Source of the DNA: Minisyncoccota bacterium
GTDB lineage: Bacteria > Patescibacteriota > Minisyncoccia > UBA6257 > GWB1-50-10
Reading direction: 5' to 3'
DNA length: 64,000 bases
Assembly: GCA_041917695.1 (NCBI GenBank)
Contig: JAYRXE010000037.1
Coordinates: 2,155 to 66,154 of the forward strand
The notes beneath the pieces were generated by a model that saw only the letters and a program-made list of their open reading frames with translations, had not been told where the DNA came from and made no database searches. Shown here piece after piece: positions 1 through 64,000 of this stretch. A program made the position numbers and the translations under genes. How positions within the stretch are numbered: the stretch's first letter is position 1; each line of letters begins with the position of its first letter.

Positions 1-32
1 TCGGTAGGCGACCGTCACCGGTCCGCGCATCC

Positions 33-230
33 TTACTTTGAAGACCGCTTTTTCCCGCGATTGCGGCCTGGTTTGCGCACGCGCTTCACGGAAACCGTGA
101 GTTTTGCGCGCCCTTTCCGGCGGCGGCGGGCAAGCACCTTCCTTCCTCCCGCCGTTTTCGTGCGGGTATGGAAACCGTGCGTCTTCGCCCGCTTCCTTTT
201 CTTGGGTTGATATGTCCTTTTAGTCGCCAT
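33..230 (-). CDS. rpmH: 50S ribosomal protein L34 with a 19-aa basic C-terminal extension
   Basis: Product [46 protein letters not shown] matches the L34 consensus. It lies divergent from dnaA. A possible rnpA ATG at 30 on the minus strand runs off the window edge. Confidence 0.85.
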
Positions 231-237
231 AATCAGC

Positions 238-245
238 TATCCACA
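238..245 (+). promoter_or_regulatory. DnaA-box-like motif TATCCACA upstream of dnaA
   Basis: The motif ctATCCACAac sits in the rpmH-dnaA intergenic region. Confidence 0.4.
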
Positions 246-329
246 ACTTGTGAACAATTAAAGCACAAAGCCTCGGTTGAATCAATATTGCTTACCACTA
301 GAATGTTCGTATAGTAGGTATAACCAAAC

Positions 330-1697
330 ATGGACCATAACGAATTGTGGCAGGCGGTTTTAGGGGATCTTGAAGTGCAGATCTCCCGCACCAATTTTCT
401 TACGTGGTTCAAACAGAGCAAGATTGTCGATCGGCGCGACGGTGAGGGTGTGGTACTCGTCGGCCTCCCCAACAACTTCGCGAAAGAATGGGTGAGGAAC
501 CGCTACCATAAACTTATTCTCGGTTCTCTCCGTAACATGGACTCGAGCGTGAAAAGCGTCGAATATTCCGTGGTCCACAACCATGCCGCGACGCTTGCGC
601 CGGCAAAGGCGGTGAAGCGCGAAGAGCGCCACACCCCCAAACTCCCCCTCGAATCGAAAATCGACCCCAAAACCAACCTCAACCCACGCTACACGCTCGA
701 ATCTTTGGTTGTGGGTTCCTCGAACGAGCTCGCGTATGCGGCAATCCAAGCGATTGTGAAGGAGCCGGGGAAAAAATACAATCCGCTTTTCATTTACGGC
801 GGCGTCGGATTGGGAAAAACCCACCTACTCCAGGGCGGGGGAAACGAAATCAAAAAAAAGTATGACAACCAAGTCCGCGTTTTTTACGTCACATCGGAAA
901 AATTCCTCAATGACGTCGTGGGCGCCATTAAAAACAAGCGCAGTGAGGATATTAAGAACAAATACCGCGACGTTGACGTGCTCATCATCGACGACATCCA
1001 ATTCATCGGCGGCAAGGCGGCGACCGAGCAGGAGTTTTTCCATACCTTCAACTCGCTCTACGAGAACAACAAGCAAATCATCATTTCCTCCGATAAGCCG
1101 CCGGGAGCCATCCCCATCCTCGAAGAGCGCCTCCGGAGCCGATTTGAGGGCGGCATGGTGGTCGATATCACGTATCCGGACTATGAGATGCGCCTCGCTA
1201 TCTTAAAATCCAAAATCGAGCGCGAGCAGGTGTATATCGAGGAGAAAATACTCGAACTTATTGCCTCGAAAGTGCAACGCAACATCCGCGAACTTGAAGG
1301 GGTGCTGAATAAGGTTATTTTTTACACCACTTTCAAAAAAGAGCGTATCGACGAGAAAAAAATAGACGATATTATCGGCGAAATCACCCAGGTAAGCCAC
1401 AAGAATGTGACACCCCAGGAGATCATCCGCATTGTTTCCGAGTTCTTTGAGATATCGACGAGCGACTTAGTGAATAAAGGCCGCAAGAAAGAAGTGGTTG
1501 AGCCCCGTCAAATCGCCATGTTCCTTCTCCGCGACGTCCTGAAACTTTCCTATCCCCACATCGGGGAGCGCCTGGGAAAGCGCGACCACACCACCGTCAT
1601 CCACGCCTGCGAGAAAATCAACCGCGAGATGAACGAAAACCCCCAACTCAACCAAAAAATCCTCCTTATCAAGGAACGGGTATATAAAGATGGATAA
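330..1697 (+). CDS. dnaA: chromosomal replication initiator DnaA
   Basis: 455-aa ORF with Walker A GGVGLGKTHL, an AAA+ core and a C-terminal DnaA-box binding domain (HTTV...). Synteny rpmH-dnaA-dnaN. Confidence 0.95.
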   Translation: MDHNELWQAVLGDLEVQISRTNFLTWFKQSKIVDRRDGEGVVLVGLPNNFAKEWVRNRYHKLILGSLRNMDSSVKSVEYSVVHNHAATLAPAKAVKREERHTPKLPLESKIDPKTNLNPRYTLESLVVGSSNELAYAAIQAIVKEPGKKYNPLFIYGGVGLGKTHLLQGGGNEIKKKYDNQVRVFYVTSEKFLNDVVGAIKNKRSEDIKNKYRDVDVLIIDDIQFIGGKAATEQEFFHTFNSLYENNKQIIISSDKPPGAIPILEERLRSRFEGGMVVDITYPDYEMRLAILKSKIEREQVYIEEKILELIASKVQRNIRELEGVLNKVIFYTTFKKERIDEKKIDDIIGEITQVSHKNVTPQEIIRIVSEFFEISTSDLVNKGRKKEVVEPRQIAMFLLRDVLKLSYPHIGERLGKRDHTTVIHACEKINREMNENPQLNQKILLIKERVYKDG

Positions 1698-1781
1698 CGT
1701 GGGGAAAAAGAGGTTCTTCCGCTGGGTATAAAAGAACTTTCTTCACCACCGAAAAAAGAGCGCTGGGGATAATCCCCAAAA

Positions 1782-1888
1782 CCATCCACAAGATATAAAA
1801 CGTAAAAACGAATCCAGGAAAAGAAAAAACAAACTTATCCACCTATCCACACCCCCTACTACAACAACTATTTCTTTATATACATATC
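1782..1888 (+). promoter_or_regulatory. oriC-like region with DnaA boxes CCATCCACA, TTATCCACC and TATCCACAC plus an AT-rich unwinding stretch
   Basis: Boxes at about 1782-1790, 1835-1843 and 1844-1852 match the TTATCCACA consensus. They are followed by ctatttctttatatacatatc immediately before dnaN. Confidence 0.6.
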
Positions 1889-2995
1889 ATGAAAATAATA
1901 CTGCTTAAGAACAAACTTGTGGAAGCCTTGAACCTCGTCGAACGTGCGACGGGTTCAAACCCTTCCCTGCCAATCCTGAAAAGCGTCCTCATCGAAGCCC
2001 GGGAGAACAAGATATCGATGAGCGCGACAAACCTCGAATTCGCGGTCACATATTCGTTTTCCGGGAAAATCGTCGAAGCGGGTAGCGTAGCGGTTCCCGC
2101 CCCGCTCCTCGCGGGTCTCGTTAAAAACCTCTCCTCCGAGCGCGTGACGCTTGAATTGAAGGGGAAGAAGTTAAGCGTGGTGACCGAAAACTACGAAGCG
2201 GGCATGCAAACCCAGGAAGTGAAGGATTTCCCCATCATTCCACGGCTTACGAGCGAGGCGGCCCGTCTTGAGACCACGACGCGGGGATTCGGGGAAGGAC
2301 TCATGAGCGTCATTTCAGCGACGCAGCTTTCAGAAATCCGCCCGGAGATCAGCGGTGTTTTTGTGACGCGCGAAGGAGGGGTGATGTTGGTCGCCACCGA
2401 CAGCTTCAGGCTCGCGGAAAAGCATTTTGACAGCTTTAAATCCGAATCGCTTGAGGGGGTCCGCGCGGTGGTACCGATTCGTACCGCCGAAGAGGTCTTG
2501 CGCATCCTTACGTCGCGCGAGGATACCCCGCTAGACGTGTTTTTTGACGATACGCAGGTTTTTATGAAGACGAACGATATCGAGGTCGTTTCACGGTTGG
2601 TGGACGGCAATTTCCCCGATTATAAGGCGATTGTGCCGAAAGAAGTGAAAACGGACGTGATAGTCGACCGCCAGGAATTTCTCCAGGCGCTCCGCTTGGT
2701 AAGCACTTTTTCCACGAAAATTAACGACGTGCGCATCACGGTCGGAGAGGGGGGTAAGCACATAGAGGTTTCCTCCTCGAACTCTTCCCTCGGCGAGAAC
2801 GTGTATAAAATTCCGGCAAAAATAAAAGGCGACTCGTTTTCGGTCGCCTTCAATTGGAGGTTTTTGGTTGATGCCCTCAAGTCTTTTTCGGAGGACGATG
2901 TCAGTTTCGGCGTGAACGGCTCCGGACGGCCCTCGGTCATACGCGGCGCAGGGGATAAAAGCCTCTTGTACGTCGTGATGCCGCTCACCATCTAA
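1889..2995 (+). CDS. dnaN: DNA polymerase III beta sliding clamp
   Basis: 368 aa with typical beta-clamp N-terminus MKIILLKNKLVEALNLVERA. Position directly after dnaA. Confidence 0.93.
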   Translation: MKIILLKNKLVEALNLVERATGSNPSLPILKSVLIEARENKISMSATNLEFAVTYSFSGKIVEAGSVAVPAPLLAGLVKNLSSERVTLELKGKKLSVVTENYEAGMQTQEVKDFPIIPRLTSEAARLETTTRGFGEGLMSVISATQLSEIRPEISGVFVTREGGVMLVATDSFRLAEKHFDSFKSESLEGVRAVVPIRTAEEVLRILTSREDTPLDVFFDDTQVFMKTNDIEVVSRLVDGNFPDYKAIVPKEVKTDVIVDRQEFLQALRLVSTFSTKINDVRITVGEGGKHIEVSSSNSSLGENVYKIPAKIKGDSFSVAFNWRFLVDALKSFSEDDVSFGVNGSGRPSVIRGAGDKSLLYVVMPLTI

Positions 2996-3002
2996 CCCCG
3001 CC

Positions 3003-5459
3003 TTAGTGCGCGTAGACGGTGAATTTACGCGATTGGACGCGATTCTTTTGGTCGGTCACCCGAATTTCGAATCGGTTTTCCGCCGCGAGGCCCTGGTAAA
3101 AATAGTATTGATATTCAAACGACTTACCCGCAATATTCAGCTGATTCTTGAGGCTCCCATTCACATAGAGCTGTATCAACGCCAACTCGTCGGATGAGCT
3201 GATTGAAGCCCGGATGGGGAATGGCCCCGATATCGTCGAACCGTCAGAGGGTTCCACTACTCCAATTCTTATCTCGCCGGGCGCGAGAGGAACCGAACCG
3301 GGTGGAAAGTATCCATTCCCAGTTCCAGTTCCCGTGCTCCCCGATCCGGATGTTCCAGGGACGGTAAGTCCGGGATTGTTTTCCTGTATCCACTTGCGCA
3401 CACCATCCTCCCACCCGGGGAATTGGGGGTCGCTTGCAGGATTTTCCGGCCATGCTCCGCGCGGATCGTCCTTGCGCACGTAGTAAAGGATAGAATGCGC
3501 TTCAGGAACGCCGTTATTCATCCACACGTAATCGCCGTTCAACATCGGCTTTGAGATTGCAGGGGAAGAGTCGGGAGCGGGGAACGATTCCTGAGGATAA
3601 TTTTTCAGCGCCTCACGAAGGAAGTTGCTCCACATCGGGATAGCCGCCAGGATGGACCCTCCTTTCCGCACCATCGGCTTGTTGTCGGTATTACCCGCCC
3701 ATACGCCGACCGTGAGTGAGGGCGTGTATCCGAAAGCCCACGCATCGCGGTAGTCTTGCGTGGTACCCGTCTTCAAAGCCACGTCGTATCCCGGAAAAAT
3801 CGTGAGCCCCAAGCTTGACTGGAAGAGTCCCGAGCGAAGTTCCTGGCTCGAGAGAATATGGTTTATACGGCGCGGGTTTTCAGGTTCCATGACGCGCGTC
3901 CCTTCGCTTTCTTTCCATTCTTCCACGGTGTCGCCCGAGGTATTTTCGATTTTCAAGATAATGGACTGGTCGTGGCGAACGCCCTCCTGCGACATCGTTG
4001 CGTATGCGTTTACCAAGTCGACCAAATGCACTTCGCCTCCGCCCAGAACGAGCGTCAAGCTGTACCGGTCGCGGTCGTTTAAGGTGGTGATGCCGAAGTT
4101 ATGGAGCGTGTCGAGCGAGTTTTGGAGGCCCGCGAGATACAGCGTTTTAACCGCGGGTACGTTCAAGGATTGCGCAAGGGCGCTCTGCATCGCAATAGGC
4201 CCCCGGAAAATACCGTCAAAGTTCTCGGGCGAGTAGCTTTCCGACCCGCCGCGCGTGTCGAACTCTGTTTTTGCGTCAAAGAGAAGGGTTTCCGGCGTGT
4301 ACCCCTTTTCAAAAGCGGTGAGGTAGACGTACGGCTTTAGCGCGGAACCCGGCTGGCGGAGCCCCTGCGTCGCGACGTTGTAATTTCCCCGTATTGTGTC
4401 GTCGAAATAGTCGCGTGAGCCGACAAGGGTGAGTATTTGTCCCGTTTTCGGGTCTTCAGCGACCAATGATGCGTTCCGCCCCTCGTAATTTTTTTCGTTG
4501 TTTGCCGCTCCTTCCGCGACCACCTTTTCGGCGATTTCCTGCAGTTTCCAATCAAGCGTGGTGATAACCTTGTATCCGGCCTGGGTTAGGTCCTCGTCTC
4601 CGTATTTCTCCTCAAGGTACTGCTTCACCATGAGTGAAAAATGAGGCGCCCGGATGGAGCCGATTGATTGCGGAAGAAATACCAATTCTTTCCGCTTGGC
4701 GGCGTCCGCCTCGTCCTTCGATATGTATCCCAGCTTCGTCATCTGGTCGAGGACGTAATTTTTCCGGTCCATGAGGTCGTCCACGTGGAATCCGTAGGGT
4801 GAGTAATAGCTGGGGGCCTGCGCCAAAGAAACGATAAGCGCGGCTTCGTGCAATTCGAGGTCTTTCGCGTGTTTTCCGAAAAAGGTCTGCGCCGCCGCTT
4901 CGATGCCGTAGGCGTTCGACCCGTACGGGATTTGATTTAAATAAAAATATAAAATCTCATCCTTCGTGTACCGGTTTTCAAGCTGGACGGCGAGAATAAG
5001 CTCCTTGGCTTTGCGGGTGAAAGTTTTTTCGTTCGTAAGGAATATGTTTTTCGCAAGCTGCTGGGTGATGGTCGAACCGCCCTGCGCATACCGCCCGGAT
5101 TGGAGGTTTACGAAAACGGCCCGGACGATTGATTTCCAGTCGAAGGCGGGCTGGTTGTAAAAATCGGCGTCTTCCGCGGCAAGCGTGGCTTTTTTCACGA
5201 TATCCGGGACGTCCTCCGGCGGTATCAGTGTCCTTTTTTCCTCGCCGTGTATTTCATAGAGCAATACTTCGCCGGTTCGGTCGTATATTTTCGTCGACTG
5301 AGTTATCTTCTTTACGCTGAAATCGTCAGGTGAGGGGAGATTCGCCGCAAGTACGGCGACCGCGATAAGGCCGGCTACCACGCATACCGCAAACGCGCCA
5401 AGCGCCCAGGTAATGGCCTTTTTCCCCAGGGAACTCCTGGAATCCGTTTCTTTTTTCAT
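3003..5459 (-). CDS. penicillin-binding protein 1A (bifunctional glycosyltransferase/transpeptidase) with C-terminal Gly/Ser/Thr linker and extra beta-rich domain
   Basis: N-terminal TM helix, GT51 motifs (EDADFYNQPAFD, RKAKELILAVQLE) and a transpeptidase SxxK context. Start chosen at MKKETD, which has an AGGAAAT RBS. The ORF track extends to 5495. Confidence 0.85.
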   Translation of the reverse strand: MKKETDSRSSLGKKAITWALGAFAVCVVAGLIAVAVLAANLPSPDDFSVKKITQSTKIYDRTGEVLLYEIHGEEKRTLIPPEDVPDIVKKATLAAEDADFYNQPAFDWKSIVRAVFVNLQSGRYAQGGSTITQQLAKNIFLTNEKTFTRKAKELILAVQLENRYTKDEILYFYLNQIPYGSNAYGIEAAAQTFFGKHAKDLELHEAALIVSLAQAPSYYSPYGFHVDDLMDRKNYVLDQMTKLGYISKDEADAAKRKELVFLPQSIGSIRAPHFSLMVKQYLEEKYGDEDLTQAGYKVITTLDWKLQEIAEKVVAEGAANNEKNYEGRNASLVAEDPKTGQILTLVGSRDYFDDTIRGNYNVATQGLRQPGSALKPYVYLTAFEKGYTPETLLFDAKTEFDTRGGSESYSPENFDGIFRGPIAMQSALAQSLNVPAVKTLYLAGLQNSLDTLHNFGITTLNDRDRYSLTLVLGGGEVHLVDLVNAYATMSQEGVRHDQSIILKIENTSGDTVEEWKESEGTRVMEPENPRRINHILSSQELRSGLFQSSLGLTIFPGYDVALKTGTTQDYRDAWAFGYTPSLTVGVWAGNTDNKPMVRKGGSILAAIPMWSNFLREALKNYPQESFPAPDSSPAISKPMLNGDYVWMNNGVPEAHSILYYVRKDDPRGAWPENPASDPQFPGWEDGVRKWIQENNPGLTVPGTSGSGSTGTGTGNGYFPPGSVPLAPGEIRIGVVEPSDGSTISGPFPIRASISSSDELALIQLYVNGSLKNQLNIAGKSFEYQYYFYQGLAAENRFEIRVTDQKNRVQSRKFTVYAH

Positions 5460-5493
5460 ATTTCCTATTGTAGCGCGCCCCGGTTCTTGAAAC

Positions 5494-5521
5494 AAAAAAC
5501 CCGCGACAAGGGCGGGTTTTT
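5494..5521 (-). terminator. rho-independent terminator
   Basis: The hairpin aaaaaacccgcgacaagggcgggttttt lies downstream of the 5544..5744 minus-strand gene. Confidence 0.6.
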
Positions 5522-5543
5522 AACGGTTTCCACCGTGAAGATA

Positions 5544-5744
5544 TTACAATCCTTCTTCTTCGGAGTCTTCACCGTCCATTCCTTCGAGGGCGCCGTCCTC
5601 AGCGAGCATGTCTTCGTCGTCTTCGCTGTGCGCGGCTTTTTTCTTAGATCCGCCGGCGGGCTTTGCATCGTCCAGGACTTCGTTCTCCTGGTATTCGTCA
5701 GTGCCGTCCTCAATGAAGAGATCGTCGTCTACTTTTCTCGGCAT
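5544..5744 (-). CDS. small highly acidic hypothetical protein (66 aa)
   Basis: ORF with a D/E-rich product. It has its own terminator and is the last gene of the ruvB-polA-ruvC minus-strand cluster. Confidence 0.45.
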   Translation of the reverse strand: MPRKVDDDLFIEDGTDEYQENEVLDDAKPAGGSKKKAAHSEDDEDMLAEDGALEGMDGEDSEEEGL

Positions 5745-5820
5745 GCGTTTCGCGTTTTTGTCGTAAAACTTTTAGAGCGACCTTTTCTTTCACCAGAGTA
5801 TACTTCGCCCGAATTCAAAG

Positions 5821-6291
5821 TCAATCCTTCTTAAAGCCCGCCGCGATGGCTATCGCGACCGCATCCGTCTCATCGTCAACCTTACCGGACAAATCAGCCC
5901 CCGAGAACCGTCCGGCCATGCGGGCAACGTCGTTTTTTGCCGCCCGCCCATGCCCCGTGAGGAGGAGCTTCACCTCCATGGGCGAGATCTCAATGACGGG
6001 AATGTTGTTTTCCGCGAAAACCTTCAAAATGACGCCGCGGGCTTCTGCGACCGAGAGGGCGGTGGTCCGATTTTTTGAGAAAAAAAGCGTTTCAACGCCG
6101 GCCCGTTCGGGATGGTGCCGCGCAACAATCTCGCGAAGCGCGGTTTCGATGGTGAAAAGCCTGTCCGCCCGGCCCTCCCCGGAAGTTACCCGCAAAATAC
6201 CGCTCTCCACGTACGAGAAGGCGTTCTTCGCATAGTCGACGATACCGAATCCTGCGCGATCCGTCCCCGGGTCGATGCCGATAATGCGCAT
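5821..6291 (-). CDS. ruvC: crossover junction endodeoxyribonuclease RuvC
   Basis: MRIIGIDPGTDRAGFGIVDY is the RuvC N-terminal catalytic motif. The product is 156 aa. Confidence 0.9.
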   Translation of the reverse strand: MRIIGIDPGTDRAGFGIVDYAKNAFSYVESGILRVTSGEGRADRLFTIETALREIVARHHPERAGVETLFFSKNRTTALSVAEARGVILKVFAENNIPVIEISPMEVKLLLTGHGRAAKNDVARMAGRFSGADLSGKVDDETDAVAIAIAAGFKKD

Positions 6292-6294
6292 ATT

Positions 6295-7572
6295 TTATGA
6301 CGCCGAGTCCGCGGAGAGGGGGAGAGTGACCCAAAACGTGCTTCCGCGGCCTTCTTTGGATTCAAAGTTGGTTTGCCCCCCATGGCGCTCCACAATCTTC
6401 TTTACGATGTAGAGCCCCAAGCCGGTGCCGTTTGCGTCGGTTGAGGAGGCTCCGGCTCCGCGGGAGAATTTTTTGAAAAGCTTTGCACGGTCCGATTCAG
6501 CAATTCCCTTGCCGGTATCTTCGATGGAAATCTTTGCGATACGCCGTTCGGGGAACACTTCAAGACGCACCCGCGCCTCGCCGTTTTTTGTGTTGTATTT
6601 CACCGCGTTATCAATGAGGTTTCCGAGCGCGGTCCCGAGCGTCGCCTCATCGATGCGGGCGGAGGCGGACTCCCATTCCGGGGGAACGGGCTGGAAAAAG
6701 AGGTTTACCGAGCGCTCTTTGGCAAAAAGCGACCCCGCCTCGACGATTTTCCTGAGAAAAGGCGCGAGCGCCACGTCCGCCGGCGCGTAGTCGCCGCTTC
6801 CCGATTCTATCTTCGCCACCTCAAGCAGGTCGTTCACGATCTTTAATGAGCGCGCGGAAACCGAAAGCGCTTCGGTCGCGATGGGAAGGACGCCTGCCGG
6901 ATTTTCCGATGCGCCTTTCACGATGTTTTCGAGGGCCCAATTTATCGCGGTGAGGGGGGTGCGGAGCTGGTGCGCCGCCACGTCGACGAATTCTGATTTT
7001 TCCTCCGCGGTTTCCCGTTCTTCGCTCGCGTCACGCACGCTTTTGATGAAGTAGGCGATACCGCCCTGTTCATTCATGACCCGTGAAACGGACGTGAGGA
7101 ATTTGCGGGAAGGTTTTTCGGTGGTTATCTCGACCCGTTTCGGCCACGCGTCCGCGTCGCTTAATTCGGTCGCCGAGGCGGCCAGGGAAGGGAAGAGTAT
7201 TTGTATGAACAGGCGGTCGTTTCCCGCGAGGTCCGTCCGCGGTTCCGCTTTTTTGCCTTTCCATGCTTCGCGCGCAATACCAAACATTTTTTCAGTTGCG
7301 GCGTTCAAGGCGAGCAGACGGAATTCCTCGTCGTACACGATGACGCTTTCGTCGAGGTGCTCCGCAAGCGCGTCGAATCCCCGAGTCTTCACGTCGAATT
7401 CCTTTCGGAGAAGCGAGAGGGCTGATCGGTTGCGGTAGAGCGGTATGGCGACGACGGCAATACCGAGAAGTCCGGCAACGAGGTTTACGGGAAAAGAGAG
7501 AAACGCTCCGGCGGCGACAAGAAGCGCGCCAAGAAGGACGAGGACCGCGGATTGTTGGGTAAGAAAGCTCAT
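6295..7572 (-). CDS. membrane sensor histidine kinase (orphan)
   Basis: N-terminal TM segments, an H-box AAHQLRTPLTAI and an HATPase region with N, G1 and G2 motifs (IDNAVKYN, DTGKGI, GTGLGL). No response regulator nearby. The ATGA overlap couples it to polA. Confidence 0.85.
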   Translation of the reverse strand: MSFLTQQSAVLVLLGALLVAAGAFLSFPVNLVAGLLGIAVVAIPLYRNRSALSLLRKEFDVKTRGFDALAEHLDESVIVYDEEFRLLALNAATEKMFGIAREAWKGKKAEPRTDLAGNDRLFIQILFPSLAASATELSDADAWPKRVEITTEKPSRKFLTSVSRVMNEQGGIAYFIKSVRDASEERETAEEKSEFVDVAAHQLRTPLTAINWALENIVKGASENPAGVLPIATEALSVSARSLKIVNDLLEVAKIESGSGDYAPADVALAPFLRKIVEAGSLFAKERSVNLFFQPVPPEWESASARIDEATLGTALGNLIDNAVKYNTKNGEARVRLEVFPERRIAKISIEDTGKGIAESDRAKLFKKFSRGAGASSTDANGTGLGLYIVKKIVERHGGQTNFESKEGRGSTFWVTLPLSADSAS

Positions 7573-10025
7573 AGCTCGCGATATTCCATGGCGCCAAGGG
7601 TCTTTCCGACCTTCGCATCCACGGTGAGCGGCACGGTGAGCGCGTATGAATTTTCGAGCACGCGCTTCATATCGCCCATGAATGGCTCAAGAATATCATC
7701 CGAGACCTCGAATATCAATTCATCATGGATGGTGAGCGCAATCCGTGCGGCGTAGTTTTTAGCGTGAATGGTCTCGTACGCCTTCCGCATGGCGATTTTC
7801 ACGATATCCGCTTCGAGGCTTTGGATGGGCATGTTGATGGCTGCGCGTTCGATTTCAAAAAAGTTCTTTGCGTCGGAAAACCAGCGCTTCCGCCCGTTCT
7901 CGTTCTCGACGTAGCCCAATTCCTTTACGCGGGCTTTTTCCTCTTCCTGCCACTTCCTGACTCCGGGGAATTCGGCAAAATACTCGGCTATGTAGCGCTT
8001 CGCGTCCTCCACCGTCATTCCCGCCTCCTGGGCGAAGGCCCGCGCACCCATCCCGTAGGCGAGACCGAAGTTCAGGGTTTTCGCGACTCGGCGCTTTTCC
8101 GGCGATACGGTTTCGGCATGGAAGATTTTTTGCGCGGTCGCCGTATGGATGTCCCGCCCTTCGCGAAAAGCCGTGAGAAGCGCTTCGTCTTTTGAAACGT
8201 GGGCGATGATGCGGAGTTCAAGCTGGGAATAGTCGAAAGAAACGAATGATCTGCCTTTTTCAGCCTCAAACGCTTCGCGGAGCCCTTTTGACCATCGCGA
8301 ACCCTGGGGAAGGTTTTGGAGGTTCGGTTTTTCGGAGGCGATGCGCCCGGTCGCCGTCCCGGTTTGGAGAAACGTGGTTTGGATGAGACCCTTCGATTTG
8401 CGCGAAAGGGCGAGGAGCGGTTCGACGTAGGTGCCGAGTATCTTCGCGTTTTCCCGGTACCCGAGAAGGAGCGAAACGACGGGGTGTTTTCCCAAAAGCG
8501 AGGCGAGTACGTCCTCCTTTGTCGATATCTGCCCGGTTTTCGTTTTTTTCTTCCCGCCGAGTCCCAGTTTTTCAAAAAGAATCCGACCGATTTCCCGCGG
8601 GGAGTTTATATTGAACTCTTCCCCGGCGAGCGCGAAAATTTCCCCGCTCATCGCGCGAATCTCTTTTTCAAGCGCGCTTTTCATCTCTTCAAGCTTTTTC
8701 GGGTTCACGCGGATACCCCCGCGTTCCATATCGCCCAACACTTCAACGAGCGGCATCTCGACGGTTTCGAGGAGTTTGAGTAATTTTTCCGCCTTCAATT
8801 TTTCATGCAGTATTTCGTATGCTTCCTCGAGCGATTCTTCCGTCGGTTCCGTTTCTTCCCGGCGCAAGTACTGCATTGCAATCAGGCTCCAGGGATAGTC
8901 TTTTTGTCCCGGCTGGAGAAGCCATGCGGCGAGAAGCGTATCGAAATAAGTTCCGTCGATCGCCGGCGCCTTTCCCGTCTCAGCGAGTTTTTTCCAAATA
9001 TTTTTCCAATCATGGGCGACTTTTATCGCGTCCCGCGCTGATTTTGTTTCCGAGAAAGCGCTATCGTCCGCCACGGCGACGATGTTCCTGGTTTTTTTCT
9101 TTCGCGGCGACTTTTGTTTTTTGGGTTTTTCTTCGGTCGCCGCCTCGAAAAGGCCTTGGGCGGGGGAGAGTTTCTCGCGTTCGATAAGGCTTCGGAACTC
9201 GAGGTCCATGCACAGTGCGTAGAGTTTTCCGTTTTCAAACCCGCGCCAGGCGAGGTCGGGAAGCTCGATAGGGAGTTCGACGTCCCGCCGTATCGTGGCA
9301 AGAGTCTTCGAGAGGAGCGCCGCCTCTTTTTGGGACCGGACCTTTTCCTCGGCCGTTCCGGTCGCTTTTGATTTCAGGATCTTTTCAAGCGTTCCGTATT
9401 CTTTGAGCAGCTTCGTTGCTCCCACCGCGCCGATGCCGTTCACTCCTTTTATATTGTCCGATTGGTCGCCCACGAGCGCTTTCCAATCAATCAGCGCTTT
9501 CGGGGGCACGCCGAAGCGTTCCTCGACCGCCGCTTCGTCGTAGTCCACGACGTCGTTCACTCCCTTCCTGAACGTGCGGACGACGACGCGTCCGTCCTCG
9601 ACGAGTTGGAGTGCGTCGAGGTCGCCTGTAAGGATGGTGACGAGCGCTTTCTTCTTAAAGCGCTCCGCAAGCGTTCCCAGGATGTCGTCGCCTTCGAATC
9701 CCGGCAGTTCGACGACGGGGATGCCGAACGCCTCAAACACCCGCTTCGCGCTTTCGAGCTGGGGTACGAGCCGGTCGTCGAGTTCGGGCCGGTGCGCCTT
9801 GTAGATTTCAGAGAGCCCGCTCCTGAAGGTGGGGGCGTCGCAGTCGAAAGCGGCCGCCACGTAATCGTACGAATCCCGCTTCAAAATCTTGAAGAGCGTC
9901 GAGGTGACGCCGTAGAGCGCGCCGGTCGGCTCGCCCCGCCCGTTCGTGAGTCCGGGAAGCGCGTGAAACATGCGATGGATGAGGGCATGCGCGTCTATGA
10001 GGAGCAGTTTTTTTGTTTCTTTCAT
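7569..10025 (-). CDS. polA: DNA polymerase I
   Basis: It has a 5'-3' exonuclease N-terminus (LLLIDAHALIHRMFHAL), a polymerase domain (RRVAKTLNFGLAYGMG) and motif C (HDELIFE). Start set at the MKETKK ATG, which makes an ATGA overlap with the tsaE stop. The ORF track extends to 10124. Confidence 0.9.
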   Translation of the reverse strand: MKETKKLLLIDAHALIHRMFHALPGLTNGRGEPTGALYGVTSTLFKILKRDSYDYVAAAFDCDAPTFRSGLSEIYKAHRPELDDRLVPQLESAKRVFEAFGIPVVELPGFEGDDILGTLAERFKKKALVTILTGDLDALQLVEDGRVVVRTFRKGVNDVVDYDEAAVEERFGVPPKALIDWKALVGDQSDNIKGVNGIGAVGATKLLKEYGTLEKILKSKATGTAEEKVRSQKEAALLSKTLATIRRDVELPIELPDLAWRGFENGKLYALCMDLEFRSLIEREKLSPAQGLFEAATEEKPKKQKSPRKKKTRNIVAVADDSAFSETKSARDAIKVAHDWKNIWKKLAETGKAPAIDGTYFDTLLAAWLLQPGQKDYPWSLIAMQYLRREETEPTEESLEEAYEILHEKLKAEKLLKLLETVEMPLVEVLGDMERGGIRVNPKKLEEMKSALEKEIRAMSGEIFALAGEEFNINSPREIGRILFEKLGLGGKKKTKTGQISTKEDVLASLLGKHPVVSLLLGYRENAKILGTYVEPLLALSRKSKGLIQTTFLQTGTATGRIASEKPNLQNLPQGSRWSKGLREAFEAEKGRSFVSFDYSQLELRIIAHVSKDEALLTAFREGRDIHTATAQKIFHAETVSPEKRRVAKTLNFGLAYGMGARAFAQEAGMTVEDAKRYIAEYFAEFPGVRKWQEEEKARVKELGYVENENGRKRWFSDAKNFFEIERAAINMPIQSLEADIVKIAMRKAYETIHAKNYAARIALTIHDELIFEVSDDILEPFMGDMKRVLENSYALTVPLTVDAKVGKTLGAMEYREL

Positions 10026-10471
10026 CGGGAGAGGGGAATGGTCGTATGGAATGTGCGGGCGGATTCCTTCTTCCCGTGCGCGAACCGGATGAGCCGGGCT
10101 CCGCGGAAAAGTCCCGGCACGCACTCAGGCCACTCGACGAGCACGATGTTCTTCGGGTCGCCGAGGATTTTTTTGACGCCGAGCGTTTCAAGCTCTTTTT
10201 TCGACCGGAGGCGGTACGCGTCGATATGGAAGATAACCCGCTCTTTTGCCGGGTAGCGCTTCATGATAACGAACGTGGGGGACGTGACGGCGCGCTTCAC
10301 GCCGAATGCGCGGACGAATGCGCGGGTGAAAGCGGTCTTTCCCGCGCCGAGGTTCCCTTTGAGGGCGATGATAAGCGCCCGCGAGGCGGGGCGCTCCTTT
10401 TTCGCCCATTGGGCGACCCGGGCGGCAAACTCGGCGGTTTTTTTCAGCGACGCGCTTCTATAGGCAGGCAT
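10022..10471 (-). CDS. tsaE: tRNA threonylcarbamoyladenosine biosynthesis protein TsaE
   Basis: P-loop GNLGAGKTAFTRAF and YjeE-family length of 149 aa. Confidence 0.85.
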   Translation of the reverse strand: MPAYRSASLKKTAEFAARVAQWAKKERPASRALIIALKGNLGAGKTAFTRAFVRAFGVKRAVTSPTFVIMKRYPAKERVIFHIDAYRLRSKKELETLGVKKILGDPKNIVLVEWPECVPGLFRGARLIRFAHGKKESARTFHTTIPLSR

Positions 10472-10475
10472 GGAA

Positions 10476-11573
10476 TCAGACGAGGCGGGTTTTCTTCGCC
10501 GCTCCGATGTGTTCGTACGCCTCTTCGGTCGCGATGCGTCCGAGGGGCGTGCGTTCTATCATGTGGAGCGCAAGGAGAAACGGCTCGTAAACGTCTTCAA
10601 TGGTGCCGATTTCTTCCGAAAGGGACGCGGCGAGGGATTTCACGCCGACCGGACCGCCGTTGAATTTCTTGATGATGGTCGAAAGGAGCTCGCGGTCGGC
10701 GCGTTCGAGTCCGCGGGGGTCGATGTCGAGGAGGGCAAGCGTCTTTTCCGCCGCTTCCTTCCCGATGTTTCCTTCGGCGTAGACCTCGGCGTAATCGCGC
10801 GCGCGTTTCAGCAAACGGTTTGCGACGCGGGGCGTGAAGCGCGCCGCCTCGGCGAGAATGCGTATCGCGTCTTCGTCGATGGAAGCTTTCAAAATCTCCG
10901 CCGATTGGCGCAATATCTTTTTCACATCGTCGGCCGAATAGTATTCGAGCTTGAACATCCCGCCGAAACGCGAACGGAGCGGGTTCGAGAGGAGACTCAC
11001 CTTCGTCGTCGCGCCGACGACGGTGAAGGGCGGGAGGTCGAGCGAGAAGGTGCGCGCCGAAGAGCCCTTGCCGACCACGAGGTGGAGCTTCCGGGATTCG
11101 AGCGCGGGGTAAAGCATTTCCTCGACGAACTTATTGATGCGGTGGATTTCGTCGATGAAGAGGATTTCATTCGGCTCGATGTTCGAAAGGATAGCGGCGA
11201 CATCGCCGGCCTTCTCGAGCGCCGGTCCGGTCGTCGTTTTCACGTTCACGCCCATTTCGCGTCCGATGATGTAGGCGAGCGTGGTCTTTCCGAGGCCCGC
11301 CTGGCCGTAGAGAAGCACGTGGTCGAGGGATTCCCCGCGCTTTTTTGCGGCCTCGATCATGAGGCGGAGGTTCGTCTTCGTAAGATCCTGGCCGATATAG
11401 CCGTCCCAGTCTTTGGGGCGCAATTCCTGGTCCACGGTTTCGGCCTGTTTTTCCGGCTCCTGCTTCGTCATTTCCTTAATGATACACGCGCTCGCGAGGC
11501 TTGGGGAGAGTGGCTTAAAACCAGGCTTTTCGAGGGTCCGCAGGCCCGCCCGAAAGACCAATTTCTTTTCCAC
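10476..11573 (-). CDS. ruvB: Holliday junction branch migration helicase RuvB
   Basis: LRPKDWDGYIGQ, Walker A GQAGLGKTTLA and the sensor region. The ORF-track start at 11573 is a GTG. An internal ATG (MTKQEPEK, about 11471) gives a more typical RuvB length. Confidence 0.88.
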   Translation of the reverse strand: MEKKLVFRAGLRTLEKPGFKPLSPSLASACIIKEMTKQEPEKQAETVDQELRPKDWDGYIGQDLTKTNLRLMIEAAKKRGESLDHVLLYGQAGLGKTTLAYIIGREMGVNVKTTTGPALEKAGDVAAILSNIEPNEILFIDEIHRINKFVEEMLYPALESRKLHLVVGKGSSARTFSLDLPPFTVVGATTKVSLLSNPLRSRFGGMFKLEYYSADDVKKILRQSAEILKASIDEDAIRILAEAARFTPRVANRLLKRARDYAEVYAEGNIGKEAAEKTLALLDIDPRGLERADRELLSTIIKKFNGGPVGVKSLAASLSEEIGTIEDVYEPFLLALHMIERTPLGRIATEEAYEHIGAAKKTRLV

Positions 11574-11657
11574 AGGTGGGGATATCGGGCCGGTTTGACA
11601 TTATCCCCAGGCGGGTTTCTAATGGTACCCCTTGAGGGGAGGCTCCCCGAGAGGCTA

Positions 11658-11686
11658 TTGACAAAAAATCTTTCTCGTGCTAATAT
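11658..11686 (+). promoter_or_regulatory. near-consensus sigma70 promoter (TTGACA-17-TAATAT)
   Basis: ttgacaaaaaatctttctcgtgctaatatt has perfect -35 and -10 elements with 17-nt spacing. Confidence 0.55.
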
Positions 11687-11692
11687 TAAGAA

Positions 11693-11912
11693 GGATTAAA
11701 AATTCCATATCCTTGCTAGAGACCCGGGGGCAAACAGATTATTTCTTAAACTATTACAGGACTTTCTGGCTTCGGCTGGGCAGTTCCTCGGAGATATCGG
11801 TCTTCACCTGAATAGAATTCAGGAGAATGTTAAAAGAGCTTACACTCTTCTTGCCCGCGGATCTCTCGTTGGGATATATGAAAACACCGCCTTTAAAGCG
11901 GTGTTTTCTTTT
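11693..11912 (+). ncRNA. candidate small RNA or leader (about 220 nt) bounded by promoter and intrinsic terminator
   Basis: It runs from the consensus promoter to the terminator aaaacaccgcctttaaagcggtgttttctttt. No ORF of 60 aa or more is present. The only ATG is a 30-aa ORF with a poorly spaced RBS. Confidence 0.35.
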
Positions 11913-12025
11913 GTGAGCGCCAAGCTCTTAACAGGGGAGGATGTATTGACAAATACTATAATAGATGGTAAACTATTTTCAGCTAAATATAGTTTTTATT
12001 TTTAATAACTTAATCATTTAAGAAA

Positions 12026-12661
12026 ATGCAAAGTCAAAATTTATGGGAATATTTCGGTGTTCCTATGTGGTTGATTTACGGTATCGAAATTGTTTGTCTT
12101 TTAGCGCTTCTCTATTTGGTTTATTACGGCTTAAGATATGTTTTGAACGCACCATTTATTGATTCTAAAAAACAGGCAACTCCAATAAAAGAAGAGACTG
12201 ACATGCACGAAGAAGGAATCGTTGAAAAAAGAGGCGGTGAAGACAGCGTGGAAGAGTATAAGGCAATAAAGAATAAGAACGAGGTTGAGGATGATGGAAA
12301 ATACGGCCCCAAGACTGATTTTTCAAAGTTCAACTACGAGCATTTTATTGAATTTATAGCGTCAGTTGGAGAATGTGAGGTGGAAATCCTCAAAGCTTCA
12401 GCCGGGGTTGGTATTGGGTGGATAAACTATGTGCAGTTGCTAAAAAAGTCCTGCCTAAATAATGAAATTCTCCCATTTTTTGAGAAGATCCTATCGGGAG
12501 AGTTGAGCATTCCATCTCCTCCAGCTTCATTTGCGGATTTCCCTTTTCTGATTGAATACCGCGAATATAGTGGCAAAAAATACGCCCGTTTATGTTCTCA
12601 GCTTTTAGGAACTCCTAATTCCCCCCTTGCTCAATACAGCCTTTTTGTCAGGGAGAAATAG
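12026..12661 (+). CDS. hypothetical membrane-anchored protein (AT-rich island)
   Basis: ATG start, an N-terminal TM helix and low GC relative to its neighbours. Confidence 0.5.
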   Translation: MQSQNLWEYFGVPMWLIYGIEIVCLLALLYLVYYGLRYVLNAPFIDSKKQATPIKEETDMHEEGIVEKRGGEDSVEEYKAIKNKNEVEDDGKYGPKTDFSKFNYEHFIEFIASVGECEVEILKASAGVGIGWINYVQLLKKSCLNNEILPFFEKILSGELSIPSPPASFADFPFLIEYREYSGKKYARLCSQLLGTPNSPLAQYSLFVREK

Positions 12662-12728
12662 TTTTAAAACCGTCTCAGAAATGAGCGGTTTTTTATTTCT
12701 CAAAACAAACCACTATACTGAGGTTGCT

Positions 12729-13052
12729 ATGCTTTGTACGAAGTGCGGGAGTGAAATTTCAGAAACTGATTATTTCTGCCCGCAGTGCGGGGTGAAAATC
12801 AGAAATCCCAGACTGTCGGTATCCTTCGGCGCGCAGGCGAAGGCGTATCTCGTAAGCGCGCTTTTCCCTCCTTTCGGGCTCTGGTACGCATACCGGTACA
12901 TGAAGAACGGGGATGCGCAGTCGAAGAAAATCGCCCTCGCAGTCGTTCTCGTTAATCTCGTCTTCTTTTTCATAACGCTTTGGCTCGCAGGAAAGATGCT
13001 GGATTATGCAAATAGGGAAGTCGAGCAGCAATTGAACGCATTCACGTTCTAG
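12729..13052 (+). CDS. zinc-ribbon membrane protein
   Basis: MLCTKCGSEI...CPQCG is a CxxC...CxxC zinc ribbon, followed by two TM helices. Start taken at the internal ATG. The ORF track begins at 12627. Confidence 0.5.
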   Translation: MLCTKCGSEISETDYFCPQCGVKIRNPRLSVSFGAQAKAYLVSALFPPFGLWYAYRYMKNGDAQSKKIALAVVLVNLVFFFITLWLAGKMLDYANREVEQQLNAFTF

Positions 13053-13062
13053 TTTCCGCTTA

Positions 13063-13088
13063 AAAACCGCGTTTACGCGGTTTTTTAT
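13063..13088. terminator. bidirectional intrinsic terminator
   Basis: Hairpin aaaaaccgcgtttacgcggttttttatt lies between convergent genes. Its T-tract overlaps the pilB stop codon. Confidence 0.55.
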
Positions 13089-14770
13089 TTCATCCACCAG
13101 TCGATGGAGCCGGTTACGTCCTCGACTTCCGTCCGGCTCGTCACGCCCCTCAGCATTTTCAAAACACCGTCCTCCTGGAGGAATACCAATCCCTCCTTCC
13201 GCGCCGCGTCTTTCAAATCGAATTCCGTCGGGCGCGTGTAGATAAGCCGTTGGATAGGTTCCGTCACGCGGAAGAGCTCGAAGATGGACGTGCGCCCCTT
13301 GTACCCGATGCCCTGGCACGCATCGCATCCGACCGGCTCGTATATTTCTATATTTGCGTACTCGCTTTTATCCACGTTCGCCGGCAGGGATTCAACGAAC
13401 TTCTTTATCGCTTCCTTCTGAGCCTCGGAAAGCTCGAGAGGCTTCCTGCATTCCTTGCAGAGTACGCGAACCAATCGCTGGGCGATGACGAGGCGCAAGC
13501 CCGGCGCGAGGATTTGCGCCTCCGCGCCGAGGTTCAGCATGCGGGGGATCGCTCCGATCGCATCGTTCGTGTGGAGCGTCGAAAAAACGAGGTGGCCGGT
13601 GAGCGAGGCGTTCAGCGCCGTCTCGGCGGTGTCTTTGTCGCGGATTTCACCGACGAGGACCACGTCCGGGTCTTGCCGGAGAATGGAGCGGAGGCCGTTT
13701 GCGAAGGTGTAGTTCGCTTCCTCGTCGACCTGCGTCTGTGAGATGCCTTCCAGATGGTATTCGATGGGGTCTTCGACGGTGATGATTTTGATTTCCGGAT
13801 TTTTCACGTGAGACAGGAAGGCGTAGAGCGTCGTCGTCTTACCGCTTCCGGTGGGGCCGGTGTTCAGGATAAGGCCGTTCGGCTGGGCGATTTCGTGGCG
13901 CGCCACTTCAAGCAAATCTTTCCGCCAGCCCAATTCTTCGAGGTTGGCTTTCAAAGACGAGGGGTCGAGCAAACGCATGACGACCGTTTCGCCGTATTCG
14001 GAGGGGATGACGGAGGTGCGGACTTCGATGGCCTTGCCGGACGCTTTGATGGTGAAGCGCCCGTCCTGCGCTTCGCGGTGGATATTCAACTTCAATCCCG
14101 AAAGGAGCTTGATGCGCGTTACCACCGAGTGGTAGGTGTGCGTCTCGAACGCGTCGTAGGCGGTGTGAAGGATGCCGTCGAGGCGCAGGCGGAAGGTGTT
14201 TTTCGTTTCACCCGCTTCCAAGTGGATGTCGGAAGCGCCGAGGGTAAGCCCGCCCGCCAAAACGATCTCGAGCATTTGGGACGTGTACTCATTGATGTGT
14301 TCTTCGATTTCCGCGGAAAGGTCGGCGATGCTCTTAATGCGGTCGATGAGGTCTTCCAAGTGCGCCGGGTCGATGGAGACCGAACCGCTGATTTCCTTCA
14401 CCTCGGTAACGTACTGGTAATAGCTCCAGGCGTAATTCAGGGAGGTCAGCGAAACGACGAATATCTCGAGCGTCACGCCGGGCGTCGCCTTGAGTTTTTC
14501 GAGAGCTTCTTTTGCGGAGGGCGTGAGCGGGTCGAATGTGGCGACGAGGAGTTTTTGCTTGGAAATTTCAAACGGCGCGACGAGCGCGTCGTGGGCATCG
14601 GCCTCCTTCATGAGGCGCAGGGCTTTCAGGTTCACGGGGATTTTCGAAGCGATGAGGTCGAGATAGGGAAGTCCGGCGCGCGCCGCGCGCCGTTCGGCGT
14701 CCTTTTCCTCGGCGACGTGCCGTTGCTTCGCGAGCTCTTCGTCGAGACCTTTTTGGGAGGCGCTGAACAT
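13085..14770 (-). CDS. type II secretion / type IV pilus assembly ATPase (GspE/PilB family)
   Basis: Walker A GPTGSGKTTT, an Asp box, Walker B and His box, and a C-terminal tetracysteine CDACQGIGYKGR. Confidence 0.9.
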   Translation of the reverse strand: MFSASQKGLDEELAKQRHVAEEKDAERRAARAGLPYLDLIASKIPVNLKALRLMKEADAHDALVAPFEISKQKLLVATFDPLTPSAKEALEKLKATPGVTLEIFVVSLTSLNYAWSYYQYVTEVKEISGSVSIDPAHLEDLIDRIKSIADLSAEIEEHINEYTSQMLEIVLAGGLTLGASDIHLEAGETKNTFRLRLDGILHTAYDAFETHTYHSVVTRIKLLSGLKLNIHREAQDGRFTIKASGKAIEVRTSVIPSEYGETVVMRLLDPSSLKANLEELGWRKDLLEVARHEIAQPNGLILNTGPTGSGKTTTLYAFLSHVKNPEIKIITVEDPIEYHLEGISQTQVDEEANYTFANGLRSILRQDPDVVLVGEIRDKDTAETALNASLTGHLVFSTLHTNDAIGAIPRMLNLGAEAQILAPGLRLVIAQRLVRVLCKECRKPLELSEAQKEAIKKFVESLPANVDKSEYANIEIYEPVGCDACQGIGYKGRTSIFELFRVTEPIQRLIYTRPTEFDLKDAARKEGLVFLQEDGVLKMLRGVTSRTEVEDVTGSIDWWMK

Positions 14771-14867
14771 GACCCCCTTATTCTAGCTTTTTGCCCCCCG
14801 CGCTACAAGGAAAAACCGCATGGTTCCTATGCTTTTCAGGGGAAAACTTGACAGATTTGGTGAATTA

Positions 14868-14896
14868 TTGACTTTTTTACAATTTAGTTGTATAAT
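14868..14896 (+). promoter_or_regulatory. consensus sigma70 promoter (TTGACT-17-TATAAT)
   Basis: ttgacttttttacaatttagttgtataat lies 60 nt upstream of an AAGGAGA RBS. Confidence 0.55.
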
Positions 14897-14954
14897 TAAA
14901 GATAGAAATAGTAAAAAAATAATTTAAAAACATTTCTTTAAGGAGAAATCAAAA

Positions 14955-15575
14955 ATGAAATCAATCGTAATTGCTTTAATAGCTTGCGTTATTTGTCTTT
15001 CACCGGTTCAGGTACATGCTCAGAAAAACCCCGTTAAAAAAACAACGAAGGTGTTCAGGGACGTAGTCACTGATATCGGAAAGACTATTGAAACGGTTTT
15101 CAAGACAAAAACCCGCGTGGAAAAAACAATTGAAGAGAATATGCCGAAGCAGGGTGAATTTGCCGTCGTGAATTCCTACGGCGAAAACTTCATTACTGTG
15201 GTGGAATTAAAAACATCACAAAGTGAGGTAAGCGACGTATTGGCACCGGGGGAAATTGCGAAACTTCCAGCAGAGATATCGCCCACAGATAAAAAAGAAT
15301 TAGTCTGCGGATTTATAAAGGTGTATTACTTCGAACAGTATGCGCCTTCACGGGATAAGGACGGGAACTACGTTTGTAACACCGATGGAAGCCATGTATA
15401 TGGGGACGCCATCTTCTTAGGAAGTTATCCAATTAAGGACTATCTAACTTTCCGGGAACCTATCCAACAGTTATCAGCCGAGAAAAATTTATCTCGTTAT
15501 CTGCGGGACATAAAAAAGCAAAGCAAGATGTATAAAGAACAGTATGAAGCGGAAACGGGCGAAGTAGCGCAGTGA
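14955..15575 (+). CDS. secreted hypothetical protein (signal peptide, AT-rich)
   Basis: MKSIVIALIACVICLSPVQVHA looks like a signal peptide. The gene has a strong RBS and promoter and is followed by a terminator. Confidence 0.55.
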   Translation: MKSIVIALIACVICLSPVQVHAQKNPVKKTTKVFRDVVTDIGKTIETVFKTKTRVEKTIEENMPKQGEFAVVNSYGENFITVVELKTSQSEVSDVLAPGEIAKLPAEISPTDKKELVCGFIKVYYFEQYAPSRDKDGNYVCNTDGSHVYGDAIFLGSYPIKDYLTFREPIQQLSAEKNLSRYLRDIKKQSKMYKEQYEAETGEVAQ

Positions 15576-15597
15576 TGCTCAATATTGAATACCTCCA

Positions 15598-15628
15598 TTA
15601 GGGACCTTTTAGGTCCCTAATTTTTTTG
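15598..15628 (+). terminator. intrinsic terminator
   Basis: attagggaccttttaggtccctaattttttt. Confidence 0.6.
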
Positions 15629-16441
15629 TATACTCTAGACGTGATCATTTTTCTCCACGGTTCCGACTCCTACCGCCGCCAGCATAAATTCCGCGAGCTT
15701 CTTTCCGCATACAAGGGAAAGTACGCGAACCCCGACATGCTCGAGCTTGATTTCGAGGATGACGACGCTTTCACGCGCGCGAAGGACTTTCTCGGCCAAC
15801 CATCGATGTTCGCCGAATCGAAGGTGCTCGCTCTTTCAGGGAGCCTTGAGGGCCGTGATGAGTACGCCGACGCGTTGCGCCGGGAGCTCGAAACGCCGAA
15901 GAATTTTGTCATCATATCGACAGCCGAGGTCCCCGCAGGGGAGCTTGCGTTCCTGCTCGAGGCTCCCGTCCGGCGCGAGCGGTTTGCCGAACTTCTGGGG
16001 ACCGACTTTGAAAACTTCGTCCGCGGGCTTGCGAAGGACGCCGGTGTCGATTTCGACGCGGCGGGTTTTCGCGCGCTTATGCATGCGCTCCAGGCGGAAA
16101 AGCCGGAGAACCGTTCGTGGCGCGCCGCGGCGGAGACGCACAAACTTTCCCTTGCGACGGGAAAGGTGACGGCGGAATCCGTGCGTTCACTCGTACGGCT
16201 TATCCCGACCGGAGACATCTACGCACTCGCGCGTTCTTTTATGTACGGGCGGAGCGCGGCGGCGCGCCTTACGGCCCTCGAAGAGCTTGAAGCGGGGAAC
16301 TTCGATCCGGCATGGGCGTTCAACACGCTGTGTTTCCTTGCAAAAGGACGCGAGACGACGGCGCTTGCCGCCGCGGACCTTGCCGTGAAGTCCGGCTCGC
16401 TCGATTACGAGACCGCGCTCACCAAAGTCGCGCTCGGGTAA
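15626..16441 (+). CDS. holA: DNA polymerase III delta subunit (HolA-like)
   Basis: N-terminal region (FLHGSDSYRRQ...QPSMFAESKVLAL) resembles delta-subunit clamp-loader domain I. The start codon is uncertain: TTG at 15626 or GTG at 15641. Confidence 0.6.
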   Translation: MYTLDVIIFLHGSDSYRRQHKFRELLSAYKGKYANPDMLELDFEDDDAFTRAKDFLGQPSMFAESKVLALSGSLEGRDEYADALRRELETPKNFVIISTAEVPAGELAFLLEAPVRRERFAELLGTDFENFVRGLAKDAGVDFDAAGFRALMHALQAEKPENRSWRAAAETHKLSLATGKVTAESVRSLVRLIPTGDIYALARSFMYGRSAAARLTALEELEAGNFDPAWAFNTLCFLAKGRETTALAAADLAVKSGSLDYETALTKVALG

Positions 16442-16444
16442 AAG

Positions 16445-16468
16445 AAAAACGGCTATTTCGCCGTTTTC
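16445..16468. terminator. bidirectional terminator between holA and rpsT
   Basis: gaaaaacggctatttcgccgtttttc. Confidence 0.5.
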
Positions 16469-16719
16469 TTCAGGTTCTTCGCGAGGCGCGATTTTATCCG
16501 GCTCGCTTTGCCTTTTTTGATGAGTCCGCTTTTCGCCACCTTGTCCACCGCTTTCATCACGCGGGGGAGGGAGGCTTTCGCTTCGTCGAGCTTGCCTTCA
16601 GCGACGAGCTTCCGAAAGCCCTTTACGCTGGATTTGATGATCGCCTTGCGCTTCATATTGCGCGCCCGGCGGGTCACCGACTGGCGAAGCGCTTTTTTTG
16701 CCGATGTGGTTCTGGGCAT
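16453..16719 (-). CDS. rpsT: 30S ribosomal protein S20
   Basis: MPRTTSAKKALRQSVTRRARNMKRK is the S20 signature. The internal ATG is chosen as start. The ORF track extends to 16773. Confidence 0.85.
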   Translation of the reverse strand: MPRTTSAKKALRQSVTRRARNMKRKAIIKSSVKGFRKLVAEGKLDEAKASLPRVMKAVDKVAKSGLIKKGKASRIKSRLAKNLKKTAK

Positions 16720-16804
16720 GATTCTTTGGTTTTCGTGCGTGGGAATCATACCTTTTGCCGCCTGGAACGTCAACTGAAAAACCCCTATACTCTACCTGAA
16801 GACC

Positions 16805-17389
16805 ATGTTTTATTCGCTTCGCGGTACGCTTGTAAAAAAGACCGCCGGCACTGCCGTAATCGAGGTTGCGGGAGTTGGCTATAAAGTTTTCGTGTCTCAG
16901 CGGACGGCAGCCGCGCTTCCGCCCGAAGGGAAGGAGGCCCGCATATTCACTTCGCTTTCGGTGAAGGAAGACGCGCTCGACCTTTTCGGCTTTGCCGACG
17001 AGCCGACCCTCCGCTTTTTCGAATTGCTGTGCACGGTAAGCGGGGTGGGGCCGAAAACCGCGCTTGCCGTCCTCGACGTCGATTCCATCGAGCGCCTTTC
17101 CGCCGCCATCCTCGAAAAACGCGCGGATCTTATCCTGCGCGCGCCCGGCATCGGTAAAAAAACCGCCGAGCGCATCATCGTCGATTTGCATTCCAAGCTG
17201 GAACTCGAAGGCGCCGCCGCGCTTGCCGGCAAAATGACCACCGAGGTGGAAGTCGAGGAAGCGCTGGTCGGGTTGGGATACGCCCGCCACGACGCCCGGC
17301 GGTCGGCGCATGAAGGGGGAAAGGGCGGGGGAAATTTCGAGGAACAATTAAAACGCGCTTTAAAGGCGCTCGGTTCGAATCAAAAATAA
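16805..17389 (+). CDS. ruvA: Holliday junction DNA helicase RuvA
   Basis: MFYSLRGTL...VIEVAGVGYKV, and an HhH domain (VSGVGPKTALAVL). Confidence 0.9.
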   Translation: MFYSLRGTLVKKTAGTAVIEVAGVGYKVFVSQRTAAALPPEGKEARIFTSLSVKEDALDLFGFADEPTLRFFELLCTVSGVGPKTALAVLDVDSIERLSAAILEKRADLILRAPGIGKKTAERIIVDLHSKLELEGAAALAGKMTTEVEVEEALVGLGYARHDARRSAHEGGKGGGNFEEQLKRALKALGSNQK

Positions 17390-17394
17390 AAAAT

Positions 17395-18750
17395 ATGAAA
17401 ATACAATTTTGCGGGGCAAGCCAGATGGTGACGGGGTCGAACTACCTCCTTGAGTCGGGGGATACGAAGATTCTCATCGATTGCGGACTTTTCCAGGGGT
17501 CGCATTTTTGCGACGAGCTGAATTTCGAGGATTTCCGCTATGATCCGAAATCCATCACGGCGCTCATCGTAACGCACGGCCATATCGACCACATCGGCCG
17601 GGTTCCGAAGCTCGTTCGCGACGGTTTCCACGGAGACATTTTTTCCACGCCTCCGACGAAAGACTTTGCCGAATCCCTTCTGCTTGATTCGGAGCATGTG
17701 TTGCGCACCGAGGCGGAACGGATGAACAAACCGCCGCTTTACGAAATCAACGACGTTTCCGAGGCGATGAAATTGTGGAAGAAAATCACCTATCACGAAA
17801 AATTTTCCGTCGGCCCCTTCCAAATCGAGTTTTACGATGCAGGCCATATTCTCGGTTCCGCATTCGTCGTCATCGAAGCCGAAGGCAAACGCATCGTCTT
17901 TTCGGGTGACATCGGCAACCCCCAGATGCCGTTCATCCGCGACCTCGAGATGATCGAGAGCGCGGATTTTTTGGTCGTCGAATCCACCTATGGGAATACG
18001 GTCCACCACGACACCGCCGCGCGGAAAGATATTTTGGAAGACGTCATCGAGGAGGCGGCAAAGGCGGGCGGGGTGCTCATGATTCCGGCCTTCGCGCTCG
18101 AGCGCACGCAGGAGATGATGTACGAACTCGATGAGCTCGTCTCGCACGGCCGGGTTCCGAAAATGCCGGTTTTCGTCGATAGCCCGCTCGCCATCAAACT
18201 CACCGCTGTGTACCAAAAATATTCGACAAATCCCAAATATTTTTCCGCCGAAGCCATCTCGCTTATCAAGGCGGGGGACGCTCTTTTCAATTTTCCCGGC
18301 CTTGAGCTTACGCTCACGCCGGAACAATCGAAGTCCATCGCCAAGGTTCCGCCCCCGAAAATCGTGATTGCGGGCGGCGGCATGTCGCAAGGCGGACGCA
18401 TCGTTTTCCACGAGCGGAACTATCTCGGCGATCCGAAGAATTCCATTCTCTTCGTAGGGTACCAGGCGAAGAATTCCCTCGGCAGGCATATCAAGGACGG
18501 CGAGAAGACCGTGCACATCTTCGGCGAACCGGTCGAGGTGCGCGCGAAGGTGCACGAGATCACCGGCTATTCCGCGCATGCGGACCAGCCTCAGATCATG
18601 CGGTGGGTGCGTCCTATGAAAGGAACGCTCAAGGAAATATTTTTAGTGCACGGCGAACCGGACCAAATGGAGCCCCTGGCGCAAAAGATGCTCGATGAAT
18701 ACGCCGTGCCCGTCAAAATTCCTTCGCTCGGCGATTCCTTCGTGATATAA
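17395..18750 (+). CDS. MBL-fold beta-CASP family ribonuclease (CPSF73/RNase J-like paralogue)
   Basis: HxHxDH motif (THGHIDHIG), a beta-CASP region and a C-terminal RMMBL-like HGEP motif. The product is 451 aa. Confidence 0.7.
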   Translation: MKIQFCGASQMVTGSNYLLESGDTKILIDCGLFQGSHFCDELNFEDFRYDPKSITALIVTHGHIDHIGRVPKLVRDGFHGDIFSTPPTKDFAESLLLDSEHVLRTEAERMNKPPLYEINDVSEAMKLWKKITYHEKFSVGPFQIEFYDAGHILGSAFVVIEAEGKRIVFSGDIGNPQMPFIRDLEMIESADFLVVESTYGNTVHHDTAARKDILEDVIEEAAKAGGVLMIPAFALERTQEMMYELDELVSHGRVPKMPVFVDSPLAIKLTAVYQKYSTNPKYFSAEAISLIKAGDALFNFPGLELTLTPEQSKSIAKVPPPKIVIAGGGMSQGGRIVFHERNYLGDPKNSILFVGYQAKNSLGRHIKDGEKTVHIFGEPVEVRAKVHEITGYSAHADQPQIMRWVRPMKGTLKEIFLVHGEPDQMEPLAQKMLDEYAVPVKIPSLGDSFVI

Positions 18751-18765
18751 TCGAGGTGTTTCACC

Positions 18766-19422
18766 ATGCCTCCCGCAAAAAAAACTCCGGCAAAATCGCC
18801 CGCGAAGCGAATCCGCCTCGCGTCAGACGACCTGCGCTATAAGATTTGCGTTTCCGGCGCGGCCGAGACCGGCTTGTGCTCCGAAGATTGCTACGAAAAG
18901 GCGGTTCTTTTGGGGAAGGAAATCGCCCGGCGGGGGATGGTGCTCGTGACCGGCGCGACCTCGGGCGTGCCGTATTGGGTCGCCAAGGCGGTGAAGGAGG
19001 AAGGCGGCGTTGTCGTCGGCTTTTCGCCCGCCATTTCAAAAAAAGCCCACGTGAATACGTATCATTTGCCGCTCGACTACCATGACGTCGTGATGTATAC
19101 CGGCTTCCATTATTCGGGACGAAACCTCCTCTTGATGCGCTCGGCAGACGCGATTATCACCATCTGCGGACGCATCGGCACGCTGAATGAATTCACTATC
19201 GGTTTCGAAGATAAAAAACCCATCGGCGTCCTTGAGGGCACGGGCGGCATGGCCGACCGCTTGCGCGATATCGTCGAGAATGCCCATCGCGGTCCCGGGC
19301 GCGTCGTTTTCTCCCGCGACCCGAAAGAGCTTTTGGATGAGGTGGTGAAGCTCATCGAAACGAGCGAAGCGGATGACATCCCGAAAGTGGTGACGATGAA
19401 AGAGAAAGAGGGGGAACAATGA
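18766..19422 (+). CDS. LOG family (TIGR00725) Rossmann-fold nucleotide-binding protein with Lys-rich N-terminal tail
   Basis: LVTGATSGVPY and the ICGRIGTLNEF GT-motif. Confidence 0.65.
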   Translation: MPPAKKTPAKSPAKRIRLASDDLRYKICVSGAAETGLCSEDCYEKAVLLGKEIARRGMVLVTGATSGVPYWVAKAVKEEGGVVVGFSPAISKKAHVNTYHLPLDYHDVVMYTGFHYSGRNLLLMRSADAIITICGRIGTLNEFTIGFEDKKPIGVLEGTGGMADRLRDIVENAHRGPGRVVFSRDPKELLDEVVKLIETSEADDIPKVVTMKEKEGEQ

Positions 19423-20717
19423 TTCCGGCGGGACGAAGAATCGTGCGATACGGGGCGCTTCTCGCGCTTTTTTTGATTCCCTTCGGGACGAAGAAATTCG
19501 TTTTCCAGTTTTTCGGGGGAAACCCCACGGAATTGAACGCGGCTTTCATCTTCCTTTCGACACTTGCCGCAGTCTGTTTCATCGCGTGTCTTCCTCAAAG
19601 TTCCTTCCGCGTTTTTCCCCGGACGCTTCTCGCGTTCGTCGCTCTCGCCGCCCTTTCCGCGGGTTTTTCGACCGTTCCTTTGTTTTCGGCTTTTCGGCTT
19701 TTGGAGCTCTGTGTAGCGGTCTTTTTCGGTTTCGGCATCGCATACGCCCTCCGCGAAAAGATCATTTCAGTTTCCGATGCCGCGCGCGCAATCGCGTATT
19801 CGGCATGCATCCAGGCATTCGTGGTATTTGCGCAATTTTATTCGCAAGCGTCTTTAGGGCTCCGCTCCTTGGGTGAATCGGTTATTCCTTTTGGAAAGAC
19901 GGAGGGGGTTGCGCGGGTGGCGCTTGAAGGGACGGCGCTGTTACGGGGGTACGGCACGATGGCGCATGCGAATATCGCGGCAGCCTGGATGGGTCTCGGC
20001 GTCATATGCCTTCTCTTCCTCTTTATATATGAAGGCAGGTCCGCTCTTTCAGCGTCCATACATGCCGCCGCGGGGCTTTTCCTTCTTTTTACGGGGATGG
20101 TGCTTACCTTCTCCCGTTCCGGATGGGTGAGTTTGGCATGCGCAATTCTCGCGTTCCTTGCGGTTCTCTTTTTCACTTTTCCGAAAAAAGACGCGGTTCG
20201 TGCCGTCCTCCTTTGCGCGCTTGCGGCCTCTGCGGTTTTCTTTCCGCTCCGGTGGGCGATTTTTCCGCGCGCGCATTTATCGAGCGGGGAGCCGTCGGTG
20301 AATCTCCGCGTTCTTTATAATTCAATCGGCATTGAAGTTATGCGGGAAAAGCCGTTCGGAACGGGGATGGCGGATGAGCCGCGCTATGCCGAAACCCGGG
20401 GTCTTTTTGAGAAATTCGGCATTCGGAATCCGCTTGATTTCCAGCCGGTGCATAATCTCTATCTGCTTATCGGAACCGAACTGGGCGTGGCCGGGCTTCT
20501 CCTTCTCCTCTTTTTCCTGGGGAGCCTTTTCCGGTCCGTGGGGGGGATTGCGCCCGAATTGCGCGCGCTTTCCATTTCGCTTTTTGCGTTTGTCGCTGTT
20601 TTCGCGCTTTTTGACCATTTCTTTTGGACGCTTGAAGCGGGGCGCCTCATGTTTTGGGGAGCGCTCGGCATCGCGGGATTCGGTCTTGCAACGCGCCGCC
20701 GCCGCGTGCTTTCATAA
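19419..20717 (+). CDS. O-antigen ligase family membrane protein
   Basis: About 11 TM helices and a Wzy_C-like periplasmic loop ([16 protein letters not shown]). ATGA-type overlap with the upstream gene. Confidence 0.6.
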
Positions 20718-21452
20718 ATGCATATGGGGAAGCTCGGCGGGAAAACAGCTATCGTGACCGGCGCTTCGTCCGGCATCGGACGCGCGATCGCGGAGCGTTT
20801 CGCTTCGGAAGGCGCAAAAGTTTTCGGCGTATCTTTCGGCGAGCCTCCCGCTGACCTTCCGGGCGTCGAATTTCTCCGCGCCGACGTGCGCGTTGAAAGC
20901 GATGTTCGCCGGGCCGTTGAAGCGGTCCATGCCCGTGGGGGAGGGCTCCATATTCTCGTGAATGCGGCGGGAATTTCAAAAATGGAAGGCATCGAAGAAA
21001 CCTCGGAGGCCGACTATGACGCGGTGATGGATACGAACATGAAGGGGGTGTTTCTGATGACGAAAGCGTGCATCCCTCATTTGAAGCCCGCGCGCGGCAG
21101 TGTTATCAACGTCGCATCGAAGCTCGCGCTCATTCCCGACGCCGAGGTGCCCGTCTATTGTGCGTCAAAGGCGGCGGTTGCCATGTTTACGAAAGCCATA
21201 GCCCTCCAGTATGCGCGGGAAGGCGTGCGGATAAACGCCGTCTGCCCGGGTCCCGTTGATACGCCCCTTTTGCAGGCGTATTTCGCGAATCGGGAGGAGA
21301 TGATAGCCTATTATGCGGAACACAATCCCATGGGTAGGATCGGTACGCCGGAGGAAGTGGCTGAGGTGGCGCTCTTTCTCGCGTCCGAAAACGCATCCTT
21401 CGTTACCGGGGGGCTTTATACCGTCGACGGCGGCGGGAGCCTTACGAATTAG
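20718..21452 (+). CDS. SDR family short-chain dehydrogenase/reductase
   Basis: [12 protein letters not shown] cofactor motif, NAAG and a YxxxK catalytic motif (YCASKAA). Confidence 0.9.
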
Positions 21453-21476
21453 GGATTTTACTCCGCGCGAATATTT

Positions 21477-21548
21477 GCCCTCGTCGTTCAATGGATAGGA
21501 CGCTGGCCTCCGAAGCCGGAAATTGAGGTTCGACTCCTCACGAGGGCA
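21477..21548 (+). tRNA. tRNA-Arg (anticodon CCG)
   Basis: Cloverleaf GCCCTCG...CGAGGGC. Anticodon loop CTCCGAA on stem CTGGC/GCCGG. No encoded CCA. Confidence 0.85.
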
Positions 21549-21583
21549 CTAAAACAAAAACACCCGTTTCGGGTGTTTTTGTT
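21549..21583 (+). terminator. CTAAAACAAA-hairpin terminator directly after tRNA-Arg
   Basis: ctaaaacaaaaacacccgtttcgggtgtttttgtt. The same CTAAAWACAAA+hairpin architecture follows both tRNA-Pro genes. Confidence 0.6.
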
Positions 21584-21624
21584 CGTGCAGAAGGAAAGTT
21601 AGGGCAGAGGAGAAGAATGATTAC

Positions 21625-21653
21625 TTGACAAATATGTAATATTATGCTATATA
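21625..21653 (+). promoter_or_regulatory. consensus-like sigma70 promoter (TTGACA-17-TATATA)
   Basis: ttgacaaatatgtaatattatgctatata lies upstream of the 21710 gene. Confidence 0.5.
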
Positions 21654-21709
21654 TAAAAACAGAATATTAATTAATTAAATAAGGCATAGTCCTTAAGAAG
21701 GGAGGTCTT

Positions 21710-22348
21710 GTGACCCCGGAAATACAACAGATAATCGGATATGTTGCAGCTACGATCTCTTTCCTTGCATATATTCCATATATTATCGAGTTTGTCGGAG
21801 GACGCACTAAAACGCACCCTCTTACTTATTGGATATGGAAATATGGAAACTTATCCGGAGGTACAAATCCTCGGCAGGCAAGTTGGCTTGTATGGGCTGC
21901 CCTCCAATATGTGATTTTTTCAAGTAGCAGAGAGCAAGGCGCTACCGATAGCGCATGGATAGCTTTTGGATATCTCATTGGTTCAAGTCTAACTGCTATA
22001 CTCCTTTTTTGGTACGGAGATAAAAAATGGGGGAAATTAGATGTGTTCTGCGGAGCACTTGCGGTAGCAAGTCTCATTCTTCTTTACGGAACTCGTAACT
22101 CATTCTGGGCATTAATGCTTGCAATCGCAACCGATGCAATCGCGGCGATTCCAACCATTGTCAGTGTGACTAAAGAACCTAAAAACGAAAGTAAATTAGG
22201 ATGGTCTGTATTTCTCGTTGGCGTACTTGTAAATCTTGGAGCGATAAAAGAATTAAATTTCCAAGAAGCTGGATTCAGCTTTTATCTTCTCCTTGTTATC
22301 GGATACATAAATTTGCGGGTATGGCTCGTATTTGGAAAGAAAAATTGA
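21710..22348 (+). CDS. 7-TM PQ-loop/SWEET-like membrane protein (putative), AT-rich island gene
   Basis: Two 3-TM repeats, each with a PQ-loop-like motif (LAYIPYIIEFVGGRTK and AAIPTIVSVTKEPK). Low GC. Confidence 0.4.
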   Translation: MTPEIQQIIGYVAATISFLAYIPYIIEFVGGRTKTHPLTYWIWKYGNLSGGTNPRQASWLVWAALQYVIFSSSREQGATDSAWIAFGYLIGSSLTAILLFWYGDKKWGKLDVFCGALAVASLILLYGTRNSFWALMLAIATDAIAAIPTIVSVTKEPKNESKLGWSVFLVGVLVNLGAIKELNFQEAGFSFYLLLVIGYINLRVWLVFGKKN

Positions 22349-22450
22349 TTTATTAACTTAGGAGGGGTAACCCTCCTTTTTTCTTGTAATCAAACTGTTA
22401 TTCCATCATACTCGACAGCAGAAAATTAAAATTCTCGAAAGGAGGTATCT

Positions 22451-22771
22451 ATGTCAAGTGGCGACCGTGAAGTGACTAATGAAAGAATTTACCATGAGCG
22501 CGAAACAGATTTTTATGTAGCGCTTGCCGAATATCTTGAAAATCCCCACGATATTGCAAAAGAGTTGGCACTGAAAAATCGCTTAGGGCTTTTAAATAGC
22601 TCAGCGAAAGGGTATTGGAGCATCAAAAAAACGATTTCATGGGATGAGATAGGCCCTAAGGTGGAAAAGCTGAAAAATTTTAATCCATTGGCATGGGAAG
22701 AATTTTTAAAAGGCTTTGAAGGGTCGGACCTATATGACCGTTTTTTGGCGGTATCCCCCTTTTTGGTGTGA
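22451..22771 (+). CDS. hypothetical protein (AT-rich island)
   Basis: ORF with an AAAGGAGG RBS and no recognisable motifs. Confidence 0.4.
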   Translation: MSSGDREVTNERIYHERETDFYVALAEYLENPHDIAKELALKNRLGLLNSSAKGYWSIKKTISWDEIGPKVEKLKNFNPLAWEEFLKGFEGSDLYDRFLAVSPFLV

Positions 22772-22864
22772 TTTTTTAGCTTAAAAAGCGGCTTTTTGTC
22801 GCTTTTTTCTTTGGCTTGGCGCCTGCTTTCAGTTTCCCTCAACTTGAGGCTATAATGAGCCTAA

Positions 22865-23776
22865 ATGAAATTCGCCCGGAAGAAGTCCCTGCAGAAGATA
22901 TCCACGTTTTGCATCGGCGGGCATGCCGAATATTTCTTCGAATCCGGAAGCGAACGCGAACTTTTGAAGGCCATCAAGGTAGCCGAGGAGAAAAAAATAC
23001 CGTGGCGGGTGATGGGCGAGGGGAGCAACATTCTTTTTCCCGATGCGATGACGAAGGGGCTCTTGATTCGCGTTAAGGGCGGAAAGATAGAGCGGAAGGG
23101 GAACCTCGTTGCCGTTTCCGCGGGCATTCCGCTTAAGAAGCTTATTGATTTCTCGATACAAAAAGGTCTCGGCGGACTCGAATCGCTTTCGGGCATTCCC
23201 GGAACGGTGGGGGGCGCAATCACCGGCAACGCCGGCGCGTACGGGCATTCCATAAGCGAATGCGTGAAGCGGGTCGAAGTGTGGGAGAGAGGCGCGGCGC
23301 GCTGGATACCCGCCCAGGAGTGCTCTTTTTCGTATCGCGAAAGCGGCTTCAAATACCGCCCGTGCCTTATTTTGAAAATCGAGTTGAAACTCGCGCCGGC
23401 GAAAAAATCGGAACTTCTTTTGAAATCAAAGCGCATTGTCGCGGAACGGACGCGCAAATATCCGAAGGGGTTGAAATGCCCCGGGAGTTTCTTCAAGAAT
23501 CCGCTCGTCGCCGGCATGCCCCGGTCGGCCCTGCGGAAAATCGACATGAGAAACGTCATCGACGGCAAAGTTCCGGCGGGATATCTGCTGGAGGCAGTGG
23601 GAGCGAAGGCGATGCGGGTGGGCGCCATCCAAGTCGCGGATTACCACGGGAACCTTTTCATCAATACCGGCAAGGGTACGGAAGCCCAGGTGAAGAAACT
23701 CACGAATATCTTGAAAGAGCGCGTGCAACGCACGTTCGGCATCACCCTTCACGAGGAGGTGCGCATCTGGGAGTAA
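22865..23776 (+). CDS. murB: UDP-N-acetylenolpyruvoylglucosamine reductase MurB
   Basis: FAD-binding N-terminus (FCIGGHAEYFFE, GEGSNILF) and a MurB C-terminal domain. Confidence 0.88.
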   Translation: MKFARKKSLQKISTFCIGGHAEYFFESGSERELLKAIKVAEEKKIPWRVMGEGSNILFPDAMTKGLLIRVKGGKIERKGNLVAVSAGIPLKKLIDFSIQKGLGGLESLSGIPGTVGGAITGNAGAYGHSISECVKRVEVWERGAARWIPAQECSFSYRESGFKYRPCLILKIELKLAPAKKSELLLKSKRIVAERTRKYPKGLKCPGSFFKNPLVAGMPRSALRKIDMRNVIDGKVPAGYLLEAVGAKAMRVGAIQVADYHGNLFINTGKGTEAQVKKLTNILKERVQRTFGITLHEEVRIWE

Positions 23777-24402
23777 TGGGAAAAGCCGAGGAGCTCGAAC
23801 GGATCGCTGCCGACCTTGATGCTGATGAATCGCTCCCGCTTCGGGAAGCGAATGTGGTGTTCGGAGAAGGGAATCCCGATGCTGAGGTCGTCTTTATCGG
23901 CGAAGCGCCGGGAAAAAACGAAGACCTTGAGCGGAGGCCGTTTGTCGGGCGCGCCGGACAGCTTTTGCGCGCGTTGATACGCGAGGCCGGGTGGGAGGAG
24001 CGGGATGTCTACATAACGAATATCGTGAAGCGCCGACCGCCGGAAAACCGCGACCCCCTCCCGCACGAGATTGAAAGCTATAAACCGTACCTTGCCCGGC
24101 AATTGCGGGTGCTCAAGCCCAAGGTCATTGCGACCCTCGGGCGTTTTTCCATGAATTATTTTCTTCCCCTCGCGAAGATCTCGCGGGACCACGGAAAGGT
24201 GTACAAGCTCGGCGATTCGCTCCTGGTGCCTTTGTATCATCCCGCCGCAGCGTTGCGGGCGACCGGCGTGAAGCAGGAGCTCGAACGCGACTTCAAAAAA
24301 CTCCCGCGGGTCGTTCAAAAATATTCCGAGCTTCTTTCGAAGTACGGCGCGCCCGATGAAGGGAGGGAAGGGCCCCGCGAAACGCAGGAGGGCCTATTGT
24401 AG
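23776..24402 (+). CDS. uracil-DNA glycosylase, family 4
   Basis: GEGNPDAEVVFIGEAPG and HPAAAL motifs. The start overlaps the murB stop by 1 nt (TAATG). The ORF-track N-terminal extension from 23260 is rejected. Confidence 0.85.
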   Translation: MGKAEELERIAADLDADESLPLREANVVFGEGNPDAEVVFIGEAPGKNEDLERRPFVGRAGQLLRALIREAGWEERDVYITNIVKRRPPENRDPLPHEIESYKPYLARQLRVLKPKVIATLGRFSMNYFLPLAKISRDHGKVYKLGDSLLVPLYHPAAALRATGVKQELERDFKKLPRVVQKYSELLSKYGAPDEGREGPRETQEGLL

Positions 24403-24410
24403 CGCCCCGC

Positions 24411-24821
24411 ATGCGGGGACGAAGCCTTGATTTAGGGGTATACTTTTTACATATCATGCCGCGCGTCGTTTTGGATCGCCTGTTGTTCATTGCCTATATT
24501 TTTGAACGGCTTCTTTTCCGTTTTTGGGAGTTTATCCGCCGGTGGTACGCCGGCGCGGCGATGTGGTTTTGGCGGAAAACCCTGGAACGCTTGCAATCGC
24601 TTGACCGCCGCATCGCCCTCAAGGTGACGGTCATTTATTTCTTCCGGCCTCTGTTCGGCGACGAATCCGTCATCGGGCGGCTTCTCGGTTTCTTTTTCCG
24701 GACGCTCCGCATCGTCTTCGCTTCGGCGCTGTATCTGGTTATCCTCGCCGCCGCCGCATTTGCATATCTTCTGTGGGCGCTTTTCCCCGTCTTCGTGATT
24801 TCAAAAATCGTACTTCCATGA
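24411..24821 (+). CDS. hypothetical small membrane protein, translationally coupled to downstream Clp-like ATPase
   Basis: About 3 TM helices. Its stop overlaps the next start (ATGA). Confidence 0.45.
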   Translation: MRGRSLDLGVYFLHIMPRVVLDRLLFIAYIFERLLFRFWEFIRRWYAGAAMWFWRKTLERLQSLDRRIALKVTVIYFFRPLFGDESVIGRLLGFFFRTLRIVFASALYLVILAAAAFAYLLWALFPVFVISKIVLP

Positions 24822-27313
24822 CCTTCATTTTCCGCGACAAGCGCTTTTTCTTTTCGGTCGTTGAGGAGGCGATATTCCATATCCTTTCCTACGCGACGTA
24901 TGTCTGCCTCGGTGCGGCGGCGTTCATCCTGCTTTTTTCCGATATTCCGCCCCTCCGGTGGTTTGGCCTCCTCATCTTTCTTTTTCTCGCCGATCGGGCG
25001 TTCCAGATCGGAAAGGGGGAACGGAAGCTCTGGCAACTTCACGGCAAACCGCCTGTGAATGTCGCGCGCGCCGCAACTCCGCGGACCGTCGCCATCCTTC
25101 ACCGCGCCTTCCGTACCGCGCAGGCGACGGGAGAAGATATCGGGTTTCTCATCCTCGGCGAGCTTTTAAAAGAGGGGCAGATGAAGCACATCCTTCTGCG
25201 TTTGGGCACCAACCACAAGGAATTTGCGGAAAAAGCTTCTGAATACGGGGAGCATGCGCCATTGCTCACCCGGACTGAGCGCGAAGCGTTCGATGAAATC
25301 GAAAGCATTGCGCTTGCCGCCGCAAAAAACGCCGCCCGCCTGCGGGACCCGTACATCTATCCGGCAAACCTTTTTGCCGCGCTTTTCGAGCATCCTTCGC
25401 CGGCGCTTTCGAAGCTTTTCTATCTTTTCGAGATGGATGCGCGCGATGCGGAATCCGCCCCGCTCTTTAAGCGCGTGGGCCTCTCGACCCGCGCGCTCCG
25501 GGCGCTCCGAACATTTTCCTTTTTTGCCCCTGCTCCGCGCAGGGAAAGGGGAAAGACGATGAACCGTGCGTGGACCGCCCGGCCGACCCCTCTCTTGGAC
25601 AGCTGGAGTGAGGACGTGACCGCGCTTGCCGAAGCGGGAGCTGTCGGTTTCCTCGTGGGACACGACAAAGAATATGAAACGCTTGTTTCCATACTCGCGA
25701 AGCCCGGGAGACCGAATGCCATTCTTGTGGGCGAGGCGGGAGCGGGAAAATCGACGCTTATCGAGCACTTGGCGCTCCAAATGGCGCGCGACGAAGCGCC
25801 GAAGGCCTTTTTCGACAAGCGCCTCGTTTCGTTGAACCTTGCCGAGCTTATGTCGGGTGCGGACGTGAAGGTGATCAGCGAACGGTTGAAGCGCGTGACG
25901 GAAGAAATCTTGCGGGCGGGCAATGTGGTGCTTGCCATCATGAACGCCGAGGAGCTTTTCAAATCCGAGACCGCACGCGCCGCAGAGCCGATCGACTTTC
26001 TCCTTCCCGTCATCGAATCCGGCGACATCCCCGTCATTGCGGCCGCGAACACCCGGGAATTCAAGCGTCTCATCGAACCCCGCTCGGATTTTTTGAAGTT
26101 ATTTGAAATCGTCCGCGTCGAGGAGGTCACGGAGGAGGAAGCGGTCCGCTTTTTGGTCCGGGAGAGCCTCTATCTTGAACGGGAGTTTTCCCTGCCGATT
26201 ACTTTCCGCGCCATGCGGAAGTCCGCGGAGCTTGCCAAGCGCTATTTCCGTTCGCGTCTTTTGCCGGGAAGCGCTCTCGATCTTTTGAAACAATCGGCTG
26301 CGGAGGCGGCGAAGCGCCGCGAACGGACGCTGACCGGCGAGTTGGTGGTCGAGGTGGCTGAACGGCAAAGTAAGGTTCCGATCCAGAAAGCGGACGCCAA
26401 GGAAGCGGAGAAGCTCTTGAATCTGGAGACGCGCATCCATGAACGCCTCGTAAACCAAACTGAGGCCGTCTCCGCGGTTTCCCGGGCGCTCCGCGAATTC
26501 CGGAGCGGCCTTTCCCGCTCCGGAAGCCCCATCGCCTCGTTCCTTTTTGTCGGTCCCACGGGCGTCGGAAAGACGGAGCTTGCAAAGACGCTTGCCGCGA
26601 TTCAGTTCGGTTCCGAATCGCTTATGCGCCGTTTCGACATGTCCGAATACCAGGACAAACAGTCGCTGTATCGCTTGATTGGCACCCCCGACGGTTCGAA
26701 AACCGGCCTCCTCACCGATGCCATTCTCGAAAATCCGTATAGTCTCGTGCTCCTCGACGAATTCGAGAAAGCCCATCCCGATATCCTGAACCTCTTTCTC
26801 CAGGTGCTCGACGACGGACGGCTTACCGATTCCTCCGGCAGGACGGCCGATTTTGAAAACGTCATTATCATCGCGACGTCAAACGCGCATTCCGATTTCA
26901 TCAAGTCGGAAATCGAGCGGAAGGTTTCCCCGGGCGAGCTCGCGGAAAGCGTGAAGGCGAAGCTCACGGAAGTTTTCCGTCCCGAACTCGTGAACCGGTT
27001 TTCGGATATCGTCGTTTTCCGCCCCCTTACGCCTGCGGAGATTGAAGAAGTCGCCTCGCGCATGCTTGCAAGTCTCTGCGAACAGATTCTCTCGACCCAC
27101 GGGATTCGTCTCTCGATCGATACCGCCGCGGTGAAGCGCATTGCGGAGATCGGGTACAGCCCCGTTTTCGGTTCCCGCCCTCTCCGCCAGGCGATTTCGG
27201 AAAATATCCGGGGCGCTTTGGCGGAGAAGCTTTTGAAAAAAGAAATCGGCCGGGGCAATTCCCTCCGCGTCACCTATGCGCAGAACGGTTTTGCCTGGAC
27301 CGTGGTAGAATAA
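24818..27313 (+). CDS. membrane-anchored ClpA/ClpB-family AAA+ ATPase with degenerate first nucleotide-binding domain
   Basis: Two N-terminal TM helices. D1 has an atypical Walker A (GEAGAGKST) and no DExx Walker B. D2 is canonical (GPTGVGKTELAKTLA, LLDEFEKAH, a sensor region and a C-terminal D2-small domain). Confidence 0.75.
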   Translation: MTFIFRDKRFFFSVVEEAIFHILSYATYVCLGAAAFILLFSDIPPLRWFGLLIFLFLADRAFQIGKGERKLWQLHGKPPVNVARAATPRTVAILHRAFRTAQATGEDIGFLILGELLKEGQMKHILLRLGTNHKEFAEKASEYGEHAPLLTRTEREAFDEIESIALAAAKNAARLRDPYIYPANLFAALFEHPSPALSKLFYLFEMDARDAESAPLFKRVGLSTRALRALRTFSFFAPAPRRERGKTMNRAWTARPTPLLDSWSEDVTALAEAGAVGFLVGHDKEYETLVSILAKPGRPNAILVGEAGAGKSTLIEHLALQMARDEAPKAFFDKRLVSLNLAELMSGADVKVISERLKRVTEEILRAGNVVLAIMNAEELFKSETARAAEPIDFLLPVIESGDIPVIAAANTREFKRLIEPRSDFLKLFEIVRVEEVTEEEAVRFLVRESLYLEREFSLPITFRAMRKSAELAKRYFRSRLLPGSALDLLKQSAAEAAKRRERTLTGELVVEVAERQSKVPIQKADAKEAEKLLNLETRIHERLVNQTEAVSAVSRALREFRSGLSRSGSPIASFLFVGPTGVGKTELAKTLAAIQFGSESLMRRFDMSEYQDKQSLYRLIGTPDGSKTGLLTDAILENPYSLVLLDEFEKAHPDILNLFLQVLDDGRLTDSSGRTADFENVIIIATSNAHSDFIKSEIERKVSPGELAESVKAKLTEVFRPELVNRFSDIVVFRPLTPAEIEEVASRMLASLCEQILSTHGIRLSIDTAAVKRIAEIGYSPVFGSRPLRQAISENIRGALAEKLLKKEIGRGNSLRVTYAQNGFAWTVVE

Positions 27314-27317
27314 GCGA

Positions 27318-27821
27318 ATGGAACGAGAGGTATCCGGAGGAATCATCATTTTTCAGCGCACCCCTGAAGGTCCGCGCTTCCTCTTGCTCTTCCGGGGGTA
27401 TTGGAACTTCCCGAAGGGCAAGCTTGAGGCCGGGGAGAAGGCTTTCCGCGCCGCTTTGCGCGAAGTGTGGGAGGAAACAGGCATCCGTTCGAAGGACCTT
27501 GCCTTCGTGAATTGGTTCAAAGCCCAGGACCGGTATGTTTTCCGGAGCCGGAAGAGCGGGGAAAAGGTTTTGAAAACCGTCAGTTTTTATCTCGCGGAAA
27601 CGACCGAGAGCCGCGTGCGCCTGTCTCCCGAACAGCAGGGCTACGGGTGGTTTTTATACCGCGAAGCGTTGCGGATTCTCACCGTCCCGAATTCGAAGCA
27701 TAATTTACGGAAAGCCTATGGCATTATCACACGCAAGCGCGGTGTACGCCGTGACGAGCCGCATCCCAAAAGGGAAGGTGGCAACGTACGCCCAAATAGC
27801 GAAAGCCCTCGGCAGCCCTAA
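27318..27821 (+). CDS. NUDIX hydrolase
   Basis: Nudix box GKLEAGEKAFRAALREVWEETGI. Its 3' end overlaps the next gene by about 100 nt. Confidence 0.8.
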   Translation: MEREVSGGIIIFQRTPEGPRFLLLFRGYWNFPKGKLEAGEKAFRAALREVWEETGIRSKDLAFVNWFKAQDRYVFRSRKSGEKVLKTVSFYLAETTESRVRLSPEQQGYGWFLYREALRILTVPNSKHNLRKAYGIITRKRGVRRDEPHPKREGGNVRPNSESPRQP

Positions 27822-28026
27822 ATCGGCGCGCGCGGTCGGCAATGCCTTAAACAAGAACCCGTTTCCCGGCGAACGGGTTCCGTGCCATCGGGTGGTGAGA
27901 AGCGACGGCACGGTTGGCGGCTTTATGAGCGGCACGGGAAAAAAAATCGCGCTCCTGCGGCGCGAGGGGGTGGAAATGAAAAACGGAAAGATCGATCTTT
28001 CCGTTTTCGGGGTAAAAAAACTCTGA
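27718..28026 (+). CDS. methylated-DNA-[protein]-cysteine S-methyltransferase (Ogt-like, stand-alone C-terminal domain)
   Basis: Active-site PCHRVV and an HTH (YAQIAKALGSPKSARAVGNA). Confidence 0.8.
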   Translation: MALSHASAVYAVTSRIPKGKVATYAQIAKALGSPKSARAVGNALNKNPFPGERVPCHRVVRSDGTVGGFMSGTGKKIALLRREGVEMKNGKIDLSVFGVKKL

Positions 28027-28027
28027 T

Positions 28028-28372
28028 TTATTTAACCGATTCCACGATTTTTCCGAAGACTTTCGGTTCGTGTTCCGCGAGATGGGCGAGGATTTTCCGG
28101 TCGAGGACGATGCCGTTCTTTTTGAGTCGTCCCATGAGGACGCTGTAGCTCATGCCGTGCTCCTTCGCCGCCGCGCCCATTTTGACCTGCCAGGTCGCCC
28201 GTGCGGTGCGCTTCTTTTCCTTGCGGCCCTTGAAGGCGCGCGACATCGAGTGGAGGAGCGCTTCCTTGGCGGCACGCTCCTTCGATTTGCGGCCCCACTT
28301 GAAGCCTTTTGTCTTTTTGAGGACTTTGCGGCGCTTTTTTGTCGCGATTGTCCCTCTTTTTACGCGTGTCAT
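28028..28372 (-). CDS. rplT: 50S ribosomal protein L20
   Basis: MTRVKRGTIATKKRRKVLKKTKGF. Confidence 0.92.
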   Translation of the reverse strand: MTRVKRGTIATKKRRKVLKKTKGFKWGRKSKERAAKEALLHSMSRAFKGRKEKKRTARATWQVKMGAAAKEHGMSYSVLMGRLKKNGIVLDRKILAHLAEHEPKVFGKIVESVK

Positions 28373-28375
28373 GGT

Positions 28376-28552
28376 TTAGTGATAGTTCTTGAGCGTCTTG
28401 GTGCGCATCACAAGGCCGCGGTTTTTCTTGCGGCGGGTGAGCTCCACGGGGCTCTTGTTCGCGCGCGAATGGCCAAGCGACCGGCGGTGGCTAGCCTTCC
28501 CGTTTTTCGTGATTTTTATGCGGCTCACGAAGCTTTTCCGAGACTTTTTCAT
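28376..28552 (-). CDS. rpmI: 50S ribosomal protein L35
   Basis: MKKSRKSFVSRIKITKNGK is L35-like. The internal ATG is chosen as start. The ORF track extends to 28600. Confidence 0.8.
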   Translation of the reverse strand: MKKSRKSFVSRIKITKNGKASHRRSLGHSRANKSPVELTRRKKNRGLVMRTKTLKNYH

Positions 28553-28608
28553 AGACGATTTAGCAGGAGTCAGAATACCAGTATTCCCCGCAAAAGGCAA
28601 TATTCGCC

Positions 28609-29109
28609 TTACTTTTTGGTGATTTGGGCAATGAATCCTCGGCCGCCCTGTTTCGGCGGGAGGGTCATTTGGAAGGGGACGGGGATTTGCGAAATGAATC
28701 CGTTGATTTTTTTTAGCGCCCAGTCCTTGTTCGCTTTTTCGCGTCCGCGGAGCGCAAGCATGATTTCAACCTTATGGCCTTCCTCGAGAAATTCGATGAG
28801 CTTCTTCATTTTCACCTGCAGGTCGCCGGCGGCGGCGCGCGCGGTGATGCGGATGCCTTTCAGTTCCTTTCCTTTCTGCGCGAGCCGCTGTTTCTTCTCC
28901 TCCTTCTCTTTCTGGTAGCGGAACTTGTCGAAGCTCATGATGCGCGCGACCGGCGGTTTCGCGCCCGACGCAATTTCAATGAGATCGAGGCCGAGCGCCC
29001 GTGCCTTCGCAATGGCCTCTTCGCGGGAGAGTACGCCGATGTTTTCGCCGTTTTCCCCGATGACGCGGACTTCAGGGGCCTGTATTTGGTTGTTGATTCG
29101 GTTTTGTAT
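28609..29109 (-). CDS. infC: translation initiation factor IF-3 with non-AUG (AUA/AUC-type) start
   Basis: C-terminal domain KFRYQKEKEEKK... In-frame upstream sequence encodes the IF3 N-domain INNQIQAPEVRVIGENGENIGVLSREEAIAKARALGLDLIEIASGAKPPVARIM with no in-frame ATG before the stop at 29113-29115. Confidence 0.8.
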   Translation of the reverse strand: MQNRINNQIQAPEVRVIGENGENIGVLSREEAIAKARALGLDLIEIASGAKPPVARIMSFDKFRYQKEKEEKKQRLAQKGKELKGIRITARAAAGDLQVKMKKLIEFLEEGHKVEIMLALRGREKANKDWALKKINGFISQIPVPFQMTLPPKQGGRGFIAQITKK

Positions 29110-29218
29110 GGTTCAATCCTACCCGATTCCTTCCAAAAGGGAAGCTCGCCCGTCCGTCACGCGCCGTCTGCCGTTGCGTTATGGAATGTGAACAAAGGTC
29201 GTTTTATCTTTTGCTTGT

Positions 29219-29638
29219 ATGAAGAAAGCATTATTTTTTTCGGCGGTTGCCGTGATGGCGATGTGGGGAGGGGTTTTTGCCCCCGGAGTTTCCGCCGCCG
29301 CGCTCTCGGCCTCCGAGCTCGCGTGCGTGCGCACTGCCGTTGAAAAGCGGGAAAACGGCATCATTGCCGCCCATACCGCTTTTGGAAGCGCAGTCGGCTC
29401 CGCCCTTCAAACGAGAAAGTCTGCACTTGTCTCCGCCTGGGGCATCGAGGACCGGAAAGCGCGGAACACCGCCCGCTACGAAGCCTGGCGCGCCTTCAAA
29501 GACGCCGTCTCCCTTGCCCGCAAAACGCACCGCACGGCGGTCGGCGGCGTCTGGGACGCCTATCGCGGCGAAGCCAAAGCGTGCAACGTCTCAGTCGAAG
29601 GGGTTGAGCCCCGTTCGGTCGACGATGTTCGTTTTTAA
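29219..29638 (+). CDS. secreted hypothetical protein
   Basis: Signal peptide MKKALFFSAVAVMAMWGGVFA. Confidence 0.5.
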   Translation: MKKALFFSAVAVMAMWGGVFAPGVSAAALSASELACVRTAVEKRENGIIAAHTAFGSAVGSALQTRKSALVSAWGIEDRKARNTARYEAWRAFKDAVSLARKTHRTAVGGVWDAYRGEAKACNVSVEGVEPRSVDDVRF

Positions 29639-29739
29639 GGCTTTTGACCAGCCGGAACGCCGAAAGCGCTTTTCTTGGCGCTTTCGGTTTTTTGTACGAT
29701 GATTTTATGTAAGGACATGAACCGTTTTCCGTCACACCT

Positions 29740-30249
29740 ATGGGCGAACTAGAGAAAAAAACATTCCTCGAGGCCTATGACGCCCATGCCGATTCGCTCT
29801 ATCGGCACGCGTACTTTAGAGTCCACGACCGCGGAAAAGCGGAGGAGCTTATGCAGGAAGCGTTTATGCGCGCGTGGGAATATTCGGGGAGCCACGGCTT
29901 GCCGCAAAATTTGCGGGCGTTTCTCTACCGGGTGCTCAACAACCTCATCATCGACGATTTCCGGAAGAAAAAACCAGCGTCCCTCGACGAGCTTTCCGAG
30001 GCGGGGTTTGAGCCTGCGGAGGAGTCGGCCGACGTCGATATCGTCGAAGTGGCGATCATCCGCGAGATGCTCGGCGAATTGCCGGACCATCATCGCGAAG
30101 TGGTCGTGATGCGTTTCATCGACGGTTTCACGCCCTCCGAGATCGCCGAGGTTACGGGGGAGCGGGAAAACACCGTCTCGGTACGCATCCACCGCGCGCT
30201 TCTCAAGCTCAAAAAAGCCTACGAAGCGAGGCAGAAAAAGGCCGCATAA
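29740..30249 (+). CDS. RNA polymerase sigma-70 factor, ECF subfamily
   Basis: Region 2 (LMQEAFMRAW) and region 4 HTH (EIAEVTGERENTVSVRIHRALLKLKK). Confidence 0.85.
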   Translation: MGELEKKTFLEAYDAHADSLYRHAYFRVHDRGKAEELMQEAFMRAWEYSGSHGLPQNLRAFLYRVLNNLIIDDFRKKKPASLDELSEAGFEPAEESADVDIVEVAIIREMLGELPDHHREVVVMRFIDGFTPSEIAEVTGERENTVSVRIHRALLKLKKAYEARQKKAA

Positions 30250-30261
30250 CCATTTATATAT

Positions 30262-31752
30262 ATGAACCCTATACATCACGAAAAATTTGAATCCGAATCG
30301 AAGCGGCTTTTTCTCGACCCCGCGCGGAAAGCGGAAATCCGGGCGAACCTCGTTTCCTTCATGGAAAAGGCTCCCGTAAGGGATGAGGTTCCCAATCGTT
30401 ATATGAATATGGGCCAGGCCTTGTCCGGCCGGCTCGAGCGAATAATGTCGCTCAAAAAGAATGTATTACGTATCATGCCTATTGCACTTATTTTGGCGCT
30501 GATTTTGGGAGGGGGCGCCACCTTTGCGGCGGAGTCGGCCCTTCCGGGCGACACGCTGTATCCTGTTAAGGTCGAAGTGAACGAGAATGTCCGCGGGTGG
30601 TTTGCCGCGTCCGACGAAGCGAAAGCCAAGTGGGAATCGGAACTCGCCGAACGCCGGCTTGAAGAAGCTGAAAAACTGGCGGCTGACGGCCGCTTGGATG
30701 CGTCAGCGACTGCCGATTTGAAATCGCGTTTTTCGGAGCATTCGGCGGAAGTGAAGAGCCGGGTCGAGGTGATGGAATCGGCGGACGATAGCCGTCCTGC
30801 CGCGCTTTCCGTGAGCTCCGATTTTGACGCTAAGCTCCGCGCACACACCGATATCCTTACCGCTCTTTCGGTGAAAAAGACTGAAGTTGCGGATGACGTG
30901 AGGGATATCGTGGCGGTAGTGAACGCCGAAGCGAACGCCGTCGCTTCCGTGAAAGCGGATGCCGAGTCGGGCATTGCCCGCGGGAACGCTGAAGCCGAAG
31001 TGAAGATTCGCGCAGCGGCCGAAGCGCGCCGGAAAGCGGCAGAGCAGAAGATCGCTGAAGCGAGAAAACTCCTTTCCGCACCGCAGGTAGCCGATGTGGC
31101 GACCTACGCTGAAGCTGAAGCGAAAATCAAACTTGCCGATGAGCTCTATGGCCAGGGCGAGGGGTATTTCAAGGCTGAGGCGTATGGCAAGGCTTTCGTT
31201 TCTTTCCAGGAAGCCTTCGCCAACGCGGTGAAAGCGTGGACGGTCCTCCGAGGGAGCGCCGCGCTCCAGGTTTCGGTGGGAAGCGCGACGACGGTAAGTC
31301 CGGGTATTGCGCCGAATCCCAATCCCAACCAGGGGCAAAAGACCCCGCAGACGGTTGCTGAGGCGAAATACCGCGAGGCCGTTTCCACCATTGCGGAAAT
31401 CAGGACTTTCATTTCGGTCCGCCTGGGCGTTATGACGGAAGAGATGGCAAAACGCGTCGAGGCCCAGTTGGCGCTTGCCGACCGCTTAGTTGCGGAAGGG
31501 AAGTCCTACTTCAGCGCCGGTGCGTATGAGAAGGCTTCCGTAAGCTTTGACGGAGCCACCGAGGCGGCGAAGGCGGTCCATAAGATCCTCTATGGCGACG
31601 ACCCGCGCGTCCCTGCGGCGGGAAATCTCGTTCCTGTTCAAAAAACGAGTCCGTCCGGCGAGGTTGAGATAGAGTTCGAGGATTCCTTGGAATCCGGCAA
31701 GAACCGCTCAAGCGGCTCCGGCAGCGGGAGCGTCGAAGTGAAACTTCGGTAA
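30262..31752 (+). CDS. single-pass membrane protein with Ala-rich coiled-coil exodomain (candidate anti-sigma / DUF5667-like)
   Basis: Immediately downstream of the ECF sigma. It has a cytoplasmic N-terminus, one TM helix and a long A/E/K-rich periplasmic domain. Confidence 0.5.
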   Translation: MNPIHHEKFESESKRLFLDPARKAEIRANLVSFMEKAPVRDEVPNRYMNMGQALSGRLERIMSLKKNVLRIMPIALILALILGGGATFAAESALPGDTLYPVKVEVNENVRGWFAASDEAKAKWESELAERRLEEAEKLAADGRLDASATADLKSRFSEHSAEVKSRVEVMESADDSRPAALSVSSDFDAKLRAHTDILTALSVKKTEVADDVRDIVAVVNAEANAVASVKADAESGIARGNAEAEVKIRAAAEARRKAAEQKIAEARKLLSAPQVADVATYAEAEAKIKLADELYGQGEGYFKAEAYGKAFVSFQEAFANAVKAWTVLRGSAALQVSVGSATTVSPGIAPNPNPNQGQKTPQTVAEAKYREAVSTIAEIRTFISVRLGVMTEEMAKRVEAQLALADRLVAEGKSYFSAGAYEKASVSFDGATEAAKAVHKILYGDDPRVPAAGNLVPVQKTSPSGEVEIEFEDSLESGKNRSSGSGSGSVEVKLR

Positions 31753-31857
31753 TTCCCGCCCTCTTAAAATCCCCCTACGCGGGGGATTTTTATTTGACTC
31801 ATCCGCCGTTTTTCGGCGATAGTGAGAGCAGAATTTTAAACAGTTGAAAGGAGGCAT

Positions 31858-32250
31858 ATGAGCCATTTGTTGTATCTTTTGGCTTCCCGCGTTCCTACTC
31901 CCATCATAATTATCCGTTTGCGCGCACCTGAACCGCCTGACGCGCGCGAGGGCGAGGTTGAGGTGGGGAATCTTTCCGACCGTGAGAAAGAGCTCTATCG
32001 CATGGCCGAAGACCTCTTTTGGGACGCGCTTCGCTTAAAAGCCTTATATAAGGAAGAGCGAAGCAGGAAGTTGCGCGAACTTTTGCTTGCCGAATCGCAA
32101 TACCTTTGCGATGAGTGCATTCGCATGGAACAGGAGCTCTATAGCCGCATCCGCTTTAAATTTCCGAGCCCCTATTTCGCAGGCCAAGTGAGAATCCGCA
32201 AGGATTATAAGATCGTCCGGGAGAAAAAGGGGAGAAGGAATTATTTGTAA
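31858..32250 (+). CDS. hypothetical protein
   Basis: ORF with a GAAAGGAGGC RBS. Confidence 0.4.
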   Translation: MSHLLYLLASRVPTPIIIIRLRAPEPPDAREGEVEVGNLSDREKELYRMAEDLFWDALRLKALYKEERSRKLRELLLAESQYLCDECIRMEQELYSRIRFKFPSPYFAGQVRIRKDYKIVREKKGRRNYL

Positions 32251-32351
32251 AAAACCGCCAGATAAGGCGGTTTTGATTTTTTATCCTTAAATCTGTATCG
32301 TGGGTAGAGTTAAATTATAAATTTTTCCATAGCATAGAAAGGAGGCGGCGT

Positions 32352-32708
32352 ATGCCCTACGGAATGAGTCAGAAAGACGTCGATTATAATCAAAGGCTTG
32401 AAAAGCAGTTTCGGAAAAAGCGGGAGATGAAAAAACTTCTGGAAGACCCCGTGTATGGCGAAAAGCTTTTGAATATGCATTGGCAGGAGACTGAGCTTGG
32501 AACGATAAGCACGCGTTCATTGAACATCCTTATTTGGGCCAAGGGAACCAGGGCTCCGCTGAAAGATATTCTTACCCTTACCGAACACAGGCTTTTATCT
32601 TTCAGAAGCTGCGGAAAAAAGTCGGTGGCTGAAATCAATGAAAAGCTCAAAGAGATGGGGTTGCATTTAGGAATGCAATTACCGGAAGAAAAAAAGATCC
32701 CCACATGA
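32352..32708 (+). CDS. stand-alone RNA polymerase alpha-subunit C-terminal-domain-like (HhH) protein
   Basis: RSLNILIWAKG...LLSFRSCGKKSVAEINEKLKEMGLHLGMQL aligns with the alphaCTD consensus RSANCLK...[28 protein letters not shown]. Confidence 0.6.
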   Translation: MPYGMSQKDVDYNQRLEKQFRKKREMKKLLEDPVYGEKLLNMHWQETELGTISTRSLNILIWAKGTRAPLKDILTLTEHRLLSFRSCGKKSVAEINEKLKEMGLHLGMQLPEEKKIPT

Positions 32709-32728
32709 CGCGGGGATTTTTCTTTTTA

Positions 32729-32886
32729 CTGTGGAGATGGTGGGAATTTCACATCGCTCCGCTCTTTGGAACCCAGCGGTTCCAATACCTCCGCCACGGG
32801 GAAACTCTCGTTTCCCTGGCCCCTTTCCTAGTTCAACTCCATATCTCCGAAATCAAATTACCTCCCATTGGGAGGTAATTTGATTC
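32729..32886 (-). repeat. tmRNA 3'-flanking structured module ending in a copy of the tmRNA acceptor 3' strand
   Basis: ctgtggagatggtgggaatttcac at 32729-32752 duplicates the ssrA 3' end at 32886. The intervening sequence shares hairpins and motifs with the modules that follow tRNA-Pro and tRNA-Lys. Confidence 0.7.
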
Positions 32887-33218
32887 TGTGGAGATGGTGG
32901 GAGTTGAACCCACGTCCGATGAGGAGCGTCCATGCGATCTACGAGCGTAGTTTCTGATTGCTCAGAGGAACGATATTCCGAACTGGATTTCTCGCTTTCC
33001 CTTCTTTGTCCGGAGGGTCCGGAAAAGCCAGCCTAAGGTATTACACCGGATGCCTCCTATTAGGCATCAGAGTCCGATGTCCGGAGCGTTACGCCGCGAA
33101 GGCGAACGCCGGAACTGCAACTTTGTTGTTGTCAGTTAGTGTTTGTGGCCGGAGTACGAGCGTGCCGTCTCGGCCCGCACGCGTGAGCGCTTTCTTACCG
33201 TCGAAGCCCGACATCCCC
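32887..33218 (-). ncRNA. ssrA: tmRNA (ssrA)
   Basis: 5' GGGGAUGUCGGGCUUCGACGG pairs with 3' CAUCUCCA. The T-arm GGUUCAACUCCC is present. The tag ORF ends ...VAVPAFAFAA-UAA. The gene is adjacent to smpB. Confidence 0.88.
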
Positions 33219-33267
33219 TAAAACATTTTACTGCGTAAAATGTTCGGGCGATCACGCGTTGCGTGAT

Positions 33268-33543
33268 TTAGCCCTTGCCTATATTTCGTCTTTTAAGGAA
33301 CTCGCTTTTAAGCCTTTGCTTAAATCGGCCACCCCATAGGCTTTTCAGGAATCGCTCGCGATTGAAAGCTTCGGTTTTATCCAAAAACTTTTCAGAATGA
33401 ATCAGAGTTAGCGGGCGGCGATTGTGAGTTGCTTCGACAATTCCTTGTTCATGCGCCTTTAGTCGATGCTCAAGATTTGAAGTGCATCCCACATAAAGTT
33501 TTTCGTCTTTCTCACTGAAGAGAATATAAACGAAATATTCCAT
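33268..33543 (-). CDS. GIY-YIG domain nuclease (UPF0213/YhbQ-like), low-GC insertion between ssrA and smpB
   Basis: YFVYILFSEKDEKLYVGCTSNLEHRLKAH is a GIY-YIG motif. GC is much lower than the flanks. Confidence 0.75.
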   Translation of the reverse strand: MEYFVYILFSEKDEKLYVGCTSNLEHRLKAHEQGIVEATHNRRPLTLIHSEKFLDKTEAFNRERFLKSLWGGRFKQRLKSEFLKRRNIGKG

Positions 33544-33547
33544 AAAC

Positions 33548-33988
33548 CTATTTGTGAAACCTGCGGATTTCGCGTTCGGTTTCGCGCTTCTTGATCACCT
33601 CGCGCTTGTCGAACTGCTTTTTCCCGCGCCCGAGTCCAAGCTCAAGCTTCAGGAATCCGCGCTTATTGTTATAGAGCGAGACGGGGACGAGGGTCAAGCC
33701 GGTTTTCATTTTTTCAGCGAGGGTTTTCAGCTCTTTTTTACCGAGAAGGAGTTTCCGCGTCCGGTCCGGCTTGTGGGATTCGGGGACGTTTCCCGGCTGG
33801 AAGGGCTGGATCATGAGGCCGACCACGAAAGCCTCGCCGTTCCGGATGATGGCGTGCGAGCCCTGGAGGTTCGCCCGGCCCATTTTCACCGATTTCGCCT
33901 CAAGACCGGTCAAAACAACCCCCGCCTCGAGGGTGTCGAGTATCTCATAGTCGAATCTAGCTCTTTTATTGACGGCGTAGGGTTCCAT
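33548..33988 (-). CDS. smpB: SsrA-binding protein SmpB
   Basis: AVNKRARFDYEI...GLEAKSVKMGRANL. ATG chosen at MEPYAV. The ORF track extends to a TTG at 34018. Confidence 0.88.
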   Translation of the reverse strand: MEPYAVNKRARFDYEILDTLEAGVVLTGLEAKSVKMGRANLQGSHAIIRNGEAFVVGLMIQPFQPGNVPESHKPDRTRKLLLGKKELKTLAEKMKTGLTLVPVSLYNNKRGFLKLELGLGRGKKQFDKREVIKKRETEREIRRFHK

Positions 33989-34041
33989 ACGTAGCCTAAG
34001 GGTAGCATTTAATATCAATTTAAAAAAAGAAAGGAGGCCGT

Positions 34042-34836
34042 ATGCGCCGACTCATCATAGCCGATTTGGACGACACCCTGATCGACAGCGAAGAGCAGAT
34101 ATACCGGGAAGGCCAGCGACGGGTCCTTTCCTTCCTTCAGCAGACGTTTGACGTTTCCCACGAGGAATTTTCAGTGCTCCAGCGCGAGCTGACGCACGCG
34201 TTACACGAAAAGATAAATCCGGAAAACGGAAAACCGTACCATTACAGCCTTGAGCGATATACGCACGGGCTCCGGGACTGTTACCGTTCGTTATGCAAAA
34301 AACATGGCGTGAAAGAAGCGAAAGAGATGTCCCGGCAGGTGATTCGGCTCGCCGAGAGCGTTTTTTCGGAAGACATCATCCGTGCATGCATCAAGCTCGA
34401 AACCTTCGACTTCATGCGTTTTTGCCGGAAGAACGATATTGCCGTCTTTGTCCTTACCAAGGGCGAAGAAAATATCCAGCATATGAAGTTGAGAATTCTC
34501 TATCAGGAACTTGAAAAAAGGAATTCTCACGCGGTATATGCGTCCGAAATAGCCACGCGGGATAAGACCCCGGAACATTTTCAGAAGCTTATGGATGTTG
34601 TGAAAGGGAAGCCTGTGGAGATATACGTTATGGGCAATTCCTTTGAAAAAGACATCCGGCCCGCCCTTGATGCATTCCCGGAGGTAAAAGGAATCTTTGT
34701 TCCCTGCCAAATTTGGGAATCGAACGTCGAGGAAGAGCTCAAAACGGTATGCGGAAAATATTCCGGCCGGTGTGTTATCGCACACAACCTTATTGAAGTA
34801 ATATCGGTATTGAAAAATGAAACCGCCATCGCGTAA
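34042..34836 (+). CDS. HAD-superfamily hydrolase
   Basis: Motif I IADLDDTLID. Confidence 0.7.
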   Translation: MRRLIIADLDDTLIDSEEQIYREGQRRVLSFLQQTFDVSHEEFSVLQRELTHALHEKINPENGKPYHYSLERYTHGLRDCYRSLCKKHGVKEAKEMSRQVIRLAESVFSEDIIRACIKLETFDFMRFCRKNDIAVFVLTKGEENIQHMKLRILYQELEKRNSHAVYASEIATRDKTPEHFQKLMDVVKGKPVEIYVMGNSFEKDIRPALDAFPEVKGIFVPCQIWESNVEEELKTVCGKYSGRCVIAHNLIEVISVLKNETAIA

Positions 34837-34897
34837 GAAACGGGGCGGTTTTTATTTTTGCGCCTCGGATGAAAGTCCGCTAAAGTAAATATCGAAC

Positions 34898-36517
34898 ATG
34901 GTACGGGAAAACATACGGAAATATATAGCGAAAACCATCCCCGCCGGGGAGATTTTTTCCGTCGATTTCCAGGAGAAAGACCCCCAGAAATTCGGCCATT
35001 ACGCGACGAATGCCGCGCTCCTTTCCGCGAAGAAAGAAGGGAAAAATCCCCTTGAAACAGCGGAGCGCATTGCGGAGGCTTTGCGGAAAGAGAAGGATTT
35101 TTTTGCGCGGGTTGAAGTCGCCCCGCCGGGCTTCGTGAACATGTGGCTTTCTCCGTCGGTGCTTTTTGGCGCCGTTACGGAAGCGCGGGGCCTTGAGGGC
35201 GCGTATGGCAGGAACGATTCGGGCGCTGGGAAAAAGGCCCGGGTCGAATACGTTTCCGCGAACCCCACCGGACCGCTCCACGTGGGGAACGCGCGGGGCG
35301 GGCCGATCGGAGAAGCGCTCGCGAAAGCGCTCGAACTTTCGGGCTACACGGTGCTTCGCGAATACATCCATAACGATGCGGGAAACCAAGTCGAGAAGAT
35401 GGGCGAAACGGTCTTTTACTGGTGCGAGAAGCTCCAGGGAAGGGAGAGCGCGTTTCCAGAGGGGGGATACGCCGGCGAATATCTTTCCGAGGTCGCCGGC
35501 GCGTTCTTGAAGCACAGCGGCGGAAAAGCCACGCGTGATGATTTGCATGCCATGACCGATTTCGCGCTCCGCTATATCTATGCGGAAAACATCGAAACCC
35601 TGAAGCGGATGGGTATTGCGTTCGACTACGTCGTGAAGGAGAGTGAGCTCATTTCGTCCGGTAAAACAGAGCAGGCTCTTGCGGAGCTCGATTCCCGGGG
35701 CGTTTTAAAAGAAAAAGAAGGCGCGGTTTGGTTCCAGCCGAACGACGAATTCCTGGAAGACCGCGAGACGGTTGTCCGCCGCTCGAACGGGAAGCCGACC
35801 TATTTCGCTTCCGACATCGCCTATCATAAAGACAAGTTCTCGAGCGGGTACGATCTCGTCATCGATGTTTTCGGTTCGAACCACCATGGCCACGTGCCGA
35901 AACTGCAGGCGCTCACGAAAATCTTCAATTTTCCTTCCGAACGCTTTTTTGTCCTTTTGTACCAATATGTGCGCCTCAAGCGGGGGAGCGAGGTCGTAAA
36001 GATGGCAAAGCGCGCGGGAACGTATGTGACCGCGAAAGAGGTGCTCGACGAGGTGGGCGCGGACAATATGGTTTTTTCATTCCTCCTGAATTCCCCGAAC
36101 ACGCATATCGATTTCGATTTGGAGGGAGTGAAGGCGGAATCAATGAAAAACCCCGTTTATTACGTGCAATATGCCGCGGTGCGCGCGGGGAGCATTCTTC
36201 AGAAGGCGAAAGCCGAAGGCGTGATACCGCTGGAAAACTTTACGAATCTCACGACGCCGGAGGACGAGTTTCTCATCCGCAAGGTTGCGGAATACCCCGA
36301 AGTCATTTTCGACACCGCCCGCGACTTCGAGGTCCAGCGCCTCACGCGGTTTGCCGTCGACCTGGCCCGGGGGTTCCATTCGTTCTATGAAAAGGAGCGC
36401 ATCGTGGGCGAGCCGGCAGAAATCGCCGGGGAGCGCATGGCGCTCGTCGCCGGGGTTTTGCAGGTTTTGAAAAACGTATTGGCGACCATCGGCATTTCCG
36501 CGCCGGACAAAATGTAA
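34898..36517 (+). CDS. argS: arginine--tRNA ligase
   Basis: SANPTGPLHVGNARG is the HIGH region, and a DALR anticodon-binding C-terminus is present. The product is 539 aa. Confidence 0.9.
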   Translation: MVRENIRKYIAKTIPAGEIFSVDFQEKDPQKFGHYATNAALLSAKKEGKNPLETAERIAEALRKEKDFFARVEVAPPGFVNMWLSPSVLFGAVTEARGLEGAYGRNDSGAGKKARVEYVSANPTGPLHVGNARGGPIGEALAKALELSGYTVLREYIHNDAGNQVEKMGETVFYWCEKLQGRESAFPEGGYAGEYLSEVAGAFLKHSGGKATRDDLHAMTDFALRYIYAENIETLKRMGIAFDYVVKESELISSGKTEQALAELDSRGVLKEKEGAVWFQPNDEFLEDRETVVRRSNGKPTYFASDIAYHKDKFSSGYDLVIDVFGSNHHGHVPKLQALTKIFNFPSERFFVLLYQYVRLKRGSEVVKMAKRAGTYVTAKEVLDEVGADNMVFSFLLNSPNTHIDFDLEGVKAESMKNPVYYVQYAAVRAGSILQKAKAEGVIPLENFTNLTTPEDEFLIRKVAEYPEVIFDTARDFEVQRLTRFAVDLARGFHSFYEKERIVGEPAEIAGERMALVAGVLQVLKNVLATIGISAPDKM

Positions 36518-36525
36518 CCGCACCT

Positions 36526-39500
36526 ATGCTGAAGAAGATAGAAAAATTCTCACTCCCGGACGTCGAAACGCGCGTCCTGGAATTTTGGAAGAAGAACAAG
36601 ACGTTCGAGCGCGCGCTTTCCCGCGGGAAAAAGCGGAAGACTTTTGTTTTTTACGAAGGCCCGCCGACGGCGAACGGCCGCCCCGGCATCCACCATGTGC
36701 TCGGCCGGGCCTTTAAGGACGTCGTTTTGCGGTACAAGACGATGCGGGGCTACCACGTTCCGCGGAAGGGCGGATGGGATACCCACGGGCTTCCCGTCGA
36801 GATTGAAGTGGAAAAAACCCTTGGGCTCAAATCGAAGCGGGAAATCGAGGAATACGGCGTTGCCGAGTTTAATGCGGAATGCCGCAAGTCGGTGTGGAAG
36901 TACAAGGATGAATGGGAGCGGCTCACGGAACGCATGGGCTTTTGGCTCGATATGGACCGGCCGTACGTTACGTATAAGAACGAATATATTTCTGTCGTAT
37001 GGCAGGTCGTGAAGGAAATCGAGAAACGGGGCCTCATCTATAAGGGGCATAAGATCGTTCCGTGGTGCACGCGGTGCGGCACCGCGCTTTCCTCCCATGA
37101 GCTCGCGCAAGGCTACCGGGAGGTTACGGACAATTCGGTATATGTGAAATTCAAGGTTGCGAGCAAGGCCTTTAACGACGGCACTCCCGTTCCGCCGAAC
37201 ACCTACATTCTTTCGTGGACGACGACTCCCTGGACGCTTCCGGGGAACGTTGCCCTCGCCGTCGGTAAAAAAATATCTTATTCATATATTGAGGTAGGGG
37301 ATGAGCGGTATATTGTTGCGACTGATCTCATCACGAAAATCTTTCCATCTTCGGAAGATACGGCTCGGAGCGGAAAAGAGTTCCTGGGGGAAAACCTTCT
37401 TGGTTTGCGGTACGACCCGCTTTTCCGGGTTAATTCTAAGGAATTTGAAAACAATGAGCGCGCCTTCACGGTGCAACCCGCAGATTTCGTAACGACGACG
37501 GACGGCACGGGTGTCGTGCATACCGCCGTGATGTACGGCGAGGATGACTACCGGCTCGGCGAGGAGCTCGGCCTTCCGCAATTCCATACGGTTTCAGCCG
37601 ACGGGCGTTTTGTTCCCGACGTTGAGGGTATTGCGGGGGAGAAGGCGAAGACCCCGGAGACCGAGGAAAAAATTTTCACCCATCTGCGTTCCCGGGGGCT
37701 GCTTTTCAAGATCGAGCCGTATGTCCATGAATACCCGCATTGTTGGCGTTGCGGAACGCCGCTCCTCTACTACGCGAGGCATTCGTGGTTTGTGCGCATG
37801 AGCAGCCTGCGCGGAGCGCTTATGAAGGAAAACGCGAAGATCAACTGGATTCCCGAGAATCTGCGCGAGGGCCGGTTCGGTGCGTGGCTTTCCGAGGCGA
37901 AGGATTGGGCGATTTCGCGCGAGCGGTATTGGGGTACGCCTTTGCCCATATGGGAATGCGACCGCTGCCCCGAACGGAGGGTCGTAACGGGGGATGCTGA
38001 TTTTGCGGAGCTCAAGCCGAAAAACCGCTATATCCTCATGCGCCACGGCTATTCCGAAAGCAATGCGAAAGATATGCTCGATTCGCACGGCGGCAAGAAG
38101 ACCTTTCCGCTTACGAAACGCGGAGAGCGCGAAGCGCGGGAAGCCGCACGGAAGCTCGGGAAGGAAAAAGTCGACGTCGTATTCGCTTCGGATGTGTACC
38201 GCGCGAAACAGACGGCGGAAATCGTTTCCGAGGCGCTCGGCGCCCCCGTGCACATCGATCCGCGCTTACGCGAAATAAACGTAGGATCGCTTGCCGGAAC
38301 GTCCCACCGGAAATTCGACGCCCTCCCCGAAAAACTGAAATTTCTCGAGGCGGTTCCGGGCGGAGAATCCCGCAATGATGTGCGCCGCCGAGTATACGCT
38401 TTTTTGAAGGAATGCGAGGAAAAATACGACGGGCAGACGATCCTTGTCGTGAGCCATGACGATCCGTTGTGGATGATGCTTGCCGTGATGAACGGCTGGG
38501 ATTCCGACGAGGCGATCGCGTGGGCGAAACGCAAAAAAGGAGCCTTGTTTCCCTTTGCGGGCTTTTCCAAAGCCGACTATCGGGTGATTCCCCGCGATGA
38601 ATTGGGGGTGAAGGATTACCACAAGCCGTATATCGACGAGATGGCTTTCCCGTGCGTGTGCGGGGGGAGGATGCGCCGCGCGCCGGAGGTCATGGACGTG
38701 TGGTTCGATTCCGGTTCGATGCCCTGGGCGCAAAAAGGGTACCTGTATGCCCCGAAAGCCAAAAGAATCGACCGTTCAGACTTCCCGGCTGATTATATCG
38801 CCGAAGGCGTCGACCAGACCCGCGGGTGGTTCTACACCATGCTTGCCATCGGCGTTCTTTTGGAGGCGGGTTCTCCCTATAAGACGGCGATGTCTTTGGG
38901 GCTCCTCTTGGATTCCAAAGGCCAAAAAATGTCCAAGTCGAAAGGCAACGTGGTCGATCCCTGGGAGATGATGGAGCGCCACGGCGTTGACGTTGCGCGC
39001 TGGTTTTTCTTCACGGTGAATCCGCCCGGCGAGCCGAAGCGCTTCGACGAACGCGAGCTCGTGAAGGTTTCCCGGCAGGTCTTCATGATTCTTTACAACT
39101 CGTTCGCCTTCCTCGATTTATACGGGAAGCAAACCGCGCGACGGAAAATCGTTCCGACCCACGTGCTCGACCGGTGGGTGATGGCGCGGCTTCACGCGAC
39201 GATTCAAGCGACTCAAAAGGCCATGGACGCGTATGAAATAGGGGACGCCGCCCGCGCAATCCAGGGACTCGTGGACGACCTTTCGCGCTGGCATATCCGC
39301 CGGAGCCGGAAGCGTTTCCAACGGCCCGTCTCGCAAAAAGACCGCGAGCAGGCTTCCGCGGTCCTCGCGCACGTGATGCGGGAGATCGCAAAGCTTCTGG
39401 CGCCTTTCACGCCGTTCTTCGCGGAGGCACTCTATAAATCCCTTTCGCAGAAGGCGTCTGATTCCGTGCATCTTGCTTCCTGGCCGGCGTTTGAGAAAAA

Positions 39501-40011
39501 GCTTTTTGACGCGAAACTCCTTTCCTACATGGAGGAGACTCGCCGCATTGCGAGCCTCACGCTCGCCAAGCGCGCCGAACTGGGCATCAAGGTCCGCCAA
39601 CCCCTTGCCGAGTTGCGCGTGAAATCCACCCTTTTGAAGGGCGTGAAGGCGAAGGAATGCCTCCTTATTTTGAAGGACGAGGTGAACGTGAAGCGCGTCG
39701 TTTTCGACCCATCGCTTACCGAAGAAATAACGCTCGATACGGCGATCACCCCCGAATTGAAGGAAGAGGGTTTGCTTCGCGAGCTTGTCCGCGCCATCCA
39801 GGAACTCCGTCAGGAAGCGGGGTTCGTACCGAAAGACAAGGTGCGCGTCTACGTTTCGGGCGCGGGTTTGGGGCTTATCGAACGCCACGGCGATTTCCTG
39901 AAGCGGGAAGTGAATGCGCGCTCCATCGAATTCCAGCATTTGGTGAAAAAAGCGAAAGCCGAAACGACCGTAGACCTCGACGAGGGCCACGCCTGGATCG
40001 GCGTCCTCTAA
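36526..40011 (+). CDS. ileS: isoleucine--tRNA ligase carrying an inserted histidine-phosphatase (PGAM-like) domain
   Basis: HIGH-type PPTANGRPGIHH, WAISRERYWGTP and KMSKSKGN. An insert of about 215 aa (37960-38620) contains ILMRHGYSESN and ILVVSHDDP. Confidence 0.9.
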   Translation: MLKKIEKFSLPDVETRVLEFWKKNKTFERALSRGKKRKTFVFYEGPPTANGRPGIHHVLGRAFKDVVLRYKTMRGYHVPRKGGWDTHGLPVEIEVEKTLGLKSKREIEEYGVAEFNAECRKSVWKYKDEWERLTERMGFWLDMDRPYVTYKNEYISVVWQVVKEIEKRGLIYKGHKIVPWCTRCGTALSSHELAQGYREVTDNSVYVKFKVASKAFNDGTPVPPNTYILSWTTTPWTLPGNVALAVGKKISYSYIEVGDERYIVATDLITKIFPSSEDTARSGKEFLGENLLGLRYDPLFRVNSKEFENNERAFTVQPADFVTTTDGTGVVHTAVMYGEDDYRLGEELGLPQFHTVSADGRFVPDVEGIAGEKAKTPETEEKIFTHLRSRGLLFKIEPYVHEYPHCWRCGTPLLYYARHSWFVRMSSLRGALMKENAKINWIPENLREGRFGAWLSEAKDWAISRERYWGTPLPIWECDRCPERRVVTGDADFAELKPKNRYILMRHGYSESNAKDMLDSHGGKKTFPLTKRGEREAREAARKLGKEKVDVVFASDVYRAKQTAEIVSEALGAPVHIDPRLREINVGSLAGTSHRKFDALPEKLKFLEAVPGGESRNDVRRRVYAFLKECEEKYDGQTILVVSHDDPLWMMLAVMNGWDSDEAIAWAKRKKGALFPFAGFSKADYRVIPRDELGVKDYHKPYIDEMAFPCVCGGRMRRAPEVMDVWFDSGSMPWAQKGYLYAPKAKRIDRSDFPADYIAEGVDQTRGWFYTMLAIGVLLEAGSPYKTAMSLGLLLDSKGQKMSKSKGNVVDPWEMMERHGVDVARWFFFTVNPPGEPKRFDERELVKVSRQVFMILYNSFAFLDLYGKQTARRKIVPTHVLDRWVMARLHATIQATQKAMDAYEIGDAARAIQGLVDDLSRWHIRRSRKRFQRPVSQKDREQASAVLAHVMREIAKLLAPFTPFFAEALYKSLSQKASDSVHLASWPAFEKKLFDAKLLSYMEETRRIASLTLAKRAELGIKVRQPLAELRVKSTLLKGVKAKECLLILKDEVNVKRVVFDPSLTEEITLDTAITPELKEEGLLRELVRAIQELRQEAGFVPKDKVRVYVSGAGLGLIERHGDFLKREVNARSIEFQHLVKKAKAETTVDLDEGHAWIGVL

Positions 40012-40023
40012 AATAGGGAAAAC

Positions 40024-40052
40024 AAAAACCCGCCGAATCGGCGGGTTTTTTG
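40024..40052. terminator. bidirectional intrinsic terminator
   Basis: aaaacccgccgaatcggcgggttttttgc lies between convergent ileS and rnj. Confidence 0.65.
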
Positions 40053-41747
40053 CTAGATCTCGATGACGACCGGCAGGATCATCGGCCGGCGCTTCGTCTT
40101 GTTGTACAAGAACTGGCCGATTTGGTCGCGCACCATCGTGCGGAGATAATCCGGATCGACCTGGTGGCCTTCGATGCGGCCGATGATGCCGCGGATCTTC
40201 CGGCGGATTTCGTTCAGGAAATCCTGGTTTTCCTTCAGGTAGATAAATCCGCGGGAGATGATATCGGGGTTTTTCAATGTCTTCCCCGTTTTCTTATCGA
40301 GCGTCGTGATGATGACGAGCATGCCTTCCGCGGCAAGCGAGCGGCGGTCGCGGAGTACGATGTCGGAAACGTCTCCCACGCCCAAGCCGTCCACCATGAC
40401 CGGATAGGCCGGTACTTCCTCGCCCGAGAGGCGGGCGATGTCCTTCGTGAATTCCACCACAAGGCCGTTGTCCGCCACGATCGTGGCTTCCGGCTTCAGT
40501 CCCACCGCTTCCTGCGCGAGCTTCGCGTTTTGGGAGCGGAGGAAGTAATACCCGTGGATGGGGAGGAAATGTTTGGGGTTTACGAGCTTCATCACCGTCT
40601 TCAGCTCTTCCTGCGGCGCGTGGCCGGAGGAGTGGATGTCTATCATCTTGTTGTGGAAGATGATGGCTCCCTGGCGGCAGAGGTTGTCCTTGAGGTTTTG
40701 GATGCTCCGTTCGTTGCCCGGGATGATGGAGGAGGAGAGGATGATGGTGTCACCCTTCTTTATCTGGACCTGCTTGTGCTCGCCGTTTGCCATGCGCATG
40801 AGGCTGGCATTCGATTCGCCCTGGGCGCCGGTCGCGAGGATGACGACTTTGTCATCCTTGTATTTGTGTATCTCGTCGAGCGAGATCATCGTTCCGCGCT
40901 CCGCTTTCAGGTAGCCGAGGCGTTTCGCAATCTCCAGGTTCGTCTTCATGGAATACCCGGAGGTCGCCACGTGTTTGCCGAGCTTTTCCGCGATTTTGAT
41001 CATTTCTATCAAGCGGTCGAGAAGCGAAGCGAACGTGCCCACGATGATGCGGCCCTTCGCCGCCTTGAAAAGCTTTTCGAGTTCCGCCTCGACGACGCGT
41101 TCCGACAGGGCGAAGCCCGGCACCTCGGACCCCGTCGAGTCGAGCATGAGGGTATGGATGCCTTCGGCGCCGACCTGCTTCCAGACTTCCAAGCCGCGCG
41201 GCTTGCCGTCCTTGTCGTAGTCGAATTTGAATTCGCCCGGGTGGACGATATTTCCCACCGGCGTGCGGATGATCATGCCGAATCCGTCGGGGATGTTGTG
41301 CACGACGTCAAAAAACGTCATGGCGAAGTTCTTCGATATCTGGCGCGTTTCCCCGCCGGCGACAAGATTGAAGACCGGTTTCGGCGCATGGGGAAAGTCC
41401 TCCAAGCGCTTCATGATCACTTCTTTGGTGAGCCGCGTGGTGTAAATCGTCGGATTTCCCAGCCGGTCGAGCAGATGGGGGATGGCGCCGATGTGGTCCA
41501 TGTGGCCGTGCGTAATCACGAGCCCTTTGATATTCGACTTTTTCTTCTCAAGGTACGACGTGTTCGGGATGATATAATCGATTCCCGGCGTTTCTTCTTC
41601 GGGGAACTGCAACCCCGCGTCAATGATGATGATCTCGTTTTCGTATTCGAAGAACATCATGTTCCGCCCTATTTCTTCCAAGCCCCCGAGCGCAACGAAC
41701 CGAACGACCGGCTCGTTTGAATGAGGCTTCTTTGTTATTTTTCTCAT
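40053..41747 (-). CDS. rnj: ribonuclease J
   Basis: VITHGHMDHIG, a beta-CASP domain and a C-terminal domain. The product is 564 aa. Confidence 0.9.
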   Translation of the reverse strand: MRKITKKPHSNEPVVRFVALGGLEEIGRNMMFFEYENEIIIIDAGLQFPEEETPGIDYIIPNTSYLEKKKSNIKGLVITHGHMDHIGAIPHLLDRLGNPTIYTTRLTKEVIMKRLEDFPHAPKPVFNLVAGGETRQISKNFAMTFFDVVHNIPDGFGMIIRTPVGNIVHPGEFKFDYDKDGKPRGLEVWKQVGAEGIHTLMLDSTGSEVPGFALSERVVEAELEKLFKAAKGRIIVGTFASLLDRLIEMIKIAEKLGKHVATSGYSMKTNLEIAKRLGYLKAERGTMISLDEIHKYKDDKVVILATGAQGESNASLMRMANGEHKQVQIKKGDTIILSSSIIPGNERSIQNLKDNLCRQGAIIFHNKMIDIHSSGHAPQEELKTVMKLVNPKHFLPIHGYYFLRSQNAKLAQEAVGLKPEATIVADNGLVVEFTKDIARLSGEEVPAYPVMVDGLGVGDVSDIVLRDRRSLAAEGMLVIITTLDKKTGKTLKNPDIISRGFIYLKENQDFLNEIRRKIRGIIGRIEGHQVDPDYLRTMVRDQIGQFLYNKTKRRPMILPVVIEI

Positions 41748-41766
41748 ATTATTTTTTTCGACTCTG

Positions 41767-41848
41767 TGCCGGAGGTGGGACTTGAACCCACAAGCCTTTC
41801 GGCATACGGCCCTGAACCGTACGTGTCTGCCAATTTCACCACTCCGGC
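41767..41848 (-). tRNA. tRNA-Leu (anticodon CAG)
   Basis: GCCGGAGTGGTGAAATTGGCAGACACGTACGGTTCAGGGCCGTA... with a long variable arm and 82 nt length. Confidence 0.85.
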
Positions 41849-41873
41849 TTTTCGCTCAATTATATCCTACCGA

Positions 41874-42842
41874 TTACTTTTTCCGCATTGCGGATTTGAA
41901 GGCGCGGATGGAAGGGGTTTCGCGGGGATTTACCCCCGTTTTTTTTGCACTGTGATACGCCGTCCACTGCGCCGCGAGGATGCCGTTCCATGCCCGCTCC
42001 GCAAGGGTTTTCCCTTCGAGGGGTACGGACATCACGGGAATGCCGTGCGATGCGAGAAGTTTTTTCGTAAGCGTAAAACGCTTCCGTACCGCCGCCGATT
42101 CACCCGGATTTTCGAGAAAGATTCCGGCGAGCGTCTGCGCGCCCGCTCCGAACGATTCAATCTCGTTATGGTTCGCTTCGGGAATTTCAGAAGCGAACGC
42201 GGCGAGCTTTGCCGTTTCGTTAAGGTACGTTTTCCAGGCGTAGGCTACCGATGCGAGCGCTTTACCGGAATATACGACTGCCGTCCGGTTTTGAAGCGCG
42301 TCCGCAATTTCCTTTCCGCCTGCTTCCATATGTTCTGAACGAAGATTCCGGGGGAAAGCGATACGCTCCCGAAGTCCCGGAAAAAACAAATGGAGGAGTG
42401 AGAAAACAGCATGAGCAGTATACCCCACGCCTTCGCGCGGCGTCAAGTTTCCGGCGTCAAATGTCGCAAGGGGAATGCCTTTTTTCACCGCCGCCCGGAA
42501 GAGCTTTCCGCCTCCCGCGGCGACCGCGACGCGGTTTTTCGGCGCTATGCGGAGCGCCACGGCAAAACTCGAAAGTGCCTCTTCCGTATCTCCCGAAAAG
42601 GAAACGACGACGTAGAGCGCATCGGTGAATTTCGGCGCGTCATAGCCGTTCCATACGATGACGGGGACGGCGAGCTGGGGCCGCACGAGGTCGGCGAGCA
42701 CTTTGCCGGCAAGGCCCGAGCCTCCCATGCCGCAAATGACGACGGCTTTCGGCGCCGCACCGCGTTTCGCCTTTCCGACGATGAGGCGGGTTTTCCCGAA
42801 TTGTTCGGGGAACGCACGCAGTATGTCGCGAAGCGCATCCAT
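41874..42842 (-). CDS. bifunctional phosphoglucose/phosphomannose isomerase (SIS domain)
   Basis: VICGMGGSGLAG SIS motif and archaeal-type PGI/PMI length of 322 aa. Confidence 0.75.
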   Translation of the reverse strand: MDALRDILRAFPEQFGKTRLIVGKAKRGAAPKAVVICGMGGSGLAGKVLADLVRPQLAVPVIVWNGYDAPKFTDALYVVVSFSGDTEEALSSFAVALRIAPKNRVAVAAGGGKLFRAAVKKGIPLATFDAGNLTPREGVGYTAHAVFSLLHLFFPGLRERIAFPRNLRSEHMEAGGKEIADALQNRTAVVYSGKALASVAYAWKTYLNETAKLAAFASEIPEANHNEIESFGAGAQTLAGIFLENPGESAAVRKRFTLTKKLLASHGIPVMSVPLEGKTLAERAWNGILAAQWTAYHSAKKTGVNPRETPSIRAFKSAMRKK

Positions 42843-42844
42843 GG

Positions 42845-44434
42845 CTATTTGAATATCCTACCATGCTCAACGTACCAATCTCCGACGTTCGAAAAACGGT
42901 CCGCGGGGTTGCCGATCATCGGGGTTTTCGGCGCAAAACCGCGCAGGCGCGATTCGCGGACGTACGAATAGGGCATCGCATAGAGGAACACGGCGGGGGT
43001 TTCGTTGCCGATATAGAGGGCCAGCGAATCGAGTTCGGCGCTTCGCGTGGAGGCATCGTCGGTCGCACGAAGGTTTTCAAGCAAGGTGTCCGCATTCGCA
43101 TTCGCAAATCCGGATATGTTTTGGCCGGGGTAGTCACGCGCGGAGGAGTGCCAGAACGGATACAGGTCATCGGGATTTTCAAGGATATTTCCGAAGAGTA
43201 CGGCGTCATATTCGCCGGTCTTCAGTGAATTTTCGAAAATATCTTTCGCATCACGCACGTCAATTGTGATTTCGCCGGCGCCCACCGACTCCCAGGAGGC
43301 TTTGAGCATCTCGGCGGTTTTTTCCAAGAAAACGTTTTTCGGGACGGTAAGCGTAAAGGAAAGGTTTTTAACGCCGGCTTTCGATATCAATTCGCTGGCG
43401 GTTTCCCGGTTCTCGCGGTTTTCCGCCGGCACGCCGGGCCGGAGTACGGGCGAGTTGATGAGCGTTCCGCGTCCGTCGAGCGCTTCATCGATGATTCGCT
43501 GTTTCGGAGCCGCACGGTCGAGCGCGAGGCGGATGTCTTTGTTCCGCACGGCCGCATTTTTCCCGCGGAGGTTGAAAAAGACGGCATAATAACGGCCCAT
43601 CGGCACCGTTTCGAGCGTGCCGCGCGGATCGTTATCGATGAGTTTTCCGGCGGTGCCGAAGCCGTCGAGGGAACGGAGGCGGTATGCGGATTCAAGTTCT
43701 TCCTGCGTTTCGAAGAACGAAAGCGAGAATCGCGAAATGTACGGCTTCCCTCCCGCCCAATAGGCGTTCGGCGTGAGATCGTAACGGGTAATCTTCCCGT
43801 CGCTTTCCGCGACGCGTTTCACGCGATACGGGCCGCTCCCGACCGGTTCTCGCGCATAGGGGGAAAAGGCGAGTGCGTCGCCCGAAAGGCCTTCAAATAC
43901 GTGCCGGGGAATGGGCCGCAGGCGCGAAAGGTTTTCCAAAAAGAACGCGTAATCGATGGGCAGGATGAAGCGTACCTGCAATTCGCTCAGGCGTTCCGCC
44001 CGCACGCCTTGCCAATCCGAGAGAAGGGGGGAGTTCGATTCGGGATCCTGGATGCGCGCGACGGTGAACACCACGTCGTCGGCCGTAAAGGGCTTTCCGT
44101 CGCTCCACATCAATCCCTCAGCCAACGTTACGACGTGCACGCGTCCGCCCTCTTCCTCGCGATGGGCGGTCATAAGCTTGGGAAGGCTTTCAAACAACAG
44201 CGCTGAAACGTCCGCGTCGGCCTGTGTTTTGCCGAAAACCGGATTTACGATTTCCGGATGTCCCAGGACGCCTTCGCGCCACGAGCCTCCGTGGAAGGGG
44301 ACGATTTCAGTCCGTTCGACGAACGCGGTGACCGCATAAGCGGCTATCGAAAAGGCAAGCACGACGCTGAGCGCAAAAAAAACCTTCCGTTCTTTTGCGG
44401 AGAGGTTTTCAATGATTTTTTTTGCTACCCGCAT
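42845..44434 (-). CDS. ABC transporter substrate-binding protein, family 5 (peptide/nickel)
   Basis: SBP_bac_5-like sequence with an N-terminal TM anchor. ATG chosen at MRVAKK. The ORF track extends to 44506 and would overlap secG. Confidence 0.7.
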   Translation of the reverse strand: MRVAKKIIENLSAKERKVFFALSVVLAFSIAAYAVTAFVERTEIVPFHGGSWREGVLGHPEIVNPVFGKTQADADVSALLFESLPKLMTAHREEEGGRVHVVTLAEGLMWSDGKPFTADDVVFTVARIQDPESNSPLLSDWQGVRAERLSELQVRFILPIDYAFFLENLSRLRPIPRHVFEGLSGDALAFSPYAREPVGSGPYRVKRVAESDGKITRYDLTPNAYWAGGKPYISRFSLSFFETQEELESAYRLRSLDGFGTAGKLIDNDPRGTLETVPMGRYYAVFFNLRGKNAAVRNKDIRLALDRAAPKQRIIDEALDGRGTLINSPVLRPGVPAENRENRETASELISKAGVKNLSFTLTVPKNVFLEKTAEMLKASWESVGAGEITIDVRDAKDIFENSLKTGEYDAVLFGNILENPDDLYPFWHSSARDYPGQNISGFANANADTLLENLRATDDASTRSAELDSLALYIGNETPAVFLYAMPYSYVRESRLRGFAPKTPMIGNPADRFSNVGDWYVEHGRIFK

Positions 44435-44439
44435 GCGGC

Positions 44440-44652
44440 TTAGATGCCGGAGAGTTTGATAAGGGCAAGCGAGACGAAGACGATGGCGGCAACTATGGTT
44501 GCCCAATAGATCGCGCGTTCAGCGCCCCGCCGCGTTTGGTATGCGGTATCGCCGCCGCCTCCGAAAAGGCCGCCGGCGCCGCCGCCGCGCTCTTGCATGA
44601 GGATCAATGCGATGAGGATAAGGGAAACCGCTATTTCTGCTATTTCAAACAT
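44440..44652 (-). CDS. secG: preprotein translocase subunit SecG
   Basis: 70 aa with two TM helices and a Gly-rich loop GGGAGGLFGGGG. Confidence 0.8.
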   Translation of the reverse strand: MFEIAEIAVSLILIALILMQERGGGAGGLFGGGGDTAYQTRRGAERAIYWATIVAAIVFVSLALIKLSGI

Positions 44653-44656
44653 GAAT

Positions 44657-45022
44657 TTATTCTTTATAGAGCATCCGCCCGCTCGACGTGAAAAGGAAAT
44701 TTATAATTCCGATGAGTAACGACGAGTACAGGAGGGGCAAATACCCTTGTATTGTAAGAGGGGTGATGAAGAAGTCAAGAATCGCGAGCGTTATGGCGTT
44801 TATCACGATGAGGAACAGCCCGAAGGTGAGGAGAATAAGCGGGCCGAGGAGGAGCTTTAACACGGGACGGAGGAAGAGATTGATGACGGCGAGCGCCGCC
44901 GCGGCAATGCCAAGATCGGTGATATTTCCCGTGAAGGTGAATCCCGAGATGAACTGCGCGCACAGGTATATGGCGAGCATGTTCGAGAGAAACTGGAAGA
45001 CGAATTTCGCGATCAATTTCAT
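44657..45022 (-). CDS. YvlD/DUF360 family 4-TM membrane protein
   Basis: Hydrophobic 121-aa ORF. Confidence 0.55.
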   Translation of the reverse strand: MKLIAKFVFQFLSNMLAIYLCAQFISGFTFTGNITDLGIAAAALAVINLFLRPVLKLLLGPLILLTFGLFLIVINAITLAILDFFITPLTIQGYLPLLYSSLLIGIINFLFTSSGRMLYKE

Positions 45023-45045
45023 TAACGGGGTTTATTTCGTTTTCA

Positions 45046-45933
45046 TTATACCAGCTGGGGAAGGAGGCTTTCGCCGGTCATATCGGCCGGTTTTTTTACG
45101 CCGAGTATCTCCAAAATTGTCGGCGCCACATCCGACAGGAGTCCGATATTTTGGAGCTTTTCCGCCCCTCCGCCGTTTTTCCGCTCAAACCGCTTTCCGA
45201 TGAGGTAGAAGGGGACGGGATTTGTCGTATCTTTTCCTTCAGGCTTTCCGCTCCCAAGGTCGAGCATGTATTCGAGGTTTCCATGCGTCGAGGTGATGAT
45301 AAGCGTATGGTCTTCGGCGAGCACCGCGCGGGCGATGCGGTCGATTGCCGTGTCGAGCGCGCGCACGGCGCGCGTTGCGCTCTCAAAATTTGCCGTTTTC
45401 CCGATGACGTCGGGGTTCGCGTAGGTCGCAGCGAGAAAATCGTAACCGCGGTCCGCAAGCGCAAGAAGGATGCGTTCGGTGACGGCCTCCGCCATCATTT
45501 CCGGATGTTTCTCGGGCTCAAGCGGTTCCCGCGAGGGGATTTCCACCCGGTACTCGTTTTCATACGCCGCCTCGCGCATGCCGTTCAGATAAAACGTGAC
45601 GCCCCGGTAGCGCACCGATTCGGCGATGCGCATTTGGTTTTTCCCCGCACCCGCCACCGCTTCACCCAGGTTTCCGCGTATTTCTCCCGATGCAAGTCCG
45701 TTTTCATTCGCCACCGCCCGTCCGGCGCCGATCGTCGCGTGCCCCACCTCGCTCGAACCCGCCGTGTCCCAGGGGAGCCCGATTGCAAGTCCCGACGCTT
45801 GAAGCGACCCGGCGGGAAAACGGGCTGCAAGCATATCAAGCGTTTTGGTGCCGGCAAGATATATCGGGTTCGATTCGTCGCGCTTTCCGATTCCCCAGCC
45901 GTCGAGAATGAGGAGAACACAAGTATTTTTCAT
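45046..45933 (-). CDS. short metalloenzyme-superfamily phosphoglycerate mutase-like protein (iPGM/ApgM-related)
   Basis: N-terminal LLILDGWG and C-terminal ITSTHGN. At 295 aa it is much shorter than canonical iPGM. Confidence 0.55.
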   Translation of the reverse strand: MKNTCVLLILDGWGIGKRDESNPIYLAGTKTLDMLAARFPAGSLQASGLAIGLPWDTAGSSEVGHATIGAGRAVANENGLASGEIRGNLGEAVAGAGKNQMRIAESVRYRGVTFYLNGMREAAYENEYRVEIPSREPLEPEKHPEMMAEAVTERILLALADRGYDFLAATYANPDVIGKTANFESATRAVRALDTAIDRIARAVLAEDHTLIITSTHGNLEYMLDLGSGKPEGKDTTNPVPFYLIGKRFERKNGGGAEKLQNIGLLSDVAPTILEILGVKKPADMTGESLLPQLV

Positions 45934-46054
45934 GGGATGTGAACTTCTTCGTAGCGGTTTTTTAGCATTCTAGTTCTTTTGACACCCCTATGGAAGGGTC
46001 CTAAAATTAAAGTGCGAACACACATGTCGATATACACATCATTACTACACTTCC

Positions 46055-47578
46055 ATGGATTCCAGCACGCTTCTCGCGGTTGGCTCCGCGATCTTAGGGT
46101 TGGCGCTCGGGTACGGGGCGCGGTATTACCTAGCCCTCAAATCAAAGACTTCGGTCGAAGCTAAAGCGGGGGAAGAGCTCGAGAAAGCCCGTTCCCAGGC
46201 GAAAGAGATAGTCCTCGCGGCAAAAGACGAGGCGGCCGCCGTCGTTTTAGAAGTTCAGCGGGACGAACGGGAACGAAAAGCCGAGCTTCGCAGGCTTGAA
46301 GACCACCTTTTAAAGAAGGACGCCGCGATAGAGGCGAGCCAGGCTTCCGTCCGCGCCCTTGAAAAGCAGAAGCAGGACGAACTGAACCGCCTCGGCGAAC
46401 AAAAACGCGAAGTTGCCGAACTCCGCGAAAAAGCGCTCACGGAACTCGAGCGCGCCGCGGGGCTTTCGAAGGAAGAGGCGAAGGCCCGCATGTTTTCCGA
46501 GCTTGAACAGCACGCCCGCGAAGAGTTGCGGGAAAAAGTGATTCGCCTTGAGCGCGAAAAGCTCCAGGAGATCGAGGCGCGGAGCCTTGATATCATCACG
46601 TCGTCGCTCCAGCGGTACGCGCGGAGCTCGGTGAACGACATCACGACCTCCGTTGTGCATATTCCGAACGAGGAACTGAAGGGCAAGGTCATCGGCCGCG
46701 AGGGGCGCAATATCCGCACGTTCGAACGGCTTACGGGCGTCGAGGTGATCGTGGACGACACCCCTGACACCATTCTGCTTTCCTCGTTCGACCCGATGCG
46801 GCGCGAGCTCGCGAAGATCGCGCTTGAAAAACTTTTGAAAGACGGGCGCATTCAGCCCGCGAAGATCGAGGAAGCCGTCGAGGAGGCGCGCGAAGAGCTC
46901 GACCGCCACGTGCAGAAAGCGGGTGAGGATGCGGCGTACGACGTCGGCATCCTTGATTTCCCGAAGGAAATCCTCCATCTCCTGGGCCGCCTGAATTACC
47001 GCACGAGCTATGGGCAGAACGTCCTGAAGCACTCCGTTGAAATGGCCCACATCGCCGGCATGCTCGCATCGGAACTCCATGTGAATGTCGAAGTCGCGAA
47101 GCGCGGAGCCTTGGTGCACGATATCGGCAAGGCCATCGACCACGAGGTCGAAGGAACGCACGTCGAAATCGGCAGGAAGTTGCTGAAGAAATACGGCATT
47201 TCGGACGAGATTGTGAAGGCCATGGAAGCCCACCACGAGGAGTATCCTTTCTCGACTCCCGAGTCGTATATCGTCGCCGCCGCAGATGCCATCTCCGGCG
47301 CCCGGCCTGGCGCGCGGCGCGACACGCTCGAGAAATATTTGAAGCGCCTTGAGGACATCGAACGGGTGGTAAAAACGTTTGACGGCATTTCGCAGGCGTA
47401 TGCCGTATCCGCCGGCAGGGAAGTGCGCGTGTTCGTCACGCCGGAAAAGGTGGATGATTACGGAGCGCTCCAGCTCGCGAAGCAGATTGCCGCGAAAATC
47501 AAATCCGAACTCCGTTTCCCCGGGGAAATCAAAGTAATCGTCATCCGCGAGGTGAAGGCTGTCGAGTACGCCCGGTAG
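46055..47578 (+). CDS. rny: ribonuclease Y
   Basis: N-terminal TM helix, a coiled coil, a KH domain (GKVIGREGRNIRTFE) and an HD domain (LVHDIGK). Confidence 0.9.
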   Translation: MDSSTLLAVGSAILGLALGYGARYYLALKSKTSVEAKAGEELEKARSQAKEIVLAAKDEAAAVVLEVQRDERERKAELRRLEDHLLKKDAAIEASQASVRALEKQKQDELNRLGEQKREVAELREKALTELERAAGLSKEEAKARMFSELEQHAREELREKVIRLEREKLQEIEARSLDIITSSLQRYARSSVNDITTSVVHIPNEELKGKVIGREGRNIRTFERLTGVEVIVDDTPDTILLSSFDPMRRELAKIALEKLLKDGRIQPAKIEEAVEEAREELDRHVQKAGEDAAYDVGILDFPKEILHLLGRLNYRTSYGQNVLKHSVEMAHIAGMLASELHVNVEVAKRGALVHDIGKAIDHEVEGTHVEIGRKLLKKYGISDEIVKAMEAHHEEYPFSTPESYIVAAADAISGARPGARRDTLEKYLKRLEDIERVVKTFDGISQAYAVSAGREVRVFVTPEKVDDYGALQLAKQIAAKIKSELRFPGEIKVIVIREVKAVEYAR

Positions 47579-47732
47579 GAATAAAAAAATCACCCCCGAA
47601 GGGGGTGAAAATACCTTATTTACCAAGACGCTAAGACCACAACCCGTCTCTTATACTGTAAAAGGCTAGGATTTATGCTATTATTTCAGGGTAAAGCGAA
47701 GAAAGGTCGGCAAATTTATCACTAAAAACACC

Positions 47733-48008
47733 ATGAAGAAAGTAGGACTTGTAGAGGCGGTGCAGAAGGCCGCCGGGATTGAAACGAAGAAACAGGCGGA
47801 GCAGGCCGTCGAAGCCATGTTCGACACCATCGTAAAGTGCATGTCGAAGGGCGAAGAGGTCGCTATCACCGGTTTCGGCACGTTCCGTGTCGCGAAGCGC
47901 GCGGCACGCATGGGCGTAAACCCGAAGACGGGCGAAAAGATCCAGATTGCCGCGTCGACGAAGCCGAAGTTCCGCGCGGGCAAACTCCTCAAAGAGGCAG
48001 TCGCCTAA
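47733..48008 (+). CDS. hup: DNA-binding protein HU
   Basis: GFGTFRVAKRAARMGVNPKTGEKIQI. Confidence 0.9.
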   Translation: MKKVGLVEAVQKAAGIETKKQAEQAVEAMFDTIVKCMSKGEEVAITGFGTFRVAKRAARMGVNPKTGEKIQIAASTKPKFRAGKLLKEAVA

Positions 48009-48023
48009 GCGAAATTCCATTCG

Positions 48024-48056
48024 TAAACAAAAAGCCCCCTCGCGGGGGCTTTTTGT
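48024..48056 (+). terminator. intrinsic terminator after hup
   Basis: aaaaagccccctcgcgggggctttttgtc. Confidence 0.65.
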
Positions 48057-48065
48057 CATCCCGGG

Positions 48066-48965
48066 TTAGAGCGATCTCCTCACAAGATTGCTCATCTCGA
48101 TGAAGATCTGATAGGACTCTTTCACTTTCGCGAAAGAGGCGTCTACCGTCTCTTTTATCGAGGGGGATTGCATAGGGGGGGTGGGGGGAGTGGATGAACT
48201 CGAAGCGAGTTCTTTCTTTTCTTTTTCAGCCTTCATTTTTTCTTCTTTCAGCTCGGCTTCAATGGCGAGTTTTTCCTCGCTGCCGTCTTTCATGAAGGGA
48301 TAGAGGTAGCTTTTGGCGAATTGGCGTACGCCAGTATCGTTCATCGCGCGGGCGTCGCCGATGAGAGTCGAGGCTTTCTTAAGGCTTTCCTCAACTTCCT
48401 TTATTTTCTTGAATTTTGCCTTTTTGAGTTTCGCGACGTCGGCGGAAACCTTTTCAAGGCGGTTTTCGGCGGTCTCGAGGGATTTCTTATGCTGTTCAAG
48501 AAGCAGATAGGATTGCACTTCATCGAAAAGCGGGGTGTAGGTTTCTTCCCGCCATTTCTTCAGGTCTTCCGCGCGGAGCTTCACTTCGTCCACGGTGGGG
48601 TGCTCGATCATGTTCACGATGCGCGTCTCGTTTTCGTAATGCTTCACGGCGTCTTGGAGGGCCGCGATGCGGTTTTTCTTCCACACGGCGGTCGTGGTGG
48701 TCGTTTTGTCGTCCTCGTAAGCGAGGAGCTTTAAGCGCATGTCGCGGGCGTCCGTCGTCGCGAGCTCGAGCACCTTCTTGTAGGCGTCGAGGCGAGCCTC
48801 GCCTTCGCCTTCGTTTTTGTCTTTTGCGCCGATCAGGGCTTCAACGGTGTCCATTACGCCCTGGATCACCTTCTCGGCGGGGTTCGTCTGAGCCGATGCG
48901 GGAATCGCCGAAAAGGCGAATGAGGCGACCGTTGCGGAGAGGAGTATGAGGAGTTTTCGTGCCAT
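48066..48965 (-). CDS. secreted coiled-coil hypothetical protein (last gene of ECF sigma operon)
   Basis: Signal peptide MARKLLILLSATVASFAFSAIPASA and a K/E-rich coiled coil. Confidence 0.5.
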   Translation of the reverse strand: MARKLLILLSATVASFAFSAIPASAQTNPAEKVIQGVMDTVEALIGAKDKNEGEGEARLDAYKKVLELATTDARDMRLKLLAYEDDKTTTTTAVWKKNRIAALQDAVKHYENETRIVNMIEHPTVDEVKLRAEDLKKWREETYTPLFDEVQSYLLLEQHKKSLETAENRLEKVSADVAKLKKAKFKKIKEVEESLKKASTLIGDARAMNDTGVRQFAKSYLYPFMKDGSEEKLAIEAELKEEKMKAEKEKKELASSSSTPPTPPMQSPSIKETVDASFAKVKESYQIFIEMSNLVRRSL

Positions 48966-48966
48966 G

Positions 48967-49434
48967 TTAGAGGGTTACGTTTTCAAGCAGGCGATCGATT
49001 TCGTCATTCGCGGTGCCCGCTTTCTGGATATCATCGATCTCCGACTGGATCGGTCCTTCCTTCAAGTGGCTCACATTCGTATCGCGGATTTCCGTGATGG
49101 CGGCAGTGATCACTTCGTTCGTGTTATTTCGATAGTTTACCTCTTCAAGCTCGATGGAGATAGGGAGCTCAGCGGCTTCCTTCGAGAGCTTATCGGCATC
49201 TTTCAAAGAGGAGAGAGACGGGGAGCGGTACGAAGCAAGCAAGGGGACGGCGGCGATCAAAAACCCGGCCACGCCAAGACCAAGTCCGCGTACCCACGTG
49301 GGCTGGAAGCTGGGAAGCGAAAAGACGCTCCGTCTCGCGGGAGTGGAGACGATCGCAAAACGCGTACGCGCTTCAAAACCCCGGTCGGGGGCGATCGAGG
49401 CGAGCATTTTCAGTTTTCGCTTGATGGTTTCCAT
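48967..49434 (-). CDS. putative membrane anti-sigma factor
   Basis: Single TM helix. Its start immediately follows the stop of the ECF sigma. Confidence 0.45.
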   Translation of the reverse strand: METIKRKLKMLASIAPDRGFEARTRFAIVSTPARRSVFSLPSFQPTWVRGLGLGVAGFLIAAVPLLASYRSPSLSSLKDADKLSKEAAELPISIELEEVNYRNNTNEVITAAITEIRDTNVSHLKEGPIQSEIDDIQKAGTANDEIDRLLENVTL

Positions 49435-49989
49435 TTAATTATTTTCCCGGGGAGGGGTCTCCTCGAGTATTTTCTTCAGGCGCCGCAGGGCGCGGTGCTG
49501 GATGACCCGTATGGCCCCTTCGGTCTTCGCGAGGGAGTCCGAGATCTCCTTGTTTGAAAGTTCGTTCACGAATTTCATGATGACGACGCTTTGCTCGTCG
49601 TCGGTGAGAAGGCGGAGCGCTTCGCCGATGCGTTCCATTTCGATGGAGGTTTCGAGGTCGCGTTCAGCGTCCTCTTCGGCAATGCCGAGCTTCTCTTCTC
49701 CCACCGCCTCGATGTCCACGTAGGGCTTCGCGGTCCGGTAGAAGTCGATGACGGCGTTTGAGGCGATCTTGTAGAGCCAGCTCGAAAAGGGGACTCCTTT
49801 CGGCTTATAGCTTCCGATGTTCTTCCAGGCGTTCATGAACACCTGGTGCGCCAAGTCTTCCGCATTCTGTCGCTGGCCCACTTTGAGGTATACGAAACGG
49901 TAGATTTTCGCGATGTGCGCGTCGTACAGCTTTCCGAAGGACTCGGAATCGCCTTTCTGGGCCTTATAAATGAGCTCCGCTTCGTTCAT
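49435..49989 (-). CDS. RNA polymerase sigma-70 factor, ECF subfamily
   Basis: Region 2 (AEDLAHQVFMNAWKN) and region 4 (ISDSLAKTEGAIRVIQHRALRRLKK). Confidence 0.85.
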   Translation of the reverse strand: MNEAELIYKAQKGDSESFGKLYDAHIAKIYRFVYLKVGQRQNAEDLAHQVFMNAWKNIGSYKPKGVPFSSWLYKIASNAVIDFYRTAKPYVDIEAVGEEKLGIAEEDAERDLETSIEMERIGEALRLLTDDEQSVVIMKFVNELSNKEISDSLAKTEGAIRVIQHRALRRLKKILEETPPRENN

Positions 49990-50143
49990 ATTCTATAACG
50001 AGGCCTGTTCCGAAACGTTTCTTCAGGCTCCTTTCGGGGTGTAACGTTACAGATTTTTGCCTCATGCCAGGCAATTATACATGATTTTAGCCTTACCGAA
50101 ATCTTGCGCCGCATTCTCCGCTATGACACAATCAGAGACGTTC

Positions 50144-50217
50144 GCGGGATTCGTATAGTGGTAGTACGTCACCCTTCCAAGGTGAAGGCACGGGTTCAAT
50201 TCCCGTATTCCGCTCCA
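50144..50217 (+). tRNA. tRNA-Gly (anticodon TCC), CCA encoded
   Basis: GCGGGAT...ATTCCGC-T-CCA. Anticodon loop CTTCCAA. Confidence 0.85.
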
Positions 50218-50281
50218 GTTCTTTTCGGGAAGTTTGTTTTCCCGGCTTCCGCGTGATATACATAACTCCACTTAATTATTT

Positions 50282-50893
50282 ATGGACGAACAAGCAAAAA
50301 AGACCCTTCTCATACTTTCCCTCTCGCTCGTAGGCATCGTGGTGGCGCTTTCCGCGCTCGCTTTCGGTCTTCCGTACATCCAAAAGCGGGCACCGCTCCC
50401 GACAGGCTTTTCAGAATCGCGCTCACGGGCGGCAGAGATCAGCCGCGATATCGTTTCGCTTTCGAACGAGACGAACGACAAGGTGAAGGCTCTGAGCGCG
50501 CTCGATCCGAAGAAGGATAAGGCGCAAGCCACCGCCCTCGTCGCCGATGCAAAGGCGAAGAACAATGAGGCGTATGCGAAAGCCGTTGACCTTTCGAAGG
50601 AATTGGAAGGCATGTCGAATTCGTTCAAAGGCATCAAATCCCTCGACCTTCAGCGCATCATGTATGACGGCATCGCCGTAGAGATCGCGCTCGTAACGGA
50701 ATTCATCCAATACACGAAAGATTTCAATGGCTTCTTGGAAGCCGTATCCGCCTTCCTTGCCAATCCGACACCGGAGCACAAGCTTGCCGTGCAGGCGGGG
50801 GAGTCGGCGGTGAACACCCGCGTGACGAACATCAACCGCTTAAACGACGAATTCTTAAAGCGGATGGACGAGTTCGAGAAGGCACTTAAGTAG
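50282..50893 (+). CDS. membrane-anchored or secreted coiled-coil hypothetical protein
   Basis: N-terminal TM or signal sequence LLILSLSLVGIVVALSALAFG. Confidence 0.45.
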   Translation: MDEQAKKTLLILSLSLVGIVVALSALAFGLPYIQKRAPLPTGFSESRSRAAEISRDIVSLSNETNDKVKALSALDPKKDKAQATALVADAKAKNNEAYAKAVDLSKELEGMSNSFKGIKSLDLQRIMYDGIAVEIALVTEFIQYTKDFNGFLEAVSAFLANPTPEHKLAVQAGESAVNTRVTNINRLNDEFLKRMDEFEKALK

Positions 50894-50977
50894 CGCCTTC
50901 TTCGTGTTTTTTGACTAAAGCCATTTTTAGTGGCATTTTTTGTTTAGTTATTTTTTTAAAAATAGAAGGAGGCATAC

Positions 50978-51301
50978 ATGCCAAACGACTGGTTTTTGCT
51001 CGTTATTGGAAATGAGACCACTACAACATGCATGGGAGGGCACACTGAAACCGTAACGCAGGTGCATGTGGCATACGGAACCGATAAAGCAGTGAGGGAT
51101 TCCTTTACCAAAAAAGCCATTGCATTGAGAGACAGAAACAAGCAAAGGAAGCGGATCACTTTCCACGCTTCTATTAAGAGCGTCATCATCAAACGGCTTA
51201 CCAGCAATGGGGAAACTCTCCCTGAAAAAGAAATGGAAGAATTTGTAAGGGCTGCCGTAACTATGGATCCTGCGAAACTAAAGAAAGCATTAGCTAGCTG
51301 A
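50978..51301 (+). CDS. hypothetical protein (AT-rich)
   Basis: ORF with an AGGAGG RBS and a terminator at about 51311-51338. Confidence 0.4.
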   Translation: MPNDWFLLVIGNETTTTCMGGHTETVTQVHVAYGTDKAVRDSFTKKAIALRDRNKQRKRITFHASIKSVIIKRLTSNGETLPEKEMEEFVRAAVTMDPAKLKKALAS

Positions 51302-51337
51302 TAAGATCCCAAACTCCGCGTATGCGGGGTTTTTTAT

Positions 51338-51669
51338 TGGGCGTAGAAATTTCACGTCGCGGGGCTGGGGAATTGAACAATTCGCCCTTTCCCGTTCAAT
51401 TCACTCCTAGTCCTAAAACCCCGATCTGAAATATCGGGGTTCGGACGAACAAATCCGCCTTCAGGCGGATTTGTTTTAGTCGGGCTGCTGGGAATTTCAC
51501 GTCGTCCCGCCGAAGGCGTGACTCCTTGAGAACCGAGGGTTCTCAACCGCCAGTTGGCGGTCTCTCCGACACGGAAGGGACACATCCGTTTCCCTTCCGA
51601 CCCATCCCTCGTTCAATTCCCTAATTCAACAAACGCAAACGCAGGCTGAATGCCTGCGTTTGTATTTAG
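51338..51669 (-). repeat. two tandem tRNA-3'-flanking structured modules (module 1 about 51480-51669, decayed module 2 about 51338-51479)
   Basis: Module 1 is about 90% identical, in inverted orientation, to 58660-58852 and ends in GACGTGAAATTCCCAGCAGCCCGA. Module 2 ends in CGTGAAATTTCTACGCCCA. Confidence 0.7.
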
Positions 51670-51740
51670 TCGGGCTGCTGGGAATTGAACCCAGTCTACC
51701 TGCTCCCAAAGCAGGCGTACTACCGGTATACGACAGCCCG
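51670..51740 (-). tRNA. tRNA-Pro (anticodon TGG)
   Basis: CGGGCTG...CAGCCCG-A. Anticodon loop TTTGGGA. Outside the anticodon arm it is identical to the tRNA-Pro at 58589. Confidence 0.85.
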
Positions 51741-51751
51741 ATTAATAAATG

Positions 51752-53866
51752 CTATTCCCTGTGCAGGGTCTTCGCAAACTCAGTGATGCGGCGTTTTATC
51801 TCCGGCACCGTGTCGAGGCGGGGGTCGGTGCGGAGAATCTCGTCCGCGTATTCCTTCGCGTGCTTCAAAAGGCGGGGATTCTGGAGCGCCGACATCGCCA
51901 AATCGGGGAAGCCCGATTGCGAGAGCCCGAAGAGCTCGCCCGGCCCCCGGTCTTTCAAATCATACTCGGCGAGTTCAAAACCGTTTTTTGCTTTCTCAAG
52001 ATATCGGAGCCGTTCCTGGGTTTTCTCGTCCTCCTTTTCGGTGAAGAGGAGGCAATGCGATTGGTGCATGCCTCTCCCTACGCGGCCGCGAAATTGGTAA
52101 AGCTGGGCGAGGCCGAAGCGGTCGGCGTCTTCAACCATCATGACGGTCGCGTTCGGGACGTCGATGCCGACCTCGATGACCGACGTAGAGACCAGGATGT
52201 CGATTTTTCGCGCGGAAAAGTCTCCCATCACTTTCTCTTTCTCCGCCGGCTTCATCTTCCCATGCAGCATGCCCACGCGAAGATCAGGGAAGGTTTTCTT
52301 TGCAAGCTTTTCGTACTCGAGCTTCACAGACTTCGCTTCAAGGGTCGCTTCCTCCTTTTCGGTGAGAGGAGCGGCTTCCGGAGGCTCGATGCGGGGACAA
52401 ATCACAAATGCCTGTCGGCCCGTCGCAATTTCTTTTTTGATGAATTCATATGCTGATTTCCGCTCATCCTTCGGTACGAGCCTCGTCTCAATCGGTTTGC
52501 GGTCTTTCGGCAGCTCGGTGATGAGTGAGAGATCAAGGTCTGCAAAAAGCACGAGGGACATCGTGCGGGGAATCGGCGTTGCGGACATCGAAAGGAAATG
52601 CGGCACGACTTTGCCGGTTTCAGCTTCGAGAAGCTTGGCGCGCTGGGAAACGCCGAAGCGGTGCTGTTCGTCCACGACGGCGAGCACGAGGTTTTTGAAC
52701 GCGCTCCGGCGGTTCAAGAGGGCGTGGGTGCCCACGACGATCTTCACCGCGCCTTTTTTGATTTCCTTTTCGAGCGCGGGCTTTGTCATCACGGTTTCAA
52801 GCCCTGCGCCGTAGAAGACGCGCGCTTCCGAGGCGGTGAGGAGCGCGATACCCGTTTCAAGTTCGCCGAAAAGGCGGGTGAGATTTCCGTAATGCTGGCG
52901 TGCGAGGATTTCCGTCGGCGCCATCATCGCGGCCTGGAAGCCTTTTTGGGCGGCAAGTACGGCGGCAAGCGCTGCAACGATGGTCTTTCCGCTTCCCACG
53001 TCTCCCTGCAGCAGGCGGTGCATGGGGAAGCCTCTTCCCAAGTCTTTTACCGTTTCCCACAAGGCGTGCTTTTGCGATTCCGTGAGCTCGAATGGCACGA
53101 GCTTCAAGAGTTCTTTGATCTCCTCTGTCTCTATCGGAAGCGGGAACGCTTTCTTCGCCTCTATCCTTTTTCGCTCAAGTCCCATATGGACGGAAAGCGT
53201 GAGGAGCTCCTCAAAGGCGAATCGCGCTTTTGCATGATAGGCAGCGGCAAGATTTTCGGGAAAATGGATGGCGCGCAGCGCATCTTCCCGTCCCGGCAAA
53301 TTTTCCTTTTCGAGCATCTCCACCGGCAGGGTTTCGGGTACGCGCACGTGGTTCAAGATCGGCTGAACGATGAAGCGGATGCCGCGGGAAGTCAGTCCCT
53401 TCGTTTCGCGGTAGACGGGGACGATGCGCGCGGTGTGCTTAGTGGATTCGTTTTCAGAAGGCTCGTAGAGTGGGTTGGTGAGCTGGATGCGCCCGTCTTT
53501 TTCGGTGACGCGCCCGGCGAAATTCGCGTGCGCTCCCTTGGGAAGGGATTTCGCCACATACGATTGGTTGAACCATACGATGGAGAGCTTGCCGGTGCCG
53601 TCCGAGATCCGCGCTTCCGTGATCGTCATGCGCCTCCGCCAGATCTTCCGGAGCTCGATCTTTTCAACGATGCCGCTTACCGTACAGGACGTTCCGGCCG
53701 TGAGTTCGGCAATGGGCGTGATTCGCGAAAAGTCCTCATAGCGATAGGGGAAGTGGAAGAAAAGGTCTTTCACGGTCTCGACCCCCAGTTTTTTGAGCCG
53801 CTCGGCAAAATAGCCGCGCATGGATTTCAGCTGTGCAATGGGAGTTTCGAGGGAGATGAGCGGCAT
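51752..53866 (-). CDS. recG: ATP-dependent DNA helicase RecG
   Basis: Wedge domain, Walker A GDVGSGKT, DEQHRFG and helicase C motifs. The product is 704 aa. Confidence 0.92.
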   Translation of the reverse strand: MPLISLETPIAQLKSMRGYFAERLKKLGVETVKDLFFHFPYRYEDFSRITPIAELTAGTSCTVSGIVEKIELRKIWRRRMTITEARISDGTGKLSIVWFNQSYVAKSLPKGAHANFAGRVTEKDGRIQLTNPLYEPSENESTKHTARIVPVYRETKGLTSRGIRFIVQPILNHVRVPETLPVEMLEKENLPGREDALRAIHFPENLAAAYHAKARFAFEELLTLSVHMGLERKRIEAKKAFPLPIETEEIKELLKLVPFELTESQKHALWETVKDLGRGFPMHRLLQGDVGSGKTIVAALAAVLAAQKGFQAAMMAPTEILARQHYGNLTRLFGELETGIALLTASEARVFYGAGLETVMTKPALEKEIKKGAVKIVVGTHALLNRRSAFKNLVLAVVDEQHRFGVSQRAKLLEAETGKVVPHFLSMSATPIPRTMSLVLFADLDLSLITELPKDRKPIETRLVPKDERKSAYEFIKKEIATGRQAFVICPRIEPPEAAPLTEKEEATLEAKSVKLEYEKLAKKTFPDLRVGMLHGKMKPAEKEKVMGDFSARKIDILVSTSVIEVGIDVPNATVMMVEDADRFGLAQLYQFRGRVGRGMHQSHCLLFTEKEDEKTQERLRYLEKAKNGFELAEYDLKDRGPGELFGLSQSGFPDLAMSALQNPRLLKHAKEYADEILRTDPRLDTVPEIKRRITEFAKTLHRE

Positions 53867-53913
53867 ACCCTCTAGTTTTAGCAGATTTCAGCCCCCTTTC
53901 CGAGAAAGCGCCG

Positions 53914-54234
53914 ATGTGCTTCCATGGTGAGAGCAGGATTCACAATCTATTCTCAGAAAGGAGTTGTTGCCCTATGGCACTCTGGAAATTGTTTGTATTG
54001 TTTTTTGCCGCACTCGCCATATCCATTCTTAACGGCGCATGCGGTCCGGGAGTGTGGTGCGGAAACGCGCTGCATGACCATTCGGTGCGCGCGATCCCGG
54101 GAGGAACGAATACCTTCTTCTTCAACCCCGAAATTCCCGAAGGCGAAGACCATATCGCCATTCCTGAATTCCCTCCGGAAGAATTTTTTGAGGAACCCGA
54201 TGCGATTGACGATATCGACATGAAAAATATTTGA
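53914..54234 (+). CDS. small secreted hypothetical protein with acidic C-terminus
   Basis: Hydrophobic stretch MALWKLFVLFFAALAISILNGA is signal-peptide-like. The alternative start at about 53974 is more likely. Confidence 0.4.
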   Translation: MCFHGESRIHNLFSERSCCPMALWKLFVLFFAALAISILNGACGPGVWCGNALHDHSVRAIPGGTNTFFFNPEIPEGEDHIAIPEFPPEEFFEEPDAIDDIDMKNI

Positions 54235-54376
54235 ATACCAAAATCCCCCAGCGGGGGATTTTTATTCTTGCCAAATGGAAAGAGTGTGGTATGGTTTTTC
54301 ATAGCACTTCAGCGGTAACGCTGGAGATAACATACCAATTATTCATTAACTTTTAACCCAGTGGAGAAGAATCCCG

Positions 54377-54691
54377 ATGAGAAAATTAATCACTTCGGGG
54401 CTCCTTTTCCTGGTTTGCCTCTTCGTCATGGGAGTAAGCGCGTATTCGTCGGGCAAGGGCGATGTGATCGTTGGCGGGTTTGCCGATGATGATATCCTTG
54501 CCGGAATAACGCAGACAAAACCGTACGGAGAAATGCAAAACCCGGAAAAGATGTGCTCACCGCCCGAAACGGCGAACATTACCAACCCGATGGTTGGGGT
54601 CACAAAAGTTTCAGGTAATATCCAGGGTGCCGTTTCGGCAGGCGAGAGGGGGACAGAGGTGGCGTACGCCACAGAACTTGCTCTTTGCTGA
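54377..54691 (+). CDS. small secreted hypothetical protein
   Basis: Signal peptide MRKLITSGLLFLVCLFVMGVSAYS. Confidence 0.45.
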   Translation: MRKLITSGLLFLVCLFVMGVSAYSSGKGDVIVGGFADDDILAGITQTKPYGEMQNPEKMCSPPETANITNPMVGVTKVSGNIQGAVSAGERGTEVAYATELALC

Positions 54692-54860
54692 AATAACATC
54701 CAGTAATGAATAAAAAAATTAAAGGCACGATGCCTTTAGGGTTTATCCCAAGAAAGAAGCGCTCTCCTATTATGTACGGAGGCGCTTTTTATTTTTGACA
54801 ATACCGCCCGCGTAGCGTACAAAGAGGCGAGTATTTCAATAATTTTAAAAGGAGGTTCAG

Positions 54861-55268
54861 GTGTTCGGTCTCAATAAGAAAGGGGCGGTGAAAGTCCTTG
54901 ATCCAAAGGCGGATTATTCAAATCTTTGGCATTTTAATGACGATTTTCACGTTATTAAGGTTTTGGATATTTCAGAAAGATTCGAATCGAAAGCGGGAGA
55001 AATCATTCTTCTTTATGGAGCGCGGGGAAGGGACACGGAAGCGTTTTTTCTAAAATTCGGTACGGGATCTACTTATTGTCCGTTAACTTCTCAATTCGAT
55101 TATTATTTGGCAGAAAGGCTATATTGGCTTGTAGATATTCTCGGCTCGGATTCTTCTTCTTTTTATGATTTTATTCAATTTCACCGCCCGCCGACGGAGA
55201 GATGGGTGCATGCCATAAGTCCTTTTTTCGGCATCACGGACAGCACGTACATGAAAAGTTACATTTAA
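54861..55268 (+). CDS. hypothetical protein (AT-rich)
   Basis: AAAGGAGG RBS and a GTG start. Confidence 0.4.
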   Translation: MFGLNKKGAVKVLDPKADYSNLWHFNDDFHVIKVLDISERFESKAGEIILLYGARGRDTEAFFLKFGTGSTYCPLTSQFDYYLAERLYWLVDILGSDSSSFYDFIQFHRPPTERWVHAISPFFGITDSTYMKSYI

Positions 55269-55363
55269 ACGCCCTCCGGGGCGTTTTTATTGCGAATTTT
55301 CCGGGGTGTGCTATAAAAAGGCCACAGTAAACCGTTTAACAAATTAATCCGAGAAAGGTACAG

Positions 55364-55621
55364 GTGACTCTGATGGCACGCATCAAAATTTCTTACCGCC
55401 ACATCGTGCGCGGCATTCTCACGATGATTTGCGGCATTGCGCTCTTTGTTTCGCTGGAACTGGCGCAAATCGCTTCATGCATGACGACACTGGAAGATAC
55501 TCATTTTTCAAATCCGCACCAGGTTGCCCCGATCGAAAGGATTGTTCCCAACGTTCAGGGACATGTTTTTCCGAAACCGACCGGGACACGGATAGAATTG
55601 CATGCACGCAGTAATTGCTGA
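55364..55621 (+). CDS. small hypothetical membrane protein
   Basis: One TM helix. Confidence 0.3.
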   Translation: MTLMARIKISYRHIVRGILTMICGIALFVSLELAQIASCMTTLEDTHFSNPHQVAPIERIVPNVQGHVFPKPTGTRIELHARSNC

Positions 55622-55750
55622 TTTTGTTTCATGCTGTTACCTCTTATTAATTGTTTTACCTCCGATTGGCGCCCTCTGTGGGCGCCTTTTTCTTGAAAAA
55701 GTTCCCCGGCTATTCTAATCTAACGAAAGTCCTTCAGAAGCGGTTTTATC

Positions 55751-55823
55751 GCCCCGTTAGCTCAGTTGGTAGAGCAGTTGCCTCTTAAGCAAACGGTCCT
55801 AGGTTCGAGCCCTAGACGGGGCA
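55751..55823 (+). tRNA. tRNA-Lys (anticodon CTT)
   Basis: GCCCCGT...ACGGGGC-A. Anticodon loop CTCTTAA. Confidence 0.85.
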
Positions 55824-55963
55824 CACCGTGCATTTTATTCCAGAGCTCGAACCCGTATGGGGTCGGGAGCGGCGGAACGCTCCCGCGGAGGAATGCATGC
55901 CTGCGTAGGCAGGCATTGAAAACCGTGGGTTTTCAACTCCGTGAGATTGCCCTAGACGGGGCA
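55824..55963 (+). repeat. tRNA-Lys 3'-flanking structured module ending in a copy of the tRNA-Lys 3' end
   Basis: It contains hairpin gcatgcctgcgtaggcaggcat and hairpin TTGAAAACCgtgGGTTTTCAA, then CCGTGAGATTGCCCTAGACGGGGCACAC, which repeats the tRNA 3' end at 55811-55826. Confidence 0.7.
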
Positions 55964-56005
55964 CACTTTTCGCTTTCAATCCCTCTTCTTGTAGGATAAA
56001 CATGC

Positions 56006-56079
56006 GTCCTCGTAGCTCAACTGGATAGAGTACTTGGCTTCGAACCAAGAGGTTGCAGGTTCAAGTCCTGCCGAGGACA
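56006..56079 (+). tRNA. tRNA-Arg (anticodon TCG)
   Basis: GTCCTCG...CGAGGAC-A. Anticodon loop CTTCGAA. Confidence 0.8.
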
Positions 56080-56095
56080 CCCTATTCTCAGCCGT

Positions 56096-57574
56096 ATGAA
56101 AAAAGAAGCCGATATCGCGATTCCGCGTCCCGTGGTGGATGCGGCGAGCGCCCTTATCCACAAGGGCTATCAGGCGTATCTGGTCGGGGGGTCCGTGCGC
56201 GATATGGCACGGGGCATTGCGCCGAAGGATTACGATATCGCGACCGACGCCCTGCCGGAAGATGTGCTTAAAATTTTCCCCGACGGGAAATATGAAAATT
56301 CATTCGGCACGGTCCTCGTTAAAACCGGTTCAGACGATGAAACGGTAAAGATCCTTGAAGTCACCACGTTCCGCATCGAAGGCAAATACTCCGATTTCCG
56401 CCGCCCGGATGACGTGACGTTTGCAAAGACCATCGAGGAGGATCTCTCGCGGCGCGATTTCACGGTGAATGCGCTCGCGCTCGATCTTTCGCCACAGGGG
56501 AGCGGGGAGATCGTCGACCCGTTCGGCGGAAGAGATGATTTGGAAAATGGCCTCATCCGCGCCGTCGGGAATCCCGACGACCGTTTCACTGAAGATGCCT
56601 TGCGTCTCATCCGTGCCGTGCGTTTTGCCGTCGCGCTCGATTTCGCTATCGAGAAAGAGACCTTTTCGGCCCTGGTGGGCCGCGCACCGCTACTCGAAAA
56701 AGTCGCGAAAGAGCGCATCCGCGACGAGTTCCAGAAAATCATCATGACTCCCCGCGCTGCGGATGGCGTAGTGCTCCTCGAGGAAGCGGGACTCCTTCGG
56801 TACGTGATGCCGGAACTCCGGGAGGGAATCGGATGCGCGCAGAATAAGCACCATATCTATACCGTTTTCGAGCATAACGTGAAGGCGCTCGAGTATGCGG
56901 CGCAAAAGGGCTTTTCGCTTGAGGTTCGCCTTGCGGCACTGATGCATGACATCGGGAAACCTCGCACGAAGCGTGGGCAGGGAGCTGACGCGACCTTCTA
57001 TAATCACGAGATGGTCGGCGCGCGGATGGCGAAAGAGATTCTCACGAGGCTTGCGTTTTCCTCGGCAACCATCGAAAAGGTGCGGCATCTTATCCGTTAC
57101 CACATGTTCTATTACAACGTGGGCGAGGTTTCCGCTTCAGGCGTACGCCGTTTCCTCGCGCGCGTCGGGAGCGAGCATATCGACGACATCATGCGCGTCC
57201 GCGAAGCGGACCGCATCGGCAGCCACGTGCCGAAGGCGTTCCCGTACAAATTGCGGCATCTGATGTTCATGATAGAAAAGGTCCGGCACGACCCCGTGCA
57301 TCCGAAGATGCTCGTCGTGAAAGGCGACGACGTGATGAAGTTCCTTGGCATTCCCGCCGGCCCGAAGGTGGGTCAGGTGCTTTCCGTACTCCTTGAGGAT
57401 GTACTCGACGATCCCTCGCGGAATACCCGGGAATATCTTGAGCCGCGTGTCCGCGAACTCGGAAGCCTAACCGACGAGGAGCTTGTGAAGCGGATGCAGG
57501 ATGCCAAAGAGCGCGCCCGCGAAGCCGAAGAAGAGACGGAGGAAGAAATGAAGCGGAAGTTCAAGGTACAATAA
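56096..57574 (+). CDS. cca: CCA-adding tRNA nucleotidyltransferase with HD domain
   Basis: Pol-beta-like head GGSVRDMARGIAPKDYDIAT and HD motif LMHDIGK. This matches the absence of encoded CCA on most tRNAs here. Confidence 0.88.
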   Translation: MKKEADIAIPRPVVDAASALIHKGYQAYLVGGSVRDMARGIAPKDYDIATDALPEDVLKIFPDGKYENSFGTVLVKTGSDDETVKILEVTTFRIEGKYSDFRRPDDVTFAKTIEEDLSRRDFTVNALALDLSPQGSGEIVDPFGGRDDLENGLIRAVGNPDDRFTEDALRLIRAVRFAVALDFAIEKETFSALVGRAPLLEKVAKERIRDEFQKIIMTPRAADGVVLLEEAGLLRYVMPELREGIGCAQNKHHIYTVFEHNVKALEYAAQKGFSLEVRLAALMHDIGKPRTKRGQGADATFYNHEMVGARMAKEILTRLAFSSATIEKVRHLIRYHMFYYNVGEVSASGVRRFLARVGSEHIDDIMRVREADRIGSHVPKAFPYKLRHLMFMIEKVRHDPVHPKMLVVKGDDVMKFLGIPAGPKVGQVLSVLLEDVLDDPSRNTREYLEPRVRELGSLTDEELVKRMQDAKERAREAEEETEEEMKRKFKVQ

Positions 57575-57580
57575 GAGCAT

Positions 57581-58147
57581 ATGCGGAACGCCATCAAGAT
57601 ACTTCTTTTTGCCGATGCGTGGTGCGGTTTCGCGCTCGGTATGATCGGGCCTATTTACGCGATCTTCGTGGAAGGCATCGGCGGGAGCATCTTGGATGCG
57701 AGCTGGGCGTACTTCGCCTTCATGGTTTCGCAAGGACTCGCGCTTTTCGCGCTCGGTCACGCCGAAGACCGCACGATCCGCCGGGAGCGCTACGTGACGG
57801 GCGGATATGCGCTTATTGCCTTGAGCTGCCTGATGTACTTGGTGGTGTACGACCAAACGACGCTCGTTATCACGCAGGTCGTCGCCGGCCTTGGCGGAGC
57901 CGTGCTTTCTCCCGCGTTCGATTCGCTCTACGGCGAACACGTCGATAAAAAACATGAGGCCTCGGAGTGGGGGTATTGGGAGGGGATGGGGTATCTCGTC
58001 ACCGCCGCGGGCGCCATCACCGGGGGATACATCGCACATCTCTACGGATTTCGGACGCTTTTCCTCTACATGTTTGCCGTTTCTTTTGTGAGTGTCCTTG
58101 TTTCCCTAAATTTGTGGCGGGGCGAAAAGTATTTAGCCAATCATTAA
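57581..58147 (+). CDS. half-size (6-TM) MFS-like membrane protein
   Basis: Six predicted TM helices and an MFS motif-A-like GHAEDRTIRRER after TM2. It is only 188 aa. Confidence 0.45.
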   Translation: MRNAIKILLFADAWCGFALGMIGPIYAIFVEGIGGSILDASWAYFAFMVSQGLALFALGHAEDRTIRRERYVTGGYALIALSCLMYLVVYDQTTLVITQVVAGLGGAVLSPAFDSLYGEHVDKKHEASEWGYWEGMGYLVTAAGAITGGYIAHLYGFRTLFLYMFAVSFVSVLVSLNLWRGEKYLANH

Positions 58148-58152
58148 CGACC

Positions 58153-58584
58153 ATGAAAGTACGCATCAAACGGTTTGATACCGAACTTCCGCTTCCCGAA
58201 TACAAAACTTCCGGGGCAGCCGCTTTCGATTTGACCGCGCGTGAAGAAGTGACGATAGCACCCCATGTGATCGGTTACGTACCGCTAAACGTCGCCATCG
58301 AGACCCCGGAAGGATATTTTCTTCTTATCGCCGCCCGAAGCGGTACTCATAAGCGGGGACTTATGCTCTCAAATGGAATTGGGATTATCGACCCCGACTA
58401 TTCGGGGGACAATGACGAGGTGATCGCCGCTTACTTTAATTTTACGGAAACCCCTGTTATAGTGGAGCGCGGAGAACGGATCGCTCAAGGAACATTCATA
58501 AAGATCGAGAGGGGGATTTGGCAGGAGGAAAAATCCATGCCAAACAAAAACCGCGGCGGATTTGGCTCCACAGGACATAAATAA
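58153..58584 (+). CDS. dut: dUTP diphosphatase
   Basis: AARSGTHKRGLMLSNGIGIIDPDYSGD dUTPase motifs. Start taken at the internal ATG (MKVRIKR). Confidence 0.88.
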   Translation: MKVRIKRFDTELPLPEYKTSGAAAFDLTAREEVTIAPHVIGYVPLNVAIETPEGYFLLIAARSGTHKRGLMLSNGIGIIDPDYSGDNDEVIAAYFNFTETPVIVERGERIAQGTFIKIERGIWQEEKSMPNKNRGGFGSTGHK

Positions 58585-58588
58585 TCAT

Positions 58589-58659
58589 CGGGCTGTCGTA
58601 TACCGGTAGTACGCACGCTTCGGGTGCGTGTAGACTGGGTTCAATTCCCAGCAGCCCGA
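58589..58659 (+). tRNA. tRNA-Pro (anticodon CGG)
   Basis: CGGGCTG...CAGCCCG-A. Anticodon loop TTCGGGT. Starts 4 nt after the dut stop. Confidence 0.85.
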
Positions 58660-58852
58660 CTAAATACAAACGCAGGCTGAATGCCTGCGTTTGTGTTTGT
58701 TGAATTAGGGAATTGAACGAGGGATGGGTCGGAAGGGAAACGGATGTGTCCCTTCCGTGTCGGAGAGACCGCCAGCCGGCGGTTGAGAACCGAGGGTTCT
58801 CAAGGAGTCCCGCCTTTGGCGGGACGACGTGAAATTCCCAGCAGCCCGACCA
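58660..58852 (+). repeat. tRNA-Pro 3'-flanking structured module (four hairpins) ending in GACGTGAAATTCCCAGCAGCCCGACCA
   Basis: Hairpins: aaacgcaggctgaatgcctgcgttt, ggaagggaaacggatgtgtcccttcc, ccgccagccggcgg, ttgagaaccgagggttctcaa and cccgcctttggcggg. Then comes a T-loop-like motif and a copy of the acceptor 3' strand. An inverted copy is at 51480-51669. Confidence 0.75.
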
Positions 58853-58967
58853 ATAATCTAAAAGCCGCCTTAAGGCGGCTTTTAGATTAGAAAATTTGCC
58901 TCATTTTTGCTTTTCCTGTATGACAAAGGCAGAAATATTAACGTTTTAAAACGAAAGAGAGGGATAC

Positions 58968-59759
58968 GTGGAAAACCTATTTTCCAAGCTTTTCAAGGAT
59001 TCAAAGATCATTATCGGAATGTTGCATATCTTGAACGGCAATAAATCCGTTGATGAGATCACCGAAGATGTTTTGAACGATTTGTACATCTATAAAGGAC
59101 GGGTGCACGGCGCCATCGTTGAGAATTACGGATGGGGAGGCGGGAATTCGTACCGCGCAAACCCGCGCGTTGAAGAAATCCTCACGAAGGTTACGAAAGC
59201 GGCAGTTACCGCAGGCGGTTCGAATTTTGTCATCGGCGTGAACGTGCTTCCGAATGATTACAAAATGGCTTTCCGTATCGCGCGGAACGCCGGCGCGGAA
59301 TTCATACAGCTTGATTATGTGGCAGGGGCGTACGAAGGAAGCGATTTGACCGAATGGGATGATTTCATGAAAGAACGCGAGCGTTGCGCCGATATCGCCG
59401 TATTAGGCGGAATATACCCCAAGTACTACCGCCCTACGAAGGAGTCTCCTTCATTCATACGCTCTGCTTTTGACGCAATGGACCGCGCGGACGCAATCGT
59501 GATAACCGGAGAAAAGACCGGCGGCGAGGCGAATCAGAAGGATATTGAAACACTGAACCGCTATCCCGAACTGAAACCTTTCCCGAAAATAATCGGGAGC
59601 GGAATGACCGCTACGAACCTCCGCCTGCTTGATGGCGTGCGGGGCGCCATCGTGGGAAGTTATTTCAAGACCGATGGGAAGGTTAATTTCGGGAGCCGCG
59701 TTGAAGAAGGCCGCGTAGAAAAATTCATGGAAGCGCTTACCAGGCGTTTCACGCTCTAA
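58968..59759 (+). CDS. BtpA/SgcQ family TIM-barrel protein
   Basis: IIIGMLHIL...GAIVENYG is a family signature. The product is 263 aa. Confidence 0.6.
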   Translation: MENLFSKLFKDSKIIIGMLHILNGNKSVDEITEDVLNDLYIYKGRVHGAIVENYGWGGGNSYRANPRVEEILTKVTKAAVTAGGSNFVIGVNVLPNDYKMAFRIARNAGAEFIQLDYVAGAYEGSDLTEWDDFMKERERCADIAVLGGIYPKYYRPTKESPSFIRSAFDAMDRADAIVITGEKTGGEANQKDIETLNRYPELKPFPKIIGSGMTATNLRLLDGVRGAIVGSYFKTDGKVNFGSRVEEGRVEKFMEALTRRFTL

Positions 59760-59783
59760 ACCAAGGCGCCATACGGCGCCTTT

Positions 59784-60677
59784 TTATTTTCCTTTCTTGT
59801 GGAGCGCCAAAAACTCGAGCGGTATCAAAAGCCCGTTCGAAAGGAAGACGAAAGCGGCGGGACCCACGAGCGCGGGAGCGCCGAAGAGGGTAAGCACGAT
59901 CACGGATGAGACCGTGAAGTTTTTTGAAATGGCGACGATGGTCCACGTGATCTTTTCCCGCTTTTTCCGCCCGAAGGCGAAGCCCGCGACCGCTTGGACG
60001 AGAAGAAGGACGAAGACGACGCCGAGCGCAATCCAAAATTCATGGGGATTCGCGCGTATCGCCGCGCTTGCCGGAGCCATGGTCGCCCAAATGAGGAGAA
60101 AGAGCAGGAATTCATTCGTCCACCCGGATTTTTTGAGAATGGGCCCGTCCCATCCGAAATGCCTCGCGATTTGCGCGAGGATGAGCGGGATGAAGACCAA
60201 TTTTGCGATAAGGAGCATCATGTCAGTCGCGTGGATGGATACCTCGGTATGCGCGAAAAACCAAACGAGAAACGGCGTCGCAAGCGGCGCGACGATGTGG
60301 GCGAGGGTGGTGCCGACGAGCGCTTTGTGAGGCTCGCCGCCAAGCACGTCCGAAAGGAAGACGACGGCAATCGCCGTCGGGGCCGCCGCAATCACCATCA
60401 GCCCGATGAACGACATGTCCGAAAGGAATCCCTTTGCCGCAAAGACCGTGAGCGTCGGCAAAACAAAGACGATGAGAAGCAGAATGAGGTATTTCCAAGC
60501 TTCCCGTTCGGCGAGGGCGATGTCTTTCATGCTGATCTTGAGGCAGGAGAAGAACATCATAAGCGCAAGCGGGTAGATGAGGTACGGCTTCAAGGGGAGG
60601 ACGGGACCGGGCAGGAAAAAGCCGAGCGCGATGCCGAGAAGGATGAAGAGGCCGAAATATTTCCGGATGTTTCGCAT
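59784..60677 (-). CDS. putative Na+-dependent transporter (BASS/SBF-like), 8-9 TM
   Basis: Polytopic membrane ORF of 297 aa. Family assignment is tentative. Confidence 0.4.
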   Translation of the reverse strand: MRNIRKYFGLFILLGIALGFFLPGPVLPLKPYLIYPLALMMFFSCLKISMKDIALAEREAWKYLILLLIVFVLPTLTVFAAKGFLSDMSFIGLMVIAAAPTAIAVVFLSDVLGGEPHKALVGTTLAHIVAPLATPFLVWFFAHTEVSIHATDMMLLIAKLVFIPLILAQIARHFGWDGPILKKSGWTNEFLLFLLIWATMAPASAAIRANPHEFWIALGVVFVLLLVQAVAGFAFGRKKREKITWTIVAISKNFTVSSVIVLTLFGAPALVGPAAFVFLSNGLLIPLEFLALHKKGK

Positions 60678-60680
60678 GGG

Positions 60681-61358
60681 TTAGGGTACGAGCACCGTTT
60701 CGACGCCCGATTCGCCGACCATAACGCATGAGCTCGGCTGGTGTATCCACACCCCGGTGTTCCAGTACGATACGCCGTTTTCCGTGAGTTCATACGGGAA
60801 ATGCGTATGGCCGCAGAAGACGCGGGTTGAGCCCCGGGCGCGCGCTTTCGCGATGGCGTTCACTGCCACGTGGTGCGAGAATTTCCGCCACAGGCCGAAT
60901 TTTTTCTGCGTGAAGGTGATGAGTTTGTCCGCGATGATGATGAGCGGCGTGAGGCCGTAATAAAAGAAGAAGATGGCTTCGTTCACGATTTGGAACGGGG
61001 TGAAGGGCGTTTCAAATTCATCCCCGTGGAAGGCGAGGTGTTTTTCTCCGCGGTATTCCCATTCGTATTCATGGATGACGGGGATGCCGAGGAAAGGGGA
61101 GAGGTGCGAAAGCTCGCGATCGTGGTTTCCCGTGATCCACACCACCTCTTTCCCGCTTTCGTGGATTTCGCGGATGCGCGCGAGAAATTCGTAATCTTCG
61201 AAACGAAGTTTCCGCAGATTCATCGAGTGGAGCACGTCCCCGAGGAGGATAAGCCGCGAGAATCCCGTTTCGGCGATGAGCTTCGTGAGCTCCGCGACAC
61301 GCGCCGTGCGCAAGCCGAGATGGATATCCGAAACGATGAGGGTATCGACGTTAATCAT
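60681..61358 (-). CDS. calcineurin-like metallophosphoesterase (LpxH-like)
   Basis: VSDIHLG, LGDVLH, GNHD and GHTH motifs. Confidence 0.75.
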   Translation of the reverse strand: MINVDTLIVSDIHLGLRTARVAELTKLIAETGFSRLILLGDVLHSMNLRKLRFEDYEFLARIREIHESGKEVVWITGNHDRELSHLSPFLGIPVIHEYEWEYRGEKHLAFHGDEFETPFTPFQIVNEAIFFFYYGLTPLIIIADKLITFTQKKFGLWRKFSHHVAVNAIAKARARGSTRVFCGHTHFPYELTENGVSYWNTGVWIHQPSSCVMVGESGVETVLVP

Positions 61359-62250
61359 AGTTTCCGAGAAGCAAGATGCCGAAGATCATCGCGGTGAAGA
61401 GCAGGGTCTTTTTCATGATCGCTCCGCCGCCCGTATGCTCGTGGAAGATGCGCGGGAAACGGCGCTTCAAAAGCCCGCCGAAAAGCAGAATGAAAAACGG
61501 TGAAGCCATCGCGATGCTTTTTACGATAGTGACCGGCGCAAGCGTGATGGCGTACGCTTCCGCGGAAAAGGCGAGGAAGGTGAAGAGCTCTTCAAAGGCG
61601 AGGACGGGAATGAGTGCGCGAACGGCACGGTGTCTCCCCGAGAGATCTTTCCGTACGGCAGGGAAGAGGATGAGCGGTAGGGCAAAAAGGGTAGAAACGA
61701 TGAGCTCGCCCCCGACTGCCGTCGAGTAGTTCACGCCGTGATTAAAGAGGTATTTGAGAAGCACGCCTTCAAACGAAAGCATGAAGGCGGCAAGGCCGAT
61801 ATACCAAAACGATTTGCTGAAGAGGAGTTTTGCGTGGCGCTTGTGGAAGCTCAGAAGGACGCTGGAAATGATGATGAGCGCGACGCCTACGTATTGGGCG
61901 GGGGAGAGCACTTCGCCGACGATGAGGAAGGCGAGAATAGGGATGAATATCCTGCCGATGCCGAAGAACGCGGAGACGACCGACGTATCGTCGTTTTGGA
62001 GGCCTTTATAGTACGGATAGAGGTAGCCGAAATTGATGAAGCCGAGAACGAGGATGATGGGGATGAGGCTTGCGCTCGGCATCACCGGGCGTTCGGCGTA
62101 GAAAAGCACGGGCAGGAAAAGCAGGTTGAAGAGCGACGCGTAAAAGACGATAGTCCAGGGATTTTTAAAAAGCCTGTTTGAAAGGTAATTGTCGACTATC
62201 TCGGCGACCGCGTAGAGCGCGGGAGCCGCAAATGCGAAGAAAAGCCACAT
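61351..62250 (-). CDS. DMT superfamily (EamA-like) transporter
   Basis: 10-TM ORF with two EamA-like repeats. It overlaps the downstream gene by 8 nt. Confidence 0.65.
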   Translation of the reverse strand: MWLFFAFAAPALYAVAEIVDNYLSNRLFKNPWTIVFYASLFNLLFLPVLFYAERPVMPSASLIPIILVLGFINFGYLYPYYKGLQNDDTSVVSAFFGIGRIFIPILAFLIVGEVLSPAQYVGVALIIISSVLLSFHKRHAKLLFSKSFWYIGLAAFMLSFEGVLLKYLFNHGVNYSTAVGGELIVSTLFALPLILFPAVRKDLSGRHRAVRALIPVLAFEELFTFLAFSAEAYAITLAPVTIVKSIAMASPFFILLFGGLLKRRFPRIFHEHTGGGAIMKKTLLFTAMIFGILLLGNYD

Positions 62251-62289
62251 GGTGGGAGTATACCTTAACCGGCTTTCTTCGGGGAAGCC

Positions 62290-62655
62290 TTACGCAACGA
62301 GAATGGCGAGCAAGACAAGCGCAAAGAGCACGAGCCAGCCGACGGTCCAAAAGAAAAGAGTAAACGCGTGCTTCTTTGCCCCGTCGAGATAAAGCATGAT
62401 GGGCTTGCCGAGGACGAGCGCCCCCGTGACGGAAGCGGAGATGACGAAAACGATGAGCATCAATATCGGTCCGAGCATGTTTTTCTCGGGAACGATGTGC
62501 TCCAGGTTCGACATCAAAAGAACGAGTAGCGCGATGTACGCGGCGACGCCGACGGCGCTTATAAGGCTCCGCGACGCATGGTCTGATGTTTTCATGGTTT
62601 TATTATACGCTTCAAGACGTTTTCCGAATCGGAAGGAAATTTTGACAAATTTCAT
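62290..62655 (-). CDS. small hypothetical membrane protein
   Basis: Three TM helices. The internal ATG (MKTSDH, about 62595) is a plausible start. Confidence 0.4.
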   Translation of the reverse strand: MKFVKISFRFGKRLEAYNKTMKTSDHASRSLISAVGVAAYIALLVLLMSNLEHIVPEKNMLGPILMLIVFVISASVTGALVLGKPIMLYLDGAKKHAFTLFFWTVGWLVLFALVLLAILVA

Positions 62656-62706
62656 TTTTTATTATTAAACTCATTCCAGTAATTTAACTTTAAAAAGGAG
62701 ATGCTT

Positions 62707-64000
62707 ATGGCATTAAAGAAAAGCCAACTGTGGGAAGCTGCACTTCGCGTTTCCCGCATCACCATCCAAAATCGCGGAAGGGGGCTTCTATACAGTTCGT
62801 TAGTCGCCCTTCAATGTTTTCGGTATTCCGTCCGCTATGTGTTTTTCAAGCTTTTCTCGGGATTTCCCAGGATGAAGCGATTCCTCATGCGCCGCGTCAT
62901 TTCCCGTTCATTTTTGGAAAACAGAATGATTGGGTTGATGCGCGACCTTGGGCAGGAGCCGAAGGCGCTTTTTTTGGATGATGCCATTTTGCAGGACTTG
63001 GTAGTGCTTGCAGATGACGGCGGAGACGAAGTTTTCCGCCGGGCGATTTTTGGCGCGTTGTCCCAATTGAACGGCGATCCGCAGCAGGCGTTTGATTTTT
63101 TAACCCGCATGCTCAAAGAAGCCGGCAAGGTGTTGCCTCCTGAGCTTTTGAAGGGCGGCTTTTATGGGAAAGTCATCCGTACCGTTGCCGGAGTTGTAGG
63201 CTACTGCTATTACCAGGATAAAAAGTATCCGCTTATGCGCGCGGTTGAGATAGGCTGCTCGTTCGGCTTCCTCTATTTGTACGATGAAGCATTGGATACA
63301 CCAGGACTCGTTTCTCGCGGAGAGATGGCATGGATGAAAAGAATGGTAGCCGCATTTATGCGAAACGACGCGGATTTCTTCAAAAAAGAAATCCCACCGG
63401 GTGATTTTTCCCGCATTCTTGTGAACGCCGCTTTGCGTTTGGCTAAACTCTGCCCCCGTTCGCAGTATCCCGACTTCTATACGTGCCTTGCCGTCCTCGC
63501 TGAAGCCCAGGAAGCCGAGTTTTCCGAAAAGAATTCAGGCAACCTTGAGCGTATGTATTCGCTTGTAGCGATTAAGTCGGCAATGACGCGTCTTATTCCT
63601 GCGGCACTGGTGGGATGGGGAATCACTGAGCGGTATGTGCATTACACGATGACCATCGGGCTGGCGAATCAGATATTGGATGATTTGCGGGATATGCCTG
63701 AAGACGTGAAAAATTCCACGCCGACCCCATTTGTGAAATATCTCAGGGGAGAAATCAAAGCCCATCCGCTTGAGATGTATTTCAGCGCTATTGAGCTTTC
63801 GCTCGGGTATTTCTCCCGAAGCCGCTTGCTCATACGCTTCCTGTGGTCGGTGCGCATGACGCACATCTTGAGAGTGCTTGCGCTCAAGGCGAGTGAGGCG
63901 GGTTTCAATCCGCCCCTGGGAGCCTTTTGGGGCGCATACACCGCCATCCTTCGCGTGCAGGATAAGGTGATTGTCGATGTTGAAATGCGCTTGGCGCGAA
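62707..64000 (+). CDS. hypothetical protein, 3'-truncated by window end (alpha-helical, Asp-rich motifs; isoprenoid-synthase-like fold suspected)
   Basis: ATG at 62707 with an AAAGGAG RBS, and an open frame to the window end (431 aa or more). It is not in the ORF track because it has no stop. Motifs LYLYDEALD and ILDDLRDMPED. Confidence 0.55.
   Translation, partial: MALKKSQLWEAALRVSRITIQNRGRGLLYSSLVALQCFRYSVRYVFFKLFSGFPRMKRFLMRRVISRSFLENRMIGLMRDLGQEPKALFLDDAILQDLVVLADDGGDEVFRRAIFGALSQLNGDPQQAFDFLTRMLKEAGKVLPPELLKGGFYGKVIRTVAGVVGYCYYQDKKYPLMRAVEIGCSFGFLYLYDEALDTPGLVSRGEMAWMKRMVAAFMRNDADFFKKEIPPGDFSRILVNAALRLAKLCPRSQYPDFYTCLAVLAEAQEAEFSEKNSGNLERMYSLVAIKSAMTRLIPAALVGWGITERYVHYTMTIGLANQILDDLRDMPEDVKNSTPTPFVKYLRGEIKAHPLEMYFSAIELSLGYFSRSRLLIRFLWSVRMTHILRVLALKASEAGFNPPLGAFWGAYTAILRVQDKVIVDVEMRLAR

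Follow-up and report, generated by a model that had tools for sequence, protein, structure and literature searches.

A Patescibacteria gene pair that may encode a membrane-embedded Clp/Hsp100-derived ATPase complex driven by its second ring

The double ring of Pex1/Pex6 combines an inactive D1 with an active D2 and is held at the membrane by a small tail-anchored protein, Pex15 or PEX26. This ATPase belongs to the classic Cdc48-like AAA+ clade, keeps aromatic pore loops in D2, threads its substrate and lacks a membrane segment. Torsins, which are related to Clp/Hsp100 proteins, have no aromatic pore loops and are believed to act without threading; a hydrophobic domain at the N-terminus of TorsinA and TorsinB serves membrane association, and Torsins act together with transmembrane cofactors (PMC5425593). 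In FtsH and Msp1/ATAD1 an N-terminal membrane anchor sets the AAA+ ring under the membrane (PMC7949044, PMC12793716). In literature searches on membrane-anchored Clp/Hsp100 proteins, and on Clp in Patescibacteria, Parcubacteria or CPR, we found no description of the family reported here, whose large protein carries the misleading database label 'ATP-dependent Clp protease ATP-binding subunit ClpC/ClpA'.

The family was studied from a gene pair in a window of 64,000 nucleotides, the whole stretch of DNA analysed, from a Minisyncoccota bacterium (Table 1). As a preliminary description of this DNA had noted, the two open reading frames, both on the forward strand, overlap by an ATGA at 24818-24821, with the TGA of the small one at 24819-24821 and the ATG of the large one at 24818-24820. 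They are not chance features, since both are long and have hundreds of conserved homologues. The large protein has 831 residues, rather than the 832 first given, and public databases hold an identical 831-residue protein. An in-frame ATG at 24411 would yield the 136-residue version of the small protein that was described initially; however, alignment of its homologues, which are 113-121 residues long, begins at M16 (24456), and on identical contigs the gene was called as a 121-residue protein with a 4-nt overlap to the large gene. On these alignments and gene calls the small protein most likely has 121 residues and starts at 24456, and the ATG at 24411 is probably not used. Promoter and terminator scans around the pair returned counts no higher than in shuffled sequence.

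Table 1. Features of the gene pair, in coordinates of the window.
Feature	Position	Strand	Basis
Small-subunit gene, 121 aa (most likely length)	24456..24821	+	homologue alignment, gene calls on identical contigs, AlphaFold2 pLDDT 93
Small subunit, helix 1, residues 2-53, basic aromatic amphipathic	24459..24614	+	AlphaFold2 helix 2-53, hydrophobic moment
Small subunit, conserved loop motif F-x-P-L-[FY]-x-D-x-S, residues 61-71	24636..24668	+	invariant residues in family
Small subunit, probable single C-terminal membrane helix, residues ~86-115	24711..24800	+	hydropathy, insertion energy, AlphaFold2 helix 72-119
AAA+ subunit gene, 831 aa plus stop	24818..27313	+	ATG overlaps small-gene stop (ATGA)
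N-terminal hydrophobic helical hairpin, residues 14-62	24857..25003	+	hydropathy; AlphaFold2 helices 14-39 and 44-62, pLDDT >90
Divergent Clp N-domain, residues ~82-233, eight helices	25061..25516	+	family profile, AlphaFold2
Near-invariant linker motif MNRAWTARPTP, residues 248-258	25559..25591	+	follows disordered basic linker
D1 AAA+ module, degenerate	25601..26377	+	alignment to ClpC and ClpB, family statistics
D1 Walker A GEAGAGKST, residues 305-313	25730-25756	+	
D1 pore loop SGADVKVISERL, no aromatic residue	25853-25888	+	
D1 Walker B site VVLAIMNA, D-E replaced by M-N	25925-25948	+	aligned to S. aureus ClpC, T. thermophilus ClpB
D1 arginine-finger site, reads K-L	26093-26104	+	
D2 AAA+ module and C-terminal small domain, catalytic motifs intact	26435..27310	+	Pfam AAA_2 7e-51, ClpB_D2-small 8e-17
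D2 Walker A	26552-26578	+	
Shortened D2 pore loop LIGTPDGSKTGLLTDA, no aromatic residue	26675..26722	+	alignment, family statistics
D2 Walker B LVLLDEFE	26744-26767	+	
D2 sensor 1 N689, arginine finger R727, sensor 2 R787			

Judged from alignments and predicted structure, the large product is a two-ring Clp/Hsp100 class I AAA+ ATPase. In addition to the D2 matches listed in Table 1, Pfam finds AAA_lid_9 (1.5e-7); matches to ClpC and ClpB among PDB sequences reach down to E~1e-108, and the best structural matches in Foldseek are ClpC, ClpB and ClpA. Against the original 'ClpB-like' reading, the protein falls well short of the NCBIfam cut-offs for ClpB (TIGR03346; 448.7 bits, the best NCBIfam score, against 1232.1), ClpA (TIGR02639; 402.1 against 993.15) and ClpV/TssH (TIGR03345; 370.6 against 884.95), and likewise of those for ClpK and ClpG. 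The annotated neighbouring genes include none for type VI secretion. The large protein reads N-domain, D1, D2 and has no Peptidase_M41 match. A role in defence was also considered and rejected, because in PADLOC the large protein gave only generic AAA+ matches and the small protein none. The three strongest of these (PDC-M37B, DolB) align over D2; the others, at E 1e-8 or worse, extend over short stretches of generic AAA/P-loop sequence, in some cases within D1.

At its N-terminus the large protein carries a hydrophobic helical hairpin that is kept across the family, with D59 invariant, and this supports the earlier suggestion of a membrane-associated ATPase. Of the two transmembrane helices proposed there, the first is plausibly a membrane span, whereas the second is short and only marginally hydrophobic (+5 to +7 kcal/mol per 19-residue window). 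The hairpin had been taken to replace the Clp N-domain; instead, by profile match and eight-helix model, the protein retains a divergent but recognisable Clp N-domain and the hairpin is placed in front of it. A family profile of residues 1-262 matches the ClpA N-domain over profile positions 97-219 (E=7e-8) and many ClpC N-domains (about 1e-6). Pfam Clp_N gives a weak match in 7 of 24 family members and none with the single sequence from the window. Beyond this domain, AlphaFold2 confidence falls below a pLDDT of 50 at residues 223-249, and the linker motif that follows has five invariant residues (N249, R250, T253, P256 and T257). An LGGF conserved in the family's disordered linker between N-domain and D1 might have been a ClpP-docking motif that had moved, but this idea was rejected because the LGGF is absent from the window protein.

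Motif statistics drawn from 116 full-length homologues separate the two AAA+ modules. The D1 Walker A, first described as atypical, does differ at two positions from the Clp consensus GEPGVGKT, but it satisfies the general P-loop GxxxxGK[ST], and its lysine is kept in 114/116 sequences. The preliminary description was right that D1 has no acidic Walker B, since M-N aligns with the D-E of ClpC and ClpB; the position of the Walker B aspartate is proline in 111 of the 116 homologues. None of the 116 has an arginine at the D1 finger positions, and the D1 pore-loop sequence is variable. With Walker B acids, arginine fingers and pore tyrosine absent family-wide, D1 is predicted to be inactive, as had been proposed.

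The Walker A, Walker B, sensor 1, arginine finger and sensor 2 of D2 are, by contrast, invariant in 116/116 sequences. Overall identity is only 44-68%, and such invariance at this level of divergence argues for strong selection for ATP hydrolysis. D2 can be called canonical, as it was originally, in its catalytic motifs but not in its pore loop, where a deletion of four residues takes out the GYVG[YH] motif including the tyrosine; the invariant anchors DMSEY and LLDE are spaced 40 residues apart here versus 44 in T. thermophilus ClpB. P624, D625, G626 and G630 of this loop are conserved within the split-gene family, and the loop is almost absent in a fused relative, P0387 (see below). Conserved as it is, the D2 loop could grip a substrate without an aromatic residue.

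Three features of known Clp/Hsp100 proteins were not found. The aromatic pore-1 residue (KYRG in D1, GYVG in D2), on which Clp/Hsp100 proteins rely for threading, is missing from both rings in all 116 family members, whose pore loops often contain acidic residues. Because neither ring has this residue, processive pulling through the pore is most likely absent. The large subunit, according to alignments and model, is also without an M-domain: its alignment to ClpA, which has none, is continuous (query 240-817 to ClpA 149-732), the alignment to ClpB is split into two stretches, that to ClpC skips the ClpC inter-ring insert, and AlphaFold2 places only short helices, at 484-518, between D1 and D2. 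Finally, a 7-residue gap lies opposite the ClpC docking-loop sequence FAGFGG in all members aligned, residues 690-720 of the large protein contain no [IVL]-G-[FL] tripeptide, and there is no ClpP-like serine motif within the 64-kb window. Since the large subunit lacks the ClpP-docking loop it is not expected to be a protease partner, and since it lacks the M-domain it is not expected to be a DnaK-coupled disaggregase. The unfoldase or disaggregase activity suggested at first is disfavoured by the missing M-domain and the missing aromatic pore residue in either ring.

The small protein had been read as a triple-TM protein, but hydropathy, insertion energy and a two-helix predicted fold indicate that it most likely has one membrane helix, at its C-terminus. 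Only at residues ~86-115 does family-averaged hydropathy exceed 2 with a summed insertion energy <=0. AlphaFold2 predicts two helices of ~50 residues, 2-53 and 72-119 (pLDDT 93), with the amphipathic helix packed along the membrane helix. Helix 1 has a net charge of +3 and a hydrophobic moment of 0.41 (family mean 0.384), compared with 0.195 +/- 0.096 in shuffles; its summed insertion energy is 9-20 kcal/mol, and it is therefore not a membrane helix. It would lie in the cytoplasm. Across 86 sequences, P65, L66, D69 and G74 do not vary. Searches with the small protein found nothing informative: Pfam gave scattered noise both for the protein alone and for the 86 family members, the profile had zero matches to PDB sequences at E<=10, Foldseek with the model against the PDB returned only generic helical hairpins and nothing below E=4.9, and NCBIfam had no match.

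A search with the linker motif MNRAWTARPTP as a pattern recovered 305 related loci, and the family appears confined to Patescibacteria, mostly to Paceibacteria-type lineages. Counted over species-representative loci, the small gene precedes the AAA+ gene on the same strand in 83/84 and within 60 nt in 80 of these 83, so the pair is conserved in related genomes, while the next most conserved neighbour is found in only 43/84. Two related proteins are natural fusions of the small domain and the AAA+ protein (small-domain match E~1e-19): P0387, of 849 residues, and P0391, of 841 residues, which occurs on four contigs, the three examined coming from three different samples. Because of these fusions, the pair most likely forms one machine, and together with the adjacency they bear out the dedicated membrane partner proposed earlier. 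The gene pair sits in conserved housekeeping synteny; the surrounding order of UDG, NUDIX and MGMT-like genes is also conserved, with no obvious functional link, and DprA and TopA adjoin a fused relative. The idea that the pair works with the DNA-repair genes beside it (UDG, PolX, NUDIX, MGMT-like) was rejected as unsupported, given neighbours in at most 43/84 loci versus 80/83 for the small gene, and it is further disfavoured because the acidic residues often present in the pore loops would hardly suit DNA.

Compared with described systems, the family has the order of N-domain, D1, D2 and C-terminal small domain found in ClpA and ClpC, with PDB sequence E-values of 1e-88 to 1e-108 and an N-domain profile that matches both, and like ClpA it has no long M-domain. 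Unlike these proteins, it has a membrane hairpin, an apparently dead D1, no ClpP-docking [IVL]-G-[FL] loop and no pore-loop tyrosines. It resembles ClpB/Hsp104 in having a highly similar D2 and no ClpP loop, but differs in its membrane anchor, its predicted inactive D1, the absence of pore tyrosines and, relative to ClpB, the absence of the M-domain coiled coil that ClpB needs for DnaK/Hsp70 coupling. Torsin, acting with LAP1/LULL1, resides in the ER lumen as a single AAA+ module and, having no arginine finger itself, borrows that of its cofactor, whereas the family has two modules, an invariant D2 finger (R727) and a small subunit whose AlphaFold2 model shows no AAA-like fold. The likeness to Torsins is thus one of analogy, and we claim no specific homology beyond common Clp/Hsp100 ancestry. 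Analogous, too, is Pex1/Pex6 with Pex15/PEX26, in its inactive D1, active D2 and small membrane-anchored partner, although it differs in AAA+ clade, in its aromatic D2 loops and in that its ATPase lacks a membrane segment. In FtsH and Msp1/ATAD1 there is only one AAA+ module, whose pore loop is aromatic, and FtsH carries an M41 protease domain that the family lacks. The side of the large subunit that would face the membrane, N-domain and D1, is the usual side of substrate entry, and this geometry would suit a membrane-protein extractase equally.

Based on our results, we favour on balance the view that the pair is a membrane-embedded complex derived from Clp/Hsp100, driven by D2, coupled to neither ClpP nor DnaK and acting without threading. 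The two genes would encode two subunits of one ATPase complex that is apparently specific to Patescibacteria, mainly to Paceibacteria-type lineages. The N-terminal hairpin would hold the large subunit, presumably as a hexamer, at the cytoplasmic face of the membrane, with the divergent N-domain and the two AAA+ modules hanging beneath it. D1 would be a decayed nucleotide-binding scaffold incapable of ATP hydrolysis and D2 the sole motor. The small subunit, with its C-terminal membrane anchor and cytoplasmic basic amphipathic helix, would be an obligate partner provided through coupled translation, in physical complex with the large one. Through the ATP cycles of D2, a membrane-associated client, bound by the N-domain and the small subunit, would then probably be remodelled or released.

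The strongest competitor, which we nevertheless think rather unlikely, is a conventional membrane-tethered unfoldase, as first suggested, or extractase, in which a hexamer would thread membrane or aggregated proteins from the D1 side via the D2 loop, as Msp1 or the FtsH ATPase does. The domain order would turn the entry face of the ring toward the membrane, the D2 catalytic motifs are invariant, P624, D625, G626 and G630 of the D2 loop are conserved in the split-gene family, and the Clp N-domain, the usual site for substrates and adaptors, is kept. However, mutation of the pore tyrosine in ClpB, Hsp104 or ClpA abolishes translocation, and here none of the 116 members has an aromatic residue in either pore-1 loop; moreover, the D2 loop is four residues shorter and almost gone in the fused P0387, and the D1 loop varies in sequence.

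We consider it improbable that the complex instead drives or gates a membrane channel or translocon for macromolecule transport, with a pore coaxial with the AAA+ ring. Such a pore would be formed by at least 18 membrane helices together with the amphipathic helices of six small subunits, and would be loosely comparable to HSP101-EXP2 of the Plasmodium PTEX, or to Bcs1. In the AlphaFold2 model of the small subunit a long and conserved amphipathic helix lies against the membrane helix, which would suit this arrangement, as would the obligate pairing with its fusions and the apparent confinement of the family to Patescibacteria, whose members are believed to rely on exchange with host cells. Yet Pfam, PDB sequence and Foldseek searches with the small subunit show no homology to channel families, its basic aromatic helix is equally compatible with lying flat on the membrane surface, and the family has lost the pore loops with which a polypeptide would be pushed.

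A decayed, largely non-enzymatic pseudo-ATPase scaffold with a structural membrane role only would account for an apparently dead D1 and for the loss of pore loops, M-domain and ClpP loop, but is very unlikely when five D2 motifs are invariant in 116/116 sequences despite 44-68% identity. The conserved order of UDG, NUDIX and MGMT-like genes without obvious functional link might suggest that the small ORF, too, is merely a conserved neighbour of unrelated function that forms no complex, a reading that is largely refuted by two independent fusion proteins joining both parts and made hardly credible by the overlapping start and stop codons and by adjacency in 80/83 loci versus 43/84 for the next neighbour.

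The ClpC/ClpA label misleads because the ClpP loop, M-domain and pore tyrosines are absent, D1 is apparently dead, and the protein is membrane-anchored with an obligate yet unannotated partner. The family would be a natural double-ring Hsp100 that keeps an intact ATPase ring but not the canonical loops for gripping substrate. It bears on how Hsp100 motors can work without threading, a question shared with Torsins, and its natural split and fused forms are ready-made constructs for structural work. We speculate, while giving the idea little weight, that bacteria may here have their own version of the Torsin principle, by analogy, in which threading was abandoned and ATP is used with a small partner for remodelling of the membrane or envelope or for gating of a membrane pore, as a core Paceibacteria-type machine possibly tied to a host-dependent lifestyle. 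The family is conserved in hundreds of species across a major group of uncultured bacteria, which makes a core function likely.

The product of the large gene (831 aa, with an identical protein in public databases) is a Clp/Hsp100 ATPase, and none of the named members of that group fits it. Pfam matches were AAA_2 (7e-51), ClpB_D2-small, AAA_lid_9 and a P-loop at residues ~300; a PDB sequence search matched ClpC and ClpB at about 1e-108 and aligned ClpA in a single unbroken stretch (query 240-817 to ClpA 149-732), and Foldseek with the AlphaFold2 model (pLDDT 87, pTM 0.74) returned ClpC, ClpB and ClpA. Scores were far under every NCBIfam equivalog cut-off (ClpB, 449 vs 1232; ClpA, 402 vs 993; ClpV, 371 vs 885; ClpK, 388, and ClpG, 375, both vs 1900). 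The ClpB-like character proposed in a preliminary description holds for the two-ring Clp/Hsp100 architecture, but not for ClpB itself. The inter-ring M-domain is missing from both the alignments and the model, and, unlike ClpC with its ClpP-docking FAGFGG, the large protein has a 7-residue gap at the aligned position. Neither ClpP nor a canonical ClpB was found within the 64-kb window.

Motifs were located by aligning the protein with S. aureus ClpC and T. thermophilus ClpB (HMMER, MAFFT) and surveyed in 116 full-length homologues (44-68% identity). The Walker A lysine of the first AAA+ module (D1) is retained in 114 of them, and the GEAGAGKST of the window protein, previously called atypical, fits GxxxxGK[ST] and is only mildly so. 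The family has P-[N/D] in place of the Walker B D-E (M-N in the window protein), E/Q-type residues in place of the arginine-finger pair R-R (K-L in the window protein), and a variable stretch lacking an aromatic residue in place of the pore loop AGxKYRGEFE. Judging from these losses and the kept lysine, D1 probably binds nucleotide but cannot hydrolyse it, in line with the earlier view of an inactive ring without an acidic Walker B. The second module (D2) keeps Walker A, Walker B (LLDEFEKAH), sensor 1 (TSN), arginine finger (NRF) and sensor 2 (GARPLR) without variation in all 116 sequences. D2 is thus canonical in catalysis, as described before, but not in its pore loop, where GAPPGYVG[YH]xxGGQLT becomes G-x-P-D-G-x-x-x-G-x-L-T, with four residues deleted and the aromatic residue gone. 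This deletion is independent of gap placement, since DMSEY and LLDE, two invariant anchors, are spaced by 40 residues in the window protein vs 44 in ClpB.

It had been proposed that two transmembrane helices replace the Clp N-domain. However, a profile built on residues 1-262 of 24 family members hits the N-domain of ClpA (E=7e-8, profile positions 97-219 to ClpA 10-139) and those of dozens of ClpC proteins; Pfam Clp_N matches 7 of the 24 weakly, and the AlphaFold2 model has eight helices at residues 82-233, as expected of a Clp N-domain. The proposed helices form a hydrophobic hairpin (residues 14-62; modelled helices 14-39 and 44-62, pLDDT above 90) that is kept family-wide, with D59 invariant. 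On an insertion-energy scale, the first helix sums to about 0 kcal/mol and is a plausible membrane span, but the second, with only about 13 hydrophobic residues and +5 to +7 kcal/mol, is a marginal one. A basic linker (residues 223-249), disordered yet conserved, leads to the near-invariant motif MNRAWTARPTPxLD before D1; many family members, not including the window protein, carry an LGGF tetrapeptide in the linker.

The two genes overlap in an ATGA tetranucleotide, as first noted. The small protein is most probably shorter than the 136 aa originally given: all homologues (113-121 aa) align from the sixteenth codon, and on four contigs of identical sequence the small gene is called at 121 aa, with a 4-nt overlap. 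The pair lies in a tight same-strand run (MurB, UDG, small gene, AAA+ gene, NUDIX, MGMT-like), flanked by no promoter-like or terminator-like signals beyond chance. The UDG (uracil-DNA glycosylase) ORF is an over-extended call, with its domain at residues 201-339 and gene calls of 208 aa on the identical contigs.

Coordinates of the gene pair, its natural fusions and other features of the window
Feature	Sequence	Coordinates	Strand	Length
Small ORF, first ATG	window	24411	+	136 aa
Small ORF, sixteenth codon	window	24456	+	121 aa
Small ORF stop TGA	window	24819-24821	+	
Large ORF start ATG	window	24818-24820	+	
Basic linker and MNRAWTARPTP motif	window	25484-25591	+	
Fusion P0387	L085	723-3272		849 aa
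Fusion P0391	L086	2244-4769		841 aa
UDG ORF, as listed	window	23260-24402	+	380 aa
DnaA lookalike	window	330-1697	+	
DnaN lookalike	window	1889-2995	+	
PilB-like ATPase	window	13085-14770	-	
ECF-type sigma factor	window	29740-30249	+	
DUF5667 protein	window	30262-31752	+	496 aa
tmRNA	window	32886-33218	-	
GIY-YIG-like ORF	window	33268-33543	-	91 aa
SmpB-like ORF	window	33548-34018	-	156 aa
IleRS-like synthetase	window	36526-40011	+	1161 aa

AlphaFold2, supplied with 86 homologues, models the small protein (pLDDT 93) as a pair of helices, each about 50 residues long (2-53 and 72-119), with the conserved motif F-x-P-L-[FY]-x-D-x-S in the loop between them. Because only residues ~86-115 are hydrophobic enough for a membrane span, it is predicted to have a single C-terminal anchor and not the three spans initially assigned. 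Helix 1 is a conserved basic, aromatic amphipathic helix (net charge +3; hydrophobic moment 0.41 vs 0.195 +/- 0.096 for shuffles; family mean 0.384). Searches of Pfam, NCBIfam, PADLOC, PDB sequences and PDB folds gave no similar protein.

Searching GTDB species representatives with the linker motif brought up 305 related loci. Of the 80 that were kept, nearly all bear the label Patescibacteria, Paceibacterota or Parcubacteria, or that of a named lineage inside these groups (Jorgensen-, Wolfe-, Colwell-, Harrison-, Brenner- and Liptonbacteria; Minisyncoccia), some labels being generic or doubtful. The small-protein profile matched 760 proteins in a 90%-identity clustered database (469 representatives at 50% identity). 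Of 84 loci, 83 have a small-protein homologue upstream in the same orientation, the sole exception beginning at a contig end, and the gap is under 60 nt in 80 of the 83, usually an overlap; UDG (43 of 84), NUDIX (37), MurB (26) and MGMT-like (16) genes are far less constant neighbours.

Two related proteins, P0387 and P0391, are natural fusions of both products, ordered as small domain (E~1e-19), one membrane helix, Clp N-like region, D1 and D2. P0391 occurs on four contigs, three of which were examined and represent three different samples; on L086 it lies between DprA and TopA genes, with an unannotated 120-aa ORF on the DprA side. The existence of fusions argues strongly for joint action of both products in a single machine, and with the conserved pairing it upholds the dedicated membrane partner suggested earlier. 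The small subunit probably has its N-terminal part in the cytoplasm, since in the fusions two membrane helices separate that part from the necessarily cytoplasmic ATPase. The fusions keep D-E in the D1 Walker B and lack aromatic pore loops, their D2 loops being even shorter than in the split form (almost gone in P0387), which makes pore-loop loss the older, clade-wide trait and D1 decay specific to the split-gene form.

We infer a hexameric double ring suspended under the membrane, its N-domain/D1 face towards the bilayer, in which D1 would be an assembly scaffold, D2 the sole motor and the small subunit a stoichiometric membrane partner. Clp/Hsp100 motors are established to grip and pull polypeptides with aromatic pore-1 loops (restated in PMC5425593). 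As both are missing, classical disaggregation or ClpP-coupled unfolding seems to us less likely than a non-processive action that remodels or releases a membrane-associated client; of the unfoldase or disaggregase first envisaged, the membrane association agrees with the hairpin and partner, but the absent aromatic loops and M-domain speak against the activity. The main rival, a membrane-protein extractase threading by an unconventional loop, stays plausible given the ring geometry and a D2 loop that is conserved among the split-gene members. For non-processive remodelling, the closest functional precedent is Torsin, a Clp/Hsp100 relative without aromatic pore loops (TorsinA/B with an N-terminal hydrophobic domain) that has membrane cofactors as partners and is believed not to act by substrate threading (PMC5425593). 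The window protein itself is no Torsin, as it has two rings and an arginine finger of its own.

Elsewhere in the window, an IleRS-like class I synthetase (tRNA-synt_1, Anticodon_1) carries an unusual insertion, a His_Phos_1 histidine-phosphatase domain (E=6.5e-38) at residues 503-663 within its core. The tmRNA encodes the tag peptide DNNKVAVPAFAFAA, whose hydrophobic AFAA end implies recognition by some AAA+ protease; no such protease is apparent in the window. The two ORFs beside it look GIY-YIG-like and SmpB-like, judged only by eye from their N-terminal sequences. The ECF-type sigma factor and the closely following DUF5667 protein are probably a sigma/anti-sigma-like pair, and a PilB-like type II/IV secretion ATPase is also present (T2SSE, E=1.6e-111). 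If the DnaA and DnaN lookalikes, recognized by eye from their N-terminal sequences, are genuine, the window adjoins the chromosomal replication origin.

In databases the large protein goes by ClpC or ClpA and the small one is listed as 'hypothetical', and our literature search for the family of this pair found no description. The two genes appear to be a core pair of a large uncultured lineage.

Follow-up and report, generated by a model that had tools for sequence, protein, structure and literature searches.

A folded, non-coding module beside the tmRNA gene of a patescibacterial genome and its relatives at conserved gene ends

Integrase-bearing islands and prophages integrate at the 3' ends of tRNA and tmRNA genes. 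In the 64,000-nt stretch of DNA analysed here (the window), the 3' end of the tmRNA gene (ssrA) occurs a second time a short distance downstream, and the original prediction, made from the sequence alone, read the interval as a miniature module inserted at this locus. This raises the question of what the module is, where the second gene end came from and how the module spreads. The source organism is a member of Patescibacteria; SmpB of the window is 60-69% identical to SmpB of Jorgensen-, Colwell- and Brennerbacteria, with the best relative at 69%.

The two tmRNA ends and the sequence between them

The 17-mer CTGTGGAGATGGTGGGA is found exactly twice on the plus strand with an offset of 157 nt (Table 1), and no match appeared in 100 shuffles of the window, so that the duplication of the tmRNA 3' end 157 bp downstream can be taken as real. 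The prediction had treated a 24-mer (32729-32752) as the repeated ssrA terminus. Its first 17 nt are indeed identical, but the remaining AATTTCAC is the complement of the T-loop look-alike GTGAAATT. Copy 1 is the working tmRNA end; it comprises the last T-loop base, the 3' strand of the T-stem, the 3' strand of the acceptor and ACAG. The tmRNA gene is intact despite the insert, according to both ARAGORN and Rfam.

Table 1. Positions of the features at the ssrA locus and of the related modules in the window, with the basis of each.
Feature	Position	Strand	Basis or remark
GIY-YIG gene, 91 aa	33268-33543	-	Pfam E 1.7e-14; between smpB and ssrA
tmRNA (ssrA) gene	32886-33218	-	ARAGORN; Rfam RF00023, 122 bits; 3' third is the copied part
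Direct-repeat copy 1	32886-32902	-	exact 17-mer; 0 expected by chance
16-bp hairpin (tip), AATCAAATTACCTCCC-AAT-GGGAGGTAATTTGATT	32851-32885	-	fold; between tmRNA and module
GGAGAT, outer part of inverted copy	32843-32848	-	pairs with acceptor 3' strand ATCTCC in folds
Inverted copy (anti), GGAGTTGAAC	32831-32840	-	reverse complement of tmRNA GTTCAACTCC
Purine-rich junction, TAGGAAAGGGG (family consensus GGGAAAGGGG)	32820-32830	-	conserved columns in module alignment and 164 cores
P1 hairpin, CCAGGGAAAC-GAGA-GTTTCCCCGTGG	32794-32819	-	covariation AU:17 vs GC:16 at one pair
P3 hairpin, TTGGAACC-GCTG-GGTTCCAA	32766-32785	-	covariation AU:23/GC:10 and GC:18/AU:15
AGAGCGGAGCGAT	32753-32765	-	region of a variable fourth hairpin in other family members (alignment)
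T-loop look-alike, GTGAAATT	32745-32752	-	G53 T54, GA replacing T55 C56, then R57 A58 T T
Direct-repeat copy 2	32729-32745	-	exact 17-mer; displaced or spare tmRNA 3' end
Terminator-like hairpin	32697-32717	-	terminator scan; directly past copy 2; common to convergent gene 32352-32708
Sister module 3' of tRNA-Pro(tgg)	51479-51628	-	cmsearch E 3e-17; inverted 11-mer, direct 18-mer
Degenerate, internally deleted second module	51340-51440	-	downstream of the tRNA-Pro(tgg) module; GTGAATTGAAC, GGGAAAGGG ... GTGAAATT, then TCTACGCCCA
Sister module 3' of tRNA-Lys(ctt)	55835-55962	+	cmsearch E 4.6e-18
Sister module 3' of tRNA-Pro(cgg)	58701-58850	+	cmsearch E 2.7e-18

All of the sub-features that had been listed (the hairpins, GGAGTTGAAC, GTGAAATT and the repeat) were found on the minus strand. 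The first hairpin, previously read as a terminator, was not called by the terminator scan; the hairpin past copy 2 was. This tip hairpin resembles the plain hairpin that lies 3' of ssrA in a relative with an empty locus (L129). The inverted T-loop copy and the T-loop nature of GTGAAATT were absent from the earlier description; the tmRNA segment that is copied in inverted form, GTTCAACTCC, consists of the T-loop and two T-stem bases. No ORF is present within the 157 nt and no promoter-like site was found at the module. A 118-aa ORF on the plus strand (32352-32708) converges on the module; it has a weak match to the RNA polymerase alpha C-terminal domain (E 6e-7) and is far shorter than RpoA.

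Whether the segment belongs to the ssrA terminator or was inserted was addressed by comparing six ssrA loci: the window, four related smpB-ssrA loci found through SmpB (L129-L132) and a locus from Jorgensenbacteria (L077). In L129, L131 and L132 the tmRNA is followed by a plain hairpin, with a single copy of the gene end and no module. In contrast, a module is present in L130, complete with a look-alike of its own, GTAAAACT, and with the tmRNA end duplicated; the covariance model described below detects this module with E 2e-20 from outside its training set. The first hairpin of L130 resembles the plain hairpin of L129, so that it may be either resident or imported. A module with a duplicated tmRNA end is present in L077 too, where the hairpins past the two copies differ by pairing-preserving changes. 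As the module is found in three of the six loci and missing from the other three, it is an insertion and not part of the ssrA terminator. At ssrA it is always accompanied by the duplicated end, and none of the relatives compared has the same sequence as a conserved terminator beside a single end. That the region spanning about 32729-32885 belongs to the family described here, as one of its insertion modules, we consider highly probable (roughly 0.85-0.9).

The locus has been targeted more than once, as had been proposed. The GIY-YIG gene is real, and it is absent from this position in the four relatives, in which ssrA starts 3-57 nt past smpB; it therefore represents a separate insertion, and the locus has been hit at least twice. 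Small GIY-YIG ORFs adjoin tRNA genes in 13 other loci of the family. They seemed enriched near modules, a link that did not hold: such ORFs accompany 8 of 93 tRNA genes with a module versus 10 of 143 without (p = 0.8), and one is near only 1 of 91 non-tRNA modules. The GIY-YIG genes are linked to tRNA genes generally, not to the modules.

A module family at tRNA, tmRNA and protein-gene ends

The homology of the ssrA module to segments past tRNA-Pro and tRNA-Lys, part of the original prediction, was recovered by a covariance model built from 35 modules, which finds four full copies in the window (at tmRNA, tRNA-Lys and two tRNA-Pro genes; E 7e-20 to 3e-17). Half of the eight tRNA-type genes in the window are followed by an inverted and a direct copy of their own 3' third, and the other four have neither. 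The inverted T-loop copies are GGGAATTGAAC past both tRNA-Pro genes and GCTCGAACC past tRNA-Lys. The motif GTGARATT followed by the repeated gene end is present at all four modules, and a fifth GTGARATT, at 52878, lies in no module. The degenerate module past the tRNA-Pro(tgg) one has kept the inverted T-loop copy, GGGAAAGGG and GTGAAATT, has lost P1-P3 and ends in a different 'gene end', TCTACGCCCA. Partial second units or decayed copies were also seen in L015, L016, L045, L077 and L188.

Two scans extended the family beyond the window. A pattern scan of species-representative genomes returned at least 119 loci, of which at least about 40 were true modules as judged by nhmmer, and a metagenome scan keyed on P1 alone returned at least 120 loci with at least 137 cores. 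Together they give at least about 170 relatives, most of them patescibacterial; those of the genome scan come from Paceibacterota, Minisyncoccia, Morani-, Uhr-, Taylor-, Nomura- and Jorgensenbacteria and Saccharibacteria. The module is non-coding and about 120-150 nt in size, with a conserved core of about 100 nt. Some metagenome-assembled genomes labelled Bdellovibrionales (L017, L034, L045, L054, L075) and one labelled Gammaproteobacteria (L032) contain cores almost identical to patescibacterial ones; the modules in genomes labelled as other phyla reflect either horizontal spread or mis-binned contigs. At the gathering score, Rfam matched only tmRNA and tRNA in the window and 19 loci, a scan of 32600-33000 by E-value gave just weak, chance-level matches in the module, and full-text searching of the literature found no description of the element. 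The family is uncatalogued, in that it has neither an Rfam match nor a literature description.

Roughly half of the members lie 3' of tRNA or tmRNA genes, and the rest abut the ends of conserved protein genes. Among the matches listed, a tRNA or tmRNA gene is found 9-68 nt upstream on the same strand in 31 of 40 modules on genome contigs, and within 120 nt upstream of 58 of the 137 metagenome cores, with no tRNA for another 58. One more tRNA target, with a probable long intron, is that of L034. Nearly all isotypes are used (Tyr, Glu, His, Ser, Thr, Leu, Gln, Gly, Lys, Phe, Asp, Ala, Arg and Pro, in addition to tmRNA), and at tRNAs the module is always oriented along the tRNA strand with repeats of 14-24 nt. 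The protein targets include the 5' end of fusA and the 3' ends of the L18 gene and clpP, and members also occur inside ribosomal-protein operons. Many of the non-tRNA members have direct repeats of 17 to about 100 nt covering the end of the neighbouring gene, which, with the shorter repeats at tRNAs, gives a span of 14 to about 100 nt for the family. What is repeated is either the 3' end of a gene on the same strand or the first codons of a gene on the opposite strand; at fusA and other 5' ends the core is accordingly antisense to the gene. In each protein-gene case detailed (e.g. L175, L191, L225, L152) the working gene reads into the repeat copy upstream of the core, and in several such members a short inverted repeat closes the core, e.g. 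GCAAATCCTGC/GCAGGATTTGC in L194.

In one genome, L049 (tRNA-Ser) and L080 (tRNA-Ala) have near-identical cores, unrelated hairpins and fully different copies of the gene end, a combination that needs either retargeting or gene conversion between cores. A separate subfamily of cores (L140 with three copies, L141, L145, L146, L147 and L176) has conserved flanks, ...AACATCCCATATC before and ...GTATTACCACT after the core, and stops right at the ATG of genes whose N-termini read as ribosomal proteins S12, S14, L15 and S21, and of further genes; no direct repeat was found for these members. In a tRNA subfamily (L179, L201) the spare T-loop copy is split instead of mutated (GGTTC - TAGCGAAGCG - GATCC), with a GCGAAGC mini-hairpin inserted between T-loop positions 56 and 57.

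The fold, the second gene end and the mode of spread

The core has a conserved fold. Across P1 and P3, 97.3% of the cells are paired and 10 pairs are changed on both sides, a level reached in none of 500 shuffles, and about 95% or more of the P1 pairs are Watson-Crick across 164 distinct cores among the matches listed. The inverted T-loop copy recurs at tRNA-Pro, tRNA-Lys and 27 further loci. It can pair with the look-alike and spare copy in a stem of about 13 positions that always has a mismatch at 55-56, and folding also gives an alternative pairing with the real gene end that yields a long hairpin. The R of the look-alike (fifth base of GTGARATT) equals position 57 of the neighbouring tRNA in all of the 31 modules. 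On its left side the repeat has a precise boundary, at the T-loop. Pairing of this kind is limited to its inner 13 positions, and the length kept is 14-18 nt and up to 100 nt.

Two other readings of these elements were rejected. A tRNA-like minihelix does not fit, since the inverted copy is a true reverse complement including the T-loop (21/21 in L021, 20/21 in L002) and not the 5' strands of the tRNA itself. A small ORF in the core (a GGAGG resembling a Shine-Dalgarno sequence, then TTG) loses its frame across members with different hairpin lengths when read along the alignment. The core, the inverted T-loop copy and the look-alike with its matched position 57 resemble features that serve recognition by an enzyme or a guide, and for this reason a recombinase supplied in trans and an RNA guide have to be weighed below. 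Our guess is that, in a single-stranded form (DNA or RNA), the core and the inverted copy would pair with the spare copy as a closing stem, which might be needed for establishment or tolerance of the module.

The origin of the spare copy is best seen at the protein genes, where the two copies can be compared in the reading frame. In nine such members, each set against 2000 simulations of random substitution, the copies show 96 nucleotide differences, spread over 73 codons of which 60 are synonymous. In L175, at the 5' end of fusA, the encoded peptide is MSRDYPLEKVRNFGIV in both copies, with 16/16 residues identical despite 10 nucleotide differences, and in L212, L191 and L140 the copies differ by conservative replacements, as orthologues do. 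The observed amino-acid identity was reached in none of the 2000 simulations for seven of the nine (L191, P = 0.0145; L225, P = 0.035). Because the differences are mainly synonymous, the copies are orthologous gene ends from diverged lineages and not a target duplicated in place, and each has been under selection as the working gene end in a different lineage. Either the module must have brought one gene end with it, or recombination must have left the donor and recipient versions side by side; a simple target-site duplication is contradicted by this divergence. Differences in the encoded CCA at tRNAs (spare copy only in about three loci, gene copy only in about three) and the hairpin changes in L077 point the same way. 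The CCA differences run in both directions with no consistent signal, and an origin of the spare copy by reverse transcription of a mature tRNA was rejected for that reason.

A search for an enzyme was made among 1352 ORFs within 2.5 kb of about 170 cores (at least about 170 copies being listed), which were clustered. No transposase, integrase or reverse transcriptase is recurrent among them; the clusters are housekeeping families only (EF-G, S12, L13, S9, RpoA, PrfB and others) and one six-locus cluster that, from its sequence, looks like a LAGLIDADG homing endonuclease. Pfam showed no recombinase among the 10 ORFs flanking the modules of the window (30262-34018, 50282-51312, 54861-55621, 58968-59759), and genes of the IS110 type, tnpB or iscB adjoin none of the copies among the window ORFs and the 1352 neighbours. 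The module likewise had no HEARO or other Rfam match. In one locus (L079, 2651-3660) about 1 kb separates the module from tRNA-Gln and encodes ORFs of 178 and 73 aa, neither of which has the look of a recombinase; the stretch is bounded by an 11-nt direct repeat, TCGAGACGCGT, and so looks like a secondary insertion into the spacer. The neighbour clusters and this cargo gave no candidate for an autonomous parent element. A phage origin was also rejected, as two pattern scans found no family member among IMG/VR viral contigs.

The explanation that we favour, to which we give about an even chance, is that the modules spread by a recombination-based swap of gene ends. A non-autonomous module would be carried from genome to genome by DNA that undergoes recombination within a conserved gene end, either by Campbell-type recombination, by a double crossover or by homology-facilitated recombination following DNA uptake. 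One copy of the gene end would stay joined to the gene, which is left intact (at ssrA, copy 1 with its hairpin), and the second would be left on the far side beside the resident terminator. In this way the module could be transferred into diverged genomes with unconserved intergenic DNA and with no transposase of its own, since the spare copy, being conserved sequence, provides conserved DNA on both flanks. Such recombination would account for a target range made up of the most conserved genes, for repeats of variable length, and for the patchy presence, the partial and decayed copies and the missing enzyme gene. We infer the recombination route, the identity of the imported copy and the role of DNA uptake as the vehicle from these patterns. 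Several points speak against the proposal: the 14-24 nt shared at tRNAs are short for ordinary homologous recombination, plain recombination fails to explain why the folded core is kept or why every tRNA-type module has an inverted T-loop copy and a look-alike matched at position 57, and the near-identical cores of L049 and L080 need retargeting or gene conversion.

These kept structures would suit a trans-acting site-specific recombinase, for instance a tyrosine integrase or Xer, by analogy with CTXphi attP(+) and integron attC. The excised circle would consist of gene end, hairpin, inverted copy, core and T-loop look-alike, and its single strand would fold as a dumbbell whose central stem mimics the double-stranded 3' third of a tRNA gene except for the 2-nt mismatch at 55-56; a single strand exchange right of position 56 would yield the observed junctions. 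Both pairings of the inverted copy, that with the look-alike and spare copy and that with the real tRNA end, agree with this, as do the precise left boundary at the T-loop and the existence of tandem and partial units, and hairpin covariation would be expected if a single-stranded form works. However, none of the at least about 170 copies has a recombinase nearby, no member was found in IMG/VR viral contigs, the targets (all tRNA isotypes, fusA, L18, clpP and others) are too diverse for one site-specific enzyme, repeat lengths vary from 14 to about 100 nt, and the ortholog-type divergence of the copies is not predicted. Integration of this kind seems possible but unlikely.

The target-matched segments around the core could also be read as guides. 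In its broadest form, which we regard as speculative and rather improbable, the core would be the scaffold of a programmable, nucleic-acid-guided recombination system without a protein of its own, in which the inverted and direct copies read both strands of the target and a host or trans-acting enzyme uses the fold, as RNA or single-stranded DNA, to swap gene ends. If true, this would be a new class of guide-bearing mobile element for the tRNA, tmRNA and core translation genes of Patescibacteria.

A stricter form, drawn by analogy with the bridge RNA or seekRNA of IS110/IS1111 or with the TnpB omega RNA and its 3' guide, would have the module transcribed, the core acting as a protein-binding scaffold, the top strand of the target paired to the 5' inverted copy, the bottom strand to the 3' direct copy, and the enzyme encoded elsewhere. 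The arrangement of target-matched segments around a conserved scaffold of about 100 nt is as expected, the 3' segment of 16-18 nt has a typical guide length, and the R of GTGARATT covaries both with tRNA position 57 and with the complementary base in the inverted copy (31/31). The inverted and direct copies of the target overlap and pair with each other. The ratio of G.U to A.C pairs in P1 also favours a transcript of the tRNA-sense strand (31 vs 9), but overall this signal is weak (45 vs 34), and we therefore did not use it to assign a strand; nor was there a promoter-like site. Neither an IS110, TnpB or IscB gene near any copy nor an Rfam match has been found, and a guide would also match the tRNA gene next to its own module. 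The diversity of targets and repeat lengths counts against it as well, and guided cut-and-paste does not predict copies that diverge as orthologs do. We find RNA-guided insertion of this type improbable.

An immobile host RNA is improbable in our view. The module would then be a 3'-trailer or intergenic RNA with a role in processing, stability or termination, or a small RNA beside highly expressed genes, and its ends would match the neighbouring gene because closure of the fold needs pairing. The conserved and covarying fold, the constant orientation at tRNAs, the location beside highly expressed genes (ribosomal-protein operons, fusA) and the terminator directly past the second copy suit such a role. 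On the other hand, the module is patchy among relatives, and in the window half of the eight tRNA-type genes lack it. Some copies are truncated, degenerate or orphaned, and the core is antisense at fusA and other gene 5' ends. Pairing of 13 positions would not explain why longer repeats are kept, and evolution in place would not produce spare copies with ortholog-type divergence. Patchy presence, orphan and truncated copies, the antisense core and the foreign spare copies make the host-RNA reading less likely. Finally, the notion that the repeats are leftover attL/attR sites of a larger island or prophage whose body was deleted, prompted by the direct repeats around the segment and by tmRNA and tRNA 3' ends being classic integration sites, is very unlikely, because one and the same core of about 100 nt, with its covarying hairpins, is found in at least about 170 places that show no remnants of genes, and the only locus with cargo (the 1 kb in L079) shows no recombinase-like ORF. 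The original view of a miniature insertion at ssrA is supported, with the correction that it is not the remnant of a classical integrase island but a member of a large family that also occupies protein-gene ends.

Comparison with known systems

With integrase-bearing islands and prophages the module shares the t(m)RNA 3' target from the T-loop on, the intact gene, the flanking direct repeats and the tandem or decayed copies. It differs in its size of about 140 nt, in lacking an integrase or any other gene, in its covarying folded core and extra inverted T-loop copy, and in being located also at protein-gene ends with repeats of up to about 100 nt.

Insertions with long, variable target duplications and no transposase are a documented class (PMC2853133), in which the repeats align to a single-copy target in genomes without the insert and often overlap the 3' end of a gene; the mechanism was left unresolved there. 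The modules resemble that class in having no transposase, long and variable direct repeats and a single copy of the end in the empty ssrA loci. In contrast, the members of the class have kilobases of protein-gene cargo and each case is unique, whereas the module is tiny, conserved, multi-copy and non-coding, and its two repeat copies are of different lineage origin.

MITEs and REPINs are likewise small, non-coding, intergenic, hairpin-forming and present in many copies per genome, and the module is comparable to a MITE in being shorter than 300 nt and non-coding, with four copies in 64 kb and at least about 170 in the scans. It has no element-specific terminal inverted repeats, as the pair of inverted copy and spare copy is derived from the target and changes with each tRNA, and no short target duplication of fixed length, as the repeats span 14 to about 100 nt and their copies come from different lineages. 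The ends of the module are copies of the local target, and neither a parent transposase nor a RAYT was found.

Homing introns, inteins, free-standing endonucleases and homology-facilitated illegitimate recombination also involve spread by conserved flanks and the most conserved genes, but the module has no endonuclease gene, and the gene end is duplicated and the gene not interrupted. CTXphi attP(+), integron attC and the bridge, seek and omega RNAs have in common with the module a structured single strand of about 100-190 nt and target-matched pairing; for the module, folding predicts a potential hairpin. It differs from these recombination sites and guide RNAs in having no Xer, IntI, IS110 or TnpB partner, no Rfam match and far longer repeats.

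If the recombination-based swap holds, reduced genomes would carry hundreds of copies of a protein-less element that avoids harm by rebuilding the gene end at its landing site, and tRNA T-arms, EF-G N-termini and ribosomal protein ends, all of them sequences of extreme conservation, would act as portable homology between lineages. This would offer a testable route by which DNA spreads horizontally among organisms believed to rely on its uptake, a mechanism for the unexplained class of insertions with long target duplications, and a conserved structured nucleic acid for experiments. Spare tRNA and gene ends can mislead annotation as pseudo-starts and tRNA fragments, and the modules mark recombination history at essential genes.

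Two further observations concern the target tRNA genes. In L034 (about 1780-2019) the target tRNA has an insertion of about 200 nt past the region of the anticodon arm, probably an intron, and neither ARAGORN nor Rfam called a tRNA there. In the window, tRNA-Pro(tgg) (51669-51740, minus strand) and tRNA-Pro(cgg) (58589-58660, plus strand) are identical except for the anticodon stem-loop, and the identity extends across the hairpin and the module and ends right past the spare copy, so that either the entire unit was duplicated or one element entered twice independently. The two modules are near-identical, with two hairpin loops reverse-complemented between them (ATTCA vs TGAAT, and CTC vs GAG; 51631-51667 vs 58662-58698, and 51526-51546 vs 58783-58803), inversions of the kind made by template switching in palindromes.

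Follow-up and report, generated by a model that had tools for sequence, protein, structure and literature searches.

Aminoacyl-tRNA synthetases (aaRS) are among the most studied enzymes, and in bacteria nearly every accessory domain that they carry serves either tRNA binding or editing. What, then, is the signature of a phosphatase doing inside one of them? The question is raised by the ileS gene of a Minisyncoccota bacterium, which we analysed within a stretch of 64,000 nucleotides (the window). The original prediction described an isoleucyl-tRNA synthetase (IleRS) of 1161 aa in which an insert of about 215 aa, placed between the zinc-knuckle region and a conserved segment upstream of KMSKS, carries a branch-1 histidine phosphatase signature; it suggested that the domain might act on a nucleotide or another phosphorylated substrate tied to aminoacylation or editing, or play a regulatory part. 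The length of the product and all the quoted motifs were recovered: IWECDRC at aa 475, RHGYSESN at 506, TKRGEREA at 530, VVSHDD at 641, DYHKPYIDE at 697 and KMSKS at 801, with 215 aa between IWECDRC and DYHKPYIDE. The interval that had been proposed for the insert, 37960-38620 (aa 479-699), does enclose it, and the insert proper is narrower (nt 38017-38613). The features of the synthetase itself are as follows.

36526..40011, + strand: ileS, type-2 isoleucyl-tRNA synthetase with nested phosphatase, 1161 aa in an uninterrupted open reading frame
36685..36696, + strand: class I signature G-I-H-H (aa 54-57), non-canonical, in the HXGH position (direct reading of the sequence)
37957..37968, + strand: first cysteine pair of the CP3 zinc knuckle, C478 and C481 (aligned with CP3 of T. 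thermophilus IleRS)
38653..38661, + strand: second cysteine pair of the CP3 zinc knuckle, C710 and C712 (aligned with 'CAC' of T. thermophilus IleRS)
38926..38940, + strand: intact KMSKS loop, aa 801-805 (motif match)

The host enzyme closely resembles known type-2 IleRS. Its product scored 865.7 bits with the isoleucyl-tRNA synthetase equivalog TIGR00392 (cut-off 621.4), in two stretches that flank the insert, and matched PF00133, PF08264 (aa 882-1027) and PF19302 in Pfam. It is colinear with T. thermophilus IleRS (1ILE) over aa 1-498 and 697-1021, and its CP1 region aligns with that of 1ILE. The full-length AF2 model (pLDDT 88.7, pTM 0.80) has the fold of 1ILE and of the IleRS2 of P. megaterium (8C8W), with sequence E-values of 1e-227 to 3e-228 and Foldseek E-values down to 7e-85 for these enzymes. 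The likeness extends to the CP3 cysteines, the KMSKS loop, the anticodon-binding domain, the DUF5915 C-terminal domain and the G-I-H-H signature, which follows the G/AXHH variant. In our alignment (A1), C478, C710 and C712 are invariant and C481 is conserved at 90% or above; K801, M802, S803 and K804 are invariant as well, and 'KMSKS' is kept in homologues. Because TIGR00392 is matched above its cut-off, and KMSKS and all four CP3 cysteines are conserved, the synthetase core looks otherwise intact and is predicted to aminoacylate tRNA-Ile. The difference lies between the two cysteine pairs, where the type-2 structures have about 10 residues and the window protein has an enzyme domain of ~199 aa: aa 498-697 correspond only to residues 478-489 of 1ILE, so that ~10 Thermus residues of the CP3 zinc-knuckle loop are replaced. 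CP3 and its zinc motif have been named for IleRS, and CP3 topology varies between IleRSs (PMC7191050).

The domain that fills this loop, with its predicted catalytic residues, is laid out as follows.

38017..38613, + strand: inserted histidine-phosphatase branch-1 domain, aa 498-696, ~199 aa (PF00300, 1ILE alignment)
38032-38514, + strand: Pfam core of the insert, aa 503-663 (PF00300)
38041..38049, + strand: RHG motif, with R506, H507 (predicted phospho-accepting nucleophile) and G508 (homologue conservation)
38200..38202, + strand: R559, second phosphate-binding arginine (121/121 homologues)
38272..38274, + strand: E583, predicted proton donor (E in 119/121 homologues, D in 2/121)
38455..38457, + strand: H644, second catalytic histidine, in the VSH motif (121/121 homologues)

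The ileS product matched PF00300 (His_Phos_1) with an E-value of 6.5e-38 and 130.8 bits (cut-off 21.7), and this match splits that of tRNA-synt_1 in two. The original prediction had proposed to search the insert with phosphatase profiles and to model its structure. Both came out in its favour: the excised segment alone matched PF00300 with an E-value of 3.5e-39, and the domain-only model was confident (pLDDT 84.9), with a PGAM-like fold. Within the full-length model the insert has pLDDT blocks of ~77-97. Foldseek retrieved 4IJ5/4IJ6, 1H2E and 6NRU with the insert model at TM 0.70-0.75 and a probability of 1.00. Profiles and models together confirmed the insert as a branch-1 histidine phosphatase with a predicted PGAM-like alpha/beta fold, and the observation goes far past what chance would give.

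We then asked to which part of this superfamily it belongs. Membership in a characterised subfamily (dPGM, CobC, PspA, GpmB, SixA or RNase H/acid phosphatase) was rejected, as no curated cut-off was reached. The best NCBIfam matches were to dPGM_arch, CobC and PspA. The insert obtained 87-91 bits against a cut-off of 225 (NF038349) and 38-45 against 81.7 (TIGR01258) for dPGM, 86-89 against 162.9 for CobC (TIGR03162), and 69-73 against 350 (NF045917) and 33.7 against 277 (NF009994) for PspA/iPSP. The SixA profile (TIGR00249) gave 31.6 bits against 74.5, and aligned only with the N-terminal ~70 residues. By these scores and by its structural neighbours the insert is closer to phosphatase-type members (iPSP1, PhoE, CobC) than to SixA, which corrects the 'PGAM/SixA-like' label of the original prediction. 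The free-standing enzymes H. thermophilus iPSP1 (4IJ5/4IJ6), G. stearothermophilus PhoE (1H2E/1EBB) and CobC (6NRU, 6E4B) are alike in fold (rmsd 2.5-3.6 Å, 26-30% identity) and have the same RHG motif, second Arg, Glu and second His. They are ~200 aa long and have known small-molecule substrates, whereas the insert is nested in an aaRS loop and reads 'SH-D/E-x-P' after the second His, in place of their 'SHGG'-like sequence.

The catalytic residues are strongly conserved. R506 and H507 are found in 121/121 homologues and are invariant in alignment A1, and the homologues that keep the catalytic residues are only 50-59% identical. The series R-H..R..E/D..H is retained in 97/101 copies (100 reference-genome copies and the query), and its residues are kept in nearly all of the 173 copies taken as representatives at 50% identity, multi-copy proteins included. 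Mean pairwise identity is 0.72-0.77 in the Rossmann core but 0.46 in the insert, which has thus drifted as peripheral domains do yet keeps its catalytic residues, a pattern which, in these alignments, is that of purifying selection, and it is a complete and apparently active phosphatase. Profile searches, catalytic conservation and fold comparison thus agree with the claim of a branch-1 histidine phosphatase embedded in IleRS.

A survey of IleRS orthologues, also proposed originally, revealed the same insertion in 120/120 of the nearest homologues. A scan of reference genomes with a junction-specific DNA pattern retrieved insert-bearing ileS at 100 verified loci, in at least 100 genomes or species, and the titles of homologues and reference genomes are nearly all Patescibacteria or unclassified bacteria. 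In the candidate phyla radiation, at least 100 species thus share the architecture. The insert is visible in the precomputed Pfam annotation of public proteins, but the names that annotation pipelines give them, either 'isoleucine--tRNA ligase' or else 'class I tRNA ligase family protein', hide the second activity. The original prediction knew of no aaRS with a phosphatase module, and we found no earlier description of one in the literature searched, whose coverage excludes most subscription journals.

The insert is not peculiar to one gene: besides this conserved architecture in Patescibacteria, the domain occurs in ValRS, in ArgRS and as a separate gene beside ileS. The ValRS host (P0229) scored 873 bits with TIGR00422, and the ArgRS host (P0202), with the domain at its C-terminus, 405 bits with TIGR00456. 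IleRS and ValRS also carry domains of the same type in loops other than CP3, with 1 to 4 copies. Free-standing members of the family are abundant (21,234 representatives at E<=1e-3), and when the insert or its profile served as query in word-indexed protein searches, the matches were mainly short free-standing proteins. The copies are only 35-45% identical to one another and to free-standing proteins, and a domain tree gave no count of insertion events. Fusions with a QueC-like (P0232) and an aldolase-like protein (P0207) were rejected as part of the aaRS association; they look like generic family members.

The closest free-standing relatives are mostly found next to synthetase genes. Seven of the eight examined, which were sampled by a phosphatase search and not from insert-less Patescibacteria ileS genes, are immediately upstream of an insert-less ileS or separated from it by one small gene, and argS-phosphatase-ileS is a frequent order. 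No free-standing copy is present in any of the 100 insert-bearing loci, and no His_Phos domain was detected outside ileS within the 64-kb window. There, the gene upstream is the following.

34898..36517, + strand: argS, ArgRS of 539 aa without phosphatase domain (PF03485, PF00750, PF05746)

This gene ends 8 nt before ileS, and argS abuts the insert-bearing ileS in 20/60 loci as well as in the window. It is important to highlight that argS-ileS-recO is a conserved housekeeping block, and that this conserved order alone, without functional coupling, could be the source of the adjacency. From hosts, fusions and neighbours, it appears that class Ia synthetases of Patescibacteria have repeatedly been paired with a phosphomonoesterase that is predicted to be active.

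Could the insert be an artefact or a selfish element (frameshift, chimera, intein-like or transposon-derived) with no host function? A frameshift or a chimeric assembly, which the original prediction had named as fatal to its claim, was ruled out: no break interrupts the reading frame, base composition does not change (G+C of 0.55-0.58 across the insert, the same as in the flanks) and the architecture occurs in hundreds of independent assemblies. For example, P0001, which comes independently from a metagenome, has the insert and is 98% identical. An intein or mobile in-frame element was also ruled out, since we found no Hint splicing or homing endonuclease domain in the insert, where PF00300 is the sole Pfam match, no repeats or target-site duplication at its boundaries, and no compositional shift. 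The presence of several sites and several copies superficially recalls mobile insertions, but the purifying selection on catalytic residues points the other way, and the probability that we give to an artefact or a selfish insertion is negligible.

Several known systems resemble parts of this arrangement. Class Ia synthetases have other insertions (CP1 editing, the variable CP2 and CP3, and the leucine-specific domain of LeuRS), which are likewise separately folding domains set in the Rossmann fold by a two-strand connection. CP1 is universal and hydrolyses the ester bonds of mis-acylated tRNA, whereas the insert has a predicted phosphomonoesterase chemistry and was found, in our survey, essentially only in genomes labelled Patescibacteria or unclassified. 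A curated exception family, IleRS with an N-acetyltransferase (NF040702, ileS_w_GNAT), is a precedent for an IleRS with an extra enzymatic domain. There the extra domain is a GNAT, while the window protein has no acetyltransferase in its Pfam matches and scores through its IleRS parts only (311.8 bits against 1999). The bifunctional RNase H/acid phosphatase (NF005567, Rv2228c type) also joins a nucleic-acid enzyme to a CobC-like branch-1 phosphatase and was among the best NCBIfam matches of the insert (82-86 bits, short of the cut-off of 326); it differs in being an end-to-end fusion with RNase HI, when the ileS case is nested in an aaRS.

Our reading, to which we lean without holding it firmly, is that a competent phosphatase sits in the CP3 tip of an intact IleRS2, within a Patescibacteria-wide partnership between phosphatase and class Ia synthetases. 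It would be a phosphomonoesterase working through a phospho-histidine intermediate on H507, and the partnership would take the form of a gene upstream of ileS, of a fusion at the C-terminus of ArgRS, or of nesting in surface loops of IleRS and ValRS. The phosphatase would cooperate with the synthetase and, because several different loops are used, tethering to the synthetase rather than a precise geometry would be what matters. In favour of the partnership, all host enzymes bind tRNA. It is possible, if doubtful, that the nested phosphatase is a built-in module of translation repair or immunity, which would clear the tRNA 3' end of phosphate or pyrophosphate added by nucleases or toxins, or would de-phosphorylate a kinase-modified synthetase.

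The mechanism that we favour, tentatively and as a rather unlikely one in itself, is end-healing coupled to aminoacylation, where a blocking phosphate is removed from tRNA: when a nuclease or toxin has damaged the tRNA and its terminus bears a 2'/3'-phosphate or pyrophosphate, the domain would strip this group off, and the bound tRNA would then be chargeable. The HD domain of the bacterial CCA-adding enzyme, which in E. coli has a tRNA-end phosphatase activity, may heal damaged ends. It is alike in being a phosphoesterase/phosphatase module on an enzyme of the tRNA 3' end, and differs by an unrelated fold, a metal-dependent chemistry and an end-to-end attachment. A CCA-adding enzyme that has such a domain is among the products of the window, so that end-healing by the insert might be redundant. 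Other observations count against this mechanism. The closest solved relatives act on small molecules and, by our own structural reading, have a cap region of normal size, and we know of no histidine phosphatase acting on RNA ends. The distance between insertion site and acceptor-end pocket varies widely, as the sites include the loop ahead of the anticodon-binding domain and the C-terminus of ArgRS. The charge of the embedded domains, a possible sign of RNA binding, is not consistently basic (interquartile range of pI 5.4-8.9).

These relatives would also fit a small-molecule or nucleotide phosphatase that the tether would keep at the source of its substrate, a nucleotide linked to adenylation (AMP, a 2'/3'-nucleotide, or what the breakdown of Ap4A or aminoacyl-adenylates yields). 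Its nearest structures and profiles are indeed small-molecule phosphomonoesterases, including the alpha-ribazole-5'-phosphate phosphatase CobC, with a nucleotide-like substrate, and the broad-specificity PhoE, and every host enzyme uses ATP and releases AMP. HIT proteins hydrolyse adenylated compounds, and one Moranbacteria genome (L132) has a HIT-family gene between phosphatase and ileS. However, this gene was found in 1/132 loci and was rejected as a regular neighbour, no subfamily cut-off was reached, and AMP hydrolysis would be a waste of nucleotides in salvage-dependent organisms. Small substrates diffuse, and therefore repeated nesting in an essential enzyme would bring no obvious benefit. 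We consider this explanation unlikely. That the domain is a metabolic phosphatase or mutase (e.g. phosphoserine phosphatase or dPGM) fused by hitch-hiking in compact genomes, with no link to aminoacylation, is distinctly unlikely. The top NCBIfam matches, the conserved argS-ileS-recO block and the abundance of free-standing members are in line with it, but these matches are far under curated cut-offs and read-through between adjacent genes produces end-to-end fusions, not nesting in several internal loops of the paralogous IleRS and ValRS or up to 4 copies. At least 100 species have retained the nested form despite the risk that it poses to an essential enzyme. A short relative of cofactor-independent PGM is encoded in the window as well, which hints weakly at another source of PGM activity.

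The target could also be a protein. The histidine phosphatase superfamily includes the protein phosphatases PGAM5, Sts-1 and SixA. Phosphorylation of an aaRS can be inhibitory: GltX and TrpS lose activity when kinases of the HipA family phosphorylate their ATP-binding loops. A phosphatase guarding the synthetase would remove from its own host an inhibitory phosphorylation (e.g. on the KMSKS loop) made by a toxin or a regulatory kinase, which would explain why the tether matters and the exact loop does not. We find this improbable, as IleRS, ValRS and ArgRS are, to our knowledge, not known targets of kinases and the insert is nearer to small-molecule phosphatases than to SixA. Very improbable, in our view, is a non-catalytic or sensor module, in which binding of a phospho-ligand or of tRNA phosphate, or the phospho-histidine state, would tune aminoacylation allosterically. 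Nesting beside the second Rossmann half is a common allosteric layout and the phosphate-binding residues are conserved; but conservation is as strict for the nucleophilic His and for Glu, the acid/base residue, as for the binding arginines, which points to catalysis, and the use of several loops and several copies is unlike one specific allosteric pathway.

A second, chemically unrelated enzyme with a predicted intact active site lies inside the catalytic domain of an aaRS across much of the candidate phyla radiation. If the partnership holds, this would imply an unrecognised step of phosphate removal tied to tRNA charging in bacteria with reduced genomes that are often host-dependent. The separate, end-fused and nested forms make a "Rosetta stone" case that is readily testable with recombinant proteins. 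Were the repair or immunity reading true, several class Ia synthetases of Patescibacteria would have a protection against poisoning built into them; the domain would add a functional class to the known aaRS accessory domains, and would be the first branch-1 histidine phosphatase with a role directed at RNA or at an aaRS. For aaRS engineering, it is useful that an entire enzyme of 200 aa can be accommodated in CP3 and in other surface loops.

A further observation concerns the class I signature. 'PGIHH' is the leading variant of the HIGH region among homologues, and the G/AXHH motif is a described, hyper-resistant variant of IleRS2 (PMC10485003). Among the insert-bearing IleRS with readable motifs (n=80), 66/80 have G/AXHH, 13/80 the canonical HXGH and 1/80 HFGN. 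The insert-less partner IleRS have mostly HYGH. A strict coupling between the nested phosphatase and the GXHH signature was rejected, given these 13 canonical motifs and one insert-less IleRS with GVHH.

The isoleucyl-tRNA synthetase (IleRS) gene of the window was predicted from the sequence alone to carry an embedded histidine phosphatase. We found every quoted peptide motif in the 1161-aa product: IWECDRC (aa 475), RHGYSESN (506), TKRGEREA (530), VVSHDD (641), DYHKPYIDE (697) and an intact KMSKS (801). The gene and the embedded segment are located as follows.

36526..40011, forward strand, ileS, uninterrupted ORF of 1161 aa
38017-38613, forward strand, insert (aa 498-696), from the alignment with the T. 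thermophilus IleRS structure 1ILE

Pfam identified tRNA-synt_1 in two stretches, Anticodon_1 and DUF5915, with His_Phos_1 (PF00300) between the two tRNA-synt_1 halves at aa 503-663 (E 6.5e-38, 130.8 bits vs a gathering score of 21.7). The same profile recognised the excised insert by itself (E 3.5e-39), while NCBIfam classed the full-length product as isoleucine--tRNA ligase (TIGR00392, 865.7 bits vs a cut-off of 621.4). We judge the reading of a histidine phosphatase within IleRS to be right. The uninterrupted ORF, the even G+C content across the insert and a metagenome protein from an independent assembly (P0001), 98% identical to the window IleRS with the insert included, rule out an artefact. 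No repeats were found at the insert boundaries, and the joint alternative of an artefact or a mobile element has a vanishingly small probability.

Alignment with 1ILE pairs residues 1-498 of the window protein with 1-478 and residues 697-1021 with 489-821, so about 199 residues (aa 498-696) stand in place of about 10. The cysteine pairs C478/C481 and C710/C712 flank the insert, are invariant or nearly so among homologues and, judging by sequence, correspond to those of the connective subdomain CP3. Thermus IleRS has a CP3 subdomain with a zinc-binding motif (PMC7191050). In a full-length AlphaFold2 model (64 sequences as input; confident, with mean pLDDT 88.7 and pTM 0.80), the secondary structure of the insert is that of a separate alpha/beta domain with CP3 strands on either side, and its pLDDT in 10-residue blocks ranges from about 77 to 97, being at least 89 in most. 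The synthetase core superposes on the type-2 IleRS structures 8C8W (E 6.9e-85) and 1ILE. The empty site can be seen by alignment in the IleRS of a relative (locus L001), where a 4-residue loop joins the same CP3 elements.

The catalytic residues are conserved. R506, H507 (the predicted nucleophile), R559 and H644 are present in 121/121 sequences whose overall identity is only 50-59%; E583 is present in 119 and replaced by D in the remaining two. The set R-H..R..E/D..H is kept in 97 of 101 sequences (100 reference-genome copies and the query) and in nearly all of the 173 copies taken from representatives of 50%-identity clusters, including every copy of the multi-copy proteins; the exceptions among the 173 are mostly truncated fragments. 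Mean pairwise identity is 0.46 for the insert, 0.47 for the C-terminal domain and 0.72-0.77 for the Rossmann core. Being at this peripheral level, the scaffold of the insert is free to drift while its catalytic residues are held, and the embedded domain looks like an active enzyme. The closest solved proteins by sequence are the phosphoserine phosphatase iPSP1 (4IJ5, E 1.9e-13), PhoE (1EBB, 1H2E) and CobC (6NRU), and a domain-only model (pLDDT 84.9) gives TM scores of 0.70-0.75 to this set. The insert reached none of the curated NCBIfam cut-offs of characterised phosphatase subfamilies (dPGM_arch 87 bits, cut-off 225; CobC 86, 163; PspA 69, 350; GpmB 68, 261; SixA 32, 74.5). We class it as a genuine member of histidine phosphatase branch 1, belonging to the short "phosphatase" type.

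The nested form extends well beyond the window. All of the best 120 homologues combine PF00300 with IleRS domains; their sources are named Patescibacteria, Parcubacteria, Paceibacterota, Jorgensenbacteria or Minisyncoccia, and their functional names are only "isoleucine--tRNA ligase", "isoleucyl-tRNA synthetase" or "class I tRNA ligase family protein". We also scanned one genome per GTDB species with a DNA pattern specific to the junction (WGTPLP-x-W followed, after 25-35 codons, by RHG), which gave at least 120 loci. In 100 of the 120 loci listed there is a His_Phos HMM match inside the IleRS reading frame. The titles of these positive loci cover Nomura-, Yanofsky-, Jorgensen-, Giovannoni-, Falkow-, Magasanik-, Zambryski-, Lipton- and Colwellbacteria, further Parcubacteria lineages (Sungiibacteriota, Spechtbacterales, Paceibacteria), Peregrinibacteria/Peribacteria, many Saccharibacteria-labelled MAGs and unclassified "bacterium"; two are titled Gammaproteobacteria, and we suspect that they are mislabelled. 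Among the 20 negative loci, 18 have archaeal or non-CPR bacterial titles, one is a Parcubacteria contig ending a few bases past the pattern match (L056) and one is an unclassified bacterium (L085).

A full HMMER search with the insert against 1.84 billion cluster representatives yielded 21,234 matching proteins with E<=1e-3, of which 2,530 have E<=1e-10. About half of the best 150 matches are IleRS or IleRS fragments with the phosphatase at the CP3 site, and some third of them stand alone as proteins of about 190 aa. Two alternative IleRS sites occur among these 150, the post-WFDSG loop (query aa ~738-753) and the loop preceding the anticodon-binding domain (~866-880), both of which are lower-confidence loops in the window IleRS model; other-loop placements in IleRS or ValRS also include the CP2 region. 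Six proteins have tandem copies at CP3 (P0130, P0162, P0179, P0186, P0234, P0261), and P0266 is a further protein with a non-standard site or tandem. Two embedded copies are present in 8 reference-genome loci, five of them Peregrinibacteria/Peribacteria; the loci noted for other-site or tandem phosphatases are L013, L027, L032, L038, L049, L078, L081 and L118. Other synthetases are also hosts. P0229 is a true ValRS (TIGR00422, 873 bits vs 612) with the phosphatase in the post-WFDSG loop; two copies are present in the ValRS P0240 and four in the ValRS-like fragment P0121. P0202 (689 aa) is a true ArgRS (TIGR00456, 405 bits vs 262) with a C-terminal phosphatase, an architecture that read-through of an argS-phosphatase gene pair would be expected to produce. 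Phosphatase copies are 35-45% identical to each other and to free-standing proteins. Related fusions with a PF08719 (DUF1768/NADAR-type) domain (P0362, 343 aa, Moraniibacteriota) or with QueC/QatC-like PP-loop and class II aldolase-like domains (P0232 and P0207, respectively) are probably unrelated to the synthetase association.

We looked up the neighbourhoods of eight of the closest free-standing relatives, examples chosen by searching for the phosphatase, and seven had an ileS context, the archaeal P0273 being the sole exception. The P0272 gene starts 3 nt past argS and overlaps by 4 nt the ileS that follows, an insert-less one of 941 aa (L001/L002). P0271 overlaps an ileS start, and P0270 is 113 nt upstream of an ileS. 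P0307, P0309, P0317 and P0329 have an insert-less ileS (961-969 aa) directly downstream or one small gene away, with argS farther upstream in three of the four. At greater distance, three members of the family (E 1e-14 to 3e-10) have unrelated neighbourhoods. A free-standing copy is absent from all 100 insert-bearing loci. Of the 60 such loci with a visible upstream region, 20 have argS abutting ileS; in the window, argS ends 8 nt before ileS. Across neighbourhoods and fusions the phosphatase therefore takes three forms: encoded by its own gene next to ileS, appended to ArgRS as a tail, or nested in IleRS or ValRS. Such a pattern is a classic mark of functional coupling, with the caveat that a conserved order of housekeeping genes could account for part of the adjacency with ileS.

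The data show one polypeptide in which the synthetase and the active site of the phosphomonoesterase are both intact, and the association is conserved. We infer that the two work together, and that tethering outweighs exact geometry, since the sites used include various loops and also a terminus. We tentatively favour a role at the tRNA end, in which the phosphatase would remove a 2'/3'-phosphate or pyrophosphate blocking the acceptor end, so that the bound tRNA could then be charged. All host enzymes bind tRNA, and the HD domain of the CCA-adding enzyme is a precedent for joining a phosphatase that acts on tRNA ends to a tRNA enzyme. Against this reading, the nearest relatives of the insert act on small molecules, embedded copies lack a consistently basic surface charge, certain insertion sites lie a long way from the acceptor end, and the window already encodes a CCA enzyme with an HD domain, just downstream of two tRNA genes.

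55751-55824, tRNA-Lys
56006-56081, tRNA-Arg
56096-57574, forward strand, CCA-adding enzyme / poly(A) polymerase family protein with HD domain

A nucleotide phosphatase acting on AMP-type products is a possible but doubtful explanation, to which the similarity to CobC and PhoE lends weight. So does one Moranbacteria genome (GCA_030648835.1), where a HIT-family gene (PF01230/PF11969; L132 5611-6063) separates the free-standing phosphatase from ileS; however, no other locus compared has a HIT gene beside ileS, so this neighbour is not general. It is unlikely that the phosphatase serves metabolism and merely hitch-hikes on the synthetase without coupling. A 294-aa Metalloenzyme-superfamily protein in the window (45046-45933, reverse strand; TIGR01307, 248 bits vs a cut-off of 330.65) matches cofactor-independent phosphoglycerate mutase at its N- and C-terminal parts only and resembles a short version without the middle domain, which weakly argues that the insert is not the supplier of mutase activity. 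Rather unlikely, too, is a protein phosphatase protecting its own host, and we consider a non-catalytic sensor improbable.

The components of the window protein were already known, namely type-2 IleRS, the G/AXHH variant of its signature included, and histidine phosphatases of branch 1. Synthetases with additional domains are known as well, for example with the CP1 editing domain, and curated family NF040702 ('isoleucine--tRNA ligase, N-acetyltransferase domain-containing'; GNAT) is another IleRS with a foreign enzymatic domain. The insert-bearing sequences are public and their Pfam matches precomputed. The original prediction knew of no synthetase with a phosphatase module, and we found no description of IleRS combined with a histidine phosphatase in the full-text literature searched, which has most subscription journals outside its coverage. 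The papers on IleRS evolution that we consulted, including a 2026 preprint, do not mention Patescibacteria, nor does the preprint mention a phosphatase. The window ileS is one instance of a wider association of histidine phosphatases with class Ia synthetases in candidate-phyla-radiation bacteria, which has apparently not been described.

The class I 'HIGH' signature of the window IleRS is G-I-H-H (aa 54-57, window 36685-36696), the swapped G/AXHH variant linked to mupirocin hyper-resistance in IleRS2 (PMC10485003). It is shared by 66 of the 80 insert-bearing IleRSs with a readable motif, hence there is no strict correlation with the insert. Genes of RNA metabolism are plentiful in the window.

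32888-33218, reverse strand, tmRNA with tag DNNKVAVPAFAFAA
40053-41747, reverse strand, RNase J
46055-47578, forward strand, RNase Y

Long antisense ORFs lie opposite RNase J (40050-41720, forward strand, 556 aa) and within ileS (39118-39990, reverse strand); their translations are low-complexity and rich in Asp, Arg and His, and it is almost certain that they do not represent genes. Since dnaA (330-1697, forward strand; DnaA_N, Bac_DnaA and Bac_DnaA_C domains) is located at its start, the window probably begins near the chromosomal replication origin.
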